This document shows, in pieces, positions 1 to 64,000 of a stretch of DNA of 64,000 bases. The notes under the pieces were generated by a model, which saw only the letters and a program-made list of their open reading frames with translations, was not told the DNA's origin and did no database searches. A program made the translations under genes and the position numbers. Source of the stretch: Gammaproteobacteria bacterium (GTDB taxonomy: Bacteria; Pseudomonadota; Gammaproteobacteria; Ga0077536); assembly GCA_038116745.1 (NCBI GenBank), contig JAYODW010000008.1, positions 25,094 through 89,093 of the forward strand, written 5' to 3'. How positions within the stretch are numbered: position 1 is the stretch's first letter; every line of letters begins with the position of its first letter.

Positions 1-1
1 G

Positions 2-94
2 CGGAACTGCTCGCTGTGGCTGGACGACGAGCTCATCGTCGACCGTGGTGACATCGTCCCCGACGATATGCGACCCGCCGCCGGCGGCGGGTAA
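2..94 (+). CDS. 3' end (partial) of a NicX (2,5-dihydroxypyridine 5,6-dioxygenase)/peptidase M29-like protein
   Basis: Frame 2 reads RNCSLWLDDELIVDRGDIVPDDMRPAAGGG* (TAA 92-94), resembling the C-terminal 'R.CSL.LD.E.IV..G..V' end of NicX-like proteins. Only about 30 codons are visible. Confidence 0.5.
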   Translation, partial: RNCSLWLDDELIVDRGDIVPDDMRPAAGGG

Positions 95-120
95 CTCTTA
101 GCGGATTCCGCCCGCTGCGT

Positions 121-1161
121 TCAGCCGAGGCGGGTCTGCAGCAGCTTCTGCGCTTTACCCATGAGCAGCGGAAAGCTCTCGCCAAACACTTCCCAGGCAT
201 CGTTCGGCCGCCGGCCGCTGCGGTGCTCTTCAAAGTAGTACGCAGTGATACAGGCCAGGCGATAACCGGCCAGCGCGCGGTACCAGCCGAGGTCATCGAG
301 ATGCCACGCGCTGCGTTCAGCGTAGCGCGCGATCAGCTGCTCAGGCTGCGGCTGCCAGCCCATGCTGCCCCGGCGCATCGGGCCCCAGCAATCGCGGTCG
401 TAGATCATGCAGGCCCAGCCCACGTCGAGCAGACTCGGCCCGATGGATGCACCCTCCCAGTCGACCACACCGCTGAAGCGCGCGCCGTCGAACACCCAGT
501 TGTTGGAGTAGTAGTCGCCATGCACCAGGCCACGCGGCACATCGGCAGGCATAGTGTCGTGCAGGAGATCGCGCACGGCGTAGCCCAGCCCCAGCCATAC
601 CGGGTCGGTGGCGCGACGCAGGATATTGGCCCAGTGCTCGATTTCCGCGACCGGCTCCCGCACCGCGTTCCAGCCGGCCAGAGACCCATCCACATCGATG
701 GCATGAATGTCGACCAGCACGTCCATCGCACGTTCAAAACGATTGCCGGCATCCTCAAAGCCGCGTTCAGCTGCGGCCTGAAAAAGATCCGGCGGCGACG
801 CGCCGGGCAGACGCGACATCATGAGATACGGCGCGCCGAACGCGCGCTCGTCGTCTGACCAGAAGCGCGCCCGCGGTGCCGGGATCCCGCTCTGCTCCAG
901 CGCCTGCAGCAACGGTACCTGGCGCAGCACGTCAAAATTATTTTTACGCGCCACCCCGGGAGGCGGAATTTTCAGGACCAGGCGCTCGACCAGCCGGCTA
1001 CCGTCGAGCACATCAAAACCGATCGTGACGCCAGAGTGTCCACCGAGCGGCGCAATCGCCAGCGCACTCGACGCAGCACCGTAGGTATCGCGGGTCCAGG
1101 CGCTGATCTGCGCTTTCAGCGCGTCCGAATGCGCCAGCGCCTGCGCTGAATTGGCGTTCAT
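121..1161 (-). CDS. APH/phosphotransferase family protein (ACAD10/11-N or LvaA-like kinase)
   Basis: Gly-rich LGGHSG, LVLK, catalytic HGDYYSNN and VVDWE motifs. Last gene of the minus-strand operon. Confidence 0.85.
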   Translation of the reverse strand: MNANSAQALAHSDALKAQISAWTRDTYGAASSALAIAPLGGHSGVTIGFDVLDGSRLVERLVLKIPPPGVARKNNFDVLRQVPLLQALEQSGIPAPRARFWSDDERAFGAPYLMMSRLPGASPPDLFQAAAERGFEDAGNRFERAMDVLVDIHAIDVDGSLAGWNAVREPVAEIEHWANILRRATDPVWLGLGYAVRDLLHDTMPADVPRGLVHGDYYSNNWVFDGARFSGVVDWEGASIGPSLLDVGWACMIYDRDCWGPMRRGSMGWQPQPEQLIARYAERSAWHLDDLGWYRALAGYRLACITAYYFEEHRSGRRPNDAWEVFGESFPLLMGKAQKLLQTRLG

Positions 1162-1188
1162 CAGTGCGTTGCTGCTGCGGGCGCGGGG

Positions 1189-2652
1189 TCAGCGCGAAAG
1201 GATCAGCTCACCGTCCGGACGGCGCACGTGCACATGGCGCGGCCGTTTCAGGGTCATCAGATGATCCAGCAGCGCGTCCAGGCTCATGTCGTCCTGGTAG
1301 TCATAGGTGCGCTTGACCGGGCCCGCAGCGTGCGCCGCCGCCAGATCTTCAGCGGGCACCAGATAGCGCAGGATGAGCTCCTCGTCGCTGACTTTGCGTC
1401 CGCCGTACTGCTGACGCACCTCTTCGAGATCGGGCTGCGGGCGCTCCCAGTTGAGAAAGCGCTTGCCCTGCTCGGAGGCAAAGACGCGGTCTTTGACAGC
1501 CTGGCTGATCGGTGCCGGCGGCGCCCCATAATGCTCGCCCAGATACAGCACAACCTCGTCGGGGACGGTGCTCCAGCGCTCTCCCGTCACCACGTTCAGC
1601 ACCGACTGAATGCCGATCAGCTGCGAGAACGGCGTCGCCGAGATCGGGTGCCCCAACTCCTCACGCACGCGGACCGTCTCCTCCAACACCTCGTGCAGGC
1701 GATCTTCCATCCCGTACTGCGCGAGCTGGGCTTTCAGCGTGCCGGTCATGCCGCCCGGCAGGTGATGCCGGTAGGCGAACGCGCTGTATTCGTTAGGCAC
1801 GCCGGTGGCCCAGCCTTCCTGCCGCGCGATGCGCGCGCAGTGGTCAGAGATCTCGGGCAGCACTGCGGTGTCGATGCCGTGGGTATGGCCCAGCCAGTGG
1901 ATGTTTTCCAGCGTCTGCTCGGTCGACGGCAGCGAGGGGCCGTTAGCCAGCGAGCGCGCACAGGTGTGCAGGCACTGCGCACCGGCCTCAATCGCGATCA
2001 CGTAGTTGAGCGCGCCCATGCCGGTGGTGTTGTGAAAGTGAAACTCGATGGGCTTGTCGCCAGCCGCGGTGATCAGCGCCGGCACGAGGGTACGCGCGCG
2101 CTCCGGCGACAGGATCCCCGGCGCATCTTCGACATAGATCGCGCTGATGCTCGGCCAGCTCGCCATCTCTGCCACCCGCGCCGCGAACCACTCGTCGGTG
2201 TGCACCGGCGAGATGCCGTACATGATCGCCCCCATCGCGCGCGCGCCGGTCGCGGCGATGGTCTCCGAAAGCCGGCGCATGTCGGGCATGTTGTACAGAC
2301 AGTCGTAGATCCAGAAAGCGTCAATGCCGTGTCTGACCAGGGTCTGCACATAAAGATCCATGATCACGTTTGGCGTCATGCCGAAGGTGCCTATGCGGTT
2401 CTGACAGACTGGCGCGCGGAGCTCGCTGGTCGGCATCCACTGACGCCAGAGGTCCAGGCTCTCCCAGGGATCTTCCTGCGAGTAGCGCACGCTGCACTCC
2501 ATCAGCGAACTGCCGGTTACCTCGATCGCGCGGAAGCCGGCGCCATCCATCTGGCGCGCCACGCGCTCGAGCATGCCGCCGCGCAGGCGCATGCCCCACA
2601 GGCTCTGCTGGCCGTCGCGAAAGGTCTGCTCGACGATATCGATGTGCGCCAT
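1189..2652 (-). CDS. Biotin-dependent carboxylase, carboxyltransferase subunit (pyruvate carboxylase B/OadA-like, no biotinyl domain), paralog 2
   Basis: EQTFRDGQQSLW, HFHNTTG metal motif, HHLPGGM and ISATPFSQ motifs. No MK biotinylation domain. Confidence 0.88.
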   Translation of the reverse strand: MAHIDIVEQTFRDGQQSLWGMRLRGGMLERVARQMDGAGFRAIEVTGSSLMECSVRYSQEDPWESLDLWRQWMPTSELRAPVCQNRIGTFGMTPNVIMDLYVQTLVRHGIDAFWIYDCLYNMPDMRRLSETIAATGARAMGAIMYGISPVHTDEWFAARVAEMASWPSISAIYVEDAPGILSPERARTLVPALITAAGDKPIEFHFHNTTGMGALNYVIAIEAGAQCLHTCARSLANGPSLPSTEQTLENIHWLGHTHGIDTAVLPEISDHCARIARQEGWATGVPNEYSAFAYRHHLPGGMTGTLKAQLAQYGMEDRLHEVLEETVRVREELGHPISATPFSQLIGIQSVLNVVTGERWSTVPDEVVLYLGEHYGAPPAPISQAVKDRVFASEQGKRFLNWERPQPDLEEVRQQYGGRKVSDEELILRYLVPAEDLAAAHAAGPVKRTYDYQDDMSLDALLDHLMTLKRPRHVHVRRPDGELILSR

Positions 2653-2654
2653 GA

Positions 2655-3560
2655 TCAGGAGGCCTGCGGTGCCGGGTAGCTGTTCTTCGGGTCCGGCTTA
2701 CCCTCACGCGGCGCCTGCGAGTAGTCACCGAACAGACCATCGCGCTGCGCCACCGCTGCGGGTACGCCAGCACGCTCCGCAAGCTCGATGAAATCATCTG
2801 CCTCAGGCGTGTTGCGCATCAGGCCATCGAGCACCGAGCCGAGCAGTTGGGTGGACTTAAGACCCATGTTCTCGTACGCCTGGTTGACCACCAGCTTCAT
2901 GCAGGCGAGCTGAGAAAGGGGAATGGACGCGAGCTCGTCGGCCAGTTTGTAGGCCTCACCCTCAAGCTCCGCGAACGGGACGGCCTTGTTGACCAGACCG
3001 CATTCGACAGCCTCAGTCCCGGACAGCGGGCGTCCGGTCAGCGCGAGTTCCTTGGCCTTGGCCAGGCCTAGGCGGTGCACCCACATGCCGGCGTGATGGC
3101 AGCCCCACATGCGCGAATAAGGTGTGCCGATACGGGCGTCTTCGCTCATCAGCACGATGTCCGCGCACAGCGCCATTTCGCTGCCGCCGCCGAGCGCCCA
3201 GCCGTGCACCATGGCGATAACGGGCTTGGGGCTGTGCCACAGGCTCATGAACTTCGGCACCCAGCCGGTCACCGGCGAGCAGGTCATGACGAAATCCTTG
3301 CCCGCATCCCATTTACCCTGGGTCGTCAGACCGTCATCCCACTGGTGGAACCCACCGCTGAAGTTGAAGCCTGCGCAGAAGGAGCGACCGGCACCGCGCA
3401 GCACGATGACCTTGACCGCATGGTCACGCACCGCTTCGCCGACCGCTGCCTCCAGCTCATCTGTCATCGGCGGCACGATGGTGTTGAGGTCTTCGGGGCG
3501 GTTGAGCGTGATGGTCGCAATCGCGCCGGCGGTGGAATAAACCAGGGTTTCGTAAGCCAT
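2655..3560 (-). CDS. Crotonase/enoyl-CoA hydratase family protein
   Basis: ITLNRPE, FCAGFNF, KPVIAMVHGWALGGG motifs. Confidence 0.9.
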   Translation of the reverse strand: MAYETLVYSTAGAIATITLNRPEDLNTIVPPMTDELEAAVGEAVRDHAVKVIVLRGAGRSFCAGFNFSGGFHQWDDGLTTQGKWDAGKDFVMTCSPVTGWVPKFMSLWHSPKPVIAMVHGWALGGGSEMALCADIVLMSEDARIGTPYSRMWGCHHAGMWVHRLGLAKAKELALTGRPLSGTEAVECGLVNKAVPFAELEGEAYKLADELASIPLSQLACMKLVVNQAYENMGLKSTQLLGSVLDGLMRNTPEADDFIELAERAGVPAAVAQRDGLFGDYSQAPREGKPDPKNSYPAPQAS

Positions 3561-3578
3561 ATCGTCGTTCTCCGTCTT

Positions 3579-5771
3579 TCAGGGCTCGCGCACGCGCCCC
3601 AGCAGCCGCAGCAGGTCCTCGTGCATCTCGAACCACACCGTGTGGTAACTCGGCACGCGCACGCCGCTCATGAAATCAAGGTCGCCATCCAGAACGCGGT
3701 CGTAGGCTGCTTCCAGGAGCTCTCCATAAACCCCGAGACGCGTCTCAAAGCTGGCGAAGCCGGCCAGGATGGGCGCTGCGCGATCGTGCAGCGCACCAAG
3801 CTCGTCCACGATCCGCGCATCGTAATCCGCGTCGCTGTGGTCATTCGGCACCGAGCTGCCGCCGACATCCATGGTCTGCCAGCGGGTCATCAGTACCAGC
3901 AGCTGGCGGTTTACGACTTCGAAACGGTCATATGCAGCGCCAAAATCCTCAGTCGCACGATGCGCGGCATAAAGCGCGGGATACAGCCGCTCGAGAGCGT
4001 CGCGCCCCGCCGGCGTGACCACGAACCGCCCGGCTGACGCGACCGCCAGCCCCATGGCCTCAATGCGGACCATCGCAGCTGCGGCCGCCGTCCCGTCCAG
4101 TCGGAGCAGGGCTGCCACCTCCTCCAGCGTCGCCGACTTTTTCACCGCCAGGCCGTGCAGCACGAGAAAATCCGGATCGTCACTCGTCTGCGCCTGCAGT
4201 TCAGGCTGCTCGGAAGCCGCGCGGATCGCATCGATGTCGGCACGGGTGACACTCGACCCCCGGCCCTCGAGATTCCGCGAGCCGCGCTGGTCGAGCCGGT
4301 ACAGCGCATCTGCCAGGGGGCTCCCGGCATTGCTACGCACCCAGGCATCATCGAGAAAACGATAAGGCGCCTGACAGACACTGGGCACAAACTCAGCCGC
4401 AGCCGCGTTGTAGTCGGCAAGACTCAGCCTGCCGCGTGTCGTGAGATAGGTGCCGCGCTTGGGTTCCAGCGACGTCGAGCCAGGGCGCAGCGGGCCGGAG
4501 CTCAGCGTGTAGTGCTCATCCTGCAGCACGCTGTAGGGCACCGGGCTCCACATGTCCCCCGGGGCATCGGCCCATTTGCTCATGCTGTAAGCGGATCCCT
4601 GCTGCGACGGCAGACTGATGTAGCCCAGGAGCTCAGCCAGAAAATCCCGCGCGTACTCGTCATTCAGCAGCGGCTTGATGCGCTGCGCGCGGGGATCGAG
4701 CGTGAACCAGTCGTCGGGCTCGTACAGTCCGGCAACGTGGAACAGATCCTTGGCCACCGCGGCGTAAATCATCGCGCCGGCATCGATCATCTGATCGCGC
4801 GTCCACCCCGCCATGCGCTTCCATAGCTCACGTGTGGCCTCACTCAGAATCGCGCCCTCATGGTCGAGGAACTCAGCCAGGGTCGCAGCGTTGTCCATGG
4901 CCACAGGGATCTCCCCGTCACTGAGGAAATCTGAGGTATACAGGCCGACCGCCACGACATTGTCGTGCTCGAAAGCGGGCGTGGCCTCGAAGCTCGCCCA
5001 GTCGTCAACGATGTTGAAGTGCGTGTCTTTGACGATGGTCGGGATGGTCAGGTTGTTGTGCGTGACGCGTCCGGCGATACCGTCCAGCCACGGCAGGTCG
5101 CACTCGCCCATGTCGACAAAGCCCCGCACCAGCATCTCTTCGTGAGGCCGGCAGCGATACGGCCCGTGATTCCAGATCCCCAGGCGCGACTCACAGTGCG
5201 ACAGCAGCGCGAATTGATTGGCGGTCGACATGAATTTTTTCAACGCGGTGTGCAGCCGATCGCCCGGTCGCATAGCGATCGCGTCGGCCTCGAACACCTG
5301 CAGGCGGCGCTCCGGCAGGATCTGGGCGCGCAGATTGCTGTCGGATGGCAGCACGTGGGCGTGGTTACGGTGATAGGCAAGATTTACCCGCTCGGCGAAG
5401 TCCTCGACGAAAACCAGATCATCGAGCGCATCGGTCGGCCGCAGCAGTCCGAACTCGATCAGTGTCTGGCGTCCGGCCAGATAAAACTCCGGTACGCAGG
5501 AGAGACTGATGATGTCGCCCTTGGTCGAGGTCTCCCGCAGGCGGTCCCCGATCTCTTCCGGGCTCATGCGCGCCGCCAGACGGCGCAGCAGTTCGGGATA
5601 GCGGTAGAAGGCCTGCAGGTAGGACACCACCATGTAAGCCGGCACCGGGAAGAGCTTCGACTCCTGCACCGTGCGCGTACTGCAGTGGAAAAACCAGGTG
5701 TCCGCGTTCTTGCGTATCCAGGCGTTCAGCCGGAGCAGATCGGTGTAACCGTGACCGTGCGTAGCCCTCAT
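3579..5771 (-). CDS. Unknown ~510-aa domain fused to a C-terminal wHTH + Rv1126c-like domain
   Basis: 730-aa ORF overlapping the upstream gene by ATGA. The C-terminus (VLHGLAVKK...NDHSDADYD...LH...SYHTVWFEMHEDLL) resembles the small proteins encoded next to truncated actinobacterial ppdK. Confidence 0.75.
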   Translation of the reverse strand: MRATHGHGYTDLLRLNAWIRKNADTWFFHCSTRTVQESKLFPVPAYMVVSYLQAFYRYPELLRRLAARMSPEEIGDRLRETSTKGDIISLSCVPEFYLAGRQTLIEFGLLRPTDALDDLVFVEDFAERVNLAYHRNHAHVLPSDSNLRAQILPERRLQVFEADAIAMRPGDRLHTALKKFMSTANQFALLSHCESRLGIWNHGPYRCRPHEEMLVRGFVDMGECDLPWLDGIAGRVTHNNLTIPTIVKDTHFNIVDDWASFEATPAFEHDNVVAVGLYTSDFLSDGEIPVAMDNAATLAEFLDHEGAILSEATRELWKRMAGWTRDQMIDAGAMIYAAVAKDLFHVAGLYEPDDWFTLDPRAQRIKPLLNDEYARDFLAELLGYISLPSQQGSAYSMSKWADAPGDMWSPVPYSVLQDEHYTLSSGPLRPGSTSLEPKRGTYLTTRGRLSLADYNAAAAEFVPSVCQAPYRFLDDAWVRSNAGSPLADALYRLDQRGSRNLEGRGSSVTRADIDAIRAASEQPELQAQTSDDPDFLVLHGLAVKKSATLEEVAALLRLDGTAAAAAMVRIEAMGLAVASAGRFVVTPAGRDALERLYPALYAAHRATEDFGAAYDRFEVVNRQLLVLMTRWQTMDVGGSSVPNDHSDADYDARIVDELGALHDRAAPILAGFASFETRLGVYGELLEAAYDRVLDGDLDFMSGVRVPSYHTVWFEMHEDLLRLLGRVREP

Positions 5772-6472
5772 GGCAGCTTCCAGACCCGCGCTCGCCCGAG
5801 GCCATCAGCGTCTTCGTAGGGTGGTTTAGCCGCAACGCTGTACTCAACCTGCACGCTATCGCCGTCGGCGATCCCCGCAACCTCGGCCGCCATCAGGCAG
5901 GGGATCTGATACTCGCGCGTCAGGATTCCGAGATGCGACCGCACCGAGCCACCGCGACAGACCACGGCGGTGAAGCCCTCCAGGATCGGTGCGGTCAGCG
6001 TTCCGCCTGAATCGTCAATGATGGCCACAGTGCCTGGCGGCACCCCGTTGGTCAGGTAGTCCATCACTTTCTCCACGCTGCTGATGAGGCGCGCGGTGCC
6101 GATGATGTCCTCCCGGCAATGAAACACGTTGTCGCCCTGTCCCGCGAGCAGGCGTCCTTCAGCATCCGCCGGCAGGTCATCCGAGAGCGCTGCAGTGGCA
6201 CGCACCGCGTACTTGTGCGGCGCCTCGGCGACAGAGATCCCGGCCGACATCTCGAATCGTTCGCCTGTCGCCAGAAATTCATCCTCGAGACCCTGAAAGT
6301 CCGCGGCGGACAATTCGAGTGCGGCCTCGAAGACCATCTCTTCCCAGGTTCTGCCGCTTTCCGCCAGACGCGCCGCCGCGATCTCCCGGATGCGACGGTG
6401 ATAGAACGCCACCGTGCGGAACTGCGGCGGTGCACCCCATTTATTCAGCGTCCCAGGATCTATCTCAGACAT
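5768..6472 (-). CDS. Stand-alone PEP-utilising enzyme mobile (phospho-histidine swivel) domain protein
   Basis: GGTLTAPIL...AVVCRGGSVRSHLGILTREYQIPCLM matches the GGxxSHxxIxxRExGIP motif, with the His conserved. No ATP-grasp domain and no PEP-binding barrel. Confidence 0.85.
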   Translation of the reverse strand: MSEIDPGTLNKWGAPPQFRTVAFYHRRIREIAAARLAESGRTWEEMVFEAALELSAADFQGLEDEFLATGERFEMSAGISVAEAPHKYAVRATAALSDDLPADAEGRLLAGQGDNVFHCREDIIGTARLISSVEKVMDYLTNGVPPGTVAIIDDSGGTLTAPILEGFTAVVCRGGSVRSHLGILTREYQIPCLMAAEVAGIADGDSVQVEYSVAAKPPYEDADGLGRARVWKLP

Positions 6473-6499
6473 ACGTCGTATTCCTTGTCCGCCCGGATT

Positions 6500-7879
6500 T
6501 CAGGCTACCTGGCGCGCGTTCCACTGCGGCAGGAAAGAGTCTTCGAGCCAGCGCGTATTGATGCGATCGGCACGGAAATCGCCGTGCCCGATCAGGTCGC
6601 GCAGCACGCCCGCCGTGGTCTCGATGCCCTCGATGCGCACCTGACCAAGCGCGCGATAGAGTCGATCTGCAGCCAGCTCCCGGGTCTCGCCCCAGCAGAT
6701 CAGTTTGGCCACCATGGAGTCGTAGTGGGCGCCGACGACGTAACCATCGTGGCAATGTGTATCGATCCGGACCCCCTCGCCCTGCGGCATGGTCCAGTGC
6801 CGGATCGTGCCGGGTGACGGAAGAAAACCCGCCTGTGCCTGCTCAGCGTTAAGGCGACACTCTATGGCGTGTCCCCGCAGGCTGACCTGCGCCTGGTTCA
6901 GGCTCAGCGGTTTACCAGCGGCGATGCGCAGCTGCTCCCGCACGATATCCACCCCCGTGACCATCTCGGTGACCGGGTGTTCGACCTGCACCCGCGTATT
7001 GACCTCCAGGAAGCAGAAGGTCTCGCGGTCGAGATCAACCAGGAACTCCATCGTGCCCGCGCTGCGATAATTGAGGGCGCGCGCCAGCGCGACTGCCGCC
7101 CCGCAGATGGCTTCACGCAAATGCGTCGGCACGGCACGCGCGGGCGCTTCCTCGACGAGCTTCTGGTAGCGCCGCTGGCAGGAGCAGTCGCGCTCGCCAA
7201 GGTGAATCACCTCCCCGTGCGCGTCAGCCACGATCTGAACCTCGACGTGTCGTGCATTCGTGACGTAGCGCTCCAGAAACAGCGTGCCATCGCCGAATGC
7301 GGCCGCCGCCTCGGTCGAGGCGCGGAGGAAGGCATCTCTCATCTCGTCCTCAGAATGCACCTGCACCATGCCGCGCCCGCCGCCCCCCGCCGTCGCCTTG
7401 AGCAGCACGGGATAGCCGACCTGCCCGGCAATCCTGCGGGCCTCATCCACTGACTCGATAGCATCCGACCCGTCGCCTACTGGGATCCCCAGCTCGCGCG
7501 CCGCCTGGCGCGCGGCGACTTTGTCGCCACCGCGGCGGATCACATCCGCCGGCGGCCCGACGAAAACGAGCCCGTGCTGTACGCAGGCCGCGGCCAGTTC
7601 GGGTCTTTCGGAGAGAAACCCGTACCCCGGATGCACGGCGTCACAGCGCGTCGCGATAGCGGCGCCAACGATGGCTGCGACATTGAGATAGCTCTGGTTT
7701 GCCGCCGCCGGCCCGATCTCGACCACCCGTTCGGCTAATCTGGTGACCATGCTCCCCCGATCAGCCTCCGAGACCACCGCAACGCACTCAAGGCCCTCAT
7801 CAAAACAGGCGCGCGCGATGCGCACCGCAATCTCGCCGCGATTGGCAATCAATACCCGACGCAGGGGCCCGCGCGTCAT
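6500..7879 (-). CDS. accC: Biotin carboxylase subunit
   Basis: LIANRGEIAVRI, HPGYGFLSE, KATAGGGGRGM, ERDCSCQRRYQKLVEEAP, EVNTRVQVEHPVTE, YDSMVAKL motifs. Confidence 0.95.
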   Translation of the reverse strand: MTRGPLRRVLIANRGEIAVRIARACFDEGLECVAVVSEADRGSMVTRLAERVVEIGPAAANQSYLNVAAIVGAAIATRCDAVHPGYGFLSERPELAAACVQHGLVFVGPPADVIRRGGDKVAARQAARELGIPVGDGSDAIESVDEARRIAGQVGYPVLLKATAGGGGRGMVQVHSEDEMRDAFLRASTEAAAAFGDGTLFLERYVTNARHVEVQIVADAHGEVIHLGERDCSCQRRYQKLVEEAPARAVPTHLREAICGAAVALARALNYRSAGTMEFLVDLDRETFCFLEVNTRVQVEHPVTEMVTGVDIVREQLRIAAGKPLSLNQAQVSLRGHAIECRLNAEQAQAGFLPSPGTIRHWTMPQGEGVRIDTHCHDGYVVGAHYDSMVAKLICWGETRELAADRLYRALGQVRIEGIETTAGVLRDLIGHGDFRADRINTRWLEDSFLPQWNARQVA

Positions 7880-8367
7880 GCCTCGGCGCTGTCCGGATCG
7901 ATGACCACAAGAGTCTGCGCGCGCGCGACCTGCTCACTGTTCGCGACGCAGATTGCGACCACTGTCCCGCTTACCCCGGCTACCACCCGGTTCATAAGCT
8001 TCATGACCTCGACGATGCACACTACCGACTCCGCCTCGACATGCTGGCCGACCTCGACGAAGGGCGGCGCGCCGGGCGCGGGAGAACGCCAGAAAATACC
8101 GGGAGACGGCGAGCACACCGGCGTGCCTGCGGGAATTTCAGCCACCTGCATCGGGGTCTGCGCTGGCGCCGGCGCGGCGGACGGGGTGTCCGGCGCTGCG
8201 ACTGCTGTGGCTGCCGCCGGCCGCGCCTGCGGCGTCGCCACGGGCAATGTCCCGCCTTCATCACTGGCGCTGATATAGACCTCGACCCCATCAATCGACA
8301 GACGGATCTCGTTCCAGTCGGACTGCTCGAAGGCGTCGAGCAGACGGCGGATATCTGACGGTTCCAT
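7876..8367 (-). CDS. accB: Biotin carboxyl carrier protein
   Basis: Ala/Pro-rich linker, SPSPGIFWRSPAPG and the biotinylation motif EVMKLMN. ATGA overlap with the biotin carboxylase gene. Confidence 0.93.
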   Translation of the reverse strand: MEPSDIRRLLDAFEQSDWNEIRLSIDGVEVYISASDEGGTLPVATPQARPAAATAVAAPDTPSAAPAPAQTPMQVAEIPAGTPVCSPSPGIFWRSPAPGAPPFVEVGQHVEAESVVCIVEVMKLMNRVVAGVSGTVVAICVANSEQVARAQTLVVIDPDSAEA

Positions 8368-8369
8368 CG

Positions 8370-9485
8370 TTATTCAAACCCGTAGCGGGGATAAGGGCCA
8401 TTCATGGTGTGTTCGAAATGCGCCATCCCCTCGGCGCCGTTGGCTTCCACCATGATCATTGGAAATTCAGTCGGGCCGAGACGGTGTTTTTCCGGCACAT
8501 GCGGCGGGCCTCCCGCACCGGGGCCCGGTTCAGCGGGATAGCTGTCGTGCTCCACCACCTCCGGTCCACGATACACGCCCGCGGACAGTCCGTCGGACCA
8601 GCCCCGGTAGTAACCACCACCCTGAACATCGGCCGGCGTGCCCTGAAGCTCCAGGGTATAGCGCCGGGTAACGCCGTCCTCACCGTCGAGCTCAATTCGC
8701 CCGCCACGCGGCCAGCGCGAGCCTGCGATGTAGTCCAGCTCGTGGCGCACAGCTGTCAGCCTGACCGAACGCCCGTCGATGTAGTCGAGCCTTCCTTCGA
8801 AATCGATTGTGCGACCGTCCGGGGTTTCATGGGTGTTGTAGAACCCACAGTGATCCGCCACCTGAAACGGCACCCACATGCGCAGGGCACGCCGCTCCGG
8901 CTCTTCGTCCTGCCGGTCGATGCCCTTGATCCCGGTCGGCACCGCCATCGATGAGCGCACGCCCCAGGAGTGGTCCCGCATTGCGTGCCAACCGTCGATG
9001 GCAAAGGATTCGCCATGCACCCGGGCTTCCCCGGTAGCCCGGCAGATCTGGGTGTAGCGGATGAGGTCATTGACCACTGCACCGAATTTGAAATGCTGAT
9101 AGCGATCTTCGATCACCGGCGGCGCCTGCGCTTCCAGGATCACGTTAAATTCGACCGCGGCCGGGTTGTCCCCGGCGATGAGCCGCAGGCGCTTCATTGG
9201 CTCGACGATTTCATAGCGGATCGGACCGACGTCGAGCTCGCCATAGCGCGGGTGCAGTGCACGTGAGGCGCGCAGCGAGGTCTGCCGGTGGGCGTGTGCG
9301 ACCGTGGCCCAGCCGTCAATGACGTTGACATTCGGATGCAGCCGGAGGCCAGTGCAGAAATACCACTCCGGCGCGTAGAACGCGCAGAAATAGCCGTCGT
9401 TGTAGTGCGCGTCCGTGGTGGCTGCAGTCGCGAAAGGGGTCGGGGACTGATGGAAGGGAAAATCGTCGAAAGGACTCAAACGCAT
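8370..9485 (-). CDS. Conserved hypothetical beta-rich protein (possibly AttH/tocopherol-cyclase-like fold)
   Basis: 371-aa ORF inside the operon with an N-terminal DDFPFHQ and an internal RDHSWGVR motif. The fold call is inference. Confidence 0.65.
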   Translation of the reverse strand: MRLSPFDDFPFHQSPTPFATAATTDAHYNDGYFCAFYAPEWYFCTGLRLHPNVNVIDGWATVAHAHRQTSLRASRALHPRYGELDVGPIRYEIVEPMKRLRLIAGDNPAAVEFNVILEAQAPPVIEDRYQHFKFGAVVNDLIRYTQICRATGEARVHGESFAIDGWHAMRDHSWGVRSSMAVPTGIKGIDRQDEEPERRALRMWVPFQVADHCGFYNTHETPDGRTIDFEGRLDYIDGRSVRLTAVRHELDYIAGSRWPRGGRIELDGEDGVTRRYTLELQGTPADVQGGGYYRGWSDGLSAGVYRGPEVVEHDSYPAEPGPGAGGPPHVPEKHRLGPTEFPMIMVEANGAEGMAHFEHTMNGPYPRYGFE

Positions 9486-9503
9486 GTTCGCGCTCCGCTG
9501 GCT

Positions 9504-10994
9504 TCAGGCGCTGGCCTGAACGCCGCTGTCGTTACGCTTGAGCACGAGATCGCCCGTCGCACCTGAAACGATCACCTGGCGGGGACGCTTCAGGGGCAGC
9601 AGGTGATTCAGCAGATCGTTCATACCCATGCGATCGTGGAAATCATAGGTCCGCTTGACCGGTCCGGCAGCACGGGTGGCCGCCAGATCTTCGGCCGGCG
9701 CCAGATAGCGCAACAGCAGTTCTTCATCACTCAGATGCCTGCCGCCATACTGCTCACGAACCTCCTTGAGGCTGGGCTGAGGACGGGTCCAGTCCGCAAA
9801 GCGTTTGCCGTGCGCAGAGTTCAGTACCTTGTCCCGCACCGTCTCGCTGATCGGCGCCGGCGGCGTCCCGTAGTGACCGGCAAGATAAAGCACGCTCTCG
9901 TCCGGCACGGTACCCCAGCGCTCGCCCGTGACAACGTTCAGCACCGACTGAATGCCGATGATCTGCGAGAACGGTGTCGCGGAGATGGGGTGCCCCATCT
10001 CTTCTCGCACCCGCACTGTCTCCTCCAGCACCTCGGGCAGCTTGTCCTGCATGCCGTACTGCGCGAGCTGCGCCTTCAGCGTGCCGGTCATGCCCCCCGG
10101 CAGGTGATGGCGATAGGCAAACGCGCTGTACTCATTGGGCGTCCCGGTCAGCCATTGCTCCTGAGCGGCAATGCGTTCGCAGTGCTCCGCAATCGCCGGC
10201 AGTACAGCGGTGTCAATGCGGTGCGTGTGGCCGAGCCAGTGGATGTTTTCGAGCGTCTGCTCCGTGGACGGCAGGGACGGCCCGTTGGCCAGGGGCCGCG
10301 AGCAGGTGTGCAGGATCGTCGCCCCGGCCTCGAGCGCGATCACGTAGTTCAGCGCACCCATGCCGGTCGTGTTGTGAAAGTGAAACTCGATCGGCAGATC
10401 GCCTGCTGCATCAAGCAGGGCTGGCACCAGGCTACGCGCGCGATCCGGCGTCAGGATCCCGGGAGCATCCTCGATATAGAACCCGGACACACACCCCCAG
10501 GCAGCCATTTCGCGCACACGGGCTGCGAACCACTCGTCGGTATGCACCGGTGAGATGCCGTACATGATCGCGCCCAGCGCCTGTGCGCCGGTGTCGTGTA
10601 TGACCTGACACAGGCGCTGCATCTGGTCGAGGTTATAGAGACAGTCATAGACCCAGAAGCTGTTCAGGCCATGGCGCACCAGAGTCTGCACCCACAGATC
10701 GAGCAGCACATTCGGCGTCATCCCGAAGGTGCCAATGCGATTGCTGCCGACGCCGCAGCGGAACGGGACGTCCGGCATCCACTGACGCCACAGGTCCAGA
10801 CCTTCCCAGGGGTCTTCCTTGGAGTAGCGCACAGTGCACTCGAACATTGAGCTGCCGGTGATGTCGACCGCACGATAGCCGGCGCGATTCACCAGCGGCG
10901 CCACTGCTTCGAGCATGCCGGTGCGGATCCGCATACCCCAAAGGCTCTGCTGGCCGTCGCGAAAAGTCTGGTCGACGATCTCGATCTGTGCCAT
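9504..10994 (-). CDS. Biotin-dependent carboxylase, carboxyltransferase subunit, paralog 1
   Basis: Same motifs as 1189-2652. ATG at 10994 with an AGGAG RBS upstream, and its N-terminus aligns with the paralog. Confidence 0.88.
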   Translation of the reverse strand: MAQIEIVDQTFRDGQQSLWGMRIRTGMLEAVAPLVNRAGYRAVDITGSSMFECTVRYSKEDPWEGLDLWRQWMPDVPFRCGVGSNRIGTFGMTPNVLLDLWVQTLVRHGLNSFWVYDCLYNLDQMQRLCQVIHDTGAQALGAIMYGISPVHTDEWFAARVREMAAWGCVSGFYIEDAPGILTPDRARSLVPALLDAAGDLPIEFHFHNTTGMGALNYVIALEAGATILHTCSRPLANGPSLPSTEQTLENIHWLGHTHRIDTAVLPAIAEHCERIAAQEQWLTGTPNEYSAFAYRHHLPGGMTGTLKAQLAQYGMQDKLPEVLEETVRVREEMGHPISATPFSQIIGIQSVLNVVTGERWGTVPDESVLYLAGHYGTPPAPISETVRDKVLNSAHGKRFADWTRPQPSLKEVREQYGGRHLSDEELLLRYLAPAEDLAATRAAGPVKRTYDFHDRMGMNDLLNHLLPLKRPRQVIVSGATGDLVLKRNDSGVQASA

Positions 10995-11070
10995 CGCGAT
11001 GCTCCTGTGCTGAATCACCGCCCGCCTCGGCGGGACCAGCAGGGTTTTTCAGTCGGGACGGTCGCCGGAC

Positions 11071-11868
11071 TCAGCGGGTTCCGCCGCGCCGCGTGCGTTC
11101 CGGCTGACGCGGGGGCTCGGGACGCGCGCCCTTGGCGAAGCGATCCATACCGGCCATGGCCTGCGGCGCGACAGAGGGTGCATGACACAGCTCGACTTCC
11201 AGCTCGAGTCCGGCTTCGAGCGACATTCCAACCGTCGCCAACGCCGCCTTACGGTCGGCCCGGATCCCGTCCTGCGGATACCCGGCGATGTGCTGCGCCA
11301 ACGCCAGGGCGCGGTCTACCGCGGTGCCCGCATCCACCACTTCCTGTGCCAGCCCCATGGCCAGCGCGCGATCGGCTTCGATCTCCATGCCGGTCTCGAT
11401 CATGTACAGCGCATTGCCGTAACCAAGCAGGCGCGGCAGGCGCTGAGTGCCGCCGTCGGCAAGCGGTAAACCCCAGCGCTTGTTCAACAGGCCCATACGC
11501 GCGTTCTCGTCCACGATGCGGATGTCGCACCACACGGCTAGCTCCACACCACCAGCCCAGCAGTTGCCGTTGATAGCCGCGATCGTGGGTTTGCCCGGGT
11601 CGAGCTTGCAGAAACCCATAGGCCCGGCGTCCTGCGTGTGCCGATGCTCGAACAGCTCTCGCATCCCTTTCAGATTAGCTCCGGCGCAAAAAGTGACACC
11701 GCCGGCACCGGCGATTACCAGCACCGACTGCGCGACATCATTGCCGAAATCGGTAATGGCGTCGGCCAGCAGGCAGGCCAGTTCGTCGTCAACATTGTTG
11801 TGAACTTCGGGCCGGTTCAGAGTCAGCAGGGTCACAGCGCCCTGCTTTTCGATCAACAGCTTGGACAT
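11071..11868 (-). CDS. Crotonase/enoyl-CoA hydratase family protein
   Basis: LTLNRPE, FCAGANL, KPTIAAING, PLADGGTQRLPRLLG. Start moved to ATG 11868 (AGGA upstream). Confidence 0.9.
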   Translation of the reverse strand: MSKLLIEKQGAVTLLTLNRPEVHNNVDDELACLLADAITDFGNDVAQSVLVIAGAGGVTFCAGANLKGMRELFEHRHTQDAGPMGFCKLDPGKPTIAAINGNCWAGGVELAVWCDIRIVDENARMGLLNKRWGLPLADGGTQRLPRLLGYGNALYMIETGMEIEADRALAMGLAQEVVDAGTAVDRALALAQHIAGYPQDGIRADRKAALATVGMSLEAGLELEVELCHAPSVAPQAMAGMDRFAKGARPEPPRQPERTRRGGTR

Positions 11869-11990
11869 GATGAGGTTCCTTGACGCAGGCGGCACGCGCC
11901 TGCCGGGGCGGACGTCAGACGGACCCGACGTCCACGGCGACTGCTCCCCGGAACGGCGGACCGCGATGCTAGCGAGGGTCTGAAAAACAC

Positions 11991-12035
11991 GACAAGCCCG
12001 GTTTCTGTCAACGTCTGTTCTTTATGTGACAAGCC
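11991..12035. promoter_or_regulatory. Candidate regulatory element in the divergent intergenic region (minus-strand TTGACA, TGTCA-N16-TGACA inverted repeat, GACAAGCC direct repeat)
   Basis: tgtcaa at 12006-12011, tgaca at 12027-12031, gacaagcc at 11991-11998 and 12028-12035. No consensus -10 box found. Confidence 0.3.
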
Positions 12036-12219
12036 AGACAGCGCCGCCGGCACCCGATCCTGAGACGGCCCTGGGCGCATGGTCCGGCCACTCCACCCGG
12101 GTAAACGAGCGCGGTCTGATTGCCACCCTCCTCCCCCGCGATGCGCTAATCTCGCGGGCCTGAACAGACCCCCGACGCGCCGGATAAGCCGCAGCGTCAG
12201 CCAACGGAGAATCACATCC

Positions 12220-12906
12220 ATGTCTACCGTATTGATCACCGGCGCCAATCGCGGCATCGGGCTGGAACTTGTCAAAGCTTACGCTGCGCGCGGCGATGAA
12301 GTGCTCGCCTGCTGCCGTAGCCCTGACGCCGCCACCGAACTGGCAGCGGTCGCAGGCGCCGTGACCTTGCTCGAAGTGCAGGTCAGCGAACAGGCCTCCG
12401 TTGCCAGGCTGGCCGAAACGCTTGCCGGACGCGCAGTTGATACCTTAATTAATAACGCCGGCACCCTCGGTCCAGCCTACGAGGATCAATCGCTGCTGAA
12501 AATGGATTTCGATGGCTGGAACGAAGCTTTTGCCGTCAATACCCTGGCCCCGGTCCGCGTCATGCAGGCGCTGCTGCCTAACCTGCGCGCCAGCAGCAAC
12601 CCCAGGCTGGTCAACATCACATCCCAGATGGGCGCTATCTCCCTGGACATGACCGTCGCCTACGCCTACTGCTGTACGAAAGCCGCTCTCAACAAGTTCA
12701 TGAAGCTTGCTGCCGTCGAACTCGGCGCCGAGGGCATCAATGTATGCCTGATCCATCCGGGCTGGGTGCGCACCGACATGGGCGGACCGGGCGCAGATAT
12801 TTCGCCGGAAGAAAGCGCAGCCGGGATCGTGCGGACGGTCGAAAAACTCAACGCTGAGACCAACGGCAGCTTCTGGAAATGGAATGGTGAGACCCACGAC
12901 TGGTGA
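12220..12906 (+). CDS. SDR family oxidoreductase (CsgA/C-factor-like)
   Basis: TGANRGIG, NNAG, YCCTK (YxxxK) and HPGWVRTDMGG motifs. GGAGA RBS before ATG 12220. Confidence 0.92.
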   Translation: MSTVLITGANRGIGLELVKAYAARGDEVLACCRSPDAATELAAVAGAVTLLEVQVSEQASVARLAETLAGRAVDTLINNAGTLGPAYEDQSLLKMDFDGWNEAFAVNTLAPVRVMQALLPNLRASSNPRLVNITSQMGAISLDMTVAYAYCCTKAALNKFMKLAAVELGAEGINVCLIHPGWVRTDMGGPGADISPEESAAGIVRTVEKLNAETNGSFWKWNGETHDW

Positions 12907-12942
12907 CGGTCGCGCTCAGCCCGGCTGCGCACGGGCAGCCTT

Positions 12943-13980
12943 TTACAGCGCCGAGACGATCTCAGCCAGGACGTCGCGGTCCTCCCCGGACACTACCGGG
13001 ATGCTGACCTCCACCCGGTCGATCAGGTCGCCGTAGCGTTCGCGCAGACTGGCCGCCAGCTCTTCATAGCGGGCAACGACGACCCATTCGTGCAGCACCT
13101 CGTCGTCAACCAGCGCTGCCATCTCAGACCAGCGCTGAGCTTTGGACAGACGACTCATTTCAGCCGCCAGGTCGCCCAGTCCGACCCGCTCGAAAGGCGC
13201 GCGATAAGCTGGCGTGCTGACATAAAAAGCGAGGCGTTGGCGGGCGAATTCAACCCGGGAAGCCAGAGTCGCCTCGTCTGCAGCGGTTGCAATGAGGGGT
13301 TTCAGACAGACCTCAAAAATTTGCCTGTCGGCGCGCTTTGCCGCGATCGCCGGATGAACAACATCACGGATGTAACGCGCTGAGCACACCGGATGCAGCC
13401 GCACACCGTCTGCCACCTCCGCCGCGACCCCGCACATGTACGGATTAACAGCCGCCATCAGGATCGGGATCTGCGGACACTCGATAGGTGCGGGCGTAAA
13501 CAGCGGTACGGAAAGGTTGAGTTTGAAGTAGCGGCTCTCAAACTCGAGCTTTTTCCCGGCCTGCCAGCTCTGCCAGATGGCGCGCACCGCATTAATGTAG
13601 TCACGCATCCACGGGCCCGGCGGATGCCATTCCATACCGAAACGACGCTGCACGTGTCCACGCACCTGGGTGCCAAGACCAAGCTCAAAACGACCGTGTG
13701 AGATCTTCTGCAGGGTCCAGGCGGACATCGCCGTCACGTAAGGACTCCGCGCGAATGCGATCGCAACGGACGTCCCCAGGTGGACCCGGCGGCTATGGCA
13801 TGCCGCCAGCGCCAGCACCGGAAAAGGGTCGTCCTTGGTCTCCTCCATGAGCAGCCCGTGGTAGCCGAGGTCGTCAACCAGCGTCGCATCAGCGGGCACC
13901 TGATCGAGGTTCAGTGGCGCTTCGGGGACAGCCAGCCCCGGATCCAGCTTGCCGAGAGGTAACAGAGTTTCTGCTTTCAT
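12943..13980 (-). CDS. LLM-class (putative F420-dependent, TIGR03617-like) oxidoreductase
   Basis: EETKDDPF, GTSVAIAFARSP, GRFELGLGTQV and AFYVSTPAY motifs. Confidence 0.85.
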   Translation of the reverse strand: MKAETLLPLGKLDPGLAVPEAPLNLDQVPADATLVDDLGYHGLLMEETKDDPFPVLALAACHSRRVHLGTSVAIAFARSPYVTAMSAWTLQKISHGRFELGLGTQVRGHVQRRFGMEWHPPGPWMRDYINAVRAIWQSWQAGKKLEFESRYFKLNLSVPLFTPAPIECPQIPILMAAVNPYMCGVAAEVADGVRLHPVCSARYIRDVVHPAIAAKRADRQIFEVCLKPLIATAADEATLASRVEFARQRLAFYVSTPAYRAPFERVGLGDLAAEMSRLSKAQRWSEMAALVDDEVLHEWVVVARYEELAASLRERYGDLIDRVEVSIPVVSGEDRDVLAEIVSAL

Positions 13981-14037
13981 CTTGTCGGTATCTCGCGCGT
14001 CGAGAGGTAGTGGCCCATCACGAGCGCGAGATGCTCG

Positions 14038-16530
14038 CTAGAGACGGATACGGACGCCTACCCAGCCTGCCACAGGCGCGCCGGCACCGAGGAAAATCGG
14101 GCTTGTGTTGGCCAGCCCGGGGATCACCTCTGAGGGATCTTCCCCAATCAGTCCAAAGCTCTCGTAATCCTTGTCGAACAGATTGGTCACCTTGGCGAAA
14201 ACTTCCAGGCGATCGTTGTGCCGGTAAGCGCCGCGCAGATTGACTACGGCGTAGCCGGGAATTTCGTCGAGCTGGTTCGACTCATCGCCACGCAGGTACT
14301 GGCCCGAGTTGTAAAGCAGCTCGACCCCGAATCGGAATTTTTCCGTAAGAGCGTAGTCCGTGTTCACTTTGAGCTGATGATCAGACACACCGGGTATGCG
14401 GTCGCCAGCTTCCACCGCCAGCTCACCCTCTGCGTCGGCGAACGGATGGTTCGGACTGAGGACCTTGAAGTCGTCTTCGAAAGTGGCGCGGATATAGCTG
14501 TAGGCGAGCGACCAGTCCAACGCGCCGAATTCTCCGGCAAACGCGGATTCAAAGCCCTCGCGCCGGGTCTCATCAACATTGGCGAACAGTCCCGTGCCGC
14601 GCCCGGTGGTCTGAAAAATGATGTCGTCCTTATTGTTGGTCCTGAAATAACCCAGGCGATGAGAGATGCCGCTCCACTCGCCGCGGATCCCGAGCTCGAA
14701 GCTTTTGGCGATCACATCATCGAGCGGCGGGTCTGCCAGAAACGCATTGGGCAGGCGGCACTCGAGATCGATATCGTTGGGGTCCTCGCCCTCGGCAATT
14801 GCGTTCGCTCTGGCCTGTGAGAACACGCCCTCGTTGCACGCGAGCTCTATCGGTGTCGGCGCGCGCGACGACTCGCTGTAGCTGCCATAGGCGTTCAGGC
14901 CCTCGGCGACGTCAAAGGTCAGACCGGCGGTGGGATTTAACCTCGAAAAATGGTGGTCGCCGTTCAGCTCCGGCCGTTCCCCGGAGCGGTCGCGAAGCTT
15001 GACCCGGGTATCGTTCAAACGGCCGCCTACCGTAATCGTCAGTCGCTCGGTCAAATCAAAGGCATCGAGCACATAAGCGCTCCAGGAGCGGGTTGAAGTC
15101 GAGACATCGGTTGCTTCTTCGTCGACAAAGGTGCCGACGCCGAGCCCGAAGGTACTGCGCGTCGCCGGGTCCAGGAGCGCGAGCTCGGTCAGCGATTCAA
15201 AATCGGCCTCGCCTTTGAAATAGCTGCCGCCGAGGACGAAATGGTTCCCCCGCCCCAGGATGCGCCCCTGGTAGGTCAGGTGCAGGTCGAATCCGTGCGC
15301 GTCCTGATCCCGTTTGGAGGTGTTATTGATCGCCTCATCACTCAAGACGCCGGTACCGCTGAGCTCATCCGCGCTCAGCTCATCCAGTGAAAAGAGGTCT
15401 TCCCCGGCGAGGGCATTCAGCGCGGCTTCGAGCTGGTCAACATCCGCCACGCCGAGACTGTTCTGCTCGCAGACATCATCTTCATCCAGTCCGAGCTCTT
15501 CGAGATCATCCTCTTCCAGTCCCTCCAGCAAAGCTTCACCGCTGCTGAGATCGCAGATCGAGAATTCAGAGCTGTCGCCGTTGAAGGATTCCGTGTCGGT
15601 AGCCCGGTAGAAGCCATTCAGGTCAACGCTGAGTTCGTCGCTGAAGCTGAATTCGCCCGCCACCGTGCCCATGTAGAGCTCGTTCTCGGTGATATCGGGG
15701 ACCGTGAACACGCCGTCCCGGTCCACCTCAAGCAGGCCGGCCGGCGCCGGTCCGTTGCCGCGCAGCTCAGAGTTACCGTACTGAAAAGTGGCGTCCAGAA
15801 GAGCGCGCTCCCCCCGGAAGCTGGAGCTGGCGAAGACGTTCAGCGCATCGGAATCGGACGATGCGCGCCAGCCGTCCTCTTCGAAATAGCTCACATTGAC
15901 GTAGTAACCGAGCGAACCGTTGTTACCACCGCTTTCCGCGCTCGTCGTCACGCGTTCCCACGCACCGCCGGATGCTTCGACCTGATGGCCTTCGAAGTTG
16001 AAGCCGTTTTTCATGTCGATGACCAGAGCGCCGCCCAGGGTGTTCAGACCGAACAGCGGATTGCTGCCCCCGACCAGATTCAGGCTGTTGATAGCGGACT
16101 CCGGCAGCAGATCCCAGTTCACCGCATCGCCCAGCGGCTCGTTAACCCGGGCACCGGACTGGTAGACCGCAATACCCTGCGCCAGGCCGAGCAGCGGTGA
16201 GACGGCGTAGCCGCGATACTGCACATCCGGCTGCAGCGGGTTGTTCTGTGCCGAGTTAATGCTGACGCTGCCCAGCTGCGCGTTCAGGAAGTCAGTCAGG
16301 TCGAGGGCGTTTGAACGCTCGAGGGCGTCCGCGTCAGCCGATTGCACGCTGTAGGGCAGTTTGTCCGCCACCATTCCAGGACCGCCTCCAGGGGTCGGCG
16401 CGACAATCAGAATCTCCTCATCAAAACCCGCACCCTCAGCGCACAGACCTGACTGCGCAAGGCCAGCAAAAAGTAAAGCGAAAATGCCCCGGATGCGGCG
16501 GGTGGCAGAGGGCGTTAATAAAACGGTCAT
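14038..16530 (-). CDS. TonB-dependent outer-membrane receptor
   Basis: Signal peptide, plug motifs (NPLQPDVQYRG, GSNPLFGLNTLGGAL), RAPTPIEL, and C-terminal NLFDKDY...GVRIRL. Confidence 0.92.
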   Translation of the reverse strand: MTVLLTPSATRRIRGIFALLFAGLAQSGLCAEGAGFDEEILIVAPTPGGGPGMVADKLPYSVQSADADALERSNALDLTDFLNAQLGSVSINSAQNNPLQPDVQYRGYAVSPLLGLAQGIAVYQSGARVNEPLGDAVNWDLLPESAINSLNLVGGSNPLFGLNTLGGALVIDMKNGFNFEGHQVEASGGAWERVTTSAESGGNNGSLGYYVNVSYFEEDGWRASSDSDALNVFASSSFRGERALLDATFQYGNSELRGNGPAPAGLLEVDRDGVFTVPDITENELYMGTVAGEFSFSDELSVDLNGFYRATDTESFNGDSSEFSICDLSSGEALLEGLEEDDLEELGLDEDDVCEQNSLGVADVDQLEAALNALAGEDLFSLDELSADELSGTGVLSDEAINNTSKRDQDAHGFDLHLTYQGRILGRGNHFVLGGSYFKGEADFESLTELALLDPATRSTFGLGVGTFVDEEATDVSTSTRSWSAYVLDAFDLTERLTITVGGRLNDTRVKLRDRSGERPELNGDHHFSRLNPTAGLTFDVAEGLNAYGSYSESSRAPTPIELACNEGVFSQARANAIAEGEDPNDIDLECRLPNAFLADPPLDDVIAKSFELGIRGEWSGISHRLGYFRTNNKDDIIFQTTGRGTGLFANVDETRREGFESAFAGEFGALDWSLAYSYIRATFEDDFKVLSPNHPFADAEGELAVEAGDRIPGVSDHQLKVNTDYALTEKFRFGVELLYNSGQYLRGDESNQLDEIPGYAVVNLRGAYRHNDRLEVFAKVTNLFDKDYESFGLIGEDPSEVIPGLANTSPIFLGAGAPVAGWVGVRIRL

Positions 16531-16751
16531 CAGAGCGGGGCAGACTTTGAACTCACTGCGGGCATGCTAGCAGACCGCCAGAAAGCCGCTCGGGCGCGAT
16601 TCGCGCTGCTGCCATTCACCCCGAGAGTCTGTAACATCACGACCGCGGGAGACTCCACCTCCACGGACCGATGCACTCGTGACCACCGTTTCGAGTAGTT
16701 CCAGCTCTATGGAAAAGGGCTGCAGAAATAAAAACAGGATAGATTTGCCCA

Positions 16752-18113
16752 ATGGACGTTGCTCCCTTCAAAAGTAGTGAAGAGAACCTGTTCTCGCTTC
16801 TTCTTGGCGGGGACATCCTCATGCTTCTACTCGTGGTGACCGGCCTCGGTGAGGCGGTCTCCCACTCTGAATCCGGCCTGTGGATGCCAGCGCTGCTGTT
16901 TGTCTGCGTGACGGTGCTCACGTCCTCAATTCTGGATCTCTACACGCCGATCGCACCTGACAAAACAAAATCGCCGCTGGGTCAGGCGCTGCTTGCGATC
17001 AGTATTCCCGTGGTCGTCACGATGCTGCTATTCAGTCAGCAGCCCTCTGATTACCTGTTCTGGGGCCTTGTGGGGTGTGCCTTTCTCGTGCTTCAACGTG
17101 GCTGGCGTGCTGCGGTCAACGCCCTTCTGAACCGACAGGTATTTCTGAAGCACGTTCTGGTGATCGGCACCTCGGACCGAGCGCTGGAAGCGCGCAGACT
17201 GGTCGAGCTGTCCCGCACCCATGATTTCTCCGGTTTCGTCCAATCGACTTACGACCTGCGCAGCGATGAACTGAACGAGGAAGATATCGTCTGCGACATC
17301 GACGAGATAGCGGAATACGTTTCGAGTCATCCAGTCGACATCATCGTTAACGCGCTAAAGGAACGCCGCGGAAACCTGCCGACGGCGCAGCTGTTGCGCT
17401 GCAAATTACTGGGCGCAGCGACCGTCGATTTCCCCACGTTCTATGAACACATGGCGGGCAAGCTGCCGGTCGAAGACATGAATCCGAGCTGGCTGGTTTT
17501 CAACAGCGGTTTTCACGTCCCGCGATTGAGCCGCCTGGTCAAGCGCTGGTGGGACATTCTGCTGGCGGCGATAGGTCTCGCCATCAGCCTGCCGCTGCTG
17601 CCGCTGATTGCTGTGGCCGTGAAGCTGACCTCGCCCGGTCCGGTTCTCTACCAGCAGACCCGTATCGGCGAAGGCGGCAAGACATTCACAATCCTTAAAT
17701 TCCGCAGCATGCGCTCAGACGCTGAAGCGAGTACCGGTGCCGTCATGTCCAAGCCGGGCGACCCGCGCATTACGCCCTTCGGCCAATTCCTGCGCCGATC
17801 CCGTCTGGATGAGCTGCCGCAGCTGTTTAATATTCTACGTGGCGACATGAGCTTTATCGGACCGCGACCGGAGCGCCCGGAATTTGTGGAGGAAATCGTT
17901 AAATCGACGCCGTACTACGTTGAACGGCACTTCATCAAGCCCGGGCTGACCGGCTGGGCGCAAATCAAGTATCCCTACGGCGACTCTCTCGGAGACACCG
18001 TGGAAAAGCTTCGCTATGACCTTTACTACATCAATAATTTTAATTTTCTGCTTGACGTATTTATCCTTCTGGAGACGGTAAAAGTCGTGCTGAAACAGAA
18101 ATACGGGCGCTGA
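16752..18113 (+). CDS. Polyprenyl glycosylphosphotransferase (priming sugar transferase, TIGR03013/TIGR03025-like)
   Basis: N-terminal TM helices, then KFRSM, LRRSRLDELPQLFNILRGDMSFIGPRPERP, KPGLTGWAQ and KLRYDLYY. Confidence 0.93.
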   Translation: MDVAPFKSSEENLFSLLLGGDILMLLLVVTGLGEAVSHSESGLWMPALLFVCVTVLTSSILDLYTPIAPDKTKSPLGQALLAISIPVVVTMLLFSQQPSDYLFWGLVGCAFLVLQRGWRAAVNALLNRQVFLKHVLVIGTSDRALEARRLVELSRTHDFSGFVQSTYDLRSDELNEEDIVCDIDEIAEYVSSHPVDIIVNALKERRGNLPTAQLLRCKLLGAATVDFPTFYEHMAGKLPVEDMNPSWLVFNSGFHVPRLSRLVKRWWDILLAAIGLAISLPLLPLIAVAVKLTSPGPVLYQQTRIGEGGKTFTILKFRSMRSDAEASTGAVMSKPGDPRITPFGQFLRRSRLDELPQLFNILRGDMSFIGPRPERPEFVEEIVKSTPYYVERHFIKPGLTGWAQIKYPYGDSLGDTVEKLRYDLYYINNFNFLLDVFILLETVKVVLKQKYGR

Positions 18114-18116
18114 AAC

Positions 18117-18782
18117 GTGGTTGAAATCACTCCGGATCTCGGCAAGCGGCTTTTCATTGAACTGGGCAGTGACCTCATCGTTGAAGTCGACGCCGACGGC
18201 ACTCGGATTCCCTGCACCTTTCTCGGCATGCGGGTGGGGGCATACCTCATCGCTCGGCCAGGCGCGGAAGGCCTTTTATTGGAGCACATTCGCGACAAGC
18301 AGCTGACCCTGAAGTACTACCAGAATGGAGAGGTACTCGGCTTCACCTGCCGCCTCGTCGGCCACGTGGAAACGCCCGAACCCTTGTGTTTCTTCGAATA
18401 CCCCCGAGCCATCACCAACTTCAATATCCGTCGGCAACATCGCTACGACTGCTTCGTGCCGGGCTCCTTGAGCATCGCGCACGCGGTGGTCGGATGCGCC
18501 ATTGTCAACATCAGCCGGGACGGATGCATGTGCCGGGTGAGCGACTTCCGGCTGAGCGATACGAGCGATCCCGGGCCGGTAACGCTGAGCCTCGAGGACG
18601 AGCAGACCGGCGCGGTCGTGGAGGTTTCCGGCCTTATTCGCAGCTGGAAACAATCGGAACAGTCGGCCGACCTGGGGATCCAGTTCACCGGACGTAATCT
18701 GGCTTTCGACGTGGCCCTGCACGCCATGGTGCCGCGTCTGAGCGAGCATAAAGATGGCGGAGAATCGGAATCCGCCAGCTAA
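18117..18782 (+). CDS. PilZ-domain (flagellar-brake-like) c-di-GMP receptor
   Basis: N-terminal PilZN-like domain, RRQHR (RxxxR) and NISRDG (D/NxSxxG) motifs. Confidence 0.85.
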   Translation: MVEITPDLGKRLFIELGSDLIVEVDADGTRIPCTFLGMRVGAYLIARPGAEGLLLEHIRDKQLTLKYYQNGEVLGFTCRLVGHVETPEPLCFFEYPRAITNFNIRRQHRYDCFVPGSLSIAHAVVGCAIVNISRDGCMCRVSDFRLSDTSDPGPVTLSLEDEQTGAVVEVSGLIRSWKQSEQSADLGIQFTGRNLAFDVALHAMVPRLSEHKDGGESESAS

Positions 18783-19132
18783 GGCGTGCTCGAAACCACT
18801 GGCGTCTGCCGAAACACACGCCTATACTCGCGCGTCCCGGCGTCGATCGGCGCCTGCTTGAGAGCCATACCCTGCACCGGTGCCCCCGAATTTACGTTCA
18901 TCAAGCCTTGAGGTAATCCAACCTCAAGCGCGTGGTCCGAAAAATCCGGACGCGCTGCAAGCAGAGATAACTCAGGAATCAACCACCCCGTCACGAACCG
19001 CTCGTCCCGGATCTGCCCTGGTATACAGGCGTCGGGCGATGGAATCGCGGCGGGATGGACATCGCTATCACGTTCAGTGTGTTGGAGCGCAGATAGTGCA
19101 ACGGCGACAGCACACAGATTGAGGATAGCAAT

Positions 19133-19408
19133 ATGATGAATCTCTACGTAGGCAACCTGCCTTACAGCGCCACCGAAGACGACCTGCGCAATGCGTTTGC
19201 GGCTTTCGGCGAGGTTTCCAGGGTCAGCGTTGTCATGGACAAATTTTCGGGCCGTTCGAAGGGTTTCGCGTTTGTCGAAATGCCTGACTCGTCAGCTGCG
19301 GACGCGGCCATCAAGGCTCTGAACGAGTCCAACATGGGTGGACGTAACATTAAGGTCAATGAGGCCCGGCCGCGCACGGAGCGCCCGCCGCGCGGTCCTC
19401 GCTACTGA
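19133..19408 (+). CDS. RRM (RNP-1) RNA-binding protein
   Basis: LYVGNL (RNP2), KGFAFVEM (RNP1), KVNEARPR. GAGGA RBS. Confidence 0.95.
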   Translation: MMNLYVGNLPYSATEDDLRNAFAAFGEVSRVSVVMDKFSGRSKGFAFVEMPDSSAADAAIKALNESNMGGRNIKVNEARPRTERPPRGPRY

Positions 19409-19457
19409 GCCCACCCGCTCGGTTCGTTGCCAGTGAGGACGGGCTCAGCGCCCGCCT

Positions 19458-20219
19458 TCACTGCGCAACCCAGCCGCCATCGACCGGCAGCGCCACGCCG
19501 GTCACATAGCTCGACCGGTCGGAAAGCAGCCACGTCACCGCGTCCGCTATTTCAGTCGGGCCGGCCACACGCCTCATCGGCACCGTACCGATCAGCTGAT
19601 CACGGATTTTTACACTCGCATCAGTGACCCGGTTCAGCATCGGGGTATCGATGAAACCCGGGCAGACCGCGTTCACACGCACCTTCCTGGACGCGTACTC
19701 CAGGGCTACGGTCTTGGTCAGCCCGACCACACCGTGCTTGGCTGAGTTGTAACCCGCTGCTCCGGGGATCCCGATCAGGCCGGCCGCAGACGCTGTGCTG
19801 ACAATGCTGCCACCCCCGCCCTGTTTGACCATCTGCGCAATCTCACACTTCATGCAAATGAAAACGCCGGTCAGGTTGACCCGCATGACCCGTTCCCAGT
19901 CCTCCACCGACAGATCCAGAATTTTCGCCGTTGGACCCTCAATCCCCGCATTGTTGAATGCACCGTCAAGGCTGCCGTAGCGCTGCACAACGCCGTCTAT
20001 CAGGGCGCTCATACCAGCGAAATCGGCGACGTCGGCATGGTGGTACTCGGCTTGACCCCCTGCCTGGACAATGGTCTCGACTGTCTCCTGCCCGGCGACA
20101 TCCTGCAGGTCGGCCACGACAACCCTGGCACCCTCAGCGGCTAACGTCGTCGCCGTCGCACGACCAATGCCGGTGCTGCCACCGGTTACCAGAATCGTTT
20201 TCTCATGCAGCAAAGCCAT
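19458..20219 (-). CDS. SDR family oxidoreductase
   Basis: TGGSTGIG, NNAG, YNSAK, PGFIDT and VDGG motifs. ATG 20219 follows a GGAGG RBS. Confidence 0.93.
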   Translation of the reverse strand: MALLHEKTILVTGGSTGIGRATATTLAAEGARVVVADLQDVAGQETVETIVQAGGQAEYHHADVADFAGMSALIDGVVQRYGSLDGAFNNAGIEGPTAKILDLSVEDWERVMRVNLTGVFICMKCEIAQMVKQGGGGSIVSTASAAGLIGIPGAAGYNSAKHGVVGLTKTVALEYASRKVRVNAVCPGFIDTPMLNRVTDASVKIRDQLIGTVPMRRVAGPTEIADAVTWLLSDRSSYVTGVALPVDGGWVAQ

Positions 20220-20364
20220 GTGCTGTTCCTCCCGTCGTACTGTGCATCGGGACCGCCCATCGGTCCGCACGCTGATGCGAGTGGTCTATCCTACGCAGAG
20301 CGGGGAAAAACCGTCGAGTCAGCGACAACCCAGCTCAATAACCGATCCACGCAGGAGACCTTCT

Positions 20365-20820
20365 ATGACGCCGGAAGACATCGTCCAGACACTGTGGGAT
20401 CGGGAAATGATCCGCGAGCTGACCTATGCCTATGGACTGGCGATCGAAGCGCAGGATGAAGAGCGCATGGCCGCCTTGTTTCTTCCCGATGGCTCAGTCG
20501 ACTTCAGTTCGCTCGGACGCGGGGTGATCCAGGGCCACGAGGCGCTCAAGAGTTTTTATCGAGAAACCTGGCCGCTGCGGGTGCGACCGTTCTTTACCAA
20601 TCACGTGATTCAGGTGGATGGCGATCGCGCATCGGGAATTTGCTCACTGGAGAACCGGGCTACCCGGGACGGAATCAGCCTGATCGGGGCGGGGCGCCTG
20701 CATGACACCTATGCGCGGATCGACGGGGAGTGGAAATTCGCAACCCGTCGGGTCGAAATGTTCTACTTCGTGCCCCTGACCGAGGGCTGGGCCGGCCAGG
20801 ACGGTCCCGGCCGGCTCTGA
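20365..20820 (+). CDS. SnoaL-like / NTF2 family protein
   Basis: DREMIRELTYAY...VDGDRA...YARIDGEWKFATR pattern. AGGAG RBS. Confidence 0.85.
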   Translation: MTPEDIVQTLWDREMIRELTYAYGLAIEAQDEERMAALFLPDGSVDFSSLGRGVIQGHEALKSFYRETWPLRVRPFFTNHVIQVDGDRASGICSLENRATRDGISLIGAGRLHDTYARIDGEWKFATRRVEMFYFVPLTEGWAGQDGPGRL

Positions 20821-20850
20821 GCGCGCCGCCGCATGACTGACTTGTCTGCG

Positions 20851-22074
20851 CTACTCCACAAAGGCGCTTAGTCGTGGCGTTACCCGCAGGTGCTGCGGGA
20901 TGTGGTCTCGACCGAGCCGTCGGTCGAGCTCCTCATGCCAGTGATAGATGCGCCGCTCCTGGTAGGAAAGGGCTACACCTGTAAACCCCGGCGACTCGAT
21001 AGTTGCCTGCATTGGTTCAGCCAGCTGGATGTCTTCGTCGAGAATGCGCTGAAAATTCGCGATTCGCGTCGGCCACAGCTCAGCGTGGGCACCGCCGTCC
21101 CCATCGGGCGCAAACCACATGACGTCCAGCACGCTGCGCTTCCGCCCTACCGGCCAGATCGCGACGCAGGGGACCGCCGTCGCAGCGATCGGCACAATAA
21201 GATTCGGGAACACGCAGTAGCTTGGGTTGTGCTCGCGCTCAATCGCGGTTGCGCCATGCAACTCCACTGCTCCCACGGCGCCGGGGTCAACCCAGTCAGC
21301 TCGACGATGCGGCGACAGCATGACCGAGTGTCCGTTTCGCCACAGGTGAATGCTCGTGCCCTGGTTATCAAAGATGCGGTGGGTGGTGCGCGGATGCAGG
21401 AGGTTGAAGTGGTAGGCCTCCAGGAAGTTGTCGACGAGAACTTTGTAGTGGCAGTTGATCTCCTTCGAATACCGCTCGACCAGACGCAGGCTCGCCAGCG
21501 AGAGATGTGCCCAGAAGCGCACCACCGGCTGCAGAAATCGCTCAAGCGGCTCCGCTTCTGGGTCCTCATTAATAAACAGCCAGTTAGCGAAGCGCTCGCA
21601 GCGGACCGGCGTCAGGCCGCGGCAGGACGCGTCAAACCCATGCCAGTCGCGCGGCTCGGTCACGCTCCGCAGGGCACCGGCGCGGTCGTAGCTCCATCCG
21701 TGATAGCCGCACACGAGGCGCGCTCCCGCGGTGCCTCGCGGATCACGCAGCACCGGTGCGCCTCGATGCCGGCAGGTGTTGTAGAACGCCCGAATTTCAT
21801 CGTCATCACCACGGACGACGACGATGGGCGCCCGTCCGTGTTGCCATAGAAAGTAGCTGCCTGAAACCGGCAGTTCGTCTACGTGCCCGGCATAGAGCCA
21901 GGTCTGCCCCCACAAGCGTTGACGCTCCAGAGCGAAAAACGCCGGGTCGGTATAGCGCCCCGCCGGCAAGTCACTCAGGGTAGGAAAACCTGGCGGCGGC
22001 GCGGTCCGCTTACGCTCGGCCGCAACCCGCTGCATCCAGTTCTCAACCGTGGCGCGGTCCAGGCCCGGGCTCAT
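20851..22074 (-). CDS. Rieske non-heme iron oxygenase alpha subunit
   Basis: CRH...CGYH Rieske ligands, NFLEAYHFNLLH mononuclear Fe motif and a C-terminal DED. Confidence 0.92.
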   Translation of the reverse strand: MSPGLDRATVENWMQRVAAERKRTAPPPGFPTLSDLPAGRYTDPAFFALERQRLWGQTWLYAGHVDELPVSGSYFLWQHGRAPIVVVRGDDDEIRAFYNTCRHRGAPVLRDPRGTAGARLVCGYHGWSYDRAGALRSVTEPRDWHGFDASCRGLTPVRCERFANWLFINEDPEAEPLERFLQPVVRFWAHLSLASLRLVERYSKEINCHYKVLVDNFLEAYHFNLLHPRTTHRIFDNQGTSIHLWRNGHSVMLSPHRRADWVDPGAVGAVELHGATAIEREHNPSYCVFPNLIVPIAATAVPCVAIWPVGRKRSVLDVMWFAPDGDGGAHAELWPTRIANFQRILDEDIQLAEPMQATIESPGFTGVALSYQERRIYHWHEELDRRLGRDHIPQHLRVTPRLSAFVE

Positions 22075-22084
22075 GTCCCAAGCC

Positions 22085-22873
22085 TCATGCAGCGACGGGT
22101 TCCAGCAGAGCGGACGCTGGCGCGGGCGAGAGTGGCGCGAAATCACGTGCCGCGAAATGCTCAGCCCGCGTGGGACGCGCGATGGCATTGTCCACCCGGT
22201 TATAGCTCAGGTAGACCAGATGCCGGGGAAAAGGCGACAGGTTCGGCCCCGAAGCGTGCGCGATACAGCTGTCAAAAATCGTCACTGAACCCGGCGGTCC
22301 CTTGGGCGCCACAAGCCCTCCGCGTGCTGCCAACTGCGACACGGTCATGTCGGACAGGCTGGGGATCGGCGTCGTGCCCGGTACTTCCAGCACCTCGTAG
22401 TCGATCAGCCCGTCACGGTGCGATCCGGGTATGTAGACAATAGGGCCGTTGAACTCGTTGATCTCATTCAGATAAATGCCAATGCTCACCGCACGCGGCT
22501 GAGGCATGCCGTCATGAAGCTTCCACGGTGCATAGTCCTGATGCCAGGGCAGGCTCAGACGTCCGAAGGGCTGCTTGAGAATGATCTTGTACTGGTGGCA
22601 GTAAAGTGGCCCCCCAAGCAGCTGTTCGGCAAGCGTCAGCAGACGCTCATCGCTCAACAGACGCGCGAACAGCTCACTATGGCGCTGCATCGCGGTGGTG
22701 CCGAGAAACTCTCCGCTGTCCGCGCGCAGATGGGTATCCAGAACCTGCCGGAACAGGAGCTCCTGTTCGACGTACAGGGCGGCGACCTCCGCCGCGGAAA
22801 ACAGCTCAGGCAGGAAAACCAGGCCATCGGACCGATAGCAGTCGAGCTGCGACCGCGTCAGCCGCACGGACAC
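22085..22873 (-). CDS. Phytanoyl-CoA dioxygenase (PhyH) family Fe(II)/2OG hydroxylase
   Basis: WHQD (HxD), PGSH and HASGPNLS..PR motifs. Confidence 0.88.
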   Translation of the reverse strand: MSVRLTRSQLDCYRSDGLVFLPELFSAAEVAALYVEQELLFRQVLDTHLRADSGEFLGTTAMQRHSELFARLLSDERLLTLAEQLLGGPLYCHQYKIILKQPFGRLSLPWHQDYAPWKLHDGMPQPRAVSIGIYLNEINEFNGPIVYIPGSHRDGLIDYEVLEVPGTTPIPSLSDMTVSQLAARGGLVAPKGPPGSVTIFDSCIAHASGPNLSPFPRHLVYLSYNRVDNAIARPTRAEHFAARDFAPLSPAPASALLEPVAA

Positions 22874-22907
22874 AGCTCAACAGATTGCCAGCACAATATT
22901 TTTGAGT

Positions 22908-23180
22908 TCAGGGGGTGATGCGCGACACCAGAACACGCGCGCCCTGCGGCCCGTACTGCTCGCAATGCGGGATCCCGCTATCCAGCGAAAACTCGTCACC
23001 CGCACAGCAGGTAGTCGTACCGTCGTCGGTGATGACGCTGATCTGACCGTCAAGCACCAACGCTTTGACCGAGAAATCGTGGGTATGGCGCTCATTGAAA
23101 AGGTTGGCTTCGCGCTCGATCAGCTCGGGTTCCGGATACCCGCCGGCGGCTAGCGAAGCTCTGAAGCTGTCTTCGTTCAT
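22908..23180 (-). CDS. Small cupin domain protein
   Basis: HTHDF...LVLDG...PHCEQYGPQGA cupin pattern. ATG 23180. Confidence 0.8.
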   Translation of the reverse strand: MNEDSFRASLAAGGYPEPELIEREANLFNERHTHDFSVKALVLDGQISVITDDGTTTCCAGDEFSLDSGIPHCEQYGPQGARVLVSRITP

Positions 23181-23274
23181 GGTCGTGACCTTGTACAGGG
23201 GGGCGGCAAAACTATACAACAGGGCGGGCGGAAAACACGTAGCCAGGACGCGGGCACCAAGGGAGGGCAGAGAC

Positions 23275-24741
23275 ATGAAAAACAGCGAGGCCGACCAACA
23301 TCATCAGGTGATTGTGATCGGCGCCGGGCCAGGCGGGATCTGTACCGCAGTAAAACTGCGTGAAGCGGGTATCGAGGATTTCATCCTGCTGGAGAAAGCG
23401 GATGGCGTCGGTGGCACCTGGTGGCACAACCGCTATCCCGGCGCAGAGTGCGACGTTAAATCGCATCTCTACTCCTTCTCTTTCGAGATCAAACGCGACT
23501 GGTCGCGGCCCTTCGCCGGTCAGGCGGAAATCCTCGAATACATGCAGCACTGCGCGAAGAAATATGACGTACTGCGGCACTGTCGGTTTGGTCAGCAGGT
23601 CAAAGCTGCGCGCTGGAACGAAGAAGGCGCCCGCTGGGAAGTGGAGACTGCCGATGCCCGGCGCTTTACCTGCAGCTTCCTGGTCAGCGCCATGGGCATG
23701 TTCAACGAACTACAGTGGCCTGACTTTCCCGGGGTTGATGTCTTCAAGGGGACGCTGTTCCACTCCGCACGCTGGGACCACGCGGCGGATATTCGTGGCA
23801 AACGGATAGCGGTGATCGGCTCCGCCGCCAGCGCTGTCCAGTTCGTGCCTGAAATAGCGCCGCACGCAGCCCGCCTGCACCTGTTCCAGCGCACCGCCAA
23901 TTGGGTCGCACCGAAGGAAGACACGCCGTATACGGCCGAAGAGCTGGATCACTACCGGTCCGACCCCGACGCCATTCACGCGTCGCGTCGGCAGATTTAC
24001 GAAGAGCTGAATGGCTTCATTCTGTTCAACAACCCGGAAATTCAGGCCGAAAACGAAGCTGCCGGCCTCGCCAATATCGACGTCGTCGCGGATCCCGAGC
24101 TGCGACGAAAACTCAGGCCGAACCACCCCTTCGGCTGCAAGCGCCCGCTGTTTTCCAATCGTTACTATCCGGTTTTCAATCTGCCCCAGGTAGAACTGGT
24201 CACTGATCCCATCGAACGCATCACTGAAACCGGTGTGATGACCCGAGACGGCGTCGAGCGTGAAGTGGATGTCGTGGTCATCGCCACCGGCTTTCAGGTC
24301 GGGCGCTATCTGTCCGCTATCGAGGTTACCGGGCGCGGGGGACAGGGCATTGAAGACGCCTGGAGCGACGGAGCACAGGCCTACCTAGGCATCACCACCC
24401 ACGGCTTTCCCAATCTGTTCATGCTCTACGGTCCTAACACCAACAACGGGTCGATCCTGTTCATGCTGGAACGTCAGGTCGAATATCTGGTGCGCAAGAT
24501 CCGGCACGTTCAGGCGGCCCGGATTGACTGGATCGACGTCCGTGCGGACATTGAGTCCGATTACAACGCCGACATGCAGCGCGACATCCGCAAAGTCGAA
24601 GTGTGGAAAGCCAACTGCGGCCATTATTACAACGCAGCATCCGGGCGCATGGTTACGCAGTGGCCGCACGATCTGAACGAATACACCGCCCGCACCGGCG
24701 CCAGCGACGAAGCCGCTTACGAAAGCGCGGTTGCCGGCTGA
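23275..24741 (+). CDS. Baeyer-Villiger-type flavin monooxygenase
   Basis: GAGPGG, GGTWWHNRYPG, FKGTLFHSARWDH (FxGxxxHxxxW) and ATGF motifs. Confidence 0.93.
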   Translation: MKNSEADQHHQVIVIGAGPGGICTAVKLREAGIEDFILLEKADGVGGTWWHNRYPGAECDVKSHLYSFSFEIKRDWSRPFAGQAEILEYMQHCAKKYDVLRHCRFGQQVKAARWNEEGARWEVETADARRFTCSFLVSAMGMFNELQWPDFPGVDVFKGTLFHSARWDHAADIRGKRIAVIGSAASAVQFVPEIAPHAARLHLFQRTANWVAPKEDTPYTAEELDHYRSDPDAIHASRRQIYEELNGFILFNNPEIQAENEAAGLANIDVVADPELRRKLRPNHPFGCKRPLFSNRYYPVFNLPQVELVTDPIERITETGVMTRDGVEREVDVVVIATGFQVGRYLSAIEVTGRGGQGIEDAWSDGAQAYLGITTHGFPNLFMLYGPNTNNGSILFMLERQVEYLVRKIRHVQAARIDWIDVRADIESDYNADMQRDIRKVEVWKANCGHYYNAASGRMVTQWPHDLNEYTARTGASDEAAYESAVAG

Positions 24742-24774
24742 CCGCAGACACCCCGGGGAAGGAAGGAAGCTCAC

Positions 24775-25869
24775 ATGAAAATCAAAGCCGCAGTCCATCG
24801 CGCGATTGGCGAACCACTGACCATCGAAGACGTAGACCTCGCCGATCCGGGTCCCGACGAGGTGCTGGTCAAGACGGTCGCCTGTGGTGTCTGCCACAGC
24901 GATCTGCATGCCCTGAACGGCAGCATCATGATCTCACCCTGCCCGCAAATCCTCGGCCATGAGCCGGCGGGCCGGGTGCTGGCGGTCGGGGAACGCGTGC
25001 GCAATGTCGCGCCGGGCGACCACGTCATCGCCTGCACGTCGATTTTCTGCGGCGCCTGCGCGCAGTGCGTGCAGGGCCGTCCGCACCTGTGTGTTGACCG
25101 GGGAGCATGCCAGCGCGGCCCCGACGAAGCGCCCCGGATCAGCAGCAACGGTGAATCGATTTTCCAGTACGCGGACCTCGCCGCTTTCGCCGAGGGTATG
25201 CTGCTCCACCACCGTGCGGTGGTGAAAATTGACCCCGCCATTCCTCTCGATCGCGCGGCCCTGGTCGGCTGCGCGGTAACCACGGGCGTCGGCGCGGCCC
25301 TCAATACCGCACAGGTCACCCCAGGATCCTCGGTCGTCGTTTTCGGCGCCGGCGGTGTCGGCATCTCCATCATCCAGGGCGCCAGGATCGCCGGCGCCCG
25401 CCAGATCATCGCTGTCGACCTGAACGATCAGCGCCTTGCAGCGGCGCTCGAATTCGGCGCAACCGACACCCTCAACGCGGGTCAGGACAACGTGGTGCGC
25501 ACCATTAAAAAGATGACAGGCGGCGGCGCTGAGTTTGCGTTCGAGGCCGTTGGTCTGCCGCAGTTGCTCGAGCAGGCCTTCTACTGCCTCGCGCCACACG
25601 GCACTGCAGTCCTCGTGGGAGCCGTGGCGCACGGCGGACAGGTGTCGGTGAACGCCGGGCATTTCTACCAGGAGAAACGCATCATCGGCTGCATGATGGG
25701 CTCGAACCGCTTCACCCTGGATGCACCGCGCTATCTGGAGCTCTACCGCCAGGGAAGACTGGATCTCGACCGCATGGTGACTCGCCAGGCCCCGCTCGAG
25801 GACGTGAACAAGGCTTTCCGCGCCATGGAAGCCGGTGAAGTCACCCGCACCGTACTGGTGTTCGAGTAA
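24775..25869 (+). CDS. Zn-dependent alcohol dehydrogenase (MDR)
   Basis: CHSD, GHE, CGACAQC...C structural Zn site, GCAVTTG and GAGGVG motifs. Confidence 0.93.
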   Translation: MKIKAAVHRAIGEPLTIEDVDLADPGPDEVLVKTVACGVCHSDLHALNGSIMISPCPQILGHEPAGRVLAVGERVRNVAPGDHVIACTSIFCGACAQCVQGRPHLCVDRGACQRGPDEAPRISSNGESIFQYADLAAFAEGMLLHHRAVVKIDPAIPLDRAALVGCAVTTGVGAALNTAQVTPGSSVVVFGAGGVGISIIQGARIAGARQIIAVDLNDQRLAAALEFGATDTLNAGQDNVVRTIKKMTGGGAEFAFEAVGLPQLLEQAFYCLAPHGTAVLVGAVAHGGQVSVNAGHFYQEKRIIGCMMGSNRFTLDAPRYLELYRQGRLDLDRMVTRQAPLEDVNKAFRAMEAGEVTRTVLVFE

Positions 25870-25959
25870 GCACAGCCTGCTGACCCGTTACCAGCTGCCG
25901 CGGTTCCAGAACCACGGCAGCCTACCCGTTCGCTTTTCTCTATCCGGAGCTTTCCCGCC

Positions 25960-26727
25960 ATGTACAAAAAAGCCAACCCGGTCACACGTCTGTGCACCAG
26001 CGATGTCGACAACATCTGGATCCGCGGCCGCAATCTGTGTGACGAGCTGATCGGACACCTGTCGTTCACCGACTACATCATGTTTCACTTTTTCGGACAG
26101 GAGCCAACGCCCCTGCAACGCACCGTGGTCGACGCCGTGCTGGTCTGCATCATGGAACACGGCATGACGCCCTCGGCCGTCGCCAGCCGCGTGACCTATC
26201 TCGGCGCACCGGAATCGCTGCAGGGTGCGGTCGCCGCAGGTCTGCTGGGCGCTGGCTCGCGCTTTGTCGGCACCGCCGATGAGGCGGCCGTGCTGCTCAA
26301 AACCATCGCCGACACGCCTGAGGACGAGCGCGCGGAGGTCGCACGACAGATTGCCGAGGAGCATGTCTCGGCCAGGAAGTTTCTGCCCGGCTACGGTCAC
26401 CCGATCCATACCAATGGCGATCCCCGGGTTAAGCGCCTCGATGAGGTTGCGCGCGCAGCTGGCGCCGACGGCCGCTATCTCGACGCGATGTTTCTGCTTG
26501 GCGAGGCCATCAAAACCGCAAGTGGCAAAAACATTGTCATCAACGCAAATGCCGCTATCGGCGCCGTGCTGCTCGAGGCCGACATCCCGCCCACAATCGC
26601 GCGGGGCTTCAACCTGATTGCCCGCTGCGCCGGCCTGGTCGGACACCTGCTTGAAGAACAGACCGAGCCGGCCGGGTATTCGATCTGGCATGCGGCCGAG
26701 GCCGCGATTCCGTACGAGGCGCCATGA
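25960..26727 (+). CDS. Citryl-CoA lyase / citrate synthase-like protein
   Basis: IRGRNL, EHGMTPS, PGYGHPIH...DPR and ARCAGLVGH motifs. Confidence 0.85.
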   Translation: MYKKANPVTRLCTSDVDNIWIRGRNLCDELIGHLSFTDYIMFHFFGQEPTPLQRTVVDAVLVCIMEHGMTPSAVASRVTYLGAPESLQGAVAAGLLGAGSRFVGTADEAAVLLKTIADTPEDERAEVARQIAEEHVSARKFLPGYGHPIHTNGDPRVKRLDEVARAAGADGRYLDAMFLLGEAIKTASGKNIVINANAAIGAVLLEADIPPTIARGFNLIARCAGLVGHLLEEQTEPAGYSIWHAAEAAIPYEAP

Positions 26728-26782
26728 TCAACCGGCCGACACCGTCGAAGCATTTGCGCCGATCGCTTAGAATTTAACCTAC

Positions 26783-26859
26783 GCGCCCATAGCTCAGCTG
26801 GATAGAGTACCTGGCTTCGAACCAGGTGGTCGGAGGTTCGAATCCTTCTGGGCGCGCCA
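26783..26859 (+). tRNA. tRNA-Arg (anticodon TCG)
   Basis: 77-nt cloverleaf: GCGCCCA acceptor stem, D-loop AGCTGGATA, anticodon arm CCTGG-CTTCGAA-CCAGG, GGTTCGAATCC T-arm and an encoded CCA. Confidence 0.95.
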
Positions 26860-26898
26860 TTTCTGACCGGCGCCATGCCTCAAAAAGGGGGAAAGACG

Positions 26899-28170
26899 AT
26901 GTCCGGCACACAACCCATAACCGGGCACGCCGCCCAGCCTGATGCCGCACGGGCTTATGTCCCGCCACTGGAGCTGACACAGGGCCAGCCACCGCCCATC
27001 GCCGCGAACGGTGGCCTGTCTTACATGGCGTTCGACCAGAACGGTGATGCCGGCACGCAGGCGGCGCTCACCGCAGCGTTGGACCAGATCGCACGCGGCG
27101 ATGGACAGCCCATCATCGACCAGATCGAACACGCACCACCGGGCCCGGTCGTCACGCCCTGGGGTGCTGGATTCAGAACCCATGCCGAGTGCGTAGCGCA
27201 TATCCGCGCGCAGAGCAGGTCACTGCCCCCAGGCGCCGTTGAGCTGCCGCTGCGTTACACCGTTGACGAAAGGCCGAACTACACCGTGGTCACCTCGAAT
27301 GCGCTGTGGCAGGACGCCGCACGTGCCGCTGACGCAGCCGCGCTGCGCCAGGAGGACAGCGATATCGAACGCCGGCGTCTCTACTTTCCGCAGGTGCTGC
27401 GCGATGCGCGGCGCATCGAGGAGTACTACCCCGGCCTGTCGCCCTACAGCGCGGCCTGCATGGACCGGCTCGGTGTAGCGCTCGCGCACTGCGACTCGGC
27501 CTGCACTGATTTCTACAATGCCGCTGAAGTCGAGCGGGTGTTTTACCCGGAGATGGAGAAACTGCTGCTTGAGTTTTACCCCGACGCCGTGGATGCGCTG
27601 GTCTACAACCACGACGTTTTTGACAAGAGCTACAACGGCCGTGTGCGCGAGGACCAGGCAAACAAAGACCCGGGCGTGAATACCTTCTACGCCAATATCG
27701 TGCACAACGATCTGAACGACAACAGCGGGCGGGTGCGATGTCGGGAGCTTCTGACCCGCAACCTGCGCAACTTCGGCCGCACGCAGAATTACAGCGAAGC
27801 TGAAGCCGATGCAAAAATGTCGCGACGTTTCCTCTCCATCAATCTGGCCAAGCCCATGGAGACGGTGGAGCAATACCCCTTTGTACTCTGTGCGTGGCCG
27901 TCATTCGCAAGTCAGCCCTACATCACCGCCTACCGCATTTACGACGATCGCGTCGGCGAGACAACGCGCTTTACCTACAGCCCGGATCACGAGTGGTACT
28001 GGATCCCGCAGCAGCAACCGAACGAAGTTTCGATGCTCAAGTGCTACGACTCGGTTACTGACGGGTCCGTGTCGCGCTGGTCGTTCCACTCGGCGTGCGT
28101 AGATCCCACCGCACCCGAGAACGCGCGCTGTCGTCGTAACGTCGTCGTTCGCGCCTTCGTGTTTTTCTGA
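26899..28170 (+). CDS. CmcJ/NvfI (AsaB-like) Fe(II)/2OG oxidoreductase with N-terminal extension
   Basis: FYPEME, YNH, VHND, SINL.KP, PFVLC, HEWYWIP.QQPNEV.MLKCYDS and HSA motifs. Confidence 0.78.
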   Translation: MSGTQPITGHAAQPDAARAYVPPLELTQGQPPPIAANGGLSYMAFDQNGDAGTQAALTAALDQIARGDGQPIIDQIEHAPPGPVVTPWGAGFRTHAECVAHIRAQSRSLPPGAVELPLRYTVDERPNYTVVTSNALWQDAARAADAAALRQEDSDIERRRLYFPQVLRDARRIEEYYPGLSPYSAACMDRLGVALAHCDSACTDFYNAAEVERVFYPEMEKLLLEFYPDAVDALVYNHDVFDKSYNGRVREDQANKDPGVNTFYANIVHNDLNDNSGRVRCRELLTRNLRNFGRTQNYSEAEADAKMSRRFLSINLAKPMETVEQYPFVLCAWPSFASQPYITAYRIYDDRVGETTRFTYSPDHEWYWIPQQQPNEVSMLKCYDSVTDGSVSRWSFHSACVDPTAPENARCRRNVVVRAFVFF

Positions 28171-28507
28171 GCCACGATGTGTCCTGATCCCCACTGCAAT
28201 GGGGTCGCCAGAAAACCCGCCTTTCGAGCGCGATGCAGCGCAGTGCCAGCTAAGTTTCGGCCTCTCGTCGGGCTTCCTGAATGGGTCGGCTGTTCAGCAG
28301 CAACGCAACTGTCATCCGCCAGGATAGCGCTGGCTGAAACTCGTCGCACCCGATGAAGACGCCCGCCAAAGAACGCTCGCCACGATCGCGATAGCGCCCA
28401 CAGCTCCGCACCGCGCCCTTTGCAGGTAAGTCATGCGCCCGACTATCAATGCCGCTTTCCCTTTACCGAAGAGACACGGACTGATTCAAAAAACACGGGA
28501 GACCCGC

Positions 28508-30250
28508 ATGAGACCCGCCAGGTACCGTGCTGCAATGGCCCAGTGGCTGCTGCTGGCTCTCCTGCCGTGGGCCGCTGCGGCCGCCGATCTCCCGGGTTCT
28601 GCCAGCGCAGGCCAGATCGAGAGACGCTTCGAGCGGACACCGGAGGCGCGGTCCAGCTCCCGACCGTTCGGGATCCCGTCGACGAGCGTTAACGCGGCGC
28701 CCGCCGGTTCCGAAGACATCCGCTTCACCCTGTCCCGGGTCGACTACGACGGCGCCACCGCCTTTTCCAGCGCCGATCTGGCGGCACTGCACGCCGATCT
28801 GCTCGGCAAGGAAATCGCTTTGACCCAGGTTTATGCGCTCGCTGATGCCGTTACACGTCTCTACACCGGAGCCGGCTATCTGCTCAGCCGCGCGGTGGTG
28901 CCCGACCAGGTCATCGAAAACGGGCAGGTCCGACTGCAGGTCGTTGAAGGTTACGTCGACTCCGTAAACGTTGATGGGCTGGAAGGCATACGACCCGGCA
29001 TATTCGAACATCACATTGGAAAGTACCCCGAACCCAAGGTCTATGAACTGGGCATAAGACCGGGTTTGTTCGAGAACTACATTGCGCGGATCAAGGCCAG
29101 TCGGCCGCTTCATCGCGCCGTTCTGGAACGCTACCTGCTGCTGATCAACGATATCCCCGGGATGCACTTCAAAGCGGTCCTCGGCCCTTCCGACAAAGGC
29201 ATCGGTGCAACGATTCTGACCCTCACCGCAGCCCGCGAGCGATGGTCGGGAGCGCTCAGCTTCGACAACCGTGGTGCGAAAACGAGCGGCCCGTGGCAGG
29301 GAATGATCGAACTGACCGGAAACAACTTGTTAAACCTGCTCGACAGCACCACCTTGCGCTATGCGACCGTTCCGGATGATCCGCAGGAACTGCACTACTG
29401 GGCGGTCAGCCATCAGCAGCTGCTCTCACACGAGGGGCTGCGCCTGAACCTGGAATTCAACGGCGCCTACAGCGAACCGGGCTCTGAGCTGTTCGAGCAG
29501 CTGGAAGCCAAGACCAGCGCCCTTAGTAGTGGGTTCAATCTGAGCTATCCGTTTATCCGCTCCCGCACCCGCAACCTGACCCTCAGCGCCGGAGCCGCGC
29601 TGAGGGACTCCAAGGTCAAGCTGCTCGGCAGCACTGCGTCAGAGGACGATCTGACGGTCCTCTCGGTCGGCGCGAGCTTTGACCAGGCAGACGCCCTGGC
29701 CGGCGGCGGGGTGACCCTGCTGTCCGCCACGCTGAGTCAGGGACTGGACGTTCTGGGCGCGGACGTCACCAGTCGCGCCGAGGCAGACCCGGATTTCACC
29801 GTCGTGTCCCTGTATGCCTGGCGTTCTCAAAGCGTGACGGACAGGCTGCGTGCAGAGCTGCGCCTCGAGGGTCAGCTGACGGGCCAGAGCCTGCCCTCTA
29901 TCGAACAAGCGGGCCTTGGCGGCGAATTCAGCGTGCGCGGCTTTGAGCCCTCCGAATGGACGGGGGACCGGCTTTTCAACGCGTCGTTTGAACTCGTTTA
30001 CAACCCCGACGTTCCCTTGATCCCGACTGCGGAGCTCTACGGCTTTTACGACTACGGGAAAATCTGGCGGGAGGATGCACAGATCGGGGAGGACAGCTCA
30101 GATTCAGCGGATTCCGCCGGGCTTGGCACGCGGTTACAACTGACCCACGGGCTCGGAGTGAACCTGGAAGTGGCGCGCGCCCTGAGTGACGACAGCGAGG
30201 GTGATTCTCCAGGCTGGGAGCTCTACGTCCGCTTCCGCGGAGAGTTCTGA
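28508..30250 (+). CDS. ShlB/FhaC/HecB family two-partner secretion transporter (TpsB)
   Basis: Signal peptide, POTRA motif (Y...GYLLSRAVVP.Q...G.V.LQVVEG), DNRG, VRGF motif and a terminal Phe. Start uncertain. Confidence 0.92.
   Translation: MRPARYRAAMAQWLLLALLPWAAAAADLPGSASAGQIERRFERTPEARSSSRPFGIPSTSVNAAPAGSEDIRFTLSRVDYDGATAFSSADLAALHADLLGKEIALTQVYALADAVTRLYTGAGYLLSRAVVPDQVIENGQVRLQVVEGYVDSVNVDGLEGIRPGIFEHHIGKYPEPKVYELGIRPGLFENYIARIKASRPLHRAVLERYLLLINDIPGMHFKAVLGPSDKGIGATILTLTAARERWSGALSFDNRGAKTSGPWQGMIELTGNNLLNLLDSTTLRYATVPDDPQELHYWAVSHQQLLSHEGLRLNLEFNGAYSEPGSELFEQLEAKTSALSSGFNLSYPFIRSRTRNLTLSAGAALRDSKVKLLGSTASEDDLTVLSVGASFDQADALAGGGVTLLSATLSQGLDVLGADVTSRAEADPDFTVVSLYAWRSQSVTDRLRAELRLEGQLTGQSLPSIEQAGLGGEFSVRGFEPSEWTGDRLFNASFELVYNPDVPLIPTAELYGFYDYGKIWREDAQIGEDSSDSADSAGLGTRLQLTHGLGVNLEVARALSDDSEGDSPGWELYVRFRGEF
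28985..29084 (+). repeat. Imperfect tandem duplication (66-bp period) inside tpsB
   Basis: ggcatacgacccggcatattcgaacatcacattg (28985) versus ggcataagaccgggtttgttcgagaactacattg (29051), encoding GIRPGIFEHHI / GIRPGLFENYI. Confidence 0.8.
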
Positions 30251-30520
30251 CCGCACGCCACTCGCGCTACCGGCACGTCCACTGGAGGCGCACTACCAGA
30301 GGAGCAAGCAGAGGGTAAACGGAAACGGCGCAGGAAACCCTGATGTGGCAGGGCGAAGGCTTGCGGTCTAGGCTTTCGATCTGGAGACACGCAGCCTGGA
30401 GCGCTTGCGCGACGTTGCGGTGACCTATAAGCAAAGCCGCATCGACGAGCGAGGGCTGCGATAGCGCGCGCCGCAAGACGGGACCAGCTCCGGGCGTGTA
30501 CGGCCCGAGGAGTCAACACA

Positions 30521-33500
30521 ATGAGCATCAGTTTTAGAAGGTTTGAACGAGCGCCGGCGACACCCGCTGACAGGAGACATCCCCCGCGGGATCAAACGGC
30601 ATTAACTCGGGGCCCCGGCGAAGCATCATTTGTTATTTCAGGCCTCTTCATATTGCTGTTGCTGTTGCCGTTGCCGTCGTTAGCCAATCCGGAGGGCGGC
30701 CGGGTCGCAGGGGGTAACGCCAGCATCTCCAGCCAGGCGCAGACGCTGACGGTCAACCAGCATACCGACAAAGCCGTTATCAACTGGCAGAACTTTTCCA
30801 TCGGCGCCGACGAGACCACGCGCTTCGTCCAGCCCTCAAAAAGTGCCGTCGCGCTCAACCGGGTGGTCACAACTCAGCCCAGCGCAATCTTTGGCGCACT
30901 GGAAGCCAACGGCCATCTCTTTGTCGTGAATCCCAACGGCGTGGTCTTCGGACAGGGGTCCCGGATCGATGTGAACGGGCTGGTCGTGAGCACGCACGAT
31001 ATCTCCGACACCAACTTCATGCGCGGGGATTTCCGTTTCGATATACCCGGACGAGCAGACGCCGAAATCTTCAATCAGGGCGAGATCAGCGTTGGGGATG
31101 CCAGCCTCGCCGCTTTTGTCGCCCCCACAGTCCGCAACGACGGCATCATTCAGGCCCGACTAGGGAAGGTCGTGCTGGCCGCGGGCACGGGCTTCGCCCT
31201 CGATCTGTACGGCGACGGGCTACTGGAGCTACAGGTCGAGGAGGAACACGTCGACGAAATGCTGCGGGTAGAACACACCGGCCTCATCGAAGCCGAGAGC
31301 GTTCTGCTCACCGCCGGAACCGCGCGCAGGGTGGTCGACAGCGTGATTAACCTCAGCGGCAGCGTGCAGACTCGGACCGCACGGCAGGAGGGAGGCCGCA
31401 TCGTTATCGGCGGCAGCACCGGAGTCAGTACGGATATCAACATCAGCGGAACGCTGGACGCGGCGGGCTCGGACGGCACCAACACCGCCGCTGGCGGCGA
31501 AATCCTGGTCGCTGGCGGCGGCAAGGTGAACCTGCATGATGCCCGTCTCGATGTATCCGGCACCGGAAGCGGCGGCAGTATCTCCGTCGCCGGCGCAACA
31601 GCGGCCGGCGGCTCGACCGTCTTACTCAGCGGACAAAGTCAGCTTCTGGCAGACGGCGCAGCCGGCACCGGCGGGCAGGTGACGGTCACTGGCTACCACA
31701 CCGGTCTAACCGATACGACCCGGATCAACGCCACCGGCGCGAGCGGCGGCGGTCTCGCTCAGATTGGCGGCAGCTGGCAGGGTAGCAATCCAGAGGTTCC
31801 CGCGGCGACCGCGGTCTATGTCGGCCCGGATGTGGTCGTGGATGCATCCGCAGGCGCGCGCGGAGACGGCGGCACAATCGCAGTCTGGTCTGACGTCACC
31901 GACCAGAACTCATCCACCCGCGCGTATGGCGCACTTTTCGCCCGGGGCGGAGAGTTTGGCGGCAACGGCGGCGCAGTGGAAACCTCGGGCAGTTGGCTCG
32001 ATGCGGCCGGGATCACCGTCGACGCGGCGGCGCCGGCTGGTGAGAGCGGACTCTGGCTGCTCGATCCGCTGGACCTCTATGTGACCACTGCACCCACGAC
32101 CGCCCCGACGTCTATACCTGCGCCCGGAGATACCCTGTTCACGCCGGTCGCGGGCCAGAACAACGTCCTGAACACGGATATCGAGAACCAACTGGATGCA
32201 GGCACGAACGTCGTGCTGCAGACGATCGGCTCAGCCGGTGCCGAGAGCGGCAGCATTTACGTCAATGCAGACATTACCAAGAGCGGTGGAGCCCCGGCCT
32301 CCCTGGTTCTGGAAGCGGCAGGAAGCATCATTGTTGACGACAACGTTTCCGTTTGGTCTATCAACAACTCGCTTGACCTGCTGCTGCTTGCCGGCGGCGA
32401 TATTGCGCTCAAAAACGGCTCGAGCATTAACAGCAACGGCGGCATCGTCAGTCTGGACGGGCAAGGCATAACCCTCGACGGAACAATCGCTGGCGGCCAG
32501 GTAAGCCTCAGCGCAGCGATAGGAAATACGATCAGCGGCAGCGGAGGTATCGCGGCAAACGAACTGCTGGTTCTTGGGCCGTCATCCATCGAACTGAACA
32601 CAACAGCTGCCAACAATGTCGACATCCTGACAGCGGCTGGCGTGAACAGCGTGAGCTTCAGCAACGGCACCGCGTTGACTATCTCCGCCATCAGTGCGGC
32701 GGGCACAATCCAGGTATCCACCAATTCGGGTAATTTGATTGTTTCCGGAGACGTGATCACGACTGACGCGTCTGTTGGAGCCATCTCGCTCATCGCGGGG
32801 CAAGGCAGGCTTGCCGGAGATGCAGCCGGCGGCGACATCATCATCTCCGGGACGCCGACCCTCACGACCGGCGCCGGCGGCAGCATCCTGCTTTACACCG
32901 GCAGCATCAATGACAGCACAGGCCTCACCGAGCTGGTGGGCAGCGGTAGTCAGCGGTTCCGCTACAACGCCGACGAGAATACGAATTTTTCGGCCAGCGG
33001 CTGGCTCGATGTCGCAGCACCCGGGCTCTACGGCATCTATCGTGAGCAACCGCAAGCGTCGATTACGCAAATCAACAGCCAGAGCATGACCTACGGTGAT
33101 GCCATCCCGGTTCTGTCGGGGACGGCGGCCGGTCTGGTCAACGGCGACCTGCCCAATTACGCCGTTGGCGCGCCCGTATTTTCGGGTTCCGGCAACCTTG
33201 CGGTAATCGGCAGCCCCTACAGCGTCGGTGAGACTGCCCTGGCAGCGCTGGGTTACAGCGTTTTTACCAGCGCCCCTGGTGGACTGACGGTCAACCCGCT
33301 CACCCTGACCCTGACCGGTTTCGCGGTCCAGCCGGTCAAACCCTACGACGGCACGACAACCGCGGCGATCACCAATGTCGGCCGTTTCGCCGACCTCATA
33401 GCAGGCGATTCGGTCAGCTCCGGCAATGCGGGGGCGACCTATGACACGCCTGAAGTCGGCGGAAACAAGCTGGTCACCCTGAACGAACTGTCCCTCAGCG

Positions 33501-34669
33501 GGGAAGATGCTTCGAATTACGTCGTCGCCGGCCCCGCCACCACGACTGCGGCGATATCGGCGATCAATTCCGGGCCATTGGTCGTCGACATAGTCACCGG
33601 AGAGGACAACGCGGCGGAGCCTGAAGACTCGTCGGATGCAGACGTGGACGACGGTCCGCTGACGCCGGAGAAAGTGGCGCGCATGACACCGGAGCAGATC
33701 CGGCGGATCAAACCCAATCAGATCCACAACATGGACGCCGCAACCGCACGCGCGTTCAAACCCTTCCAACTGAAGGCCTTCACGACCGGTCAGGCCGACG
33801 CCCTCAAACCCGACCACTTTCAGCAGTTCAGCGGGGACCAATACAGGGGCTTCGCTGACGGATTCGTGGAGCTGAAGGACGAGCAGGTGGCAAGTCTGAT
33901 GCCGCCGGAAGCCAAAGGTGCGCTAGTGCGACTCGCGGTGTACTCGCGTAACGAACTTGATCCCGCCGAAATTGCCCGCGACGAGGACGCCCGCGAGCTG
34001 GCCTGGCGCATGGGCGAATTCACTCGCCAGCTGCAGCGGTCGGAAGAACTGAATGCTCAGGCGGCGCTGCTTCCCTGGAATCCTACGCTTGCGGCAATGA
34101 GATACGGTCGCTGGCCGCTGCTCCCCGGCATGCAGTTCGGCGCCATGCGGGTCGGGCTATTTGATTTCGGCGAAGAACCCCTGGTCGAACTGGCGGCGAG
34201 TGTCGGAGAGTTTTTTGCCGAAACCAAGGGCGAGAAGATTTTCAATGGTGCGATGACCTTTTTCGCCGGCAACCGCGCACTGGCCAGTAAGGCCGCCCGC
34301 ACAATGCTGACCGTGGCGCCGGTGATCGGCAATGTGCTGGCGCTCTACACAGTCATCTCGGGGAAGAGTCCGTTCACCGGGGAAGATGTCAGCGAGCTCG
34401 AGCGGTCACTGTGCGTGCTTGGGACGCTGCCCGGCGCAGGGGCCTTGCTGAAAATCGCAGGAAAAGAAAGCGCCGCAGTGGTGCGCAACCTCATTACCCA
34501 AGGCCAGAAGCTGCATCTGGAAAAGGTTGAGGACGTCGGCGAGACGACCAATCACATCATGGAGATCCTGGACACCACGGCTGCGCAAAGCGCCATCGCA
34601 GCCGGGGGCCGTCAGATCGAACAGCTGGCAGAAGCGCTGCTGCGTCCCTTCCTCAAAGCGGCTGCCTGA
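30521..34669 (+). CDS. TpsA filamentous-haemagglutinin-family exoprotein with YDG domain and C-terminal pre-toxin TG-like domain
   Basis: Signal ...SLA|NPEGG, INWQNFSI, NPNG TPS motif, Gly-rich beta-helix region, WLLDP, KPYDGTT (YDG), and APVIG...SGKSPFTGE near the C-terminus. Confidence 0.9.
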   Translation: MSISFRRFERAPATPADRRHPPRDQTALTRGPGEASFVISGLFILLLLLPLPSLANPEGGRVAGGNASISSQAQTLTVNQHTDKAVINWQNFSIGADETTRFVQPSKSAVALNRVVTTQPSAIFGALEANGHLFVVNPNGVVFGQGSRIDVNGLVVSTHDISDTNFMRGDFRFDIPGRADAEIFNQGEISVGDASLAAFVAPTVRNDGIIQARLGKVVLAAGTGFALDLYGDGLLELQVEEEHVDEMLRVEHTGLIEAESVLLTAGTARRVVDSVINLSGSVQTRTARQEGGRIVIGGSTGVSTDINISGTLDAAGSDGTNTAAGGEILVAGGGKVNLHDARLDVSGTGSGGSISVAGATAAGGSTVLLSGQSQLLADGAAGTGGQVTVTGYHTGLTDTTRINATGASGGGLAQIGGSWQGSNPEVPAATAVYVGPDVVVDASAGARGDGGTIAVWSDVTDQNSSTRAYGALFARGGEFGGNGGAVETSGSWLDAAGITVDAAAPAGESGLWLLDPLDLYVTTAPTTAPTSIPAPGDTLFTPVAGQNNVLNTDIENQLDAGTNVVLQTIGSAGAESGSIYVNADITKSGGAPASLVLEAAGSIIVDDNVSVWSINNSLDLLLLAGGDIALKNGSSINSNGGIVSLDGQGITLDGTIAGGQVSLSAAIGNTISGSGGIAANELLVLGPSSIELNTTAANNVDILTAAGVNSVSFSNGTALTISAISAAGTIQVSTNSGNLIVSGDVITTDASVGAISLIAGQGRLAGDAAGGDIIISGTPTLTTGAGGSILLYTGSINDSTGLTELVGSGSQRFRYNADENTNFSASGWLDVAAPGLYGIYREQPQASITQINSQSMTYGDAIPVLSGTAAGLVNGDLPNYAVGAPVFSGSGNLAVIGSPYSVGETALAALGYSVFTSAPGGLTVNPLTLTLTGFAVQPVKPYDGTTTAAITNVGRFADLIAGDSVSSGNAGATYDTPEVGGNKLVTLNELSLSGEDASNYVVAGPATTTAAISAINSGPLVVDIVTGEDNAAEPEDSSDADVDDGPLTPEKVARMTPEQIRRIKPNQIHNMDAATARAFKPFQLKAFTTGQADALKPDHFQQFSGDQYRGFADGFVELKDEQVASLMPPEAKGALVRLAVYSRNELDPAEIARDEDARELAWRMGEFTRQLQRSEELNAQAALLPWNPTLAAMRYGRWPLLPGMQFGAMRVGLFDFGEEPLVELAASVGEFFAETKGEKIFNGAMTFFAGNRALASKAARTMLTVAPVIGNVLALYTVISGKSPFTGEDVSELERSLCVLGTLPGAGALLKIAGKESAAVVRNLITQGQKLHLEKVEDVGETTNHIMEILDTTAAQSAIAAGGRQIEQLAEALLRPFLKAAA
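33659..33850 (+). repeat. About eight 8-residue protein repeats in TpsA
   Basis: LTPEKVAR MTPEQIRR IKPNQIHN MDAATARA FKPFQLKA FTTGQADA LKPDHFQQ FSGDQYRG. Position 1 is hydrophobic and position 5 is often Q. Confidence 0.65.
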
Positions 34670-36200
34670 TAGCCTGCGCCGCCACGATGCCGCGCGCCAC
34701 ATAATCGCCCCAGGCGGCAATCGTCATTGACGGTGGGCCACTTACCGGCCGGGGAAAGGCGGCGGCGTCAGCGACGTAAATGCCCGGGTTGCCGAACACC
34801 TCGCCCTGGCTGTCGACCACGCCGCTCTCGGAGTCGGCACCAATGCACGCTCCGCCGGTTGGATGCACGGTGATCGGTGTTTCGAAGTGATAAATCCGTC
34901 GCCCGCTCTTCTCGCCGATCCAGCGGAAGGCCTGCTTGATGCGCTGAAAGATCTCGCTGCGTTCAGGGCGGTAGTTGATCCGCAGTCGACCGCCACGATA
35001 ACTCACCCGCCCGTCCTGCGCATCAGCCCCCATGCCGGCGACGAAACTGCCCCGCTGCAGCATGCGCGAAACCCAGCGCCCCAGCGGCAGCTGCCGCGGC
35101 GACGGCAGCGTGCCCTCGGCGATCATGGGCCACGGCCGGCCCGCGCCGAGCGCCTCAGGATCGCGCGACCGAACCAGACCGTGCACCGGCATCGCCTGAC
35201 TCAGATCGCGCTCGTCATCGTCGAGCTTCCAGTAACCGAAGAAGTCGCCGTTACCGCCGAAGCGCTCACCGAGGCCGCGCATGGGCGCCAGATCGTGGCG
35301 CGCCTGAGCATGGAGCAGCAGTCGCAGAGTATTCAAAGTTCCCGCCGCCACCACCACGCGCTGCGCGCGACGTGTTTCGCGCCGACCGCTGTGATGGTTA
35401 ATTAAATCCACGGCGTACCCCTGCTCTGCACGTCGGACCGTATGCACCTCGCACAGGTCGAGCACCTTGAGCCCCTGGCGCATGGCGGCAGCAAGGAAGG
35501 CAAAATCGACTGACGTCTTGCCTCCGCCTTCAGAACCCAGATTGCCGTCTTCGCCGGGACGCGCTTCCCAGCGTTCGATACCGTCTGCTGTTGTAGTCCT
35601 GCGCGGCGCGCCGGGAATCTCGGCGAACGCAAGTCCCATGCTGAGTTCGTGGTCAGCGTCCTTCACATCGAATGCCGCGTTCGCGCCAAAACGCTCCGCC
35701 AGCCCATGCGGCAGACAGTCATCGGCCATCGGCGTGCGTGGCGCCATGCGTTCAAACACGCGCTCGTAGCTCGGCTCCATCCGTTCGGCACTGAGCTCCG
35801 GCGTGATGCTGCTCCAGTACTCTGGGTCGGGCGGCCGTACGTTCAGGCCGGAATACACGTGGCTGCCGCCGCCCACGCCGGACGAGCACACCACGTGCAG
35901 ACCGCCACCAAGATGAATATCGAACAGTCCCTTCCGGTTAAGGGTCACGCTGCCACCCGGGATCCAGCTGTTGCGCAACGTCCGCACCAGAGAAAGCAGC
36001 GCGCGCCGGCCGCGTGGGAAAGGCGCTCGGGCGCTGATCCCCATCGAGCGCACCGGAACGGTATCGCGCCACGGCCCGCGTTCGATCAACAGCACCTTCA
36101 AACCAGCCTCGATCAGGCGCGTGGCACAGGCGCTGCCGCCGAAACCGCTGCCAATTACGATGACATCACTCGGCTCGGGGATTGTGTCGCTTGCTGACAT
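34653..36200 (-). CDS. GMC oxidoreductase (cholesterol-oxidase-like)
   Basis: GSGFGG, ERG, GVGGGS, AAGTLNT and TVHPTGG motifs. ATG 36200 follows a GAGGAGG RBS. Confidence 0.88.
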   Translation of the reverse strand: MSASDTIPEPSDVIVIGSGFGGSACATRLIEAGLKVLLIERGPWRDTVPVRSMGISARAPFPRGRRALLSLVRTLRNSWIPGGSVTLNRKGLFDIHLGGGLHVVCSSGVGGGSHVYSGLNVRPPDPEYWSSITPELSAERMEPSYERVFERMAPRTPMADDCLPHGLAERFGANAAFDVKDADHELSMGLAFAEIPGAPRRTTTADGIERWEARPGEDGNLGSEGGGKTSVDFAFLAAAMRQGLKVLDLCEVHTVRRAEQGYAVDLINHHSGRRETRRAQRVVVAAGTLNTLRLLLHAQARHDLAPMRGLGERFGGNGDFFGYWKLDDDERDLSQAMPVHGLVRSRDPEALGAGRPWPMIAEGTLPSPRQLPLGRWVSRMLQRGSFVAGMGADAQDGRVSYRGGRLRINYRPERSEIFQRIKQAFRWIGEKSGRRIYHFETPITVHPTGGACIGADSESGVVDSQGEVFGNPGIYVADAAAFPRPVSGPPSMTIAAWGDYVARGIVAAQAIRQPL

Positions 36201-36352
36201 GGGCGGCCTCCTCAACGTGAACACACTCGCAAGCCGGCTCCGAGGACAACCGCCGACTCCCCGCGCTTTGTCACAGCGAACTTTCGATTACCCCGAAAAA
36301 TGCGGCCGCGCCAGCCTCGCCCCGATGCGGCACCCGCTCCCGGGCATCGCGA

Positions 36353-37039
36353 TCACGCCGCCTCGGCTGCTCGACGGCCGCGGGCTTTGGCGGTCTCCCG
36401 CGCCTTTTTGCGGCGCTCCATTTTCCGCCGCTCAAGCTCCATCGCTGCGTCTTCCTCAAGAAGATGCCCTTTGAGCGCTTTGTAGACCAGGTATTCCACC
36501 AGCGCCGGCCGCTTGACCTTTCCGGCTTTGAATCCGCTGTGCAAAGCGCGGACCTTGCTCAATATGCGCCGGTGCACACGCTCATGGGCCTGAGCGTAAC
36601 GGGAGCCGCGCTGCTCAAGCTCGAACTCCTCGTGCTTGAAATGCCGCGCCAGCAGCGTGACCAGCTCATCGATGCGTTCGTCGACCAACCTGCCCTTGTT
36701 CTGCACAAAGGACTGAAGGATCTGCTGGCTCAGGTTGAACAGCTCAATGTGTTCCTGATCCAGATCGGTGTGTTCGACGTTGTAGTCATCCAGCCAGCTC
36801 ATGCCGACCAGCACCGCGTCAGGGCTACGTCTTTTCCGTTGCCCACTGCCACGTCCCAAGGTCCGCATGTACGTTGTCTGCGCGGCGGCCACGAGCAGCA
36901 GACCCCCACTTACCCGGCCTCCCCAGTTGGGTAATACAACGAGAGTAGCGAAGCCGCCCGAGGCGTAAACTATCGGGAGCAGTTTGTAGAGCCAGAAAGG
37001 CGGGTTTCTCAGCCATTCGCGAAGTTCTAGCAGCCTCAT
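36353..37039 (-). CDS. Membrane-anchored bacteriohemerythrin-domain protein
   Basis: Two N-terminal hydrophobic helices, then W...Y.V....DQEH, HFKHEE, HERVH and HLLEED di-iron ligands. Confidence 0.8.
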   Translation of the reverse strand: MRLLELREWLRNPPFWLYKLLPIVYASGGFATLVVLPNWGGRVSGGLLLVAAAQTTYMRTLGRGSGQRKRRSPDAVLVGMSWLDDYNVEHTDLDQEHIELFNLSQQILQSFVQNKGRLVDERIDELVTLLARHFKHEEFELEQRGSRYAQAHERVHRRILSKVRALHSGFKAGKVKRPALVEYLVYKALKGHLLEEDAAMELERRKMERRKKARETAKARGRRAAEAA

Positions 37040-37215
37040 AGGTATCGTGTTAGTTTCAGGGACGGCGATTATTAAGAAAAACACAGCCAATCGGAATCAC
37101 ATCATCTGGTCCGGATGCCTTTATATCGATGCGAGACAGCTACTGGGCTCTGTCCTGCGTCAGAGCAACAATCCCTAGGGCCGAATAGAATCGGCGCCAC
37201 CGCTCGGACGCTCTA

Positions 37216-37653
37216 GTGCCTGCGCTCTACTCCTACACCCCCAGCCACAAATTCCTTGCTTCCGTATGGAGCGGAACGGTCGATTCAGCAATGGGGGCCG
37301 CTGCCGTAAGGAATGCTTGGACACGGTTGGTGCCAGCAGACCACGAGTTTGTCTGTGCAGTGACCGACCTGACTACGGCCTCTTTTGTCTCTGCACAGAT
37401 AGCTGTCGATATGTATCAGGTACATGTTGACCTAGACCTATTGCGAAGACAGAAAATGAGCGTGCTACTTGTCACCGGGGAGCATAATCTGAGCAAGGCA
37501 CATGCTTTCCGGGAGCTTTTCAAGAATCATCCGGAGGCACCATTCAGAGTCAGCATGCTCACAAGCGCGGCTTCCGCAAGCACGATATCGGGCGTGCCGG
37601 AGCCGCTTATTGTGGAGAACCTGGCACGGCTTCGAGCCGCGATCATCGACTAG
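37216..37653 (+). CDS. Hypothetical protein
   Basis: 145-aa ORF filling a lower-GC gap. No recognised motif. Confidence 0.5.
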   Translation: MPALYSYTPSHKFLASVWSGTVDSAMGAAAVRNAWTRLVPADHEFVCAVTDLTTASFVSAQIAVDMYQVHVDLDLLRRQKMSVLLVTGEHNLSKAHAFRELFKNHPEAPFRVSMLTSAASASTISGVPEPLIVENLARLRAAIID

Positions 37654-37793
37654 CTATACCCTGTTGGCTGGCACGCTCTGTCGCAGGCCCCTCTGTTTCC
37701 TTCCAATTGGTCCCGGCAACGCTTTCGAGTGCGGCAGAGTGGCGCAATCTCGCGCCCTCTGCTTCGACCAGCCGGTCGCTATACTTCCGCACC

Positions 37794-38621
37794 ATGAGTC
37801 GTTCAATCGCCCGTGTTGTCGCCGGCACCGTCCGTGCCATGGTGGCACCGCTCGGCGCGCGCCAGAAAACGCGCGTACTCGCCCGTGTGATCGAAATCCT
37901 GCAGCGCTCCGATCTGGCCGTTGTTGCAACCCGCCGCGGCGACCTGCACTTCAGACGGCTGCGTGGCTCGTTCCTGGCCAGTGCGGTGGCGAGCTTTCAC
38001 ACCGATGAGCCAGAAACCTTGAGATGGATCGATGCTTTCGCGCCCGGCGACACGCTGTGGGATGTCGGCGCCAACGTCGGGCTGTACGCGCTGTACGCGG
38101 CTCTGGACCCCGCGATCCGCGTCATGGCCTTCGAGCCCTCCGGGTTCAACTTCGGGCCGCTGGTTGACCACATCGCACTCAACGGCATGGGCGAACGCGT
38201 GACCCCCCTGTGTGTTGCTCTCGGTCTCAGCAGCGGCCTGTCGGCCCTGCATATGCGCCATACGGATGCCGGTCACGGCAGCAACGCACTCGGTGTCGCC
38301 GCGAACAACTTCCGGCAGTTCGAGCCGCTGTTCACGCAGGGCATACCTGCGTTTTCGATCGACAGCTTCCGCGCGTTCTTCGACCTGCCCGCCCCGGATC
38401 ATTTGAAAATCGACGTCGATGGGATTGAGCTCGATATTCTGAAGGGAGCGCCCGATACCCTGCCTGAGGTGCGCTCGGTCATGATGGAGGTCGAGGGAGA
38501 CCGTGGCCTTGCGCATGCAGAGGAAATGACACGCCTGCTAGCAGCTGCCGGTCTCGTCGAACAGACCCATGTGCGCAGCGAGGGTTCGCGTCGCAACCGT
38601 CTCTACACCAGGCCGGCGTAA
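37794..38621 (+). CDS. FkbM family methyltransferase
   Basis: EPETLRWI, WDVGANVG.Y, AFEP and HLKIDVDGIE motifs. Confidence 0.9.
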   Translation: MSRSIARVVAGTVRAMVAPLGARQKTRVLARVIEILQRSDLAVVATRRGDLHFRRLRGSFLASAVASFHTDEPETLRWIDAFAPGDTLWDVGANVGLYALYAALDPAIRVMAFEPSGFNFGPLVDHIALNGMGERVTPLCVALGLSSGLSALHMRHTDAGHGSNALGVAANNFRQFEPLFTQGIPAFSIDSFRAFFDLPAPDHLKIDVDGIELDILKGAPDTLPEVRSVMMEVEGDRGLAHAEEMTRLLAAAGLVEQTHVRSEGSRRNRLYTRPA

Positions 38622-38642
38622 GACCCTCTGGCGCGGCGGCGC

Positions 38643-39737
38643 TCAGCGCTGCGGCATATCCGCTTCGCTCAACACCCGGGCCCGGACCCGGGGCCTGGGA
38701 CCGGCTGCGCGCAATCGGGCCACCAAATCGGTTTCACGCGAAAAGTCCCAGCTGACGTTCCAGATGGGATCGTTCAGCGGACGCTCCAGCCGGTCCAAGC
38801 CCTGCTCCAGAAACCATGCATAGGTCTGTCTATGCCCGGCGTCGAAATCGAACTCAGGCTCAAAACCGAGCACACGCCGGGCCTTATCGATGCTGAGCAC
38901 CGCGTGAAGCGCTTTCTGAAAGCGATGGTTGAACGGTAATGGCCCTTTCCATTCAGCCAGGACATCGTCCGGCACCTCGAGGATCTCGGCCTCCCGCCCC
39001 ATGATGTCGGCGATCGCAGTGACGTAGTGCCGCGCGGTTACCGCTTCGTGCGTGAGATTGAAGACCTCACCTACAGCCGCCGGTGTCGTCGCAGCAAGCA
39101 GCAGGGCGCGCGCGAGATCGGCGACGTGACCATAGGGAAAACAGGCCAGACCCGCGTGCGGCACCAGGGCCGGCCGGCCCTGCCCCAGGCGCAGGAACAT
39201 GGCGATTTCGCCGTCCGGAATATTGTCGTGCGGTCCGTACACGGCTGCCGGTCGCAGCACTGAATAGGCGAAACCGCTTGTCGCACGCCGCTCAGCGAGC
39301 AGTCGCTCCACCGCAGCTTTGTGGCCGCCATAGCTGGTGGCGGATGCGCGGGTTATCGGCCGCGTCTCCGTCCAGGGGAAAGCGCCGTTGCCAAGCTGGT
39401 AGGCCCCTATGGAACTCACGAACACATAAATCCCGCAGCAGCCGTCGAGCGCGTCGACGAGATCGGCAATGCTTTCAAGACTGGCGACCATGACTGACGC
39501 GCTGACATCGAACACCATGTCCCAGCTGCGCCCCTGGAGGACGCTCCGCACTGAGGCAGGCTCTTTCCGATCCGCGACGAGCGCCTCGACCCCTGGCGGC
39601 GCAGCGCTGCCGCCGCGATTCAGCAGGCTGACCTCGTGCCCTGCGGCCAGAAGATGAGACACCAGCTGTCGTCCGATGAAAGCGGTGCCGCCGAGAACAA
39701 GGCTGCGCGGCGCGGTCACGGCGCTGACCCTCGGCAC
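38643..39737 (-). CDS. NAD-dependent epimerase/dehydratase (atypical SDR)
   Basis: LGGTAFIG, LNRG, FVSS, YGGHK and RPAAVYGP motifs. Confidence 0.88.
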   Translation of the reverse strand: MPRVSAVTAPRSLVLGGTAFIGRQLVSHLLAAGHEVSLLNRGGSAAPPGVEALVADRKEPASVRSVLQGRSWDMVFDVSASVMVASLESIADLVDALDGCCGIYVFVSSIGAYQLGNGAFPWTETRPITRASATSYGGHKAAVERLLAERRATSGFAYSVLRPAAVYGPHDNIPDGEIAMFLRLGQGRPALVPHAGLACFPYGHVADLARALLLAATTPAAVGEVFNLTHEAVTARHYVTAIADIMGREAEILEVPDDVLAEWKGPLPFNHRFQKALHAVLSIDKARRVLGFEPEFDFDAGHRQTYAWFLEQGLDRLERPLNDPIWNVSWDFSRETDLVARLRAAGPRPRVRARVLSEADMPQR

Positions 39738-39856
39738 CAGTGCGTGACCTGCTCATCGCGTGTCCCGCATGAAGAAAACGATTCTTTAATCATCTGCCAC
39801 CTCTCAAGCATCGAACCTTTGTTCATGACGGCCGCCTGGCAGCCAGCAAGAGCAAC

Positions 39857-40732
39857 TCAGTCATGCGCGCGCAGAAAGTCGGCCACACAAGCTCTGTAGG
39901 CCTCGGACTCCTCGATGTGCGCCACATGCGCAGAGGCCTCGAAAATACGCAGCGCCGCACCTGGAATATGGCTGCGCAACGTCTCTGCGCAGTCCGGAGT
40001 CAGTTCGTCATAACGTCCGCAGGTAATGAGCACCGGCACATCAATCTGCGCGAGATCGGCGGTCCGATCCCAGTAGCGCAGGTTACCGGTCGTGGTGAAT
40101 TCATTGGGTCCGTTGATGGCACCGTAGACCGGAGTGTGGTGCAGGTTCTCGACCGAGCGCAGCATGCAGTCGGGCCATTCAGCGAGCCGGCAAAGGTGGC
40201 GCTGATAGAAACTTTCCTCTGCGGCCAGGTAGTCGGGATGGTCGTATTGCCCGCGTGCCCCCAGGGTTTCCAGCGCCACCCGGTGCTCCTCCGGCAGCGC
40301 TGCGATGAGGGCCTCGCAGGCGCGGGAAAATTCCGGAATGGAGGATGAGGTCGATGCAAGCACCGCGCTGGCGATACCGGGCGGCTGTCGCAACAGGTAC
40401 TCGATACCGAGCCAGCCGCCCCAGGACTGCCCCAGGAGATGACAGCGCGTCAGGCCCAGAGCCGCCCTGACCTCATCGATCTCGTCGGCAAAGCGCTCGA
40501 TCGTCCACAGCGCCGGATTGTCCGGAATATCCGACCTGCCGCAGCCGAGCTGGTCGTAGAACACGACCGGCCGTTCATCAGCCAGTGCCGCCAGCGGCTC
40601 AAGGTAGTCGTGTCCTGCGCCTGGTCCTCCGTGCAGCAACAGCAGCGGAGTGCGCGGCCCTGCACCGATAACTCTCGTCCACACCCGATGGCCGTTCCGC
40701 AGTCTGATAAATGTTTCGGTAGCGTTCGACAC
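39857..40732 (-). CDS. Proline iminopeptidase-family alpha/beta hydrolase
   Basis: HGGPG, YDQLGCG, GQSWGG, GPNEF and SAH motifs. GTG 40732 follows a GGAGGAG RBS. Confidence 0.9.
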   Translation of the reverse strand: MSNATETFIRLRNGHRVWTRVIGAGPRTPLLLLHGGPGAGHDYLEPLAALADERPVVFYDQLGCGRSDIPDNPALWTIERFADEIDEVRAALGLTRCHLLGQSWGGWLGIEYLLRQPPGIASAVLASTSSSIPEFSRACEALIAALPEEHRVALETLGARGQYDHPDYLAAEESFYQRHLCRLAEWPDCMLRSVENLHHTPVYGAINGPNEFTTTGNLRYWDRTADLAQIDVPVLITCGRYDELTPDCAETLRSHIPGAALRIFEASAHVAHIEESEAYRACVADFLRAHD

Positions 40733-40785
40733 CTTGTCTCCTCCGCACATGAGTCAGCAGCGCGCCACGGATGCAGTCATCCTGA

Positions 40786-41661
40786 TCACACCCCCAGCGG
40801 CGCACCATCGCCCGCAATGGTGGTCCGATGCAGCACGCGTCGCTCGGCCGGATCCCAGGGTGTCACTCGATGCACCGTACAGCGGTTGTCCCAGATCACC
40901 ACATCACCAGACCGCCAGCGATGGCTGAAGCAGAACTGCGGCTGCTCAGCGAAAGCCGCCAGCTCGCGGAAAAGGGCGGCCGCGGCAGCGGAGGACATGC
41001 CTTCGACCGCATCGTTATAAATCAGAGAAATATACAAAGACACGCGTCCGGTGACGGGATGCCGCCGCACCATCGGCTGCCATACCGGCGGCATGGCGGC
41101 GCGCTCCTCTGCGCGCAGTGGCGGCAGTGCACGCAGCTGCCGCAGAAAACCGAAGTCATGCCGCGCACGGCGCCCCAGGACCTGATCCTTCAGCGCCTGC
41201 GGCAGCGCGTCCCACACCGCCACCATGTTCAGAAACTGGGTCTCGCCGCCCGCCTGCACGATTTCCACCGCGCGCAGGATCGTGCCCATCGACGGATTGC
41301 TGCGGTACGAACTGTCGGTGTGCCAGGTCTGCGCCGAGCCGAGCTGCCGTACCGGTTCCGCGGTCGGCGGCAGGAGCTGCCCCGCCTCATCGGTATTGGC
41401 AACACGGAAGATCTCGGGCACGCGGCTGGATTTGATGATGGCCTGCTGATGGATTTCTGGCTCGCCGAAAAGCCGGGTAAACGCGACCTGCTCGGCATCG
41501 CTCAGCGCCTGGCCAGGGAACACCAGAACCTGGTGCTGCATCCAGGCCGCGTGGACTGCGGCGAACTCTGCTGAACTCAGGGTGCGCAGATCGAGGCCAC
41601 GCACTTCCGCGCCCAGCGCCGGGCCAAGTCTGACCACGTCGAGTAGTGGTGCGTGTGCCAT
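40786..41661 (-). CDS. TauD/TfdA family dioxygenase
   Basis: LGAEVRGLDL, WHTD, WDNRCTVH and LHRTT motifs. Confidence 0.92.
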   Translation of the reverse strand: MAHAPLLDVVRLGPALGAEVRGLDLRTLSSAEFAAVHAAWMQHQVLVFPGQALSDAEQVAFTRLFGEPEIHQQAIIKSSRVPEIFRVANTDEAGQLLPPTAEPVRQLGSAQTWHTDSSYRSNPSMGTILRAVEIVQAGGETQFLNMVAVWDALPQALKDQVLGRRARHDFGFLRQLRALPPLRAEERAAMPPVWQPMVRRHPVTGRVSLYISLIYNDAVEGMSSAAAAALFRELAAFAEQPQFCFSHRWRSGDVVIWDNRCTVHRVTPWDPAERRVLHRTTIAGDGAPLGV

Positions 41662-41815
41662 CGGCAGCTCCCTGCGGCAGTGACCGCTGGTTGCAGTATG
41701 CGTTTCAAACAGACCACGACCAAGCAGTTCTGCCTGCTGCGCTCAGCGGGCCTTGCGCGTCGTCGGACCGTAGAATGCCAACTCGGTTCGGCCCCGAAAT
41801 CAATCAGGAGACACT

Positions 41816-42322
41816 ATGCAGACCGTCAAAATCCGCCAGATGGTGCACGCGAACATCTGCGTGCGGGATATGGAGAAGACCGTGCCCTTTTACGAAATGC
41901 TCGGCTTTGAGAAATTCGCCGATCAGATCTTTGAACCTGGCGCAGGCGTCTGGCGGGGGCTGGGGCTAGATAACGATCGTCGTTTTCGGGCGGTCTTCAT
42001 GAAGATCCCCGGCGACCATCCGGTGCCCTTCCTGGACATTATCCAGTTCCTCGACCGGCCAACAGCCGGTGAGGCCTACCCGACGCTTGACCATGTCGGC
42101 ATCGCCCGGCTGTGCTTCGAAGTCGAAGACATCGAAGCGGTGGCCACGCTGCTTGCGGCGCAGGGGGTGGAGTTCGTCGGCCCGGTGGCGCCGTATGAAA
42201 CCGCGCCCGGCGTAGCGCCCTCAGGCGTGGAGGCGAAATTCCTTTGCGTTCGGGACCCGGATGGGACCGTGATTGAATACGCGCAGTTCGCCCAGGACGC
42301 ACTGGACGTGATCCGGGCCTGA
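41816..42322 (+). CDS. VOC/glyoxalase family protein
   Basis: HANICVRD...FY...LGF and RDPDGTVIE motifs. AGGAG RBS. Confidence 0.88.
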   Translation: MQTVKIRQMVHANICVRDMEKTVPFYEMLGFEKFADQIFEPGAGVWRGLGLDNDRRFRAVFMKIPGDHPVPFLDIIQFLDRPTAGEAYPTLDHVGIARLCFEVEDIEAVATLLAAQGVEFVGPVAPYETAPGVAPSGVEAKFLCVRDPDGTVIEYAQFAQDALDVIRA

Positions 42323-42358
42323 GCCGACGCCTGCCAGCCCGTCAAAGAGAGACCCTTG

Positions 42359-42856
42359 ATGAGTAGTTCGCCGCCGCCGTTCAAACTTCTGGTGCTCGAT
42401 GTTGACGGCACCCTGACCGACGGCGGCATGTACGTGCTCGAAAGCGGGGAGCAGTTCAAGCGCTTCAACGCCAAAGACGGCCTCGGGATCTCCCAGGCCA
42501 TCCGTCGGGGACTGACCGTCGGGATCATCAGCCACAGCAGCACCAGCGGCGCGATCCGGCAGCGGGTATCGACCCTCGGGATCCAGCGCTTATACGTGGG
42601 CAAGCAGTCAAAACTGGAGGTTCTGCAAGGGTGGTGCGCCGATCTCGGTATCGGTCTGGACGAGGTCGCCTTCATCGGCGATGACCTCAACGACCTGGAA
42701 ATCGCGCAGGCCGTCGGCCTGAGCGCCTGTCCGGCTGATGCTGTGGAAGCCATGCGAGAGAACTGCCACATCGTCCTCGAAAAGGATGGCGGACATGGCT
42801 GCGTGCGGGAGTTCATCGATCGCTTCTATGCCGAGAACCCTGCCACTATCGGCTGA
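42359..42856 (+). CDS. kdsC: KdsC-family HAD phosphatase (KDO 8-phosphate phosphatase-like)
   Basis: DVDGTLTDG, KRFNAKDG, GDDLND and GGHGCVRE motifs. Confidence 0.85.
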   Translation: MSSSPPPFKLLVLDVDGTLTDGGMYVLESGEQFKRFNAKDGLGISQAIRRGLTVGIISHSSTSGAIRQRVSTLGIQRLYVGKQSKLEVLQGWCADLGIGLDEVAFIGDDLNDLEIAQAVGLSACPADAVEAMRENCHIVLEKDGGHGCVREFIDRFYAENPATIG

Positions 42857-42908
42857 GACCAGCCCGGGCGGAGAGGGTAAACGCCGACACCCGCGCCGGC
42901 TTGACCCT

Positions 42909-43943
42909 TCAAGGCGCCGCTCGGGGCACCGAATAGATCTCAATCGCGCTGTCGTGGAATAAACGATCGCGCTCTGCCTGCGAGTATGGCTCGGCAATGC
43001 GCTTGAAGGCATTCCACAGCGTGCGATAGCTGACCGAACGCCCGTCGGGCGGGAAGTTGGATTCGAACATCGCACGCTCCGGCCCGAAGGTATCGATACA
43101 CCAGCGAATATGGTCACCCCACTCAGCCGCAATCTCGACCGAGCCCGGCGGCTGCTCGCGCCGGTGCCAGCCGTTCCCATAGAGCGTCATCCCGATCCCA
43201 CCGAGCTTGAGCCGCACATTCGGCAGCCCGGCCAGCTCGGTGAGCTGCTCACGACAATAAGCCAGGATTGCCTCGCGCTGACCCGCGTAAGGGCCAATGC
43301 CGACCGGGGCCCCGAGGTGGTCGAGCACGATCACGGTCTCGGGTACAGCACGGGCCAGCGCGATGAGTTCCGGAATCTGGGGGTGGTAAAGCCACGCGTC
43401 GTAAGTCAGCCCCATCGCGCCCAGGGTGCGCACACCATCGATGAAATCCGCGTCAGCCATCAGCCCTGCAGGCGGCCCGGCCTGGTGCGCCACAATGGCG
43501 GGACTCGGGTCGTGTGCGGTGGCGTGACGCACACCGCGAAACCGTCCTTCACTTAACGCGACCTGGGCTTCCAGCACTGCACGCACCCGGCTGCCCAGAC
43601 ACAGGTCAGCATGCCCCACGATCCCGGTGATGACAGGCCGCCCCAGCGCCCGCGCAAGCGTCTCATCCTCGGCCAGCACAAACTCGGTCTCGCCGAGAGG
43701 CCGCAGCTCCTCCGGTCCGTCGGTGCGATAGCCCTCGATACATTCTGCGTAAATCGTCTGGCGCACATTGTGGCCATCAGCGATATCGGCCAGAAATTCA
43801 GCCGCCAGATAGCGCTCCTGCTCGTGGTGCCACAGGTGGTGGTGGGCGTCGCAGATCCGCTGCTCCGGCCACAGGACTTCTTCCACGACCTGCCGCCGCC
43901 AGGCGGCACGTTGCTCACCCCGGGTGAGTTCAACCTCGCTCAT
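42909..43943 (-). CDS. Amidohydrolase_2 family protein
   Basis: DAHHHLW, LDHLG and MFESNFP motifs. Confidence 0.9.
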   Translation of the reverse strand: MSEVELTRGEQRAAWRRQVVEEVLWPEQRICDAHHHLWHHEQERYLAAEFLADIADGHNVRQTIYAECIEGYRTDGPEELRPLGETEFVLAEDETLARALGRPVITGIVGHADLCLGSRVRAVLEAQVALSEGRFRGVRHATAHDPSPAIVAHQAGPPAGLMADADFIDGVRTLGAMGLTYDAWLYHPQIPELIALARAVPETVIVLDHLGAPVGIGPYAGQREAILAYCREQLTELAGLPNVRLKLGGIGMTLYGNGWHRREQPPGSVEIAAEWGDHIRWCIDTFGPERAMFESNFPPDGRSVSYRTLWNAFKRIAEPYSQAERDRLFHDSAIEIYSVPRAAP

Positions 43944-44031
43944 AAACCTGATCCTCCGATGATGCTGGCCGGCAGCGCATTACCGCCCGGCTCGAAATCA
44001 GCGCGCCGGTCCTCTCCAGCAGCACCCGCCC

Positions 44032-45711
44032 TCAGGCCGCCGAGCCACGCAGGAGCCGTCCCGGCATAGCGCCGGTGTGGGCGCCGTGCTCAAACGTCAC
44101 CTCGCCAGCGCACACGGTAGCGCGGTAACCGCTCGCTTTCTGAATGATGCGGCGTCCGCCTGCCGGCAGGTCATTCACCATCTCCGGCGCGCCGAGCGCC
44201 AGCGTATCGAAATCGATGATATTCAGATCTGCCCGATAGCCCGGCGCCAGCAGGCCACGGTCCGACAGTCCGTATGCGAGCGCCGTATCGCGGGTCATCT
44301 TGTGCACGCAATACTCCAGCGGGAGTCGTGGCCCCTTCTGCCGATCGCGGGCGTAGTAGGCCAGCACGTAGGTCGACAGGCCCGCATCGCACAAAGTCGC
44401 GCAATGCGCGCCGCCATCTGACAGGCCCACCACGGAGCGCGCATGCTCAATACCGGTGCGCTGCGGCTCCAGCGACTCCGGGTAGTTGCCAATCAGATAG
44501 AGGATCGGGCGACCCTCGGCCATCACGTCCATCAGAGCTTCGCGTACGTGGAGCCCGCGCGCCGCCGCAATTCCGGCGAGGGAATCTGCGTAACCCGGCT
44601 CGTAGCTGAGGTCCGCAGGCAGTACGTACATCCGATCCCAGGTTGAGATCATGCGCGCCGTGTCTTCGAAACGGGGCACCTTCGGTGTGTCAGCCAGCAC
44701 CTGCGCGCGGAAAACAGGATCGCGCAGGCGTTCCCGCTGGGCTGCAACCGGCAGATCGCGGATGGTCTTGTAGGACGGGAACTGACGCATCGGATTCACC
44801 GTGCTCTCCAGCGTCATGAGCACCGACGCGGGTCTCGCGCCGACCTGTGGACGCACCTCGAGGCCGGCCGCGGCACAGCGCTCGGCGAGCTCCCAGATCT
44901 CCCCGCCCATGTTGGAAGTCACCAGGATGAGCAGAGGGCGGCCCGAGCGCCGGGCAAGCTCTTCAATCCAGCTTTGCTCTGTCGCCTCGTGCAGACGGTC
45001 TGTAATGATCTCGATACTGCCATGCCCGAGTTCACCCGTTACCGCGCCTATCTCCAGCAACTCTTCGGCCGAGGCAAAGGTGCCGGGCACGAACTCATTG
45101 TGTTTGTCGAGGTGACCGTAAAAACGGGAAGTCGAGAAACCGAGCGCCCCGGCTTTCAGCGCCTCGCGGGTCAGCCGCGCCATCGCACTGATTTCCTCAC
45201 GCGTGGCATCGTTCTCGTAGGAGCGCTCCCCCATCACGTAGTGACGCAGCGCGACATGGGGCACTTGGGTGCCGATATCCATGACATAGGGTTTATCTAT
45301 TGCGTCCAGATATTCTGCAAAGGTCTCCCAACCGAACGGCATGCCAGCGGACAGCACCGGTCCCGGAATATCTTCCACACTTTCCATGACCTCGATCAGC
45401 GCCTGCTCGCGACCGCGATGTACAGGCGCGAAACCCATGCCGCAGTTGCCCATCACTACCGTGGTGACGCCGTGCCAGCAGCTTGGCGTCAGCAGCGGGT
45501 CCCAGCACACCTGGCCGTCGTAGTGGGTGTGAATATCAACAAAGCCCGGGGTGAGCAGGTGGCCCTCAGCGTCGAGCTCGCGCCGCGCCGGGCCGTCGAT
45601 CTGCGATGCCACGGCGGTGATGCGCGTGCCATTAACGGCTACCTCGCCCGCAAAAGCGGGCGCGCCGCTGCCGTCAACAATGCGCGCATTACGAATAATC
45701 AGGTCATGCAT
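44032..45711 (-). CDS. N-acyl-D-amino-acid deacylase family amidohydrolase
   Basis: PGFVDIHTHYD, GVTTVVMGNCG and SDGGAH motifs. Confidence 0.92.
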   Translation of the reverse strand: MHDLIIRNARIVDGSGAPAFAGEVAVNGTRITAVASQIDGPARRELDAEGHLLTPGFVDIHTHYDGQVCWDPLLTPSCWHGVTTVVMGNCGMGFAPVHRGREQALIEVMESVEDIPGPVLSAGMPFGWETFAEYLDAIDKPYVMDIGTQVPHVALRHYVMGERSYENDATREEISAMARLTREALKAGALGFSTSRFYGHLDKHNEFVPGTFASAEELLEIGAVTGELGHGSIEIITDRLHEATEQSWIEELARRSGRPLLILVTSNMGGEIWELAERCAAAGLEVRPQVGARPASVLMTLESTVNPMRQFPSYKTIRDLPVAAQRERLRDPVFRAQVLADTPKVPRFEDTARMISTWDRMYVLPADLSYEPGYADSLAGIAAARGLHVREALMDVMAEGRPILYLIGNYPESLEPQRTGIEHARSVVGLSDGGAHCATLCDAGLSTYVLAYYARDRQKGPRLPLEYCVHKMTRDTALAYGLSDRGLLAPGYRADLNIIDFDTLALGAPEMVNDLPAGGRRIIQKASGYRATVCAGEVTFEHGAHTGAMPGRLLRGSAA

Positions 45712-45908
45712 AACTCACTCCTGCGCGGCTCGATGAGGTCCGCGATCTATCCCCGGCAGGCCCGCTGCTGCGGTAACGACGCCGCATCCGATGCCCGGGC
45801 CTCAGTGTAGTCACAAATCCGCCTCTCCGGCTTGAACCCGGGAAGCATTCACAACACCATACGGCGCCAGGGTAGCTACCCAGCAGACCCGCAAACAGGA
45901 GAAACCTC

Positions 45909-46337
45909 ATGCTGCAGCCCGCTGCTCTCCCTTCCGGTCGCCCTGCCCGCCGCATTCTGACAGCCCTGCTGATGCTGGCCATGTGCGGCCCGACCGGTGC
46001 ACACGAAAAAGCGCCGGCGGCGGCAGGCCCGGCCGCGCTACAGGACGTTCCCCTGGGCGCACTCGACATGCATGAGCCGATGATGCGCGCCCGCATCATG
46101 ACGATTCCCGCGGGCTTCCGCTCACCTCCGCACACCCATGACGGGCCCGGGATCCGCTACGTCCTCGAAGGACAAATCACCATCTACTGGAAAGACGGCA
46201 GCAAGCGCTCGTATGGCCCGGGCGACACCTACTTCGAAGGACCGGGAGAGAATCATCCGCCGAACGAAATGTCAGCCGCGAACGAAGGCGATGTGCCGGT
46301 CAAGATCTACGTCGTCGATCTTCACCCCGGCAACTGA
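45909..46337 (+). CDS. Secreted cupin domain protein
   Basis: Signal peptide and HTHDGPG.RYVLEG cupin motif. Confidence 0.8.
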   Translation: MLQPAALPSGRPARRILTALLMLAMCGPTGAHEKAPAAAGPAALQDVPLGALDMHEPMMRARIMTIPAGFRSPPHTHDGPGIRYVLEGQITIYWKDGSKRSYGPGDTYFEGPGENHPPNEMSAANEGDVPVKIYVVDLHPGN

Positions 46338-46379
46338 ACCCGCGCGCGAGGTGATGCCATGCCGCCGGGGCCGCTGCGG

Positions 46380-47027
46380 CTAACGCGCGTGGATAAACCG
46401 GATCTTGTCGTTCTGCGGCAGACGGTAGAAACGGCGCAGCTCCTGCACGAATAAAGGCTCGAGGTGCTGCGCCGGAAAACGCCGCACCAGTCCCTGACAG
46501 TACTTGCCCGCCAGATGATTGGCTTCGGCGTAGCGCGTCCGGCTGGATGCATCCAGCTCGAGGTTAAAGCCGACCTCACTGAACAAGCGCTCGTGAAGCC
46601 GCCCCGCATCCACCGGGTTGCCCGTGCGCGCGAGCCCGATGCTCAGGCTGACGTACTTGTCGACTTCGGCCTGCAGCTCGAGTTCGAGCAAGCTCACCGG
46701 CCGCGCGTATCGTGCGTTCCAGACCACGTAATTGAAATGACTCACGCCTTCCAGCGCGACCAGGAACGCATTCAGATTGTGCGCACCCAGCGCCGCGTAC
46801 GGGTCCTGCAGGTCCAGCTGCGCGAGCACGGCGGCGTCCACGAACAGGGTAATGTCGAGGGTCTCATCAGTCTGCCGCAGTAACAGTCGTTCAGCATTGT
46901 CAGCGCTTGCGGAGTCGTGGAGGCGGCGCGCGAGGTCCGGGTCAGTCACCAGGAAGTCCAGCACGCTATGTTCCAACGGGGTCTCGTAGAGCGCTGCGAG
47001 ATCGCGTTGGATGGTGGCCAGGGACAT
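46380..47027 (-). CDS. Conserved hypothetical protein (LEGVSH / ELELQAEVDK motifs)
   Basis: 215-aa ORF with typical codon usage, 12 bp from the upstream gene. Confidence 0.75.
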   Translation of the reverse strand: MSLATIQRDLAALYETPLEHSVLDFLVTDPDLARRLHDSASADNAERLLLRQTDETLDITLFVDAAVLAQLDLQDPYAALGAHNLNAFLVALEGVSHFNYVVWNARYARPVSLLELELQAEVDKYVSLSIGLARTGNPVDAGRLHERLFSEVGFNLELDASSRTRYAEANHLAGKYCQGLVRRFPAQHLEPLFVQELRRFYRLPQNDKIRFIHAR

Positions 47028-47039
47028 GGTGCCGTACGC

Positions 47040-47669
47040 TCAGTGCGAGGTGCTGAGGGCTCGACCAGAGATCGGCACGATGCCGGCGCGGATCAGCCTG
47101 CGGCGCGCGCGCTCGCTGCGGCTGCTGAGCCATGCGTCGTAGTGCCGCAGCAGATCGCTGTTGGACTGCAATCCGCTGTTCTCCGCAATTTCTGCGAGCA
47201 GATCCACAACCTGACAGAACTTCTGCTCAAGCTCCTCAAAGGCGGAAAATCCGGCACTGGCCTCAGCCGACGGACGCATGGCGCCGTGCAGGTAGCCATA
47301 CGCTGCGCCGCCCATGTCAACGTAGTAATCAACGTCGACGAGCTTGCGCTGGAGGCTCTCGGCAAACAGCCCGGCAATGAACAGCGCGAGGTCACCGAGG
47401 CGCTGCAGGATCAGACAGCGTTGATGCAGCTGTCCGGCCCGCAGCGCCTCCGCATAGAGGTCGGCCAAGGCCCGATGATGACGCCCCGCGTCACTGACCG
47501 CCCGCAGCGCGCGCACGTGGCTGTATTGGGTAAGCAGATTGGTCACATAGCGGGACGTTGCGGGGTTCAGGTGAACGCCCTGATGGTCGGCTGCCGCGGC
47601 GAGCGCTGCAGCGAAGTAATCGCTGACCGATGCCGAAGTCGCGATCTGATCCGAATCGATGGTAGTCAT
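47040..47669 (-). CDS. Conserved hypothetical protein (LGD.ALF.AGLF / VDVDYY..MG..AY motifs)
   Basis: Helical ~209-aa ORF. AGGAG RBS before ATG 47669. Confidence 0.75.
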   Translation of the reverse strand: MTTIDSDQIATSASVSDYFAAALAAAADHQGVHLNPATSRYVTNLLTQYSHVRALRAVSDAGRHHRALADLYAEALRAGQLHQRCLILQRLGDLALFIAGLFAESLQRKLVDVDYYVDMGGAAYGYLHGAMRPSAEASAGFSAFEELEQKFCQVVDLLAEIAENSGLQSNSDLLRHYDAWLSSRSERARRRLIRAGIVPISGRALSTSH

Positions 47670-48012
47670 GAACAACTCCTTCTCGATGGAATCGCTGCGC
47701 GCGCCACAATCCGGCAGGCGCCTGTGCGCAGTCGCTCACCGTGTAGCACGGCCTTCGACAGGGGATCAAACACCGTGACTAAGCACCTGAAAACCTGAAC
47801 TTACGCAGCAGTCCTCAGGAGTGCTGACAAGGCTTTCTCGTGGTTTTCGTCCCCGCACAGCCCCGGGGACATACACATCAAGACTCTCGCATTGCCGTGA
47901 TACCGTTGCTGCGCGCTCTCAATCTCAGAGCCTACTCAGCCCGATGCGCCAGCTGCGATCTGTCTCAGGACGCAAAGCACTAGAATTCGTCGACCCAGCA
48001 GGAAGCCACGCC

Positions 48013-49116
48013 ATGTCCGACCAGCACACCGCCGCCACGCCACTGAACCGTGGCGATATTTTCGATATCGCAATCCGCCTTGCCGCAGTCGTTTTTCTGG
48101 TCGTGATGAGTATCCGCGTCTTTCATCCGTTCCTGGCGCTGATGCTTTGGGCGCTCATCCTGGCGGTAGCGCTGCACCCGTTGCACCAGAAGCTGGCGGC
48201 CCGATTAGCAGGACGGCCGGGTCGTGCGGCAACGGTGCTGATCCTGATCGGCCTGCTCACCATCGGCATTCCGGCCAGCATCATCGCGAGCGTATTCGCG
48301 TCCAACATTCACCAGGCCCACGACGCACTGGTCCACGGCGAGCTGGATATCAAACCGCCACCACCCGGCGTCGCAACCTGGCCGGTGATCGGCAAAACGG
48401 TGTCATCCGTGTGGCAGCAGGCGTCCGATGATCTGCCCGCGCTGGTGAGCAAAGCAGAACCGCAGCTGAAATCCCTCTCCCGTGACGCGCTGCAGTTTGT
48501 GGCCAGCAGCGCCGGTGGGATCCTCAAGTTCATCGGCTCCCTGATTGTTGCCGGGATCATGCTGGCGTACTCCGAGAGCGGCGCGGCAGCCTTGCGGCGC
48601 ATTGCGGCCCGGTTTGCAGGACCAGAGAGAGGGCCCGCCGTGTTCGCGTTGTGTCAAGGCACCATCAACTCTGTCGCGCTGGGCGTCATCGGTGTAGCGT
48701 TCATACAGTCGCTGCTGCTTGGCGGCGGCTTTGTAGCAGCCGGGGTGCCCGCCGCCGGCCTGCTTGCCTTCCTCGCGCTCCTCGGTGGTATTGCCCAGCT
48801 GCCGGCCCTGATCATCACCCTGCCCGTGATCGGTTACATCTGGTGGAGCGGCGGCTCGGCCACCATGAACGTGCTGCTGACCATTTATCTGATCCTGGCT
48901 GGGCTGGCCGATAACGTTCTGAAACCGCTGCTGCTCGGTCGCGGTGTCGATGCGCCCATGCCCGTGGTTCTGCTGGGCGCGCTGGGCGGCGTGGTGGCCA
49001 ACGGCATCCTCGGCATGTTCATCGGCGCGGTCGTGCTTGCGGTCGGCTATCAGCTGTTCATGGACTGGGTCGATCAGGCTCAGCCGGCGGCAGCGAACAC
49101 GACAGAGAAAGATTGA
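48013..49116 (+). CDS. AI-2E family transporter
   Basis: Multiple TM helices and DNVLKPLLLGRG..PM.V...G.LGG....G..G.FIG motif. Confidence 0.92.
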   Translation: MSDQHTAATPLNRGDIFDIAIRLAAVVFLVVMSIRVFHPFLALMLWALILAVALHPLHQKLAARLAGRPGRAATVLILIGLLTIGIPASIIASVFASNIHQAHDALVHGELDIKPPPPGVATWPVIGKTVSSVWQQASDDLPALVSKAEPQLKSLSRDALQFVASSAGGILKFIGSLIVAGIMLAYSESGAAALRRIAARFAGPERGPAVFALCQGTINSVALGVIGVAFIQSLLLGGGFVAAGVPAAGLLAFLALLGGIAQLPALIITLPVIGYIWWSGGSATMNVLLTIYLILAGLADNVLKPLLLGRGVDAPMPVVLLGALGGVVANGILGMFIGAVVLAVGYQLFMDWVDQAQPAAANTTEKD

Positions 49117-49125
49117 CGTTCCCTC

Positions 49126-50685
49126 TTGGAAACAACGCTTGTGCCGGTTTTTCTTCGCTCCCTGGCACGCAGCGCTGCCTGTGTGCTCGGACTGGCTCTC
49201 AGTGCCTGCACCACGCTCGGGCCCGATTACAGTGAGCCGCAGGTCAGCTGGTTAGGGGCCTGGGAGCAGAGCCAGCTCCACGGCCTGAGAGAAGGCACGG
49301 GTGCCGGCGGCGAGACAGACCTCGAATTCTGGTGGAAACGTTTCGCTGACCCTGGCCTGAATGCATTGCTCAGCGGCGCGCGCGAGGCCAATCCATCGCT
49401 GCGCATCGCAGGACTGCGCATCCTGGAAAGCCGCGCCCGGCTCGGGATCGCAACCAGCGGCCGCTATCCGCAGGTACAGCAGGCAACCAGCGCCGTGGCT
49501 CTGGTCAACTCTCATCGCTTTGGCGGCGCGCTGCCGAACGACTCCCAGAATCTGGCGCAATTCGACGTCGGCTTCGGTCTCGCATGGGAACTGGATTTCT
49601 GGGGCCGTTTCCAGCGCGGCATTGAATCGGCCGACGCGGCTTTTTTCGCGTCCGTTGCCGCGCAGCAGGATCTTCAGGTACTGCTGACCGCTCAGGTAAC
49701 CGACCTCTACTTCGCCTACCGCACCGTCGAACGACGCCTCGAGGTGACCCGCGACAACATCAACCTGCGCGAGCGCAGCTACGAGATCACTCGGCACAAG
49801 TTTGAAAGCGGCGACACCTCCGAACTCGACGTCCAGCAGGCCCGCACGCAGCTGCTGGTCACACAGTCGACCGTCCCGGAACTGGAATCCAACCTGGTGC
49901 AGATCCGCAACGCGCTGTGTGCCGTCCTCGGTCGTCCGCCGGGAGCCTTGCCCGAGCTCGACACCGGGAGCGACAGCTGGGATGCCGTAGGCGGCGTCGA
50001 ACTGGCGGCCCTGCCGGCCGCCCTGATGATGCGACGCCCCGATGTGCGCGCGGCAGCCTGGCAGGTCGCCGCACAGTCTGCCCAGATCGGGATCGCCGAA
50101 GCCGAGTTCTACCCGGCGGTCTCGCTGCTCGGCAACCTGGCCTGGTCCGGGAACAGCCTGGACGCCACGCCCTACTCGGCTGCCATCGGTGTCGGCCCGT
50201 CGGTGCGCTGGAATCTTTTTGACCATGGGCGCATCCGCAACAATGTGCGGCTGCAGGACGCCCTGCTGCAGCAGCTCATCGAGGGCTATCAGCTGACTGT
50301 TCTCGAGGCTGCGCGGGAGATCGACGACGCTGCCGTTCAGATCATCAAGACCGCCGAGCGCGACCGCTTGATCAAAGAGTCGGTGGCCGCCGCCTCCCGT
50401 GCTCTCGAGCTGGCCAACACGCGATACCGGGAAGGGCTGACCAATTTTCAGCGGGTGCTCGACTCACAGCGAGCGCTCTACAGCCAGCAGGAACAGCGGA
50501 TCGTGAATTTCGGCAATCACATCAGCGCCATCATCAGCCTCTACAAGGGACTGGGTGGCGGCTGGTCCGAGGCAACTATCGAAACCCTGCTTCCGGCTGA
50601 GACCCGGGACAGTATGCGGACGCGAACCGACTGGGGGGACCTGCTTGATACGCCCCCCGCGGGAAGCGCCTCTGACTTACCGTGA
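49126..50685 (+). CDS. Efflux outer-membrane factor lipoprotein (NodT/TolC family)
   Basis: Lipobox LSAC, WELDFWG, RRPDVRAA and LYKGLGGGW motifs. Confidence 0.93.
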   Translation: METTLVPVFLRSLARSAACVLGLALSACTTLGPDYSEPQVSWLGAWEQSQLHGLREGTGAGGETDLEFWWKRFADPGLNALLSGAREANPSLRIAGLRILESRARLGIATSGRYPQVQQATSAVALVNSHRFGGALPNDSQNLAQFDVGFGLAWELDFWGRFQRGIESADAAFFASVAAQQDLQVLLTAQVTDLYFAYRTVERRLEVTRDNINLRERSYEITRHKFESGDTSELDVQQARTQLLVTQSTVPELESNLVQIRNALCAVLGRPPGALPELDTGSDSWDAVGGVELAALPAALMMRRPDVRAAAWQVAAQSAQIGIAEAEFYPAVSLLGNLAWSGNSLDATPYSAAIGVGPSVRWNLFDHGRIRNNVRLQDALLQQLIEGYQLTVLEAAREIDDAAVQIIKTAERDRLIKESVAAASRALELANTRYREGLTNFQRVLDSQRALYSQQEQRIVNFGNHISAIISLYKGLGGGWSEATIETLLPAETRDSMRTRTDWGDLLDTPPAGSASDLP

Positions 50686-51944
50686 GGACGGCACCGAAAA
50701 CCATGAGCGGCACCGAAAACGATCAGGAAAATCCAGCGCCGGCAACGGCCGCGGCCGCCGCACAGGCATCAGCGCCAGGCGCCGGGAGCGCAGCAGGCGA
50801 GGAAACATCGGCGATACCGGCTGACGCAGATAGCCCTGCGGCGGCACCGCCTTCGCCGAGCAGCGAAGGAGGACGCGGCGGACGCCTGGGTACCGTGCTC
50901 GTCCTGCTCGTAATCCTACTCAGCCTCAGCTGGTATCTGATTGCCGATCGCTACGCGCCGTACACCCAACAGGCGCGCGTCCAGGGTTATATCGTCGGCA
51001 TAGCGCCGAAAGTGACCGGGCTGGTGACCAAGGTGCATGTGACGAACAACGCGTTCATCGAGCTGAACCAGCCGCTTTTTGAGATCGACAGCTCGGACTA
51101 CGAAATCGCACTCAAGCGGGCGGAGTCGGACCTCGAGAAGACGCGTAACCAGGTGGGTGCCGGCACCGCCGGCGTCGATTCCGCTCGCGCGCAGCTGGAG
51201 GTCGCCCGTGCAGCGCAAACCGAAGCGCAACAGGACGCCGACCGTCAGGAGCGCCTGTACAAGGAAGACCCTGGCGCGATTTCGGTGCGCCGGCTGGAAG
51301 TCGCCCGCGCACGGCTGGCTGAAGCGCAGGCGCGGGTCAAAGCAGCGCAGGCCGAGGTCACCCGCGCCCGTGAGCAGCGTGGACGCAATGACGAGGACAA
51401 CGCCCAGCTGCAGTCGGCTTTAAGCGCCGTCGAGAAAGCGCGACTGGATCTTGAGAACACGGTGGTGCGGGCGCCTACAGGCGGCATCATCACCGACCTG
51501 CGGACCGACGTCGGCCAGTTCGCCGGTACCGGCAGCCCGGTGATGACCCTGATTGCGATCCACGATGTATGGATCAACGCCGAGTTCACCGAAAACAACC
51601 TCGGGCATATCGGTCCCGGCAGCAGCGCGGAGATCGTGTTCGATTCGCTGCCCGGACAGGTCTTCCCCGGGCGGGTCCGCAGCGTAGGGCCGGGCGTCAG
51701 CGCCGGGCAACAGCCACCCCCGGGGTCTCTGCCAACCATCAAGAATGACCGTGACTGGCTGCGTCCCTCGCAGCGTTTTCCGGTGGTTATCGAATTCGAT
51801 CCCAATCTACATGACACGCTCAGGGGACAGCTGCGCGCCGGTGGCCAGGCCGATGTCATCGTCTATACCGACATGTATCCGCTGGTGCGCAAACTCGGCG
51901 AGCTCTACATCCGCGCGATGAGCTGGCTCTCCTACGCTTACTGA
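50682..51944 (+). CDS. HlyD family secretion/membrane-fusion protein
   Basis: N-terminal TM, APKVTG, coiled coil, VRAPTGG and QRFPV motifs. Start may be 50703. Confidence 0.92.
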   Translation: MRTAPKTMSGTENDQENPAPATAAAAAQASAPGAGSAAGEETSAIPADADSPAAAPPSPSSEGGRGGRLGTVLVLLVILLSLSWYLIADRYAPYTQQARVQGYIVGIAPKVTGLVTKVHVTNNAFIELNQPLFEIDSSDYEIALKRAESDLEKTRNQVGAGTAGVDSARAQLEVARAAQTEAQQDADRQERLYKEDPGAISVRRLEVARARLAEAQARVKAAQAEVTRAREQRGRNDEDNAQLQSALSAVEKARLDLENTVVRAPTGGIITDLRTDVGQFAGTGSPVMTLIAIHDVWINAEFTENNLGHIGPGSSAEIVFDSLPGQVFPGRVRSVGPGVSAGQQPPPGSLPTIKNDRDWLRPSQRFPVVIEFDPNLHDTLRGQLRAGGQADVIVYTDMYPLVRKLGELYIRAMSWLSYAY

Positions 51945-51971
51945 AGCGCCCGCGCAGAAGAGATCACCGGC

Positions 51972-52994
51972 GTGACCCTGACCGCGCGGCGCATGTACAG
52001 GCTGAGTGGCTGCATGGCGGTGGCGCTCGCCACCGCCTATGGATTCGCCGTACCGCTGCCCTATCTGGCGCCGATTCTGGCGCTGCATCTGACCGCAACC
52101 CGCAACAGCCCCATCGGCCCGGGAGCGCTTGTCGGGCTCGTCATTGTGCTCAATATCGTGCTCGGCTGCGGTCTCGTGCTTACCCCCATCCTGCAGCGTT
52201 TCCCCGTCACGGGACTCGTGCTTGTCGCGATCGGACTGCTGATCGCCTTTCACCTGATAATCGTGCGCGATAAAGAAGGGCCCGGGATGGTGCTGGTGGT
52301 CGGGCTGACGCTGATCACCCTGGTTGGACAGGTGAGCTATGCAGCGGCCAGCGAGGTGGTGTCCGCGCTGGTGCTGGGGGCCAGTATCGCGGTCATCAGT
52401 CAGTGGGTGATGTACGCCGTTTTTCCCGATCCCCCCGGATGCGTCATCCCCCCCCCGCCGCCGAAACCCGCGCCAAAACCGCACGCAGTCATACGTGCGG
52501 TTGTCGTCGTCTTCCCGATGTATCTTCTCGCGCTGACTAATCCGCTCCTGTACATGCCGACCATTCTCAAGACGGTGGCCATGGCGCAGGAAAGCAGCAC
52601 GCTTGACCTGCGCAGCGCGGGGCAGGAGCTTTTTCTTTCGACGCTGTACGCGGGTATGTTGGCCATCCTGTTCTGGTTCCTGCTCGGGCTGCACCCGTCA
52701 CTGTGGATGTTTTTCTGGCTGATGGTGGCGTTTGGATTGTTTTTCGCCGCGCGGATCTACCGGGCGCCCATGGATCCTCACACCATCGAGTTCTGGGTCG
52801 GAGTCGCAACCAAGACCCTGGTGCTGCTGGGCCCGTCGGTCTCCGACAGTGAGACCGGCAGCGATGTTTATGCCGCATTCGCGATGCGCATGAGCCTGTT
52901 CATGGGCGCGACTGCCTATGTGTGCTTCGCCTTCGCCCTGTTCGAGCTGCGCAGACCGCGGCGGGTCCGGCCGCCGCTGCTGGAGGGAACGTGA
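51972..52994 (+). CDS. DUF2955-like inner-membrane protein (efflux partner)
   Basis: Polytopic membrane protein directly after HlyD, in the position typical of DUF2955. Confidence 0.75.
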   Translation: MTLTARRMYRLSGCMAVALATAYGFAVPLPYLAPILALHLTATRNSPIGPGALVGLVIVLNIVLGCGLVLTPILQRFPVTGLVLVAIGLLIAFHLIIVRDKEGPGMVLVVGLTLITLVGQVSYAAASEVVSALVLGASIAVISQWVMYAVFPDPPGCVIPPPPPKPAPKPHAVIRAVVVVFPMYLLALTNPLLYMPTILKTVAMAQESSTLDLRSAGQELFLSTLYAGMLAILFWFLLGLHPSLWMFFWLMVAFGLFFAARIYRAPMDPHTIEFWVGVATKTLVLLGPSVSDSETGSDVYAAFAMRMSLFMGATAYVCFAFALFELRRPRRVRPPLLEGT

Positions 52995-53437
52995 TGCTGA
53001 CCAACATGCTCGTCGGCCTGGGCACGATGGTGATTTGTCTGCTGCTGCAGATGTTCCTGCTCATCGTGACCTTGCGTTACTACCGCGAACACCGTGCCAT
53101 CATCTCGCGCGAGGCGCTGTGGCCACGCCTGGCGCTGCTGAGCGCAATCATGCTGCTGCTGGTGACCGGTAACATTGCGCAGATAGCCACCTGGGCCCTG
53201 CTTTTTCATTGGCTGGGGGAATTCAACGCTTTCAACGCCGCCTTCTATCACTCAGCCGTCAATTTCGCGACCCTGGGCTACGGCGACATCGTGATGTCGG
53301 ATCGGCACAGACTGCTCGGTCCGCTCGAAGCGCTGAACGGGGTCCTGATGATCGGCGTGTCGACGGCAGCTTTGATGAGCGTGTTCCAGGACGCTATCCG
53401 CAAAGCGCCAGCACAGCACCGCCAGGACTTACCCTGA
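52994..53437 (+). CDS. Small potassium-channel-family (Ion_trans_2) protein
   Basis: AFYHSAVNFATLGYGD pore motif flanked by TM helices. TGATG coupling with the upstream gene. Confidence 0.88.
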   Translation: MLTNMLVGLGTMVICLLLQMFLLIVTLRYYREHRAIISREALWPRLALLSAIMLLLVTGNIAQIATWALLFHWLGEFNAFNAAFYHSAVNFATLGYGDIVMSDRHRLLGPLEALNGVLMIGVSTAALMSVFQDAIRKAPAQHRQDLP

Positions 53438-53517
53438 ACCGAACGCATACGAACTCAATCTGACGCAGCCGCGGCATGCGTCGTCGCGTCGTCCAAAGCT
53501 TGAAAAGGAGCAGCCCA

Positions 53518-53973
53518 GTGAGCGAAGACTTCAAACACATCGCCTCCGCGCAGGTCATGTCGAACCCGCAGAGGCTGTTCGTACGCTATTTCACGGCGAT
53601 TCTCGTCGACCTCACGGTACTCAACCTGTTCGCCGAGTACTGGTCACATGTGATCATCAGCTCTTTCACCATTTCCCTGTTTGCAGCCACTTTGCTGCAG
53701 GCGCTGCTGCAGCTCACCCTGAAGCTCGAGCATCGCGTGGCGGAGTACTTCAACAGCAAGCCAGGAAAAGCCGCGCGCTTCATGCGGTTCTTCTCCGCGT
53801 GGCTGATCCTGTTTCTCTCGAAGTTTGTCATCCTTGGCGCCGTCGACTTCTGCTTCGGGCACAGCATCCAGTTCGAAGGTCCACTCCATGGGGTCGTTGC
53901 GTTCATCGTCGTTGTGTTCGCCATGCTCGGCGCGGAAGAAGTGATCATGCGCATCTATCGCCGCCTCGCCTGA
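53518..53973 (+). CDS. Hypothetical membrane protein (about 4 TM)
   Basis: Hydrophobic ORF. AGGAG RBS before GTG 53518. Confidence 0.7.
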   Translation: MSEDFKHIASAQVMSNPQRLFVRYFTAILVDLTVLNLFAEYWSHVIISSFTISLFAATLLQALLQLTLKLEHRVAEYFNSKPGKAARFMRFFSAWLILFLSKFVILGAVDFCFGHSIQFEGPLHGVVAFIVVVFAMLGAEEVIMRIYRRLA

Positions 53974-54081
53974 GCGACGCGCTCTGCCGCGGGTGCGGCA
54001 GGGTCTCTGCGGGAATGCGTGTGGGTCGGGGATCTAAGGTACGCTACGCGCCCTTCAGACTGCCCGGACCCTGTAGATCTC

Positions 54082-56487
54082 ATGCACAAGCTTGTACCGC
54101 TGCTCCTGTTACTGCTGAGCACAAGCGCCCCCGGCGCAACCAACGACGACCCCGCGGCCCGCTGGAGCTATCCGCAGACGCGCCAGTCAGAGGGCTACGA
54201 GGTCACGCTGCACTCCCCGCAGATCCGCAACTGGCCTGACTACGAGCGTTTCGAGGCCTGGATGGTGCTGGAGGTCAAACATCCCGACGGCGAGCAGGCC
54301 AGCATCGGTTCGATCGTGGTCGAAGGCGGCACGACACTGGACCTCGAAAAACGCCTCGTGCACGTCTGGCACGCGCGCGTCAAAGAACTCCACTTCAGTG
54401 ATCCCCTGAGTGACGCCACGGAGAGCGCGGTCCGGCACCTGATCGCCGGGAAGCCCGTGGACGTGCCGCTCGATCTGTTTCTAGCGCACGTAGCAGACGC
54501 TGTCCTCAGCGAGGCGCCACCAGCCGGCTTCAACCTTGAGCCGCCGCCGATTTATGTACGGACACAACCAGCCATCGTCGTCATAGTCGTCGGTGACGCA
54601 GTGTTCGACAGCGAAATTGCCGGCGGACTCAAACGGGTGGTCAATGCTAACTGGCCTATCTTCAAGGACAGCTCCGATCAGCACCTCTACCTGCTGGCGG
54701 ACAAGACCTGGCTTCGTGCACCAACTCTCGATGCACCATGGGAAGCCGTCGCCACTCTGCCTCCCGCATTCAGCCAGCTGCCTGATGATGAGGCGCTCAA
54801 GGACATCAAAGCCGCTGTTCCGCCAAGCGCTCCGGACGATAACGTCCCCGAAGTCATTTTCAGCGCCGTACCGGCCGAACTGATTGTCATCGACGGCCAT
54901 GCTGATCTTGAGCCTATCCCCGGAGCAGCAGGACTCAGCTACGTCGCGAACACTGAAAGCCCGTTATTCAAACTCGACGAACACTGGTACTTCCTGGCCT
55001 CGGGGCGCTGGTTTGCCGCGAAGAATATCGGGCGCGGCGACTGGCGCTGGATCGAAACGCTTCCGGAAGCTTTCAGCCAGATCCCGACCGACCATCCGAT
55101 GAGCGCAGTGCGCGCCTCGGTGGCAGGCACCCCGGAGGCGCGGATGGCGACGCTGGAAGCCTCGCTGCCTACCCGGAAAGACGTCGCCAACGGCGCGGCA
55201 CCGGACGTCGAGGTCACCTACACCGGCGAGCCTGAATTCATGGCCATCACCAACACGTCCGTCAGGCGTGCGGCCAACACCGCCCAGGACATCTTCGAGT
55301 ACGAGGGCTTGTATTACCTCTGTTTCCAGGGCGCCTGGTATGCATCCGAAAGCGCTACCGGACCGTGGGCCGTAACCGCCAACGTGCCGGATGCGATCTA
55401 CCGCATCCCCCCGGACTCTCCCGGATATCACGTGACCTACGTGACGGTTAATGACCGCGACGACAGCGATGGTCAGATCACCTTTAATTTCGCGCCGGCT
55501 TACACCTACGGGATGTATGTCGGTTACGGCGTGCCCTGGTACGGCACAGGCTGGTACTACCCTCCCTATCTCTGGGGTGGTTACTACTACCCCTACTACG
55601 TCGCCTACGGTCATGGGTCCTGGTACAACCCGAGCACTGGCGGTTTTGGCACGCGATCGGTCTATTACGGTCCTTATGGCGGCTATACCCAGACGGCTGG
55701 CTACAACGCCAGAACAGGGCGTTACGGCTACGTCGAAACGGCCTGGGACCACGACGAGTGGTACAGCGCGGGTCAGACCTACAACCCGCGCACCGGGATC
55801 CATTCTGAGACGACGCGTCATTACGACCGCGACGATAAGCAGCTGCACACGGAGCGGACCCGATCCCGAGGAGATCACTCCATCAGCACGGAACGGGACG
55901 TCGACTTCAACAACCGCACCTCAACCACCCGGCACGAGACCGCACGCGGCGGTGAGGCAACGGTCAACCGTTCCCGCAGCGACGGACAGGTCAGCACCAG
56001 CGGGGAATTCACCACCGCCGGCGGTCGTTCCGGCACGATTGACGGCAGCCACAGCCGCGACGGCGGCACCACGACGATCACCGGCGAAGGCGGTGGCGAG
56101 CTGACCCTCAACCGTGATGCGAATGCTGACGGACGCAAGTGGGACGCCTCCTACACGCCGGGAGAAAACTCCCCGCATCCGCGACAGAATCACGACAACC
56201 TCTATGCAACGGCCACAGGTCAGGTGATGCGCCTGAGCGATCGCGATTGGGAACGCTACTCGGACGGCCGCTGGCAGTCCGTGAATAACCGCGACCGCGA
56301 TCTCGGTGGACGCGGTCTGGATAGCGACAGCTGGTCGACGCTGCGACGCGATGCCGACGCCCGGCAAAACGCCCAGCGCAGATTCCAGTCCCGCGATGCC
56401 TGGAGTCGCGGCGGCTTTGATCGCGGCGGACGTGGATTCAGCCGCGGCGGACGCGGTTTTGGCGGCGGGTTCCGCGGTCGCCGCTGA
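54082..56487 (+). CDS. Large secreted hypothetical protein with aromatic-rich repeats and an RGG-rich tail
   Basis: Signal peptide MHKLVPLLLLLL, three YxL...W...PW-type modules, a Y/G/W-rich segment and C-terminal RGGFDRGGRGFSRGGRGFGGGFRGRR. Confidence 0.8.
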   Translation: MHKLVPLLLLLLSTSAPGATNDDPAARWSYPQTRQSEGYEVTLHSPQIRNWPDYERFEAWMVLEVKHPDGEQASIGSIVVEGGTTLDLEKRLVHVWHARVKELHFSDPLSDATESAVRHLIAGKPVDVPLDLFLAHVADAVLSEAPPAGFNLEPPPIYVRTQPAIVVIVVGDAVFDSEIAGGLKRVVNANWPIFKDSSDQHLYLLADKTWLRAPTLDAPWEAVATLPPAFSQLPDDEALKDIKAAVPPSAPDDNVPEVIFSAVPAELIVIDGHADLEPIPGAAGLSYVANTESPLFKLDEHWYFLASGRWFAAKNIGRGDWRWIETLPEAFSQIPTDHPMSAVRASVAGTPEARMATLEASLPTRKDVANGAAPDVEVTYTGEPEFMAITNTSVRRAANTAQDIFEYEGLYYLCFQGAWYASESATGPWAVTANVPDAIYRIPPDSPGYHVTYVTVNDRDDSDGQITFNFAPAYTYGMYVGYGVPWYGTGWYYPPYLWGGYYYPYYVAYGHGSWYNPSTGGFGTRSVYYGPYGGYTQTAGYNARTGRYGYVETAWDHDEWYSAGQTYNPRTGIHSETTRHYDRDDKQLHTERTRSRGDHSISTERDVDFNNRTSTTRHETARGGEATVNRSRSDGQVSTSGEFTTAGGRSGTIDGSHSRDGGTTTITGEGGGELTLNRDANADGRKWDASYTPGENSPHPRQNHDNLYATATGQVMRLSDRDWERYSDGRWQSVNNRDRDLGGRGLDSDSWSTLRRDADARQNAQRRFQSRDAWSRGGFDRGGRGFSRGGRGFGGGFRGRR

Positions 56488-56620
56488 AAGCAGCGCGCCA
56501 ACCGAAACGTCTCCTGGCTGAAGCCTGAGCGCTGCGCTTATTTGACCCGTCTGGATACGCTCATTAAAGTCCGTCCCGCCTGACCCCTGAAAACCTGTCA
56601 TCTGAAAAGGAAAATCAGCC

Positions 56621-57193
56621 ATGCAAACATCAATTACCCCGCCCGCACTCGCGCGAGTGCTGATCGCCTGCTTCCTTATATTGACCAGCGGTCTCGTCTG
56701 CGCGGAAGGGCGCCCCGGTCTGGACGCTGACGTACACGAGGCCATCAAGGTTCTGAAGGAAAACAATCCGACGGCTGCGGCTCTGGCCAAAAGCGCACGC
56801 GGCGCCCTCGTGTTCCCCAATGTGACCAAGGCGGGCTTCATGGTTGGCGCGCTCTACGGCAACGGCGCCCTGGTCAAAGCTAAGCAGGAAGGCGGCTATT
56901 ACATCGACGAGTACTACAACATGTCGGCGGCATCCTACGGTTTTCAGGCCGGGATTCAGTCGTTCGGCTATGTGCTGGTGCTGATGACCGACGCGGCTGT
57001 CGAGAACGTGGAGACCAGCATGGGCTGGGATCTGGGCGTTGGACCCAGCATCGTAGTGGTCGACGCTGGCGTAGCGAAGACGCTCACCGTTGATACCGCC
57101 AAAGCAGATGTTTACGCGTTCACCTTCGGACAGAAAGGACTGATGGCCGGTCTTGGTCTGCAGGGCTCGAAAATTACCCGCCTCAGCAAGTAA
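56621..57193 (+). CDS. YSC84/SYLF lipid-binding domain protein
   Basis: VFPNVTKAGF.VG..YG.G.L, S.GFQAG.Q and GLMAGLGLQGSKI motifs. Confidence 0.88.
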   Translation: MQTSITPPALARVLIACFLILTSGLVCAEGRPGLDADVHEAIKVLKENNPTAAALAKSARGALVFPNVTKAGFMVGALYGNGALVKAKQEGGYYIDEYYNMSAASYGFQAGIQSFGYVLVLMTDAAVENVETSMGWDLGVGPSIVVVDAGVAKTLTVDTAKADVYAFTFGQKGLMAGLGLQGSKITRLSK

Positions 57194-57202
57194 CCCCATC
57201 CC

Positions 57203-57231
57203 GTCACCGATGGCATCCAGCCATCGGTGAC
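57203..57231. terminator. Perfect 12-bp hairpin after the SYLF gene
   Basis: gtcaccgatggc-atcca-gccatcggtgac, 9 nt after the stop codon. No U-tract. Confidence 0.55.
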
Positions 57232-57254
57232 CCGCGCTTAAGGAACCGCAGGTA

Positions 57255-57494
57255 ATGAAACGGCCTGAACTGCTGCTGGTGCTGGCTCTCTGGATCCCCG
57301 TTATGGTGCAGGCCGCTGAGCACGCCGCCGGGGGTTCCGCAAAAGACTACAGCTACCTTACGGAAGACCCTGCAGCTGCCGGCACCCGTTCCGACCGGTG
57401 CGCCAAACTGGCGCGCGAGGTCGAGGCGCTACGCGGCAAACCCCAGCGCCGCTATACGGCCGAGCAACGCTACGAGCTCGAGTGCACGCGCTGA
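57255..57494 (+). CDS. Small secreted hypothetical protein (2 Cys)
   Basis: AAGGA RBS, signal peptide ending VQA and a C...C pair. Confidence 0.65.
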   Translation: MKRPELLLVLALWIPVMVQAAEHAAGGSAKDYSYLTEDPAAAGTRSDRCAKLAREVEALRGKPQRRYTAEQRYELECTR

Positions 57495-57539
57495 CTTAAT
57501 CCGCACCGAGCAGTTGCCCGCGACCAGGGAAGGCCCAGC

Positions 57540-58520
57540 ATGAACGCCTCAGATGAATTCGCGCGTCTGCGTCAGCAGGTCTCCGCGTCCATTGTCGGTC
57601 AGACGCATATTGTCGAGCGCTTGCTCATCGGTCTGCTGATCAACGGCAACCTGTTGGTCGAGGGGTTGCCGGGTCTGGCCAAGACGCGCGCTGTCAAAGC
57701 GCTCGCCCGCAATCTTGATGCGGATTTTTCCCGCATTCAGTTCACGCCGGATCTCCTGCCAACTGACGTCACCGGTACTGAAGTACTGCACGACAGCGGT
57801 TCAACAAGGAACTTCCGCTTTGAGCCCGGTCCGATATTCGCCAATCTGGTGCTGGCGGATGAAATCAACCGCGCCCCAGCGAAGGTTCAGGCGGCGCTGC
57901 TCGAAGCGATGGAAGAGCGCCAGGTCACTGTCGCCGGAACCACTCACGCTCTGCCGCCCTTGTTCATGGTGATGGCGACCCAGAATCCCATCGAACAGGA
58001 AGGCACTTATCCGCTGCCAGAAGCGCAGATGGATCGCTTCGCCATGCATGTCATGGTCGACTACCCGGAAGCTGAAGCCGAAATAGAGATCGTGCGCCTC
58101 GTCCGCGAGGAAGAGCGCAACGGCGATGCAGCCAACAGCCAGCGCACTGCCGCCAGCCAGGTGGCCCAGGATGTCGTTTTCGCTGCCCGCAAAGCGGTAC
58201 GCGACGTCGAGGTCAGTCCAGCCGTCGAGCGCTACGCCGTAGACATCATCTTCGCGACCCGATTCGGCGCGCGTCTGCACGACGACCTCGGGCGCTGGAT
58301 CCAGGTCGGCGCCAGCCCCCGGGGCAGCCTGGCGCTCGATCGCGCCAGCCGCGCCCATGCCTGGCTGCAGGGAAGGCATCATGTCATTCCCGATGATATC
58401 CGTGCCGTTGCGCATGACTGCCTGCGTCATCGCCTGCAGCTGAGCTACGAAGCCAGCGCCGACGGCGTCTCCGCCGACGAAGTGCTGGACCTCCTCCTGA
58501 CGCACGTCGCAATCGGCTGA
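57540..58520 (+). CDS. moxR: MoxR-family AAA+ ATPase
   Basis: EGLPGLAKT, RIQFTPDLLP, LADEINRAPAKVQ and ATQNPIEQEGTYPLPEAQMDRF motifs. Confidence 0.95.
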   Translation: MNASDEFARLRQQVSASIVGQTHIVERLLIGLLINGNLLVEGLPGLAKTRAVKALARNLDADFSRIQFTPDLLPTDVTGTEVLHDSGSTRNFRFEPGPIFANLVLADEINRAPAKVQAALLEAMEERQVTVAGTTHALPPLFMVMATQNPIEQEGTYPLPEAQMDRFAMHVMVDYPEAEAEIEIVRLVREEERNGDAANSQRTAASQVAQDVVFAARKAVRDVEVSPAVERYAVDIIFATRFGARLHDDLGRWIQVGASPRGSLALDRASRAHAWLQGRHHVIPDDIRAVAHDCLRHRLQLSYEASADGVSADEVLDLLLTHVAIG

Positions 58521-58542
58521 CAGAGACAGACGCAGCCGGGCC

Positions 58543-59517
58543 GTGCGCTATCCCCGCTTCAAACGCCGGGAAGAAACCTCAGATCAGAATCTGCGAGGCG
58601 CCGCCATCAGCCTCGATGAACTCATGCGGCTGCAGTTTCTGGCGTCCGGATTCAGTTTCCTGCCGCGACAACCGGTGCACAGCGTTCTGAACGGCCGCCA
58701 CGCCTCGCGCCTGCGCGGCCGCGGCATTAACTTCGAAGAGCTCCGCGGTTATCTCCCGGGTGACGACATACGCGGGATCGACTGGAAAATCACCGCCCGC
58801 GCCGGAAAGCCCCACGTGCGCATCTTCAACGAAGAGCGGGACCGCCCGGTCTGGCTGCTGGTGGACCAGCGCGCCTCGATGTTTTTCGGCAGCCATAGCA
58901 ACATGAAATCCGTTACCGCGGCCGAGGCGGCGGCGCTCGCTGCCTGGCGCGCACTGGCCGGCGGAGACAGGGTCGGTGCGCTCGTGTTCAACGACGAGCA
59001 GCTGGTCGAATTTCCACCGCAACGTAGTCGGGCGCAGGTCGCGCGGATCCTTGCTGCCGTCTCGAACATGACCCATGCCCTGGTCAAGGCGGGACCCAGA
59101 GCTGCAGACAGCAGCATGATCAACCGGGCGCTGGAGCACCTGGGACGCCGCCTCAAGCACGATGCCCTGGTGTGCCTGATCGGCGATGGCCTCGGTCTCG
59201 ACGAATCGAGCCGCCGACTGGTAACCGGAATAAGCGCGCACAACGATGTGCTTGGTGTTTTCATTTTCGACCCCCTCGAACAGGAATTACCTGAGGGCGG
59301 ACGCCTGTCATTTGCCGACGTTCGTGGGCAGCTGGAGATGGATCTCGCCCGCAGTCGGGAGCGCGAGGCATTCAAGACTGACTTCGAGCAACGCGCCAGC
59401 TGGCTGCAGGGACTTGCGCAGCAGCATGCCATTCCCATCCTCACGTTGAATACGACCGAGCCGGTTGCTGCGCAGGTTCGCGCGCAGCTCGGCGGCACAC
59501 GGCGCGCCCGCCGCTGA
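58543..59517 (+). CDS. DUF58 domain protein
   Basis: GRGINFEELRGY.PGDDIR.IDWK.TAR and DQRASM.FGS motifs. Confidence 0.92.
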   Translation: MRYPRFKRREETSDQNLRGAAISLDELMRLQFLASGFSFLPRQPVHSVLNGRHASRLRGRGINFEELRGYLPGDDIRGIDWKITARAGKPHVRIFNEERDRPVWLLVDQRASMFFGSHSNMKSVTAAEAAALAAWRALAGGDRVGALVFNDEQLVEFPPQRSRAQVARILAAVSNMTHALVKAGPRAADSSMINRALEHLGRRLKHDALVCLIGDGLGLDESSRRLVTGISAHNDVLGVFIFDPLEQELPEGGRLSFADVRGQLEMDLARSREREAFKTDFEQRASWLQGLAQQHAIPILTLNTTEPVAAQVRAQLGGTRRARR

Positions 59518-59524
59518 ACCGGAC

Positions 59525-60007
59525 ATGGCGGACCAGAACTCACTTGCTCTCCTGCATCCGCTGGTAACCGCAGACCCGGTGCCCTGGTTTCCGCCGGCAC
59601 CCGGCTGGTACTGGCTGGGATCCCTGCTGGGCACGCTGGCGCTTTACCTTGCAATCAAACGGCTTCGCCAGTTCCGACGTGATGCTTACCGACGGGCGGC
59701 CCTCATGGAACTCAGCCGGCTAGCACAGTCCACAGAGCTGCAGGCTCTGCAAGCCCTGCTCCGACGCACTGCCATCATCGCTTACTCCCGATCTGAGGTT
59801 GCCAGTCTGACGGGGTCAGCCTGGTGGCGCTTCCTCGATGCGGCCAGCCCTGAGACGTTTTTCATCGCTGGCGGCGGCGAACTGCTCGACCGGGCTACCT
59901 ATCAGCCATCGGTCAAGCTCAGCTCGGATGAACAAGGCGCCCTGCTGTCAGCCTGCAGCCACTGGATCCGGCATCATGTCGCACCACAGGAGAGCCGGCC
60001 ATGCTGA
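59525..60007 (+). CDS. DUF4381 domain protein
   Basis: WFPPAPGWY, TM helix, YRRAAL and LTGSAWWRFLD motifs. Confidence 0.85.
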   Translation: MADQNSLALLHPLVTADPVPWFPPAPGWYWLGSLLGTLALYLAIKRLRQFRRDAYRRAALMELSRLAQSTELQALQALLRRTAIIAYSRSEVASLTGSAWWRFLDAASPETFFIAGGGELLDRATYQPSVKLSSDEQGALLSACSHWIRHHVAPQESRPC

Positions 60008-61011
60008 GCCTGGCCTATCCCTGGCTGGGCCTGTTGCTGCCCCTGCCCTGGCTCGTCCGCCGACTGCTCCCGCCGGTACAGCAAAGTCGCCCCGCTTTAC
60101 AGGTACCCTTTCTAGACCGACTTATCCGCATCTCCGGGCAGACCGTGCGCCGGGGCAGCAGCGTCCCCCGTCAGCCACTTCTATTGCTGACACTGTTGAG
60201 CCTCGCCTGGTGCCTCACCGTTCTCGCCCTCATCCGCCCGCAATGGCTCGAACCGCCGCTTGAGCGCGTGGAGCCTTCCCGCGCTCTGCTGCTTGCCGTC
60301 GACCTTTCCGGATCCATGGAGACCGCAGACTTCCCGCGCTCGGACGGTGCGCTCGCGCGACGCATAGATGGCGTTAAAGACACGCTGTCGGCATTCATCG
60401 AGCACCGCGAAGGCGACCGCATTGGCCTGCTTGTGTTCGGGACGCGCGCCTATGTACAGGTGCCTTTTACCGATGATCTCGATGTCGTTCAGGCACTGCT
60501 GGCCGAGATTGAACCGCGCACCGCAGGTCCCAGAACCGCGTTGGGCGACGCCATCGGCCTCGGTGTACAGCTGTTCAAACGCAGCGACCTCGAAGAGCAG
60601 GTCATGATCATCCTCACCGATGGGAACGACACGGGTTCGCAGGTTCCTCCGGAACGCGCTGCCGGGATAGCGGCGGAGCACGGCATCGTAGTGCACGCGA
60701 TCGGCGTCGGTGCAGCCCAGGCCGGCAGTGATGAGGGACTCGACGAAACTCTGCTGCGTCAAATCACCGGCATGACTGGCGGCAACTACTTCTCTGCGGC
60801 AGACGTGGTTTCGCTGGTCGGTGTCACCGAGGCGATCGATGCCATCACCCCGGATGAAGTCCGCCGGATCTCCTACCGACCGCGGCGCGAGCTGTTTCAG
60901 ATCCCTCTGGGCGCGGCCCTGGCTCTGGCCTTCCTCGCTGTGCTTTTCGACACGCCGCGACGCGCTGCCCGCGACAACCCGGCCGCTCCCCGATCCCAAG
61001 GTCAGACATGA
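60001..61011 (+). CDS. batA: BatA-like VWA domain protein
   Basis: YPW...LPLP, RPQW, DLSGSM (MIDAS), TALGDAIG and LTDG motifs. Confidence 0.88.
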   Translation: MLSLAYPWLGLLLPLPWLVRRLLPPVQQSRPALQVPFLDRLIRISGQTVRRGSSVPRQPLLLLTLLSLAWCLTVLALIRPQWLEPPLERVEPSRALLLAVDLSGSMETADFPRSDGALARRIDGVKDTLSAFIEHREGDRIGLLVFGTRAYVQVPFTDDLDVVQALLAEIEPRTAGPRTALGDAIGLGVQLFKRSDLEEQVMIILTDGNDTGSQVPPERAAGIAAEHGIVVHAIGVGAAQAGSDEGLDETLLRQITGMTGGNYFSAADVVSLVGVTEAIDAITPDEVRRISYRPRRELFQIPLGAALALAFLAVLFDTPRRAARDNPAAPRSQGQT

Positions 61012-61982
61012 GCAGCCTCGAAGCGTTCCATTTTCTGCGGCCGGCGTGGCTGCTGGCCCTCCTGCCAATCGGGTTGATGACGCTCTATCTGATGCGTGCG
61101 CGGCAGGATGCGCACGGCTGGAAACGGCTGGTCGCGCCGCACCTGCTGAGTCATCTGCTGGTCCAGACTGACGTGACTGCGCACAGGGCGCGGCCAGGCC
61201 TGTGGTTCGGCATCACCGGCGCGCTGGCCTGCTTCGCGCTTGCGGGACCAGTCTGGGAAACTCAACCAACCCCATTCGCGAGGGAAGATGCGGGTCTGGT
61301 GGTGGTGCTCGCCCTGACCCCCAGCATGCTTGCGCAGGACCTGGAGCCTAGCCGTCTCGCACGCGCGACCCAGAAAATCCAGAGTCTACTCGCTGCCCAT
61401 CCGACACGCCCGACTGCGCTGCTGGTCTATGCCGGGAGTGCGCATCGGGTCATGCCACTGACCCGGGATACGACGGTAGTCAGTGAGCTGCTCGGGACCC
61501 TGCGGCCGGACCTGATGCCGGTGCAGGACGGCAATGCGTCGCTCGCCGCACTCGATCTGGCGCTCGACCAGCTCGAGCAGCACACCGCCGCCGGATCCAT
61601 ACTCCTCGTAGCCGATGCCCTGGCGTCGCCGTCCGCAGAGGCTGCGTCGCGGCTGACCGCGCGTGCGCGCCGGCTCGGGACGGAGCTCCACATCCTCGCA
61701 ACCGCCGCCCCACCGGGCGGGTCTCCAATGTCCGCCGGCCCTGCCGCCCCCGCTTTGGATCGTGACGCGTTCCAGGCGGCGGCCAGCGCACTCGATGCGG
61801 ACCTGACTGAAATCACTATTGACGGACGCGACCTCGAACATCTTGAGCGCGGACTGCGGCGCTCACTGACAGCGGTCAGGAGCGACGACACCCGCTGGAT
61901 CGATCGCGGTTACGCCGTGACCTGGCTCGTCGCGCTATGCCTGCTGCCGTGTTTCCGACGCGGATGGCGAATAGCCGCATGA
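61008..61982 (+). CDS. batB: BatB-like VWA domain protein
   Basis: FHFLRP.WL, ALAGP.W, SM.A.D..PSRL.RA, YAG.AH..MPLT.D and C-terminal FRRG motifs. Confidence 0.85.
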   Translation: MSSLEAFHFLRPAWLLALLPIGLMTLYLMRARQDAHGWKRLVAPHLLSHLLVQTDVTAHRARPGLWFGITGALACFALAGPVWETQPTPFAREDAGLVVVLALTPSMLAQDLEPSRLARATQKIQSLLAAHPTRPTALLVYAGSAHRVMPLTRDTTVVSELLGTLRPDLMPVQDGNASLAALDLALDQLEQHTAAGSILLVADALASPSAEAASRLTARARRLGTELHILATAAPPGGSPMSAGPAAPALDRDAFQAAASALDADLTEITIDGRDLEHLERGLRRSLTAVRSDDTRWIDRGYAVTWLVALCLLPCFRRGWRIAA

Positions 61983-62620
61983 GCATTCCGCGCATCAGTC
62001 CGGAGCGGATCGCGCTTCTCATGGCCCTGGGTGTTGCGCTAGCCGGGACTCTTGCCGCCACTCGTAGCGGCTTTGCCGATTTTTTCTTTTCTCGGGACCA
62101 ACAGGGTGAATGGCTCGAGCGACACGGCAACCCCGGCGATGCAGCGAAACGCTACGCCGATCCATTCCGCGCCGGCGTGGCGGCCTACCGCGCGGGTGAT
62201 TTCAAACTCGCCGCGACGGCTTTTATGCGCGCGTCCGGCGGACCGGCGCACTTCAACCGCGCAAACGCCATGGTCATGCTGGGCGACTATCAGCGCGCGG
62301 TCGCGGCCTACGAAATGGCTCTTGATGTGCGTCCGGACTGGCGCGCAGCGCAGGAGAATCTGGCGCTCGCCCGACGCCGGCTGGCGCTCAGGCACCCCGA
62401 TGCCGATCCCGCTGAGCAGGGCAATCAACTGGAGCCGGACGAGATTGTTTTCGAGCAGGTAAAGCTGCAGAACGGTACCCCGACCGCTGAAGAGGCAGCC
62501 ACCAGCGCAGCCGAGCTCGAAGCGCTATGGTTACGCCGCTTGGATCCCAACCCCGCAGCCTACCTGCGCGCGCGCTTCGCTTATGACATCGCCAGGCGCG
62601 CGAACCAGGAGGCACCCTGA
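61979..62620 (+). CDS. TPR protein (BatC-like)
   Basis: DQQG, G.A.YRAGDF..A, FNRANA and W..A.EN motifs. ATGA overlap with the upstream gene. Confidence 0.82.
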   Translation: MSIPRISPERIALLMALGVALAGTLAATRSGFADFFFSRDQQGEWLERHGNPGDAAKRYADPFRAGVAAYRAGDFKLAATAFMRASGGPAHFNRANAMVMLGDYQRAVAAYEMALDVRPDWRAAQENLALARRRLALRHPDADPAEQGNQLEPDEIVFEQVKLQNGTPTAEEAATSAAELEALWLRRLDPNPAAYLRARFAYDIARRANQEAP

Positions 62621-63906
62621 TGCGACAGAAGCTCGCCGGAATACTGGCCTGGTGGCTGACGCTGACCTTTTTTTCTGCTCATAGCCACGCCGAGCTTGGA
62701 GCGCGTCTCGAGGCCACGTTCGCCGAGCCGGGGCCGTTCTGGACCGGACAGCGGATCATCGTGAACCTCGATTTACTTTCCGACGGTTTCCAATTCTCCG
62801 ATCAGCGCTTCGAGATCCCCGCACTCAGACACGGTCTCGCCCTGCCCCCCCAAAGCGCCACCCTGAACTTCACCCGCCGGATTGATGGCGCGACCTGGCA
62901 AGGACTGCGCTATGAACTATCTGTATTTGCCCTGCAGCCTGGTGCACTCGAACTGCCGTCGTTTCCCGTGCGGTTCAAAGTAGCGGCAGGTTATGGCACT
63001 CAACCTCAGGCGTTCAGCTTCGCAACCCCCGAGCTGAGTGCCCTGATCAACCAACCTCCCGGTATGCCCGCCGGGACGCCGGTGATCACCTCTACCCGGT
63101 TCGAACTCAAAATCGACCGGGAGCCGGACCAGACCCGTTTTACGGTGGGTAATGCGCTGACGCTGCACCTCACGCGGCGCGCGGTCGGCGTGCCGGGCGC
63201 AGCTTTTCCGGCCATACCCATGGAGAGTACCGAAGGAATATCCATACACATCGCTGCACCCGAGATCCGAGACCGTACCGACCGGGGTGCGCTCGACGGT
63301 TTCCGTCTCGACCGAATCACACTACAGCTTGAGCGCCCGGGTCGCTTCACCCTGCCCGGCTACACAGCGCATTGGTTTGACCCGGTTGCGCAGGTGTTGC
63401 ACACGGAAAGGCAGTCGGATTTCAGCTTTGAAGTAAGTCCCGGACCGGATGCTGTGGGCAGCGCCCCCGTCCCACCGCTCACCAGACGCGTGAACCAGCC
63501 GTTCGTGACCATCCTGTTGCTGAGCGGAATCGCGGCCCTCGGCTGGCGGCTGCTCGGCCCCGGAGTTCGACGAGCCTGGCGCGACCGACAGGCGCGTCGG
63601 GCCGCCAGTGAAGCCGGGCGTTACCGGGCCGTGCTGGCTGCCTGTCAGCGGAACGATGCCCGCGGCGCTGACCTGAGCCTCCTGCGCTGGATCCGGATTG
63701 CGGAGCCGGCATATCCCTGCGCCAGCGATTACGCTGCGCGCCACAGTGTGCGACTCGCGGAGGCTGTCGCCACGCTGCAAAGCGCCTTGCGCTCTCCCGG
63801 CACACCCTGGCAAGGCAGCGAACTCAGCACAGCCCTGGGCGCGCTCAGGCGCCGGCGGCAGAGCAGGCAGGAAAGCCCGGCGCTTCCGGCACTCAATCCA
63901 CACTGA
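62620..63906 (+). CDS. batD: BatD family protein
   Basis: Signal peptide, Ig-like repeats, WFD, C-terminal TM and a terminal LPALNP. Last gene of the MoxR operon. Confidence 0.82.
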   Translation: MRQKLAGILAWWLTLTFFSAHSHAELGARLEATFAEPGPFWTGQRIIVNLDLLSDGFQFSDQRFEIPALRHGLALPPQSATLNFTRRIDGATWQGLRYELSVFALQPGALELPSFPVRFKVAAGYGTQPQAFSFATPELSALINQPPGMPAGTPVITSTRFELKIDREPDQTRFTVGNALTLHLTRRAVGVPGAAFPAIPMESTEGISIHIAAPEIRDRTDRGALDGFRLDRITLQLERPGRFTLPGYTAHWFDPVAQVLHTERQSDFSFEVSPGPDAVGSAPVPPLTRRVNQPFVTILLLSGIAALGWRLLGPGVRRAWRDRQARRAASEAGRYRAVLAACQRNDARGADLSLLRWIRIAEPAYPCASDYAARHSVRLAEAVATLQSALRSPGTPWQGSELSTALGALRRRRQSRQESPALPALNPH

Positions 63907-64000
63907 ATGCGCGGCAGCCAGGGAATGAAACCATGGCCGCTGTGCTAGCCTTGCGGCCTCAGCCCGCAGCAGGCTGCTTCTACCCGTCAGCGAAAAGGAA

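Follow-up and report, generated by a model that had tools for sequence, protein, structure and literature searches.

A ten-gene carboxylase operon in a coastal gammaproteobacterium, variant of a widespread cluster, with a possible role in phosphorylation-dependent ketone carboxylation

Gene content and organisation of the operon

The analysed window, a 64,000-nucleotide stretch of DNA from a coastal gammaproteobacterium, contains ten open reading frames at 121-11868, all on the minus strand, whose families were assigned with Pfam and NCBIfam. From the ECH1 end, and with a divergent neighbour given last, these are:

11071..11868, minus strand: ECH1, crotonase/enoyl-CoA hydratase family, reading frame open to 11895
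9504..11018, minus strand: CT1, PycB/OadA-fold carboxyltransferase (PF02436 and PF00682)
8370..9485, minus strand: 25-phosphosteroid lyase homologue, 371 aa, Rv3169 family, DUF7065/7064 superfamily
7876..8367, minus strand: BCCP, biotin carboxyl carrier protein (TIGR00531)
6500..7879, minus strand: BC, biotin carboxylase, ATP-grasp (PF02786, PF00289, PF02785)
5768..6472, minus strand: SWV, 234 aa, PEP-utiliser mobile (swivel) domain (PF00391)
3579..5771, minus strand: U730, 730 aa, without Pfam or NCBIfam match
2655..3560, minus strand: ECH2, crotonase family, PRK12478 type (PF00378)
1189..2652, minus strand: CT2, second carboxyltransferase, CT1 paralogue
121..1161, minus strand: APH-family small-molecule kinase (PF01636, E 2.9e-29)
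12079..12906, plus strand: SDR, divergent short-chain dehydrogenase (PF00106, E 1.2e-37)

An earlier note on this DNA had described ten co-oriented, tightly spaced genes in this order, and the open reading frames and family assignments agree with it. The intergenic distances from ECH1 to the APH kinase gene are 52, 18 and 2 bp, a 4-bp overlap, 27 bp, a 4-bp overlap, 18, 2 and 27 bp, the first becoming 76 bp if the ninth CT1 codon, where CT1 alignments begin, is the start; the likely start of ECH1 is the ATG at 11868, with aggaa just before it. The ten-gene unit is bounded by a convergent gene terminating near base 95, beyond the APH end, and by the divergent SDR gene, a mere candidate for an accessory alcohol-to-ketone step; an SDR family is present in 33 of 77 related loci. 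Pfam and NCBIfam annotation of the operon revealed neither a PPDK_N subunit nor a HAD phosphatase, CoA ligase, thiolase or hydrolase.

The stretch was found contiguous in three coastal metagenome runs. The same ten genes in identical order occur in the genome of locus L004, and a nearly identical order occurs at loci L080 and L006. As to ketone context, a BVMO-like gene lies within the window, and in L004 an AraC regulator gene and two genes of BVMO-like type lie next to the orthologous operon.

Among the other carboxylase and CoA-ester genes, BCCP carries the biotinyl-Lys context EVMKLM and scores 117.5 bits against TIGR00531 (cut-off 115.2), and BC scores 602 bits against NF006367 (cut-off 597). 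ECH1 (PF00378, E 3.3e-40) is nearest in NCBIfam to PRK08259, at 252 bits and below the cut-off of 273, and its top PDB relatives are mycobacterial EchA5-type hydratases of putative function. ECH2 scores 468 bits against NF009125 (cut-off 347; PF00378, E 7.2e-41), with the mycobacterial hydratase 3njb, also of putative function, as its top PDB relative.

A widespread cluster in relatives

The window operon is not a one-off: it belongs to a widespread, so far unnamed cluster, of which it is a less common form. The earlier idea of a related but distinct activation-carboxylation route stands. The neighbours of the SWV/U730 pair in most relatives are a PPDK-type ATP-grasp/His protein along with BCCP, BC, CT, CoA ligase and thiolase; like the Hpe (Rhodococcus rhodochrous GD02) and Acv (Sphingobium sp. 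SYK-6) clusters, those of the relatives continue with a CoA ligase and a C-C cleavage enzyme. Across the retrieved stretches of 59 loci encoding the N-terminal part of U730 (U730N), many of them on fragmentary contigs, CT was present at 43, PPDK_N at 38, AMP-ligase at 38, BCCP at 36, BC at 35, thiolase at 22 and Y_phosphatase3 at 11, while SWV lies directly upstream of U730N at all 59, consistent with the earlier expectation that these genes co-occur in other genomes. Two Rhodococcus plasmids hold an annotated canonical cluster, and this cluster is common in freshwater Nanopelagicales genomes, where no aromatic ring-cleavage neighbours were evident in the retrieved stretches. In the present genome, but outside the operon, Hydantoinase_B genes lie near two SWV/U730 loci.

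The PPDK_N protein combines an HpeI-like ATP-grasp part (24-25% identity) with an HpeH-like swivel domain (37% identity) that carries GGSTSHAAVVSR, and in 46 of 46 cases its gene has the gene for the C-terminal part of U730 directly upstream. The lack of an ATP-grasp subunit, as noted earlier, holds for the operon, but contig C11 bears the genome's one copy of this 600-aa PPDK_N type, beside a second BCCP-BC-CT set and a thiolase. In L009, an actinobacterial version of the window-type operon, the PPDK_N gene lies inside the operon. Three of the four other genomes with an operon lacking the ATP-grasp gene have an orthologue, one as a fragment only, and none was found in the fourth (G003), which may be incomplete.

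Carboxyltransferases

CT1 and CT2 are paralogues with 74% identity, and the tree shows their duplication to be common to L004. CT1 has no fused BCCP domain, and its motifs RDGQQS, IEDAPG and HFHN mark an altered active site that CT2 shares. The His of RDxHQS is replaced by Gln and the carbamylated Lys by Glu, IEDAPG or VEDAPG standing at the Lys position of PC, OadA and the AcvE-like CT, which retains the Lys. In the commoner cluster type the CT has Lys-to-Tyr and His-to-Asn changes, so that the metal-site Lys is Tyr there and Glu here; the altered residues of both types could mean a chemistry different from plain carboxyl transfer.

In a CT tree of 47 rows, all 40 of the U730-adjacent CTs, CT1 and CT2 included, fall in one clade (support 100/99), of which three Hpe/Acv/MarK-type CTs (100/100) are the sister group (joint node 100/96); both OadA and the classical CT that this genome encodes on C72 lie outside. 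The Hpe/MarK-type reference clusters were recognised by plasmid gene order against the descriptions in the available text of PMC9618137 and PMC12624787. The operon does not correspond gene for gene to hpe/acv, as its CTs are sister to and not inside the Hpe/Acv/MarK type and it lacks PPDK_N, HAD phosphatase, CoA ligase and hydrolase genes.

The SWV-U730 pair

The phospho-His swivel domain of SWV (PF00391, E 7.1e-6) is its C-terminal half, with His180 as the phospho-His in GGSVRSHLGILTRE; this motif does not vary among the aligned homologues (18 of 18) and can be made out in each of the 35 listed. Of the two large proteins that the earlier note had called unknown, U730 has no Pfam, NCBIfam or PDB sequence match. 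Its AF2 model has a pLDDT of 90 (87 for the N-part, residues 1-520), and no solved structure matched the predicted fold of this conserved, enzyme-like N-part (Foldseek best E 0.44; VIA-wide best Z 2.3), which is therefore putatively new. Among 29 sequences across phyla, 83 of its columns, rich in Arg, Asp and Glu, are invariant. The C-part (about 523-730) is predicted as a winged helix plus helical bundle, matching MarR-type winged helices with Z about 12 and an rmsd of 1.4-1.9 A over 71-76 residues, and in most relatives the two parts are encoded by separate genes.

A complex of SWV with U730N was predicted with an ipSAE of 0.82, a value that 58 of 80 solved complexes attained, as did 2 of 110 mismatched pairs, against 0.00 for the best of three controls; runs shared at least 84% of contacts, and partner pLDDT was at least 80. 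Residues 174-180 of SWV and the invariant U730N stretches 32-44, 178-196 and 361-383 belong to the modelled interface, the phospho-His loop being predicted to sit on an invariant U730 face. From gene linkage and this predicted interface, U730N is proposed to be a substrate-binding phosphotransfer domain. No fused SWV-U730 or U730-PPDK_N proteins were found, an observation of little weight.

Phenylphosphate synthase, PEP synthase and PPDK likewise combine an ATP-grasp domain, a mobile phospho-His domain (GGxxSH) and a separate substrate domain. The same architecture is found in rifampicin phosphotransferase, also a His-swivel kinase. In contrast to these kinases, the present system divides two His domains between two proteins and has no ATP-grasp partner gene in the window operon, and neither the sequence nor the predicted fold of U730N shows a relation to the PEP/pyruvate TIM barrel.

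The lyase homologue and the APH kinase

The gene between CT1 and BCCP, previously listed as an unknown beta protein, encodes a member of the 'Rv3169 family' (NF053593, 253.5 bits, cut-off 150) that matches the solved 25-phosphosteroid lyase (PDB 9fzn/9g4c, E 1.9e-29) over residues 2-313 of 371. The second of the supposed large unknowns is thus a lyase homologue, and the APH kinase is its likely partner: an APH gene accompanies it in 7 of 8 loci. The kinase has the motifs HGDYYSNN and DWE, and among its PDB relatives are Rv3168 (3ats) and the kinase domain of ACAD11. By analogy, the two most likely form an ATP-dependent dehydration pair, the APH kinase most likely serving the lyase homologue rather than priming carboxylation. 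The kinase/lyase logic, from alcohol through phosphate ester to alkene, is described in the available text of PMC8449060 and PMC11061730.

Sterolibacterium denitrificans has a comparable pairing of a phosphotransferase-family kinase with a lyase (25-hydroxysteroid kinase and 25-phosphosteroid lyase), whose genes are not neighbours according to the available text of PMC8449060, whereas here the pair shares one operon and is embedded among carboxylase genes. The annotated neighbours include no DMSO-reductase-type C25 hydroxylase, and a steroid substrate is not indicated. The lyase homologue might instead act on a phosphate installed by SWV/U730. On C18, a DUF7065/7064 protein likewise adjoins a third SWV/U730N-like pair, a distant one.

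Proposed pathway

We consider it about an even chance that the operon encodes phosphorylation-dependent ketone carboxylation joined to kinase/lyase dehydration and CoA-ester steps. Like this operon, Hpe, Acv and the MarK variant (Novosphingobium aromaticivorans) have separate BCCP, BC and PycB-fold CT, with a PEP-utiliser kinase (phospho-His swivel) in the same cluster. By their logic a ketone would be phosphorylated and then carboxylated beside the carbonyl by a three-part biotin enzyme. The kinase part would here be SWV bound to U730, with the ATP-grasp and second His domain fused in one further protein, where Hpe and Acv have HpeH+HpeI and AcvA+AcvB, or MarK takes their place. Because the operon lacks an ATP-grasp partner as well as genes for CoA ligase, thiolase and phosphatase, the model leans on other loci: acting in trans, the C11 protein would take the phosphate from ATP and dock on the winged-helix C-part of U730, and via SWV His180 the phosphate would reach a substrate bound in the N-part. 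This two-His relay is a conjecture, two phospho-His domains in one system being without precedent in Hpe/Acv. BC would load CO2 onto biotinyl-BCCP, and CT1 and CT2 would transfer it to the carbon adjacent to the carbonyl, so that a beta-keto acid forms. Removal of the phosphate, for which most relatives have a phosphatase along with a CoA ligase and a thiolase, would fall here to the APH kinase and lyase homologue; the two crotonases would act on CoA esters. Relative to Hpe/Acv, the window operon is distinguished by two CTs, two crotonases, an APH kinase and a phospho-lyase homologue.

Acetone and acetophenone carboxylases, of the hydantoinase A/B family, convert a ketone to a beta-keto acid at the expense of ATP, with CoA activation and thiolysis following. 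The net outcome proposed here would be the same, although those enzymes belong to unrelated, biotin-independent families. The earlier suggestion of a ketone, aromatic or heterocyclic substrate is kept as regards the ketone, while nothing points to an aromatic or heterocyclic compound in particular; we would guess at a hydroxy-ketone of aliphatic or alicyclic, possibly isoprenoid-like, structure and not at a phenol.

Alternative readings

The nearest sister position of the Hpe/Acv/MarK-type CTs could also mean a true pathway of that type for phenolic aryl methyl ketones such as acetovanillone or 4-hydroxyacetophenone, with SWV/U730 as an interchangeable phenol kinase like MarK; kinase swaps are known (AcvAB/HpeHI versus MarK, in the available text of PMC12624787), a phosphatase is often in canonical clusters (the 11 of 59 loci above), and the R. 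pyridinivorans cluster has a 4-hydroxyphenylacetate-hydroxylase-like gene in its vicinity. This is nevertheless unlikely, given CTs outside that clade with the metal-site Lys replaced, an operon without a HAD phosphatase, acetoacetate-CoA-ligase-type or amidohydrolase/BKACE gene, and Nanopelagicales clusters whose retrieved stretches show no evident aromatic ring-cleavage neighbours. Further, an elimination lyase cannot remove a phenol phosphate, yet the operon encodes a lyase homologue.

Its winged-helix C-part could mean that U730 has a regulatory role, in which SWV/U730 would be a regulatory or activating device of the carboxylase, for example a phospho-His switch with the winged helix as its output, and the carboxylase would use an unphosphorylated CoA ester or keto acid. 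The absence of a recognisable catalytic fold in the N-part and the CoA esters implied by two crotonases fit such a role, which we judge quite unlikely: the invariant N-part columns are of the kind that active sites typically show, it is on these residues that the His loop of SWV is predicted to lie, and the clusters are already flanked by separate AraC, GntR and LuxR/HTH regulators. The winged-helix part is moreover a separate 200-aa gene adjoining the ATP-grasp gene in all 46 cases, which fits a docking subunit better than a repressor.

A chance union of a ketone carboxylase with an APH/lyase/crotonase set that breaks down hydroxyacyl-CoA or tertiary alcohols, with no common substrate, would agree with the scarcity of the lyase homologue (8) and APH (7) among the 59 U730 loci, and APH kinases have other partners elsewhere, such as the acyl-CoA dehydrogenase found with an APH gene 5 kb from the Rhodococcus cluster. 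It is distinctly improbable, because the genes are interleaved with 2-27 bp gaps or overlaps (the lyase gene between CT1 and BCCP, ECH2 between U730 and CT2) and this interleaved order is common to Gammaproteobacteria (L004, L080, L006) and Actinomycetota (L007-L009).

That the CTs are ordinary anaplerotic parts of a two-subunit pyruvate/2-oxoglutarate carboxylase or oxaloacetate decarboxylase is scarcely credible: their best named NCBIfam and PDB matches are PycB, OadA and transcarboxylase 5S, but all PC/OadA-type NCBIfam models score far below cut-off (e.g. 307.7 vs 402), the operon has no membrane beta subunit, the carbamylated Lys and the RDxHQS His are replaced, and a classical CT is encoded separately, on C72, from which the tree sets the window CTs apart in a well-supported clade.

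Operon structure and surroundings

The ORF listing of the window contained ten minus-strand ORFs between 121 and 11895, and together with the family matches it bore out the gene order of the earlier note: ECH1 (a crotonase), CT1 (a carboxyltransferase), a 371-aa protein, BCCP (biotin carrier), BC (biotin carboxylase), SWV (a 234-aa PEP-utiliser swivel protein), U730 (a 730-aa protein), ECH2 (a second crotonase), CT2 and APH (a small-molecule kinase). The close spacing reported there (gaps of 2-76 bp or overlaps) held: by ORF coordinates the genes are separated by 2-52 bp or overlap by 4 bp, as do the SWV gene and the U730 gene directly downstream of it, and 76 bp is the largest gap only if CT1 starts at its ninth codon, the point where homologues begin aligning. 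ECH1 most likely starts at the ATG at 11868, which has an aggaa box ahead of it. The nearest solved relatives of ECH1 and ECH2 are structural-genomics entries with no tested function. A scan for promoters and terminators, of little meaning at such G+C, returned nothing resembling a promoter and, within genes, 13 weak terminator candidates.

The window lies on contig C8; the assembly measures 4.5 Mb and is 96% complete (C-numbers denote contigs of this genome and L-numbers loci fetched from genomes or plasmids). A convergent gene ends near base 95, and the following lie beyond the other end of the operon:

12079 onward: SDR gene, divergent from the operon
12943-13980: luciferase-like monooxygenase
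14038-16530: TonB-dependent receptor
20851-22188: Rieske oxygenase alpha subunit
23065-24741: BVMO-like flavin monooxygenase, a ketone-related neighbour
24775-25869: zinc alcohol dehydrogenase

The TonB-dependent receptor indicates that the organism is Gram-negative. These neighbours look like a catabolic neighbourhood with a putative link to the operon; no coherent pathway was found among the upstream neighbours on C8 and the rest of the window. At the closest ten-gene orthologue (L004:15922-20563) the APH gene is followed by an AraC-type regulator and two BVMO-like monooxygenase genes, and an AraC gene precedes the operon in L006; none was seen adjoining the operon copy in the window.

The biotin-dependent carboxylase

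BC and BCCP scored past their curated cut-offs, the biotinyl-lysine of BCCP standing in the context EVMKLM, and the family matches agree with the earlier reading that a three-part biotin carboxylase, with BCCP, BC and a PycB-fold CT encoded by separate genes, is present as in the acetovanillone/hydroxyacetophenone (Hpe/Acv) pathways. CT1 and CT2, which are 74% identical, had PycB, OadA and transcarboxylase 5S as closest matches, with all equivalog models far below their curated cut-offs (the best pyruvate carboxylase B/OadA family score, with PRK09282, was 307.7 bits where the cut-off is 402). In an alignment with solved chains of PC-beta, OadA and 5S, CT1 retained the HxH pair (HFH) and the Arg-Asp of RDxxQS, and had IEDAPG where those chains have IKDMA(G/S/A), with Lys changed to Glu and the next Met to Ala. 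CT2 has the same substitutions, the motif across both proteins being IEDAPG or VEDAPG. The Lys of the IKDMA motif is the carbamylated metal ligand in PC, 5S and OadA, and the genome's own classical CT on C72 has IKDMAG and HTH. Pyruvate carboxylase or oxaloacetate decarboxylase was rejected as the identity of the two CTs, given the sub-cut-off scores and the replacement of the carbamylated Lys by Glu.

Reference CTs were taken from plasmid clusters picked by gene order, rather than from GD02 or SYK-6: an Hpe-type, one-to-one set on a Rhizobium leguminosarum plasmid (swivel, PPDK_N, BCCP, BC, CT, HAD, acetoacetate-CoA ligase and amidohydrolase), and two sets with the alternative kinase MarK, on Pseudomonas putida and Sphingobium yanoikuyae plasmids. 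Their gene orders agree with the descriptions in the available parts of PMC9618137, bioRxiv 2022.04.28.489975 and PMC12624787. In a maximum-likelihood tree of 47 rows, all 40 CTs encoded near U730 genes, CT1 and CT2 included, formed one clade (support 100/99) that was sister to the three Hpe/Acv/MarK-type CTs (100/100; joint node 100/96), with OadA and the C72 CT falling outside both. The alignment and tree that had been proposed as a check thus place the CTs of the window outside the HpeB/AcvE clade and apart from OadA. The duplication into CT1 and CT2 is common to the window and L004, and the Glu-type CTs are basal within the U730-linked clade. A derived and commoner group of 30 rows (L015, L017, L049, C11 and 26 others) has Tyr for the Lys and Asn for the second His (LYDTAG, HSNN), motifs which suggest that the metal site may have been changed or lost. 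The AcvE-like CT of S. yanoikuyae, the sole reference CT from which motifs were extracted, retains the Lys.

SWV and U730 as a conserved pair

The phospho-acceptor His180 of SWV lies in GGSVRSHLGILTRE, the GGxxxSH motif of the PEP-utiliser swivel domain, and homologues carry GG(S/T)xRSHLGILTRE, in which all 18 aligned sequences have the His. The U730 sequence had no match in PDB, Pfam or NCBIfam, and the protein Atlas yielded sub-threshold rows only (0.84). Its many relatives have neither names nor Pfam domains; a profile search through 1.84 billion representatives returned 527 of them at E <= 1e-3, of which 110 reached E <= 1e-30. Many relatives of 360-400 aa in that search matched only positions 10-370 of the N-terminal part (U730N). 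No fusion proteins of 911-2600 aa related to U730N were found, an absence that counts as weak evidence.

A scan of species genomes gave 77 loci, hosted by Gammaproteobacteria, Alphaproteobacteria (Tsuneonella, Croceicoccus, Rhodobacteraceae), many Actinomycetota (including Pseudonocardia, Geodermatophilus, Nocardioides and freshwater Nanopelagicales) and others. At most of these loci U730 is split into two genes, for an N-part of ~520 aa and a C-part (U730C) of ~200 aa. By tblastn, the SWV gene was directly upstream of U730N in 59 of 59 loci, and the U730C gene directly upstream of a gene for a ~590-aa PPDK_N-plus-swivel protein in 46 of 46 cases. Among the 59 U730N loci, where many contigs are cut off at their ends, a CT was present in 43, the PPDK_N protein and an AMP-dependent ligase in 38 each, BCCP in 36, BC in 35, a thiolase in 22 and Y_phosphatase3 in 11. 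The co-occurrence of swivel protein, U730 and CT, for which the earlier note had suggested a neighbourhood search, therefore extends to other genomes.

The commonest gene order is SWV, U730N, AMP-ligase, U730C, PPDK_N/His, BCCP, BC, CT, thiolase and SDR; it stands annotated ('PEP-utilizing enzyme', 'hypothetical' and the like) on plasmids of Rhodococcus oxybenzonivorans and R. pyridinivorans, where an OB-fold/thiolase pair and a tyrosine-type phosphatase follow the cluster. On R. pyridinivorans plasmid pA a reduced set, encoding 148-aa PEP-utilizing, 398-aa hypothetical and 577-aa PEP-utilizing proteins, lies 2.4 kb upstream of the full cluster (L091:5902-9473). No description of the SWV/U730 cluster was found in the main texts of the literature searched.

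Predicted structure of U730 and its complex with SWV

AlphaFold2 modelled whole U730 with pLDDT 90 and the N-part alone with pLDDT 87 and pTM 0.88. The C-part was modelled as a MarR-like winged helix (Z about 12; rmsd 1.4-1.9 A across 71-76 residues) with a helical bundle after it, and these were the only matches in a VIA-wide search with the whole model. Foldseek against PDB gave no match at E <= 0.001 for whole U730 and a best E of 0.44 for the N-part alone, and in the VIA-wide search, which is independent of Foldseek, none of 48,161 chains reached Z >= 5 with the N-part (best 2.3). No solved structure was thus seen to share the modelled N-part fold, although the lack of a good match does not prove newness. 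An alignment of 29 N-part sequences drawn from several phyla has 83 columns without variation, many of which are occupied by Arg, Asp, Glu, Trp or Tyr.

A complex of SWV with U730N was predicted with an ipSAE of 0.82 (runs 0.77, 0.82 and 0.83; best of three controls 0.00); 58 of 80 solved complexes attained the mark used, as did 2 of 110 mismatched pairs. Contact agreement between runs was at least 84%, and partner pLDDT at least 80. The predicted interface joins SWV residues 153-165 and 174-189, His180 included, to U730N residues 32-44, 102-115, 178-196, 310-328 and 361-383, stretches that contain many of the invariant residues. The modelling supports binding of SWV to U730N.

The proposed ATP-grasp partner

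Family searches confirmed that the operon has no HpeHI-type ATP-grasp protein, HAD phosphatase or CoA ligase, as had been noted from the sequence. None of the ten proteins matched PPDK_N (PF01326) or UPF0261, the family of MarK, the small swivel protein being the sole component of this kinase type, and thiolase, hydrolase, VceAB and any other phosphatase were likewise absent from the ten genes. The PPDK_N protein of the canonical clusters consists of an HpeI-like ATP-grasp part (24-25% identity) and an HpeH-like swivel domain (37%) with the canonical GGSTSHAAVVSR motif. The genome has a single PPDK_N/His gene of this type, at C11:59064-60854, within a locus (C11:54468-60854) in which it is followed by BCCP, BC, a Tyr-type CT and a thiolase. 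A second locus, C22:7518-12310, holds Y_phosphatase3, a second SWV, U730N, U730C and an SDR, and a cluster-type ligase is encoded on C59. The canonical system of this genome is split over the two loci on C11 and C22, and a single in-frame stop codon separates U730N from U730C on C22.

In the window U730C is fused to U730N, and the canonical succession of U730C and PPDK_N/His is absent from the operon. In an actinobacterial operon of the window type (L009), U730N and the CTs still have the genes for the ligase, U730C and PPDK_N between them, so that the gammaproteobacterial operon looks like the product of a deletion that fused the N- and C-parts. We infer that the ATP-grasp protein of C11 would serve the U730 of the window via the C-part. 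Four other genomes have an ATP-grasp-less operon: two encode a PPDK_N orthologue at another locus (79% and 64% identity), a third has a fragment of one at a contig end, and none was found in the fourth.

The lyase homologue and the APH kinase

The 371-aa beta protein, which the earlier note had listed as unknown, proved to be a homologue of 25-phosphosteroid lyase (9fzn, 9g4c; E = 1.9e-29), aligning over nearly its whole length (residues 2-313 with 9fzn_A residues 4-317) and passing the NCBIfam 'Rv3169 family' model; no functional study of Rv3169 was seen in the literature searched. The APH protein belongs to PF01636 with its HGD...N and DWE catalytic motifs intact, and its PDB relatives include Rv3168 and the ACAD11 kinase domain. 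The lyase homologue occurs in 8 of the 77 loci, seven of which also have the APH gene, the eighth contig ending before the expected place. Since only this minority of clusters holds the homologue, lyase and APH form an accessory module.

The pair resembles the 25-hydroxysteroid kinase and 25-phosphosteroid lyase of Sterolibacterium denitrificans, the lyase homologue at near full length and the phosphotransferase-family kinase at family level. According to the available parts of PMC8449060 and PMC11061730, that kinase phosphorylates the tertiary C25 alcohol and the lyase eliminates the phosphate to give an alkene. Within this operon the phosphosteroid-lyase family thus occurs in a setting new for it.

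A third, distant SWV-like/U730N-like pair was observed at C18:48615-53634 (L097:4616-9635), in the order DUF7065/DUF7064 protein, HAD phosphatase, 151-aa swivel protein, 470-aa U730N-like protein (25% identity, E = 3e-17) and Rieske oxygenase, with no biotin carboxylase genes near the pair. The DUF7065/7064 protein is of the same superfamily as the lyase homologue of the window, and its position beside the pair is compatible with such lyases acting on phosphate installed by the SWV/U730 kinase itself. On R. oxybenzonivorans plasmid pRB98, 5 kb downstream of the canonical cluster, an APH-family phosphotransferase gene and one for an acyl-CoA dehydrogenase form a pair (L088:16513-18852), an ACAD10/11-like arrangement.

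Relation to Hpe/Acv and proposed pathway

The description of the system as related to Hpe/Acv and distinct from it is upheld, one-to-one correspondence failing on kinase type, CT clade, phosphatase and downstream genes. Hpe/Acv clusters contain the kinase HpeHI/AcvAB or MarK, whereas the operon has SWV only, with the PPDK_N/His protein on another contig; and they contain an HAD phosphatase (HpeD/AcvF) and either a CoA ligase and hydrolase (HpeEF) or VceAB, all of which the operon lacks. The locus belongs to a sister family of Hpe/Acv with a different kinase, its most novel parts being the SWV/U730 kinase component, with a predicted fold not found among solved structures, and the kinase/lyase pair in the place of the phosphatase.

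In the Hpe pathway the carboxylase HpeCBA accepts only the phosphorylated ketone, made by HpeHI (PMC9618137, available part). The protein families, their linkage, the active-site changes, the tree position and the predicted interface are the observed part of a five-step scheme of phosphorylation followed by carboxylation, built by analogy with HpeHI and HpeCBA, of which we infer every chemical step and to which we give roughly even chances. ATP would charge the ATP-grasp/His protein, which would dock on the U730 C-part and pass phosphate via His180 of SWV to substrate held in the N-part. BC, BCCP and CT1/CT2 would then add a carboxyl group to the carbon beside the carbonyl. The phosphate would be removed later, by a phosphatase in most clusters; in the window variant it might be eliminated by the lyase homologue, or APH and lyase might dehydrate the substrate at another of its alcohol groups. 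A ligase encoded elsewhere would then provide CoA activation, and breakdown would be completed by the two crotonases together with a thiolase.

As to the substrate, our guess is that an aliphatic, alicyclic or isoprenoid-like hydroxy-ketone is somewhat likelier than a phenolic ketone, because a lyase is present, ring-cleavage genes are absent from the stretches examined and there are BVMO neighbours. Carboxylation of isoprenoid methyl ketones by marine bacteria has been suggested; searches of the literature on trimethylpentadecan-2-one carboxylation, and on R. oxybenzonivorans, benzophenone-3 and carboxylase, returned nothing bearing on the SWV/U730 cluster. To our knowledge, a carboxylating enzyme for aliphatic or isoprenoid methyl ketones has never been identified, and phosphorylation-primed, biotin-dependent ketone carboxylation is so far known for lignin-derived hydroxyphenyl ketones only.

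A wider reading, held tentatively and rather doubtful, is that SWV, U730 and the ATP-grasp/His protein would constitute a new class of multi-protein His-relay kinase, with a substrate-domain fold unlike solved structures, feeding a new family of biotin-dependent ketone carboxylases. This would be a third bacterial route of ketone carboxylation, beside the acetone/acetophenone carboxylases and Hpe/Acv, with carriers among coastal Gammaproteobacteria, freshwater Nanopelagicales and soil actinomycetes, and perhaps serving aliphatic or isoprenoid methyl ketones, the window variant having an elimination lyase for the phosphatase.

Tests of the sister family could assign function to two conserved orphan proteins, one with a predicted fold that matched no solved structure, could add a second biological context for the recently solved phosphosteroid-lyase family, including M. 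tuberculosis Rv3169, and could show by what route certain ketones of coastal and fresh waters are mineralised. As the family occurs in cultured Rhodococcus, Pseudonocardia, Tsuneonella and Nocardioides and in abundant freshwater actinobacteria, it is directly testable.

Two Hydantoinase_B/oxoprolinase-family stretches, at C22:1528-5420 (L098) and C8:17968-19782 (L100), lie a few kb from two SWV/U730 loci of this genome; the family includes acetone and acetophenone carboxylases.

Distribution and habitat

Of 24 further genomes sampled from the window's family, 20 had U730 homologues and only two had the fused, window-type orthologue (at least 74% identity). No U730 homologue was found in 16 genomes representing 16 other families in the class. 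One salt-marsh RNA library yielded four short contigs, each with 1-8 mismatches, on CT2, U730, BC and the lyase gene, a hint of expression from contigs that carry neither strand nor level and could be DNA carry-over; gaps in this cover say nothing about expression. Runs with near-identical DNA bear the labels estuary, salt marsh, lagoon, seawater and marine biofilm and come from 12 studies, the possible source among them, and three of these runs span the whole 12.2 kb.

Follow-up and report, generated by a model that had tools for sequence, protein, structure and literature searches.

A stand-alone swivel protein and an unannotated partner as the possible acceptor half of a split dikinase in a gammaproteobacterial carboxylase operon

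Three kinds of second-substrate domain have been known in dikinases that work through a swivel histidine: the PEP/pyruvate TIM barrel, the helical domain of rifampin phosphotransferase (RPH) and HpeH, and the C-terminal domain of Enzyme I (EI). The Hpe set combines a dikinase with a carboxylase of three parts—biotin carboxyl carrier protein (BCCP), carboxyltransferase (CT) and biotin carboxylase (BC)—a phosphatase and a CoA synthetase, and its carboxylase takes only the phosphorylated ketone (PMC9618137). The kinase step of an Hpe-type pathway is swappable, as seen with the acetovanillone kinase MarK (UPF0261; PMC12624787). The M. tuberculosis protein VadK autophosphorylates on His422 and co-purifies with Rv1126c, from which its separation needs 2 M NaCl; its authors see in it a histidine kinase with a regulatory task, the tuning of the methylcitrate cycle, and not a component of a catabolic enzyme (PMC13400623). 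Literature searches for ketone gene clusters that unite a PEP-utilizing enzyme with biotin carboxylase, carboxyltransferase and thiolase found nothing relevant, those under the name 'XccABC' found none, and none of the papers listed on R. oxybenzonivorans or benzophenone-3 deals with this cluster.

Here we analyse a window of 64,000 nucleotides from a gammaproteobacterial contig, in which a stand-alone swivel protein (P0002) is encoded directly before a large partner (P0001) composed of an N-terminal domain (N-dom) and a C-terminal domain (C-dom). We propose, at what we judge to be an even chance of being right, that P0002 and P0001 together make up the acceptor half of a small-molecule dikinase split into four modules, one that would feed a phosphorylate–carboxylate pathway.

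The coupled pair and its operon

Both reading frames are as the original prediction gave them (730 aa and 234 aa), the P0002 stop and the P0001 start overlapping in an ATGA that couples their translation. Every motif quoted there is also present: SHLGILTREYQIP in the 234-aa protein, and RTVQESKLFPV, SHCESR, HGPY, NDH and SYHTVWFEMHE in the 730-aa protein. The pair is embedded in an operon with a biotin carboxylase, a BCCP and two PycB-like carboxyltransferases (Table 1), and Pfam and NCBIfam together recognize all three parts of a biotin-dependent carboxylase (BC, BCCP and CT) in it. The carboxyltransferase copies are 74% identical to one another and the crotonase copies 30%; crotonase copy b keeps its position in four related loci (L009, L010, L011 and L022).

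Table 1. Features of the operon and of the swivel–partner pair (window coordinates)
Feature	Length	Position	Strand	Assignment
APH-family small-molecule phosphotransferase	346 aa	121..1161	(-)	Pfam PF01636, E 2.9e-29; last gene of block
PycB/OadA-like carboxyltransferase copy a	487 aa	1189..2652	(-)	Pfam HMGL-like + PYC_OADA; NF006761, E 9.5e-91
Crotonase-family enzyme copy a	301 aa	2655..3560	(-)	Pfam ECH_1
P0001	730 aa	3579..5771	(-)	N-dom + C-terminal domain
C-terminal domain of P0001 (residues ~540-730 + stop codon)	~190 aa	3579..4154	(-)	MarR-like wHTH then four-helix bundle, Rv1126c type; proposed adaptor for VadK-like truncated PPDK
N-dom of P0001	~525 aa	4197..5771	(-)	Unannotated family; proposed phospho-acceptor/substrate domain
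P0002, swivel protein	234 aa	5768..6472	(-)	~1-120 docking region; ~147-209 PEP-utilizers mobile domain
H180 of P0002, presumed phospho-His (codon)		5933-5935
Biotin carboxylase	459 aa	6500..7879	(-)	Pfam CPSase_L_D2, Biotin_carb_N, Biotin_carb_C
Biotin carboxyl carrier protein	163 aa	7876..8367	(-)	TIGR00531 BCCP, 117.5 bits (cut-off 115.2); VMKL biotinylation motif
Rv3169-family/DUF7065 protein	371 aa	8370..9485	(-)	NCBIfam NF053593, 253.5 bits
PycB/OadA-like carboxyltransferase copy b	504 aa	9504..11018	(-)	Pfam HMGL-like + PYC_OADA; NF006761, E 1.5e-91
Crotonase-family enzyme copy b	274 aa	11071..11895	(-)	Pfam ECH_1; first gene of conserved block

Residues 147–209 of P0002 match the PEP-utilizers mobile domain (PF00391) with 26 bits where the cut-off is 23.1, and its paralogs in the genome do so at 29.1 and 30.5 bits. 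The tripeptide R178-S179-H180 is invariant in all 24 aligned homologs, and hhalign places H180 in register with the TSH histidine ('...GGSTSH...') of the VadK-like protein of the same genome (E 4.5e-4, at a probability of only 33%). The family loop reads C-x-G-G-[ST]-x-R-S-H. In the register set by the TSH histidine it departs from the canonical swivel loop, T/S-x-x-G-G-x-x-x-H (PMC12167813), having a cysteine at the T/S position and G-[ST] at the GG position. By these alignments P0002 is a divergent swivel; its family profile gave no match to PDB sequences at E values up to 0.01.

A scan of species-representative genomes returned 377 stretches that encode an N-dom relative, from which 80 loci were kept; 37 of these are well flanked, meaning that 8 kb or more of sequence is available to either side. 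In 78 of the 80 loci (36 of the 37 well-flanked ones) N-dom is immediately preceded by the swivel gene, a pairing far beyond chance, and two single-chain fusions of a swivel to an N-dom-like region were found (P0306 and P0368). The present genome holds a second swivel and N-dom pair on contig C22 (44–48% identity) and a third, remote swivel and N-dom-like pair on contig C18 (hhalign 99.35%). The C18 pair, too, is preceded by a DUF7064/7065 protein. The cluster is carried by Actinomycetota of soil and freshwater (Solirubrobacterales, Nanopelagicales, Pseudonocardia and Rhodococcus) and by several Pseudomonadota.

Well-flanked loci encode an AMP-forming ligase in 36 cases, thiolase in 29, CT in 28, a phosphatase in 23, and BC and BCCP in 19 each, while C-dom is present in 35. 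As judged from family assignments, the enzyme set of these relatives is the same as the Hpe set, with phosphatases of the Y_phosphatase3 or His_Phos_1 families. Since 18 of the 37 lack BC and BCCP, carboxylation is not a constant feature of these clusters. Two further neighbour candidates, 'unk469' and 'unk440', proved to be antisense-frame artefacts. In the window operon, Pfam and NCBIfam detected no VadK-like gene, CoA ligase, thiolase or recognized phosphatase, so neither the Hpe-type phosphatase nor the AMP-forming CoA ligase is there; it holds instead the two crotonases, the APH-family kinase and the Rv3169-family protein. Its gene content thus differs from that of the actinobacterial clusters, and its chemistry may differ too.

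This gene content bears on whether phosphate could run the other way, with N-dom taking the phosphoryl group off an already phosphorylated intermediate (one made by the APH-family enzyme, for example, or left after carboxylation) and loading it onto His180, from which it would pass to the VadK-like protein with regeneration of ATP, or be released; the pair would then replace the phosphatase step. PPDK-type chemistry is reversible. HpeH alone catalyses phosphotransfer between phospho-product and substrate (PMC12167813), and an operon with an APH-family kinase and no recognized phosphatase, where 23 of the 37 relatives have one, would suit such a role. We nonetheless rate this reversal as very unlikely: most relatives carry the module together with a phosphatase, which argues against a general phosphatase replacement, and APH-like genes accompany only 9 of the 80 loci.

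An unassigned domain and its predicted contact with His180

Alignment refined the borders of the P0001 domains to about residues 1–525 and 540–730. The first corresponds to a region of ~510 aa that the original prediction could not assign, and Pfam, NCBIfam, PDB profile searches, Foldseek and an all-against-all structural scan agree in giving no known enzyme. P0001 matches no Pfam or NCBIfam family (including, for N-dom, no Pfam similarity to the PEP-utilizers_C TIM barrel), its single sequence retrieved two PDB rows only (E 0.63 and 1.9), and the N-dom profile had no match among PDB sequences. The AF2 model of N-dom (pLDDT 86, pTM 0.88) drew nothing below E 0.1 from the PDB with Foldseek, TolC-like noise at best; VIA-align against 48,161 chains reached Z 3.5 at most and listed no RPH among its matches, the 525 residues exceeding the scan's reliable size, and the best ESM Atlas score was 0.81, below the meaningful level. 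A diverged PpsA/HpeH substrate domain was considered and is unsupported, with an hhalign probability of 0.4% against the genome's own PpsA-like protein. Clustered at 50% identity, the family accounts for 490 of 1.84 billion representatives; in an alignment of 36 sequences about 100 columns are invariant, with Arg, Lys, His, Asp and Glu abundant among them.

The predicted P0002–P0001 complex has ipSAE values of 0.85, 0.88 and 0.85, against 0.00 for the best control; of solved complexes, 116 of 157 attain this ipSAE mark, and of mismatched pairs, 2 of 215. Across runs, at least 73% of contacts agree and the partner pLDDT is at least 83. The prediction is unlikely to be a copy of a known complex, because no solved one resembles it. 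On the swivel side the interface includes residues 174–176 and 178–180, and thus R178-S179-H180; on the N-dom side it includes residues 33–34, 36–44, 193–194, 196, 260 and 262, which represent the invariant motifs. The original prediction had proposed modelling the two proteins together to see whether the histidine docks, and in the model His180 does lie against RTVQESK and CESR, the motifs that N-dom conserves most strongly.

The Rv1126c-type domain and the ATP module

C-dom is modelled by AF2 at a pLDDT of 92.8. It begins with a MarR-like wHTH (VIA Z of about 10, rmsd about 1 Å over 60 residues), Foldseek giving weak wHTH matches only. The four-helix bundle is generic: VIA matches it to many unrelated bundles, among them a CheA HPt domain at Z 9.5, below the meaningful level for helical bundles, and an HPt-like role is conceivable at most. 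Stand-alone homologs of C-dom number more than 600, with lengths of about 200–205 aa. In a Mycobacteriaceae locus, C-dom is homologous to a 201-aa gene directly downstream of a truncated PPDK (PPDK_N plus swivel), with hhalign at 99.85% and E 7e-31 over 191 columns. The locus also holds a PE-PGRS gene, a DUF222 protein and a PrpR-like regulator, and is presumably laid out like Rv1125–Rv1129c. With this proxy standing in for the M. tuberculosis protein, profile comparison puts C-dom in the Rv1126c family, a resemblance that the original prediction had already pointed out.

VadK-like proteins and C-dom travel together: of 18 genomes in which a VadK-like match was obtained, 17 also gave one for C-dom, and the two are fused in 2 of 151 Mycobacteriaceae-family genomes (G075 and G093). 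An apparent further fusion in a Solirubrobacterales locus (L057, 735 aa) turned out on a frame check to be an over-extended ORF across separate adjacent genes. A search with a Rhodococcus-type C-dom homolog gave no Mycobacterium tuberculosis protein among the best 120 matches listed, and weak C-dom matches in three Mycobacteriaceae genomes (E about 1e-10) adjoin aldehyde dehydrogenase, AMP-ligase or MFS genes, not PPDK.

Beginning as it does with a wHTH, C-dom could instead belong to a regulatory phosphorelay, a signalling chain of the VadK-like kinase, the swivel and N-dom::wHTH that responds to a metabolite or to the energy state and adjusts either the carboxylase operon or the enzymes it encodes, with P0001 as sensor or regulator rather than as an enzyme. 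The regulatory interpretation that the VadK authors give (PMC13400623) fits this, as does a Mycobacterium-type genome that has the VadK-like and C-dom pair without any N-dom. We consider the phosphorelay unlikely: the invariant, charged columns of N-dom fit an active site, the module is translationally coupled and set between catabolic enzymes, and C-dom is found fused to enzymes (to N-dom here, to the VadK-like protein in G075 and G093). Several clusters, moreover, carry separate regulators of their own (GntR in L017, an HTH regulator in pRB98), and the co-purification of Rv1126c with VadK (PMC13400623) suggests that the wHTH serves protein–protein contact.

The original prediction also held that the pair has no ATP-grasp partner. 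That stands for the window and its closest relatives, but not for the wider genome nor for 33 of the 37 well-flanked clusters, which contain a VadK-like gene, as do 57 of all 80 loci. No PPDK_N domain occurs on the contig of the window; within the genome, PPDK_N is matched solely on contigs C11, C14 and C30. On C11 lies a truncated PPDK of the sort that had been anticipated elsewhere in the genome, a VadK-like protein of 596 aa with ATP-grasp (PPDK_N) and swivel domains, whose gene adjoins a BCCP–BC–CT–thiolase set; on C14 a PpsA-like and PPDK_N pair is unlinked to the window operon. The four well-flanked loci without a VadK-like gene include the three closest relatives that have the fused form, L009, L011 and L022.

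Since neither this genome's cluster nor those three contain an ATP-grasp gene, N-dom might conceivably act as a self-contained unit, binding a phospho-donor (PEP, an acyl-phosphate or an enol-phosphate) and charging His180 itself, with the Rv1126c-type domain and the VadK-like protein as acceptors or unrelated neighbours. Enzyme I of the PTS, whose swivel histidine is charged by a non-ATP donor, provides the precedent. The prevalence of VadK-like genes among the well-flanked clusters makes self-charging highly improbable in our view, as do the fusion of a VadK-binding type of domain to N-dom just where the VadK-like gene has moved away, and the dissimilarity of N-dom to the PEP-utilizers_C TIM barrel.

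A proposed phosphate route and its relation to known systems

In the split dikinase that we favour, P0002 would be a permanently docked phospho-carrier, its N-terminal region clamping P0001 while the swivel domain presents His180. N-dom would be a catalytic domain of new fold that binds the second substrate, a catabolic intermediate, to which phosphorylated His180 would pass on its phosphoryl group. C-dom, the Rv1126c-type part of the fusion, would serve as an adaptor that recruits the VadK-like truncated PPDK from contig C11, and that protein, with an ATP-grasp domain and a swivel histidine of its own, would draw the phosphate from ATP. The biotin-dependent carboxylase of the operon (BC, BCCP and PycB-like CT) would act next, on the phosphorylated product, as in the Hpe, Acv and Xcc ketone pathways. 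Domain content, conservation, synteny, gene fusions and the predicted interface with His180 are the observations behind this route, from which we infer which way the phosphate flows, that a small molecule accepts it and that the step is linked to carboxylation. We know of no precedent in PPDK, PEPS, RPH or HpeHI for two swivel histidines in one system, here those of the VadK-like protein and P0002, so charging may be His-to-His or direct. That N-dom is a new substrate-binding or phospho-acceptor domain whose histidine partner is charged in trans had been surmised in the original prediction, and the surmise gains computational support from the lack of a known enzyme match, the predicted interface and the truncated PPDK on C11.

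If correct, N-dom would be a fourth kind of second-substrate domain in swivel-histidine dikinases, with a fold not seen in the PDB, and two unannotated families, N-dom and the Rv1126c-type domain, would gain a function. Docking would offer a concrete idea of the role that Rv1126c plays beside VadK, a virulence kinase in tuberculosis, and the clusters would represent an uncharacterized phosphorylation-dependent carboxylation route spread among Actinomycetota and several Pseudomonadota. A broader extension, which we advance tentatively and hold to be rather doubtful, is that N-dom founds a new-fold class of phospho-His-dependent phosphotransferases and that VadK/Rv1126c, so far known only as an orphan 'regulatory' kinase of M. 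tuberculosis, descends from catabolic dikinases of this multi-part kind, in which VadK charged the system with ATP and Rv1126c docked it. Proteins of the Rv1126c type would in that case act generally as adaptors, connecting a truncated PPDK to acceptor enzymes that can be exchanged for one another, and the acceptor of mycobacterial VadK would be something that Rv1126c recruits.

As in HpeHI, AcvAB, CreHI and PpsAB, the ATP-grasp protein is separate from the carrier of the swivel histidine and the second substrate site (PMC9618137, PMC12167813, bioRxiv 10.1101/2022.04.28.489975). Genes for a biotin carboxylase of three parts (HpeCBA, AcvCDE or XccBCA), for a phosphatase and for a CoA ligase of the AMP-forming type likewise accompany the HpeHI-type systems, and the carboxylase needs a phosphorylated substrate. 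Several features set the present system apart from HpeHI and AcvAB: N-dom is not detectably related to HpeH (by the comparison with the genome's PpsA-like protein given above) or to the rifampin-binding domain of RPH, which the fold scans did not return; a separate polypeptide carries the swivel, a second swivel sits on the ATP-grasp protein, an Rv1126c-type adaptor domain is added, and the substrate need not be a phenol. The kinase parts of the window belong to families other than those of the PpsAB-type two-component kinase, and the Hpe phosphatase, HpeD, is a HAD protein, whereas the relatives use the families named above. MarK is a non-homologous kinase that replaces HpeHI/AcvAB before the same kind of carboxylase operon (PMC12624787), but it is a direct ATP-dependent kinase without a phospho-histidine and is unrelated in sequence.

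The three-function logic of ATP-grasp, swivel histidine and a substrate domain that is not a TIM barrel (helical in RPH) is shared with RPH, which differs in being a single chain with another substrate-domain fold and one swivel, and in serving antibiotic resistance rather than catabolism. With PPDK and PEP synthase the system shares the PPDK_N ATP-grasp and a PF00391 swivel with a catalytic histidine; unlike them, it has no PEP-utilizers_C TIM barrel, and its modules are spread over three proteins. VadK (Rv1127c) and Rv1126c provide the pairing of a truncated PPDK (ATP-grasp and swivel histidine, no PEP/pyruvate domain) with a C-dom-family protein of ~200 aa, the two binding tightly and VadK autophosphorylating its histidine (PMC13400623). 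Where the Mycobacterium-type locus examined lacks N-dom and the stand-alone swivel, and its pair is read as regulatory, here a putative enzyme carries the Rv1126c-type domain as a fusion, and next to the VadK-like gene lies a second BCCP–BC–CT–thiolase set.

Operon context and conservation of the swivel gene pair

The 234-aa swivel protein and the 730-aa protein, the latter comprising an N-domain of ~525 aa and an Rv1126c-type C-domain of ~190 aa, are encoded inside a single co-directional block with crotonase b first and an APH-family phosphotransferase last. The swivel stop and the start of the 730-aa gene overlap as ATGA, and every motif quoted from the two proteins in the original prediction was found in the translations. 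Carboxyltransferases a and b share 74% identity, crotonases a and b 30%. Immediately upstream on the same strand lie a luciferase-like monooxygenase and a TonB-dependent receptor, neither of which was found near the module in the related loci (0/80 each). Elsewhere in the window, a two-partner secretion pair, formed by a 605-aa transporter of the ShlB/FhaC type and an exoprotein of 1382 aa (TPS, YDG and C-terminal PT-TG pre-toxin domains), resembles polymorphic toxin loci of a contact-dependent-inhibition-like kind.

Positions of the operon genes and other features in the window
Feature	Position	Strand	Basis or remark
APH-family phosphotransferase	121-1161	-	Pfam/NCBIfam scan
Carboxyltransferase a	1189-2652	-	Pfam/NCBIfam scan
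Crotonase a	2655-3560	-	Pfam/NCBIfam scan
730-aa protein	3579-5771	-	no Pfam or NCBIfam family
C-domain model (four-helix bundle at model residues 62-188)	3582-4154		
Swivel protein, 234 aa	5768-6472	-	PF00391
Biotin carboxylase	6500-7879	-	Pfam/NCBIfam scan
Biotin carboxyl carrier protein (BCCP)	7876-8367	-	Pfam/NCBIfam scan; VMKL biotinylation motif retained
Rv3169-family protein	8370-9485	-	Pfam/NCBIfam scan
PycB/OadA-like carboxyltransferase b	9504-11018	-	Pfam/NCBIfam scan
Crotonase b	11071-11895	-	Pfam/NCBIfam scan
Luciferase-like monooxygenase and TonB-dependent receptor	12943-16530	-	
Two-partner secretion pair	28433-34669	+	

The PEP-utilizers mobile domain (PF00391) scores 26 bits in the swivel protein (cut-off 23.1, residues 147-209). 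R178-S179-H180 is invariant across 24 aligned swivel proteins, with H180, the presumed phospho-His, in register with the TSH-motif His of the genome's VadK-like protein (a truncated PPDK with an ATP-grasp domain, PPDK_N, and a swivel His). A swivel gene sits immediately upstream of the N-domain in 78/80 related loci, the two exceptions being L048 (contig edge) and L029 (possible fusion), and in 36/37 of the well-flanked loci, those with 8 kb or more on either side. Single-chain forms also occur (P0306, 516 aa; P0368, 575 aa), PF00391 lying near the N-terminus and followed by an N-domain-like region.

The source genome holds a second module on contig C22 (swivel, N-domain and C-domain, 44-48% identity), neighboured by an SDR, a Y_phosphatase3 phosphatase and hydantoinase A/B. 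A third, remote pair on contig C18 (L092:4615-9634, +) combines a 151-aa swivel with a 470-aa N-domain-like protein (hhalign 99.35%, E 6e-21) beside a DUF7064/7065 protein, a HAD hydrolase and a LigXa-like Rieske oxygenase.

Several neighbours recur. An Rv3169/DUF7065-type protein accompanies the module repeatedly (C18, the window, L082/pRB98). The hydantoinase A/B genes near the C22 module (L091:1528-5420; acetone-carboxylase/oxoprolinase family) bring a second type of ATP-dependent enzyme, one that activates ketones or lactams, into its neighbourhood, HydA-like matches being found in 15/80 loci (13/37 well-flanked), mainly of Solirubrobacterales. An N-domain-like region (24% identity) also lies within a 793-aa 'PEP-utilizing enzyme' of Rhodococcus opacus B4 plasmid pROB02 (L114, 7359-9740); this enzyme is flanked by two APH/ecdysteroid-kinase-like phosphotransferases, a tyrosine-protein phosphatase, an acetate-CoA ligase family protein, an ADH, an ALDH, a P450 and a divergent 'pyruvate, phosphate dikinase'.

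The N-domain and its predicted complex with the swivel protein

Among 8,000 candidates scored, 508 proteins are homologous to the 730-aa protein (E <= 0.001). Most are Actinomycetota proteins of ~510-545 aa that align with the initial ~70% of the query only; a smaller set, 720-734 aa long, shares the query's fusion, the closest from gammaproteobacterial MAGs (72-79% identity) and a second group at 45-50%. The last ~190 residues alone retrieve 624 proteins at E <= 0.001, mostly stand-alone and 200-205 aa long. Because most homologues cover one part only, the N-domain (~1-525) and C-domain (~540-730) are, judged by sequence coverage, separate evolutionary units fused here.

Conservation of the N-domain is very strong, with ~100 invariant columns in an alignment of 36 sequences (including R33, Q36, E37, K39, H134, R135, E194, R196, D256, D257 and E262). 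Its profile matches 490 of 1.84 billion representatives at E <= 0.001, many of them fragments (322 at E <= 1e-10, 95 at E <= 1e-30), and a shorter subfamily of ~370-390 aa spans profile positions ~10-370. Scanning species-representative genomes confirmed 377 related stretches, hosted by Pseudonocardia, Nocardioides, Blastococcus, Acidithrix, Nanopelagicales, Solirubrobacterales and alpha-, beta- and gammaproteobacteria.

The original prediction had left this domain unassigned, and no known enzyme emerged from our searches. The 730-aa protein matched no Pfam or NCBIfam family and drew two rows only from PDB sequences (E 0.63 and 1.9). AlphaFold2 gives a confident N-domain model (pLDDT 86, pTM 0.88), its lowest-confidence loops (residues 34-37 and 256-266) being the most conserved motifs. 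Foldseek found nothing in the PDB below E 0.1, and a search of the ESM Atlas was likewise unproductive. Across 48,161 representative chains the best VIA-align Z was 3.5, to be read knowing that models with no clear match usually still score Z 7-8 and that 525 residues exceed the scan's reliable size. Because of that size limit we describe the modelled N-domain as having no detectable known fold, short of a proven new one.

Folding the N-domain (alignment A2) with the swivel protein (alignment A4) was run three times and gave ipSAE values of 0.85, 0.88 and 0.85, with none of the three controls above 0.00; the mark used is passed by 116/157 solved complexes and 2/215 mismatched pairs, a rough guide only since custom alignments were used. 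At least 73% of contacts are common to the runs, and partner pLDDT is at least 83. Most predicted contacts join swivel-protein residues 9-88 to N-domain 106-111 and 361-394. The invariant RTVQESK, CESR and SFE motifs (N-domain 33-44, 193-196 and 260-266) are predicted to be touched by swivel residues 153-165, 174-176 and 178-180, placing H180 against them. The model supports, rather than shows, a docked carrier whose His reaches a conserved N-domain pocket. Foldseek, VIA-align and PDB profile searches found no solved complex resembling it, which makes it improbable that the predictor was reproducing a known structure.

Truncated dikinases and the Rv1126c-type domain

Pfam scans of five clusters (L019 Pseudonocardia, L082 Skermania, L033 Blastococcus, L017 Nocardioides and L057, a Solirubrobacterales MAG) place a PPDK_N plus PF00391 protein, with PEP-utilizers_C absent, next to the C-domain gene; an AMP-binding ligase and thiolases are also present. 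Plasmid pRB98 of Rhodococcus oxybenzonivorans provides a RefSeq-annotated example, in the order 'PEP-utilizing enzyme' (183 aa), hypothetical (525 aa), AMP-binding protein, hypothetical (202 aa), 'pyruvate, phosphate dikinase' (579 aa), biotin protein, biotin carboxylase, carboxyltransferase, OB-fold protein, thiolase and tyrosine-protein phosphatase.

Related loci with a tblastn match to each gene type
Gene	All loci	Well-flanked loci
VadK-like	57/80	33/37
C-domain	60/80	35/37
AMP-ligase	63/80	36/37
Carboxyltransferase	49/80	28/37
Biotin carboxylase	29/80	19/37
BCCP	30/80	19/37
Any thiolase	45/80	29/37
Y_phosphatase3 or His_Phos_1 phosphatase	37/80	23/37

Beside the VadK-like counts, we give a slim chance to an EI-like unit that charges itself independently of ATP-grasp proteins. 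Four well-flanked loci have no VadK-like gene: L012 and the window's three closest fused-form relatives (L009, L011 and L022). As these three and the window are all fused forms with no clustered VadK-like gene, the C-domain is fused to the N-domain where that gene has gone from the cluster. No PPDK_N domain was found on the window's contig, in keeping with the original prediction of a partner elsewhere in the genome or another donor; the sole VadK-like gene (596 aa) was located on contig C11, beside a BCCP, a biotin carboxylase, a PycB-like carboxyltransferase and a thiolase, and no C-domain was found at that locus. Contig C14 (L090:9076-12038, -) encodes a 568-aa protein that resembles PpsA/HpeH and carries its swivel at the C-terminus, then a PPDK_N ATP-grasp protein of 419 aa with a fused cyclic-nucleotide-binding domain, adjoining a LuxR-type response regulator; such a domain on an ATP-grasp dikinase subunit is unusual.

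The C-domain model (pLDDT 92.8) consists of a MarR-like wHTH (fold matches at Z ~10, rmsd 0.8-1.3 Å over ~60 residues) and a four-helix bundle with generic matches. Invariant His residues lie in the N-D-H, S-Y-H and H-E motifs of the bundle. The CheA HPt domain 1tqg is one of its many generic matches (Z 9.5, rmsd 3.0, 100 residues), a score insufficient to assign the bundle an HPt-like role as phospho-carrier.

In 151 genomes of the family containing Skermania, the C-domain is matched in 50 and a VadK-like protein (E <= 1e-30) in 18, 17 of which carry both; G075 and G093 have the two matches in single open frames (759 and 934 aa), as VadK-like::C-domain fusions. Genome G126 has the order PE-PGRS, WS/DGAT-like (427 aa), 201-aa ORF, PPDK_N plus swivel ORF, DUF222 (453 aa), amine oxidase and an HTH_3/Peptidase_M78/ScfRs regulator (485 aa), which by gene map we take to be the equivalent of H37Rv Rv1125, Rv1126c, ppdK/Rv1127c, Rv1128c and prpR/Rv1129c. 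With G126 as proxy, the proposed likeness of the C-domain to Rv1126c is borne out: the 201-aa ORF, beside its truncated PPDK, matches the C-domain profile (99.85% probability, E 7e-31, 191 columns) and retains N-x-H-x-D-x-x-Y-D and SYHTVWFELHE. No N-domain was found in G126 with this query.

In two Mycobacteriaceae-family loci (L107:6563-9928 and L110:5799-9061), C-domain family genes (235-238-aa ORFs) adjoin full-length PPDK/PEPS-like genes (swivel plus PEP-utilizers_C, 849-877 aa), overlapping by 4 nt in L110, with aldehyde dehydrogenase and acyl-CoA dehydrogenase genes in the flanks. Given this adjacency, complete dikinases too have an Rv1126c-type protein as partner.

According to PMC13400623, VadK autophosphorylates His422 with ATP/Mg, co-expression of its operonic partner Rv1126c raises its solubility, and the two proteins were separated by washing with 2 M NaCl; the authors' interpretation is that VadK is a kinase that regulates the methylcitrate cycle. 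A regulatory phosphorelay would fit that mycobacterial interpretation and the wHTH of the C-domain; we consider it unlikely, and favour a catabolic kinase.

A proposed split dikinase and its precedents

The anatomy we propose is a PPDK-type enzyme split into separate modules. The VadK-like protein would provide the ATP-grasp module and charge the carrier either directly or by relay through its own swivel, the 234-aa protein the phospho-His carrier, held via its N-terminal region, and the N-domain the second-substrate site, the C-domain acting as an adaptor that tethers the ATP module to the acceptor. The module may phosphorylate a catabolic intermediate upstream of biotin-dependent carboxylation, proposed because the relatives' enzyme set (ligase, thiolase, SDR, phosphatase, biotin carboxylase/BCCP/carboxyltransferase) mirrors Hpe/Acv. 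The window's own operon carries a pair of crotonases, an APH kinase and a protein of the Rv3169 family, with no ligase, thiolase or phosphatase among Pfam/NCBIfam matches, and this variant may differ in its chemistry. Reverse phosphate flow, or phosphate salvage in place of a phosphatase, we judge quite improbable; the remaining probability lies with explanations we have not thought of. We suggest, tentatively, that the N-domain represents a new-fold phosphotransferase class and that Rv1126c proteins are general docking adaptors for truncated PPDKs.

Hpe/Acv is the closest pathway precedent, running (PMC9618137; bioRxiv 10.1101/2022.04.28.489975) from kinase through BCCP/carboxyltransferase/biotin carboxylase and phosphatase to CoA synthetase, with a carboxylase that takes the phosphorylated ketone only. 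MarK, an unrelated kinase, can replace that pathway's kinase (PMC12624787). The closest working precedent is HpeHI, a two-component small-molecule dikinase whose swivel shuttles between ATP-grasp protein and substrate domain; His substitution abolishes activity, and HpeH alone performs phospho-exchange (PMC12167813). The swivel loop here, C-x-G-G-[ST]-x-R-S-H, differs from the canonical loop described for HpeH, T/SxxGGxxxH. Searches of open-access full text gave no description of a swivel protein, N-domain and Rv1126c-type adaptor in a carboxylase cluster. The principle of a swivel-His dikinase is already known; the novelty lies in the acceptor domain, in the division into four parts with two swivels, and in the adaptor.
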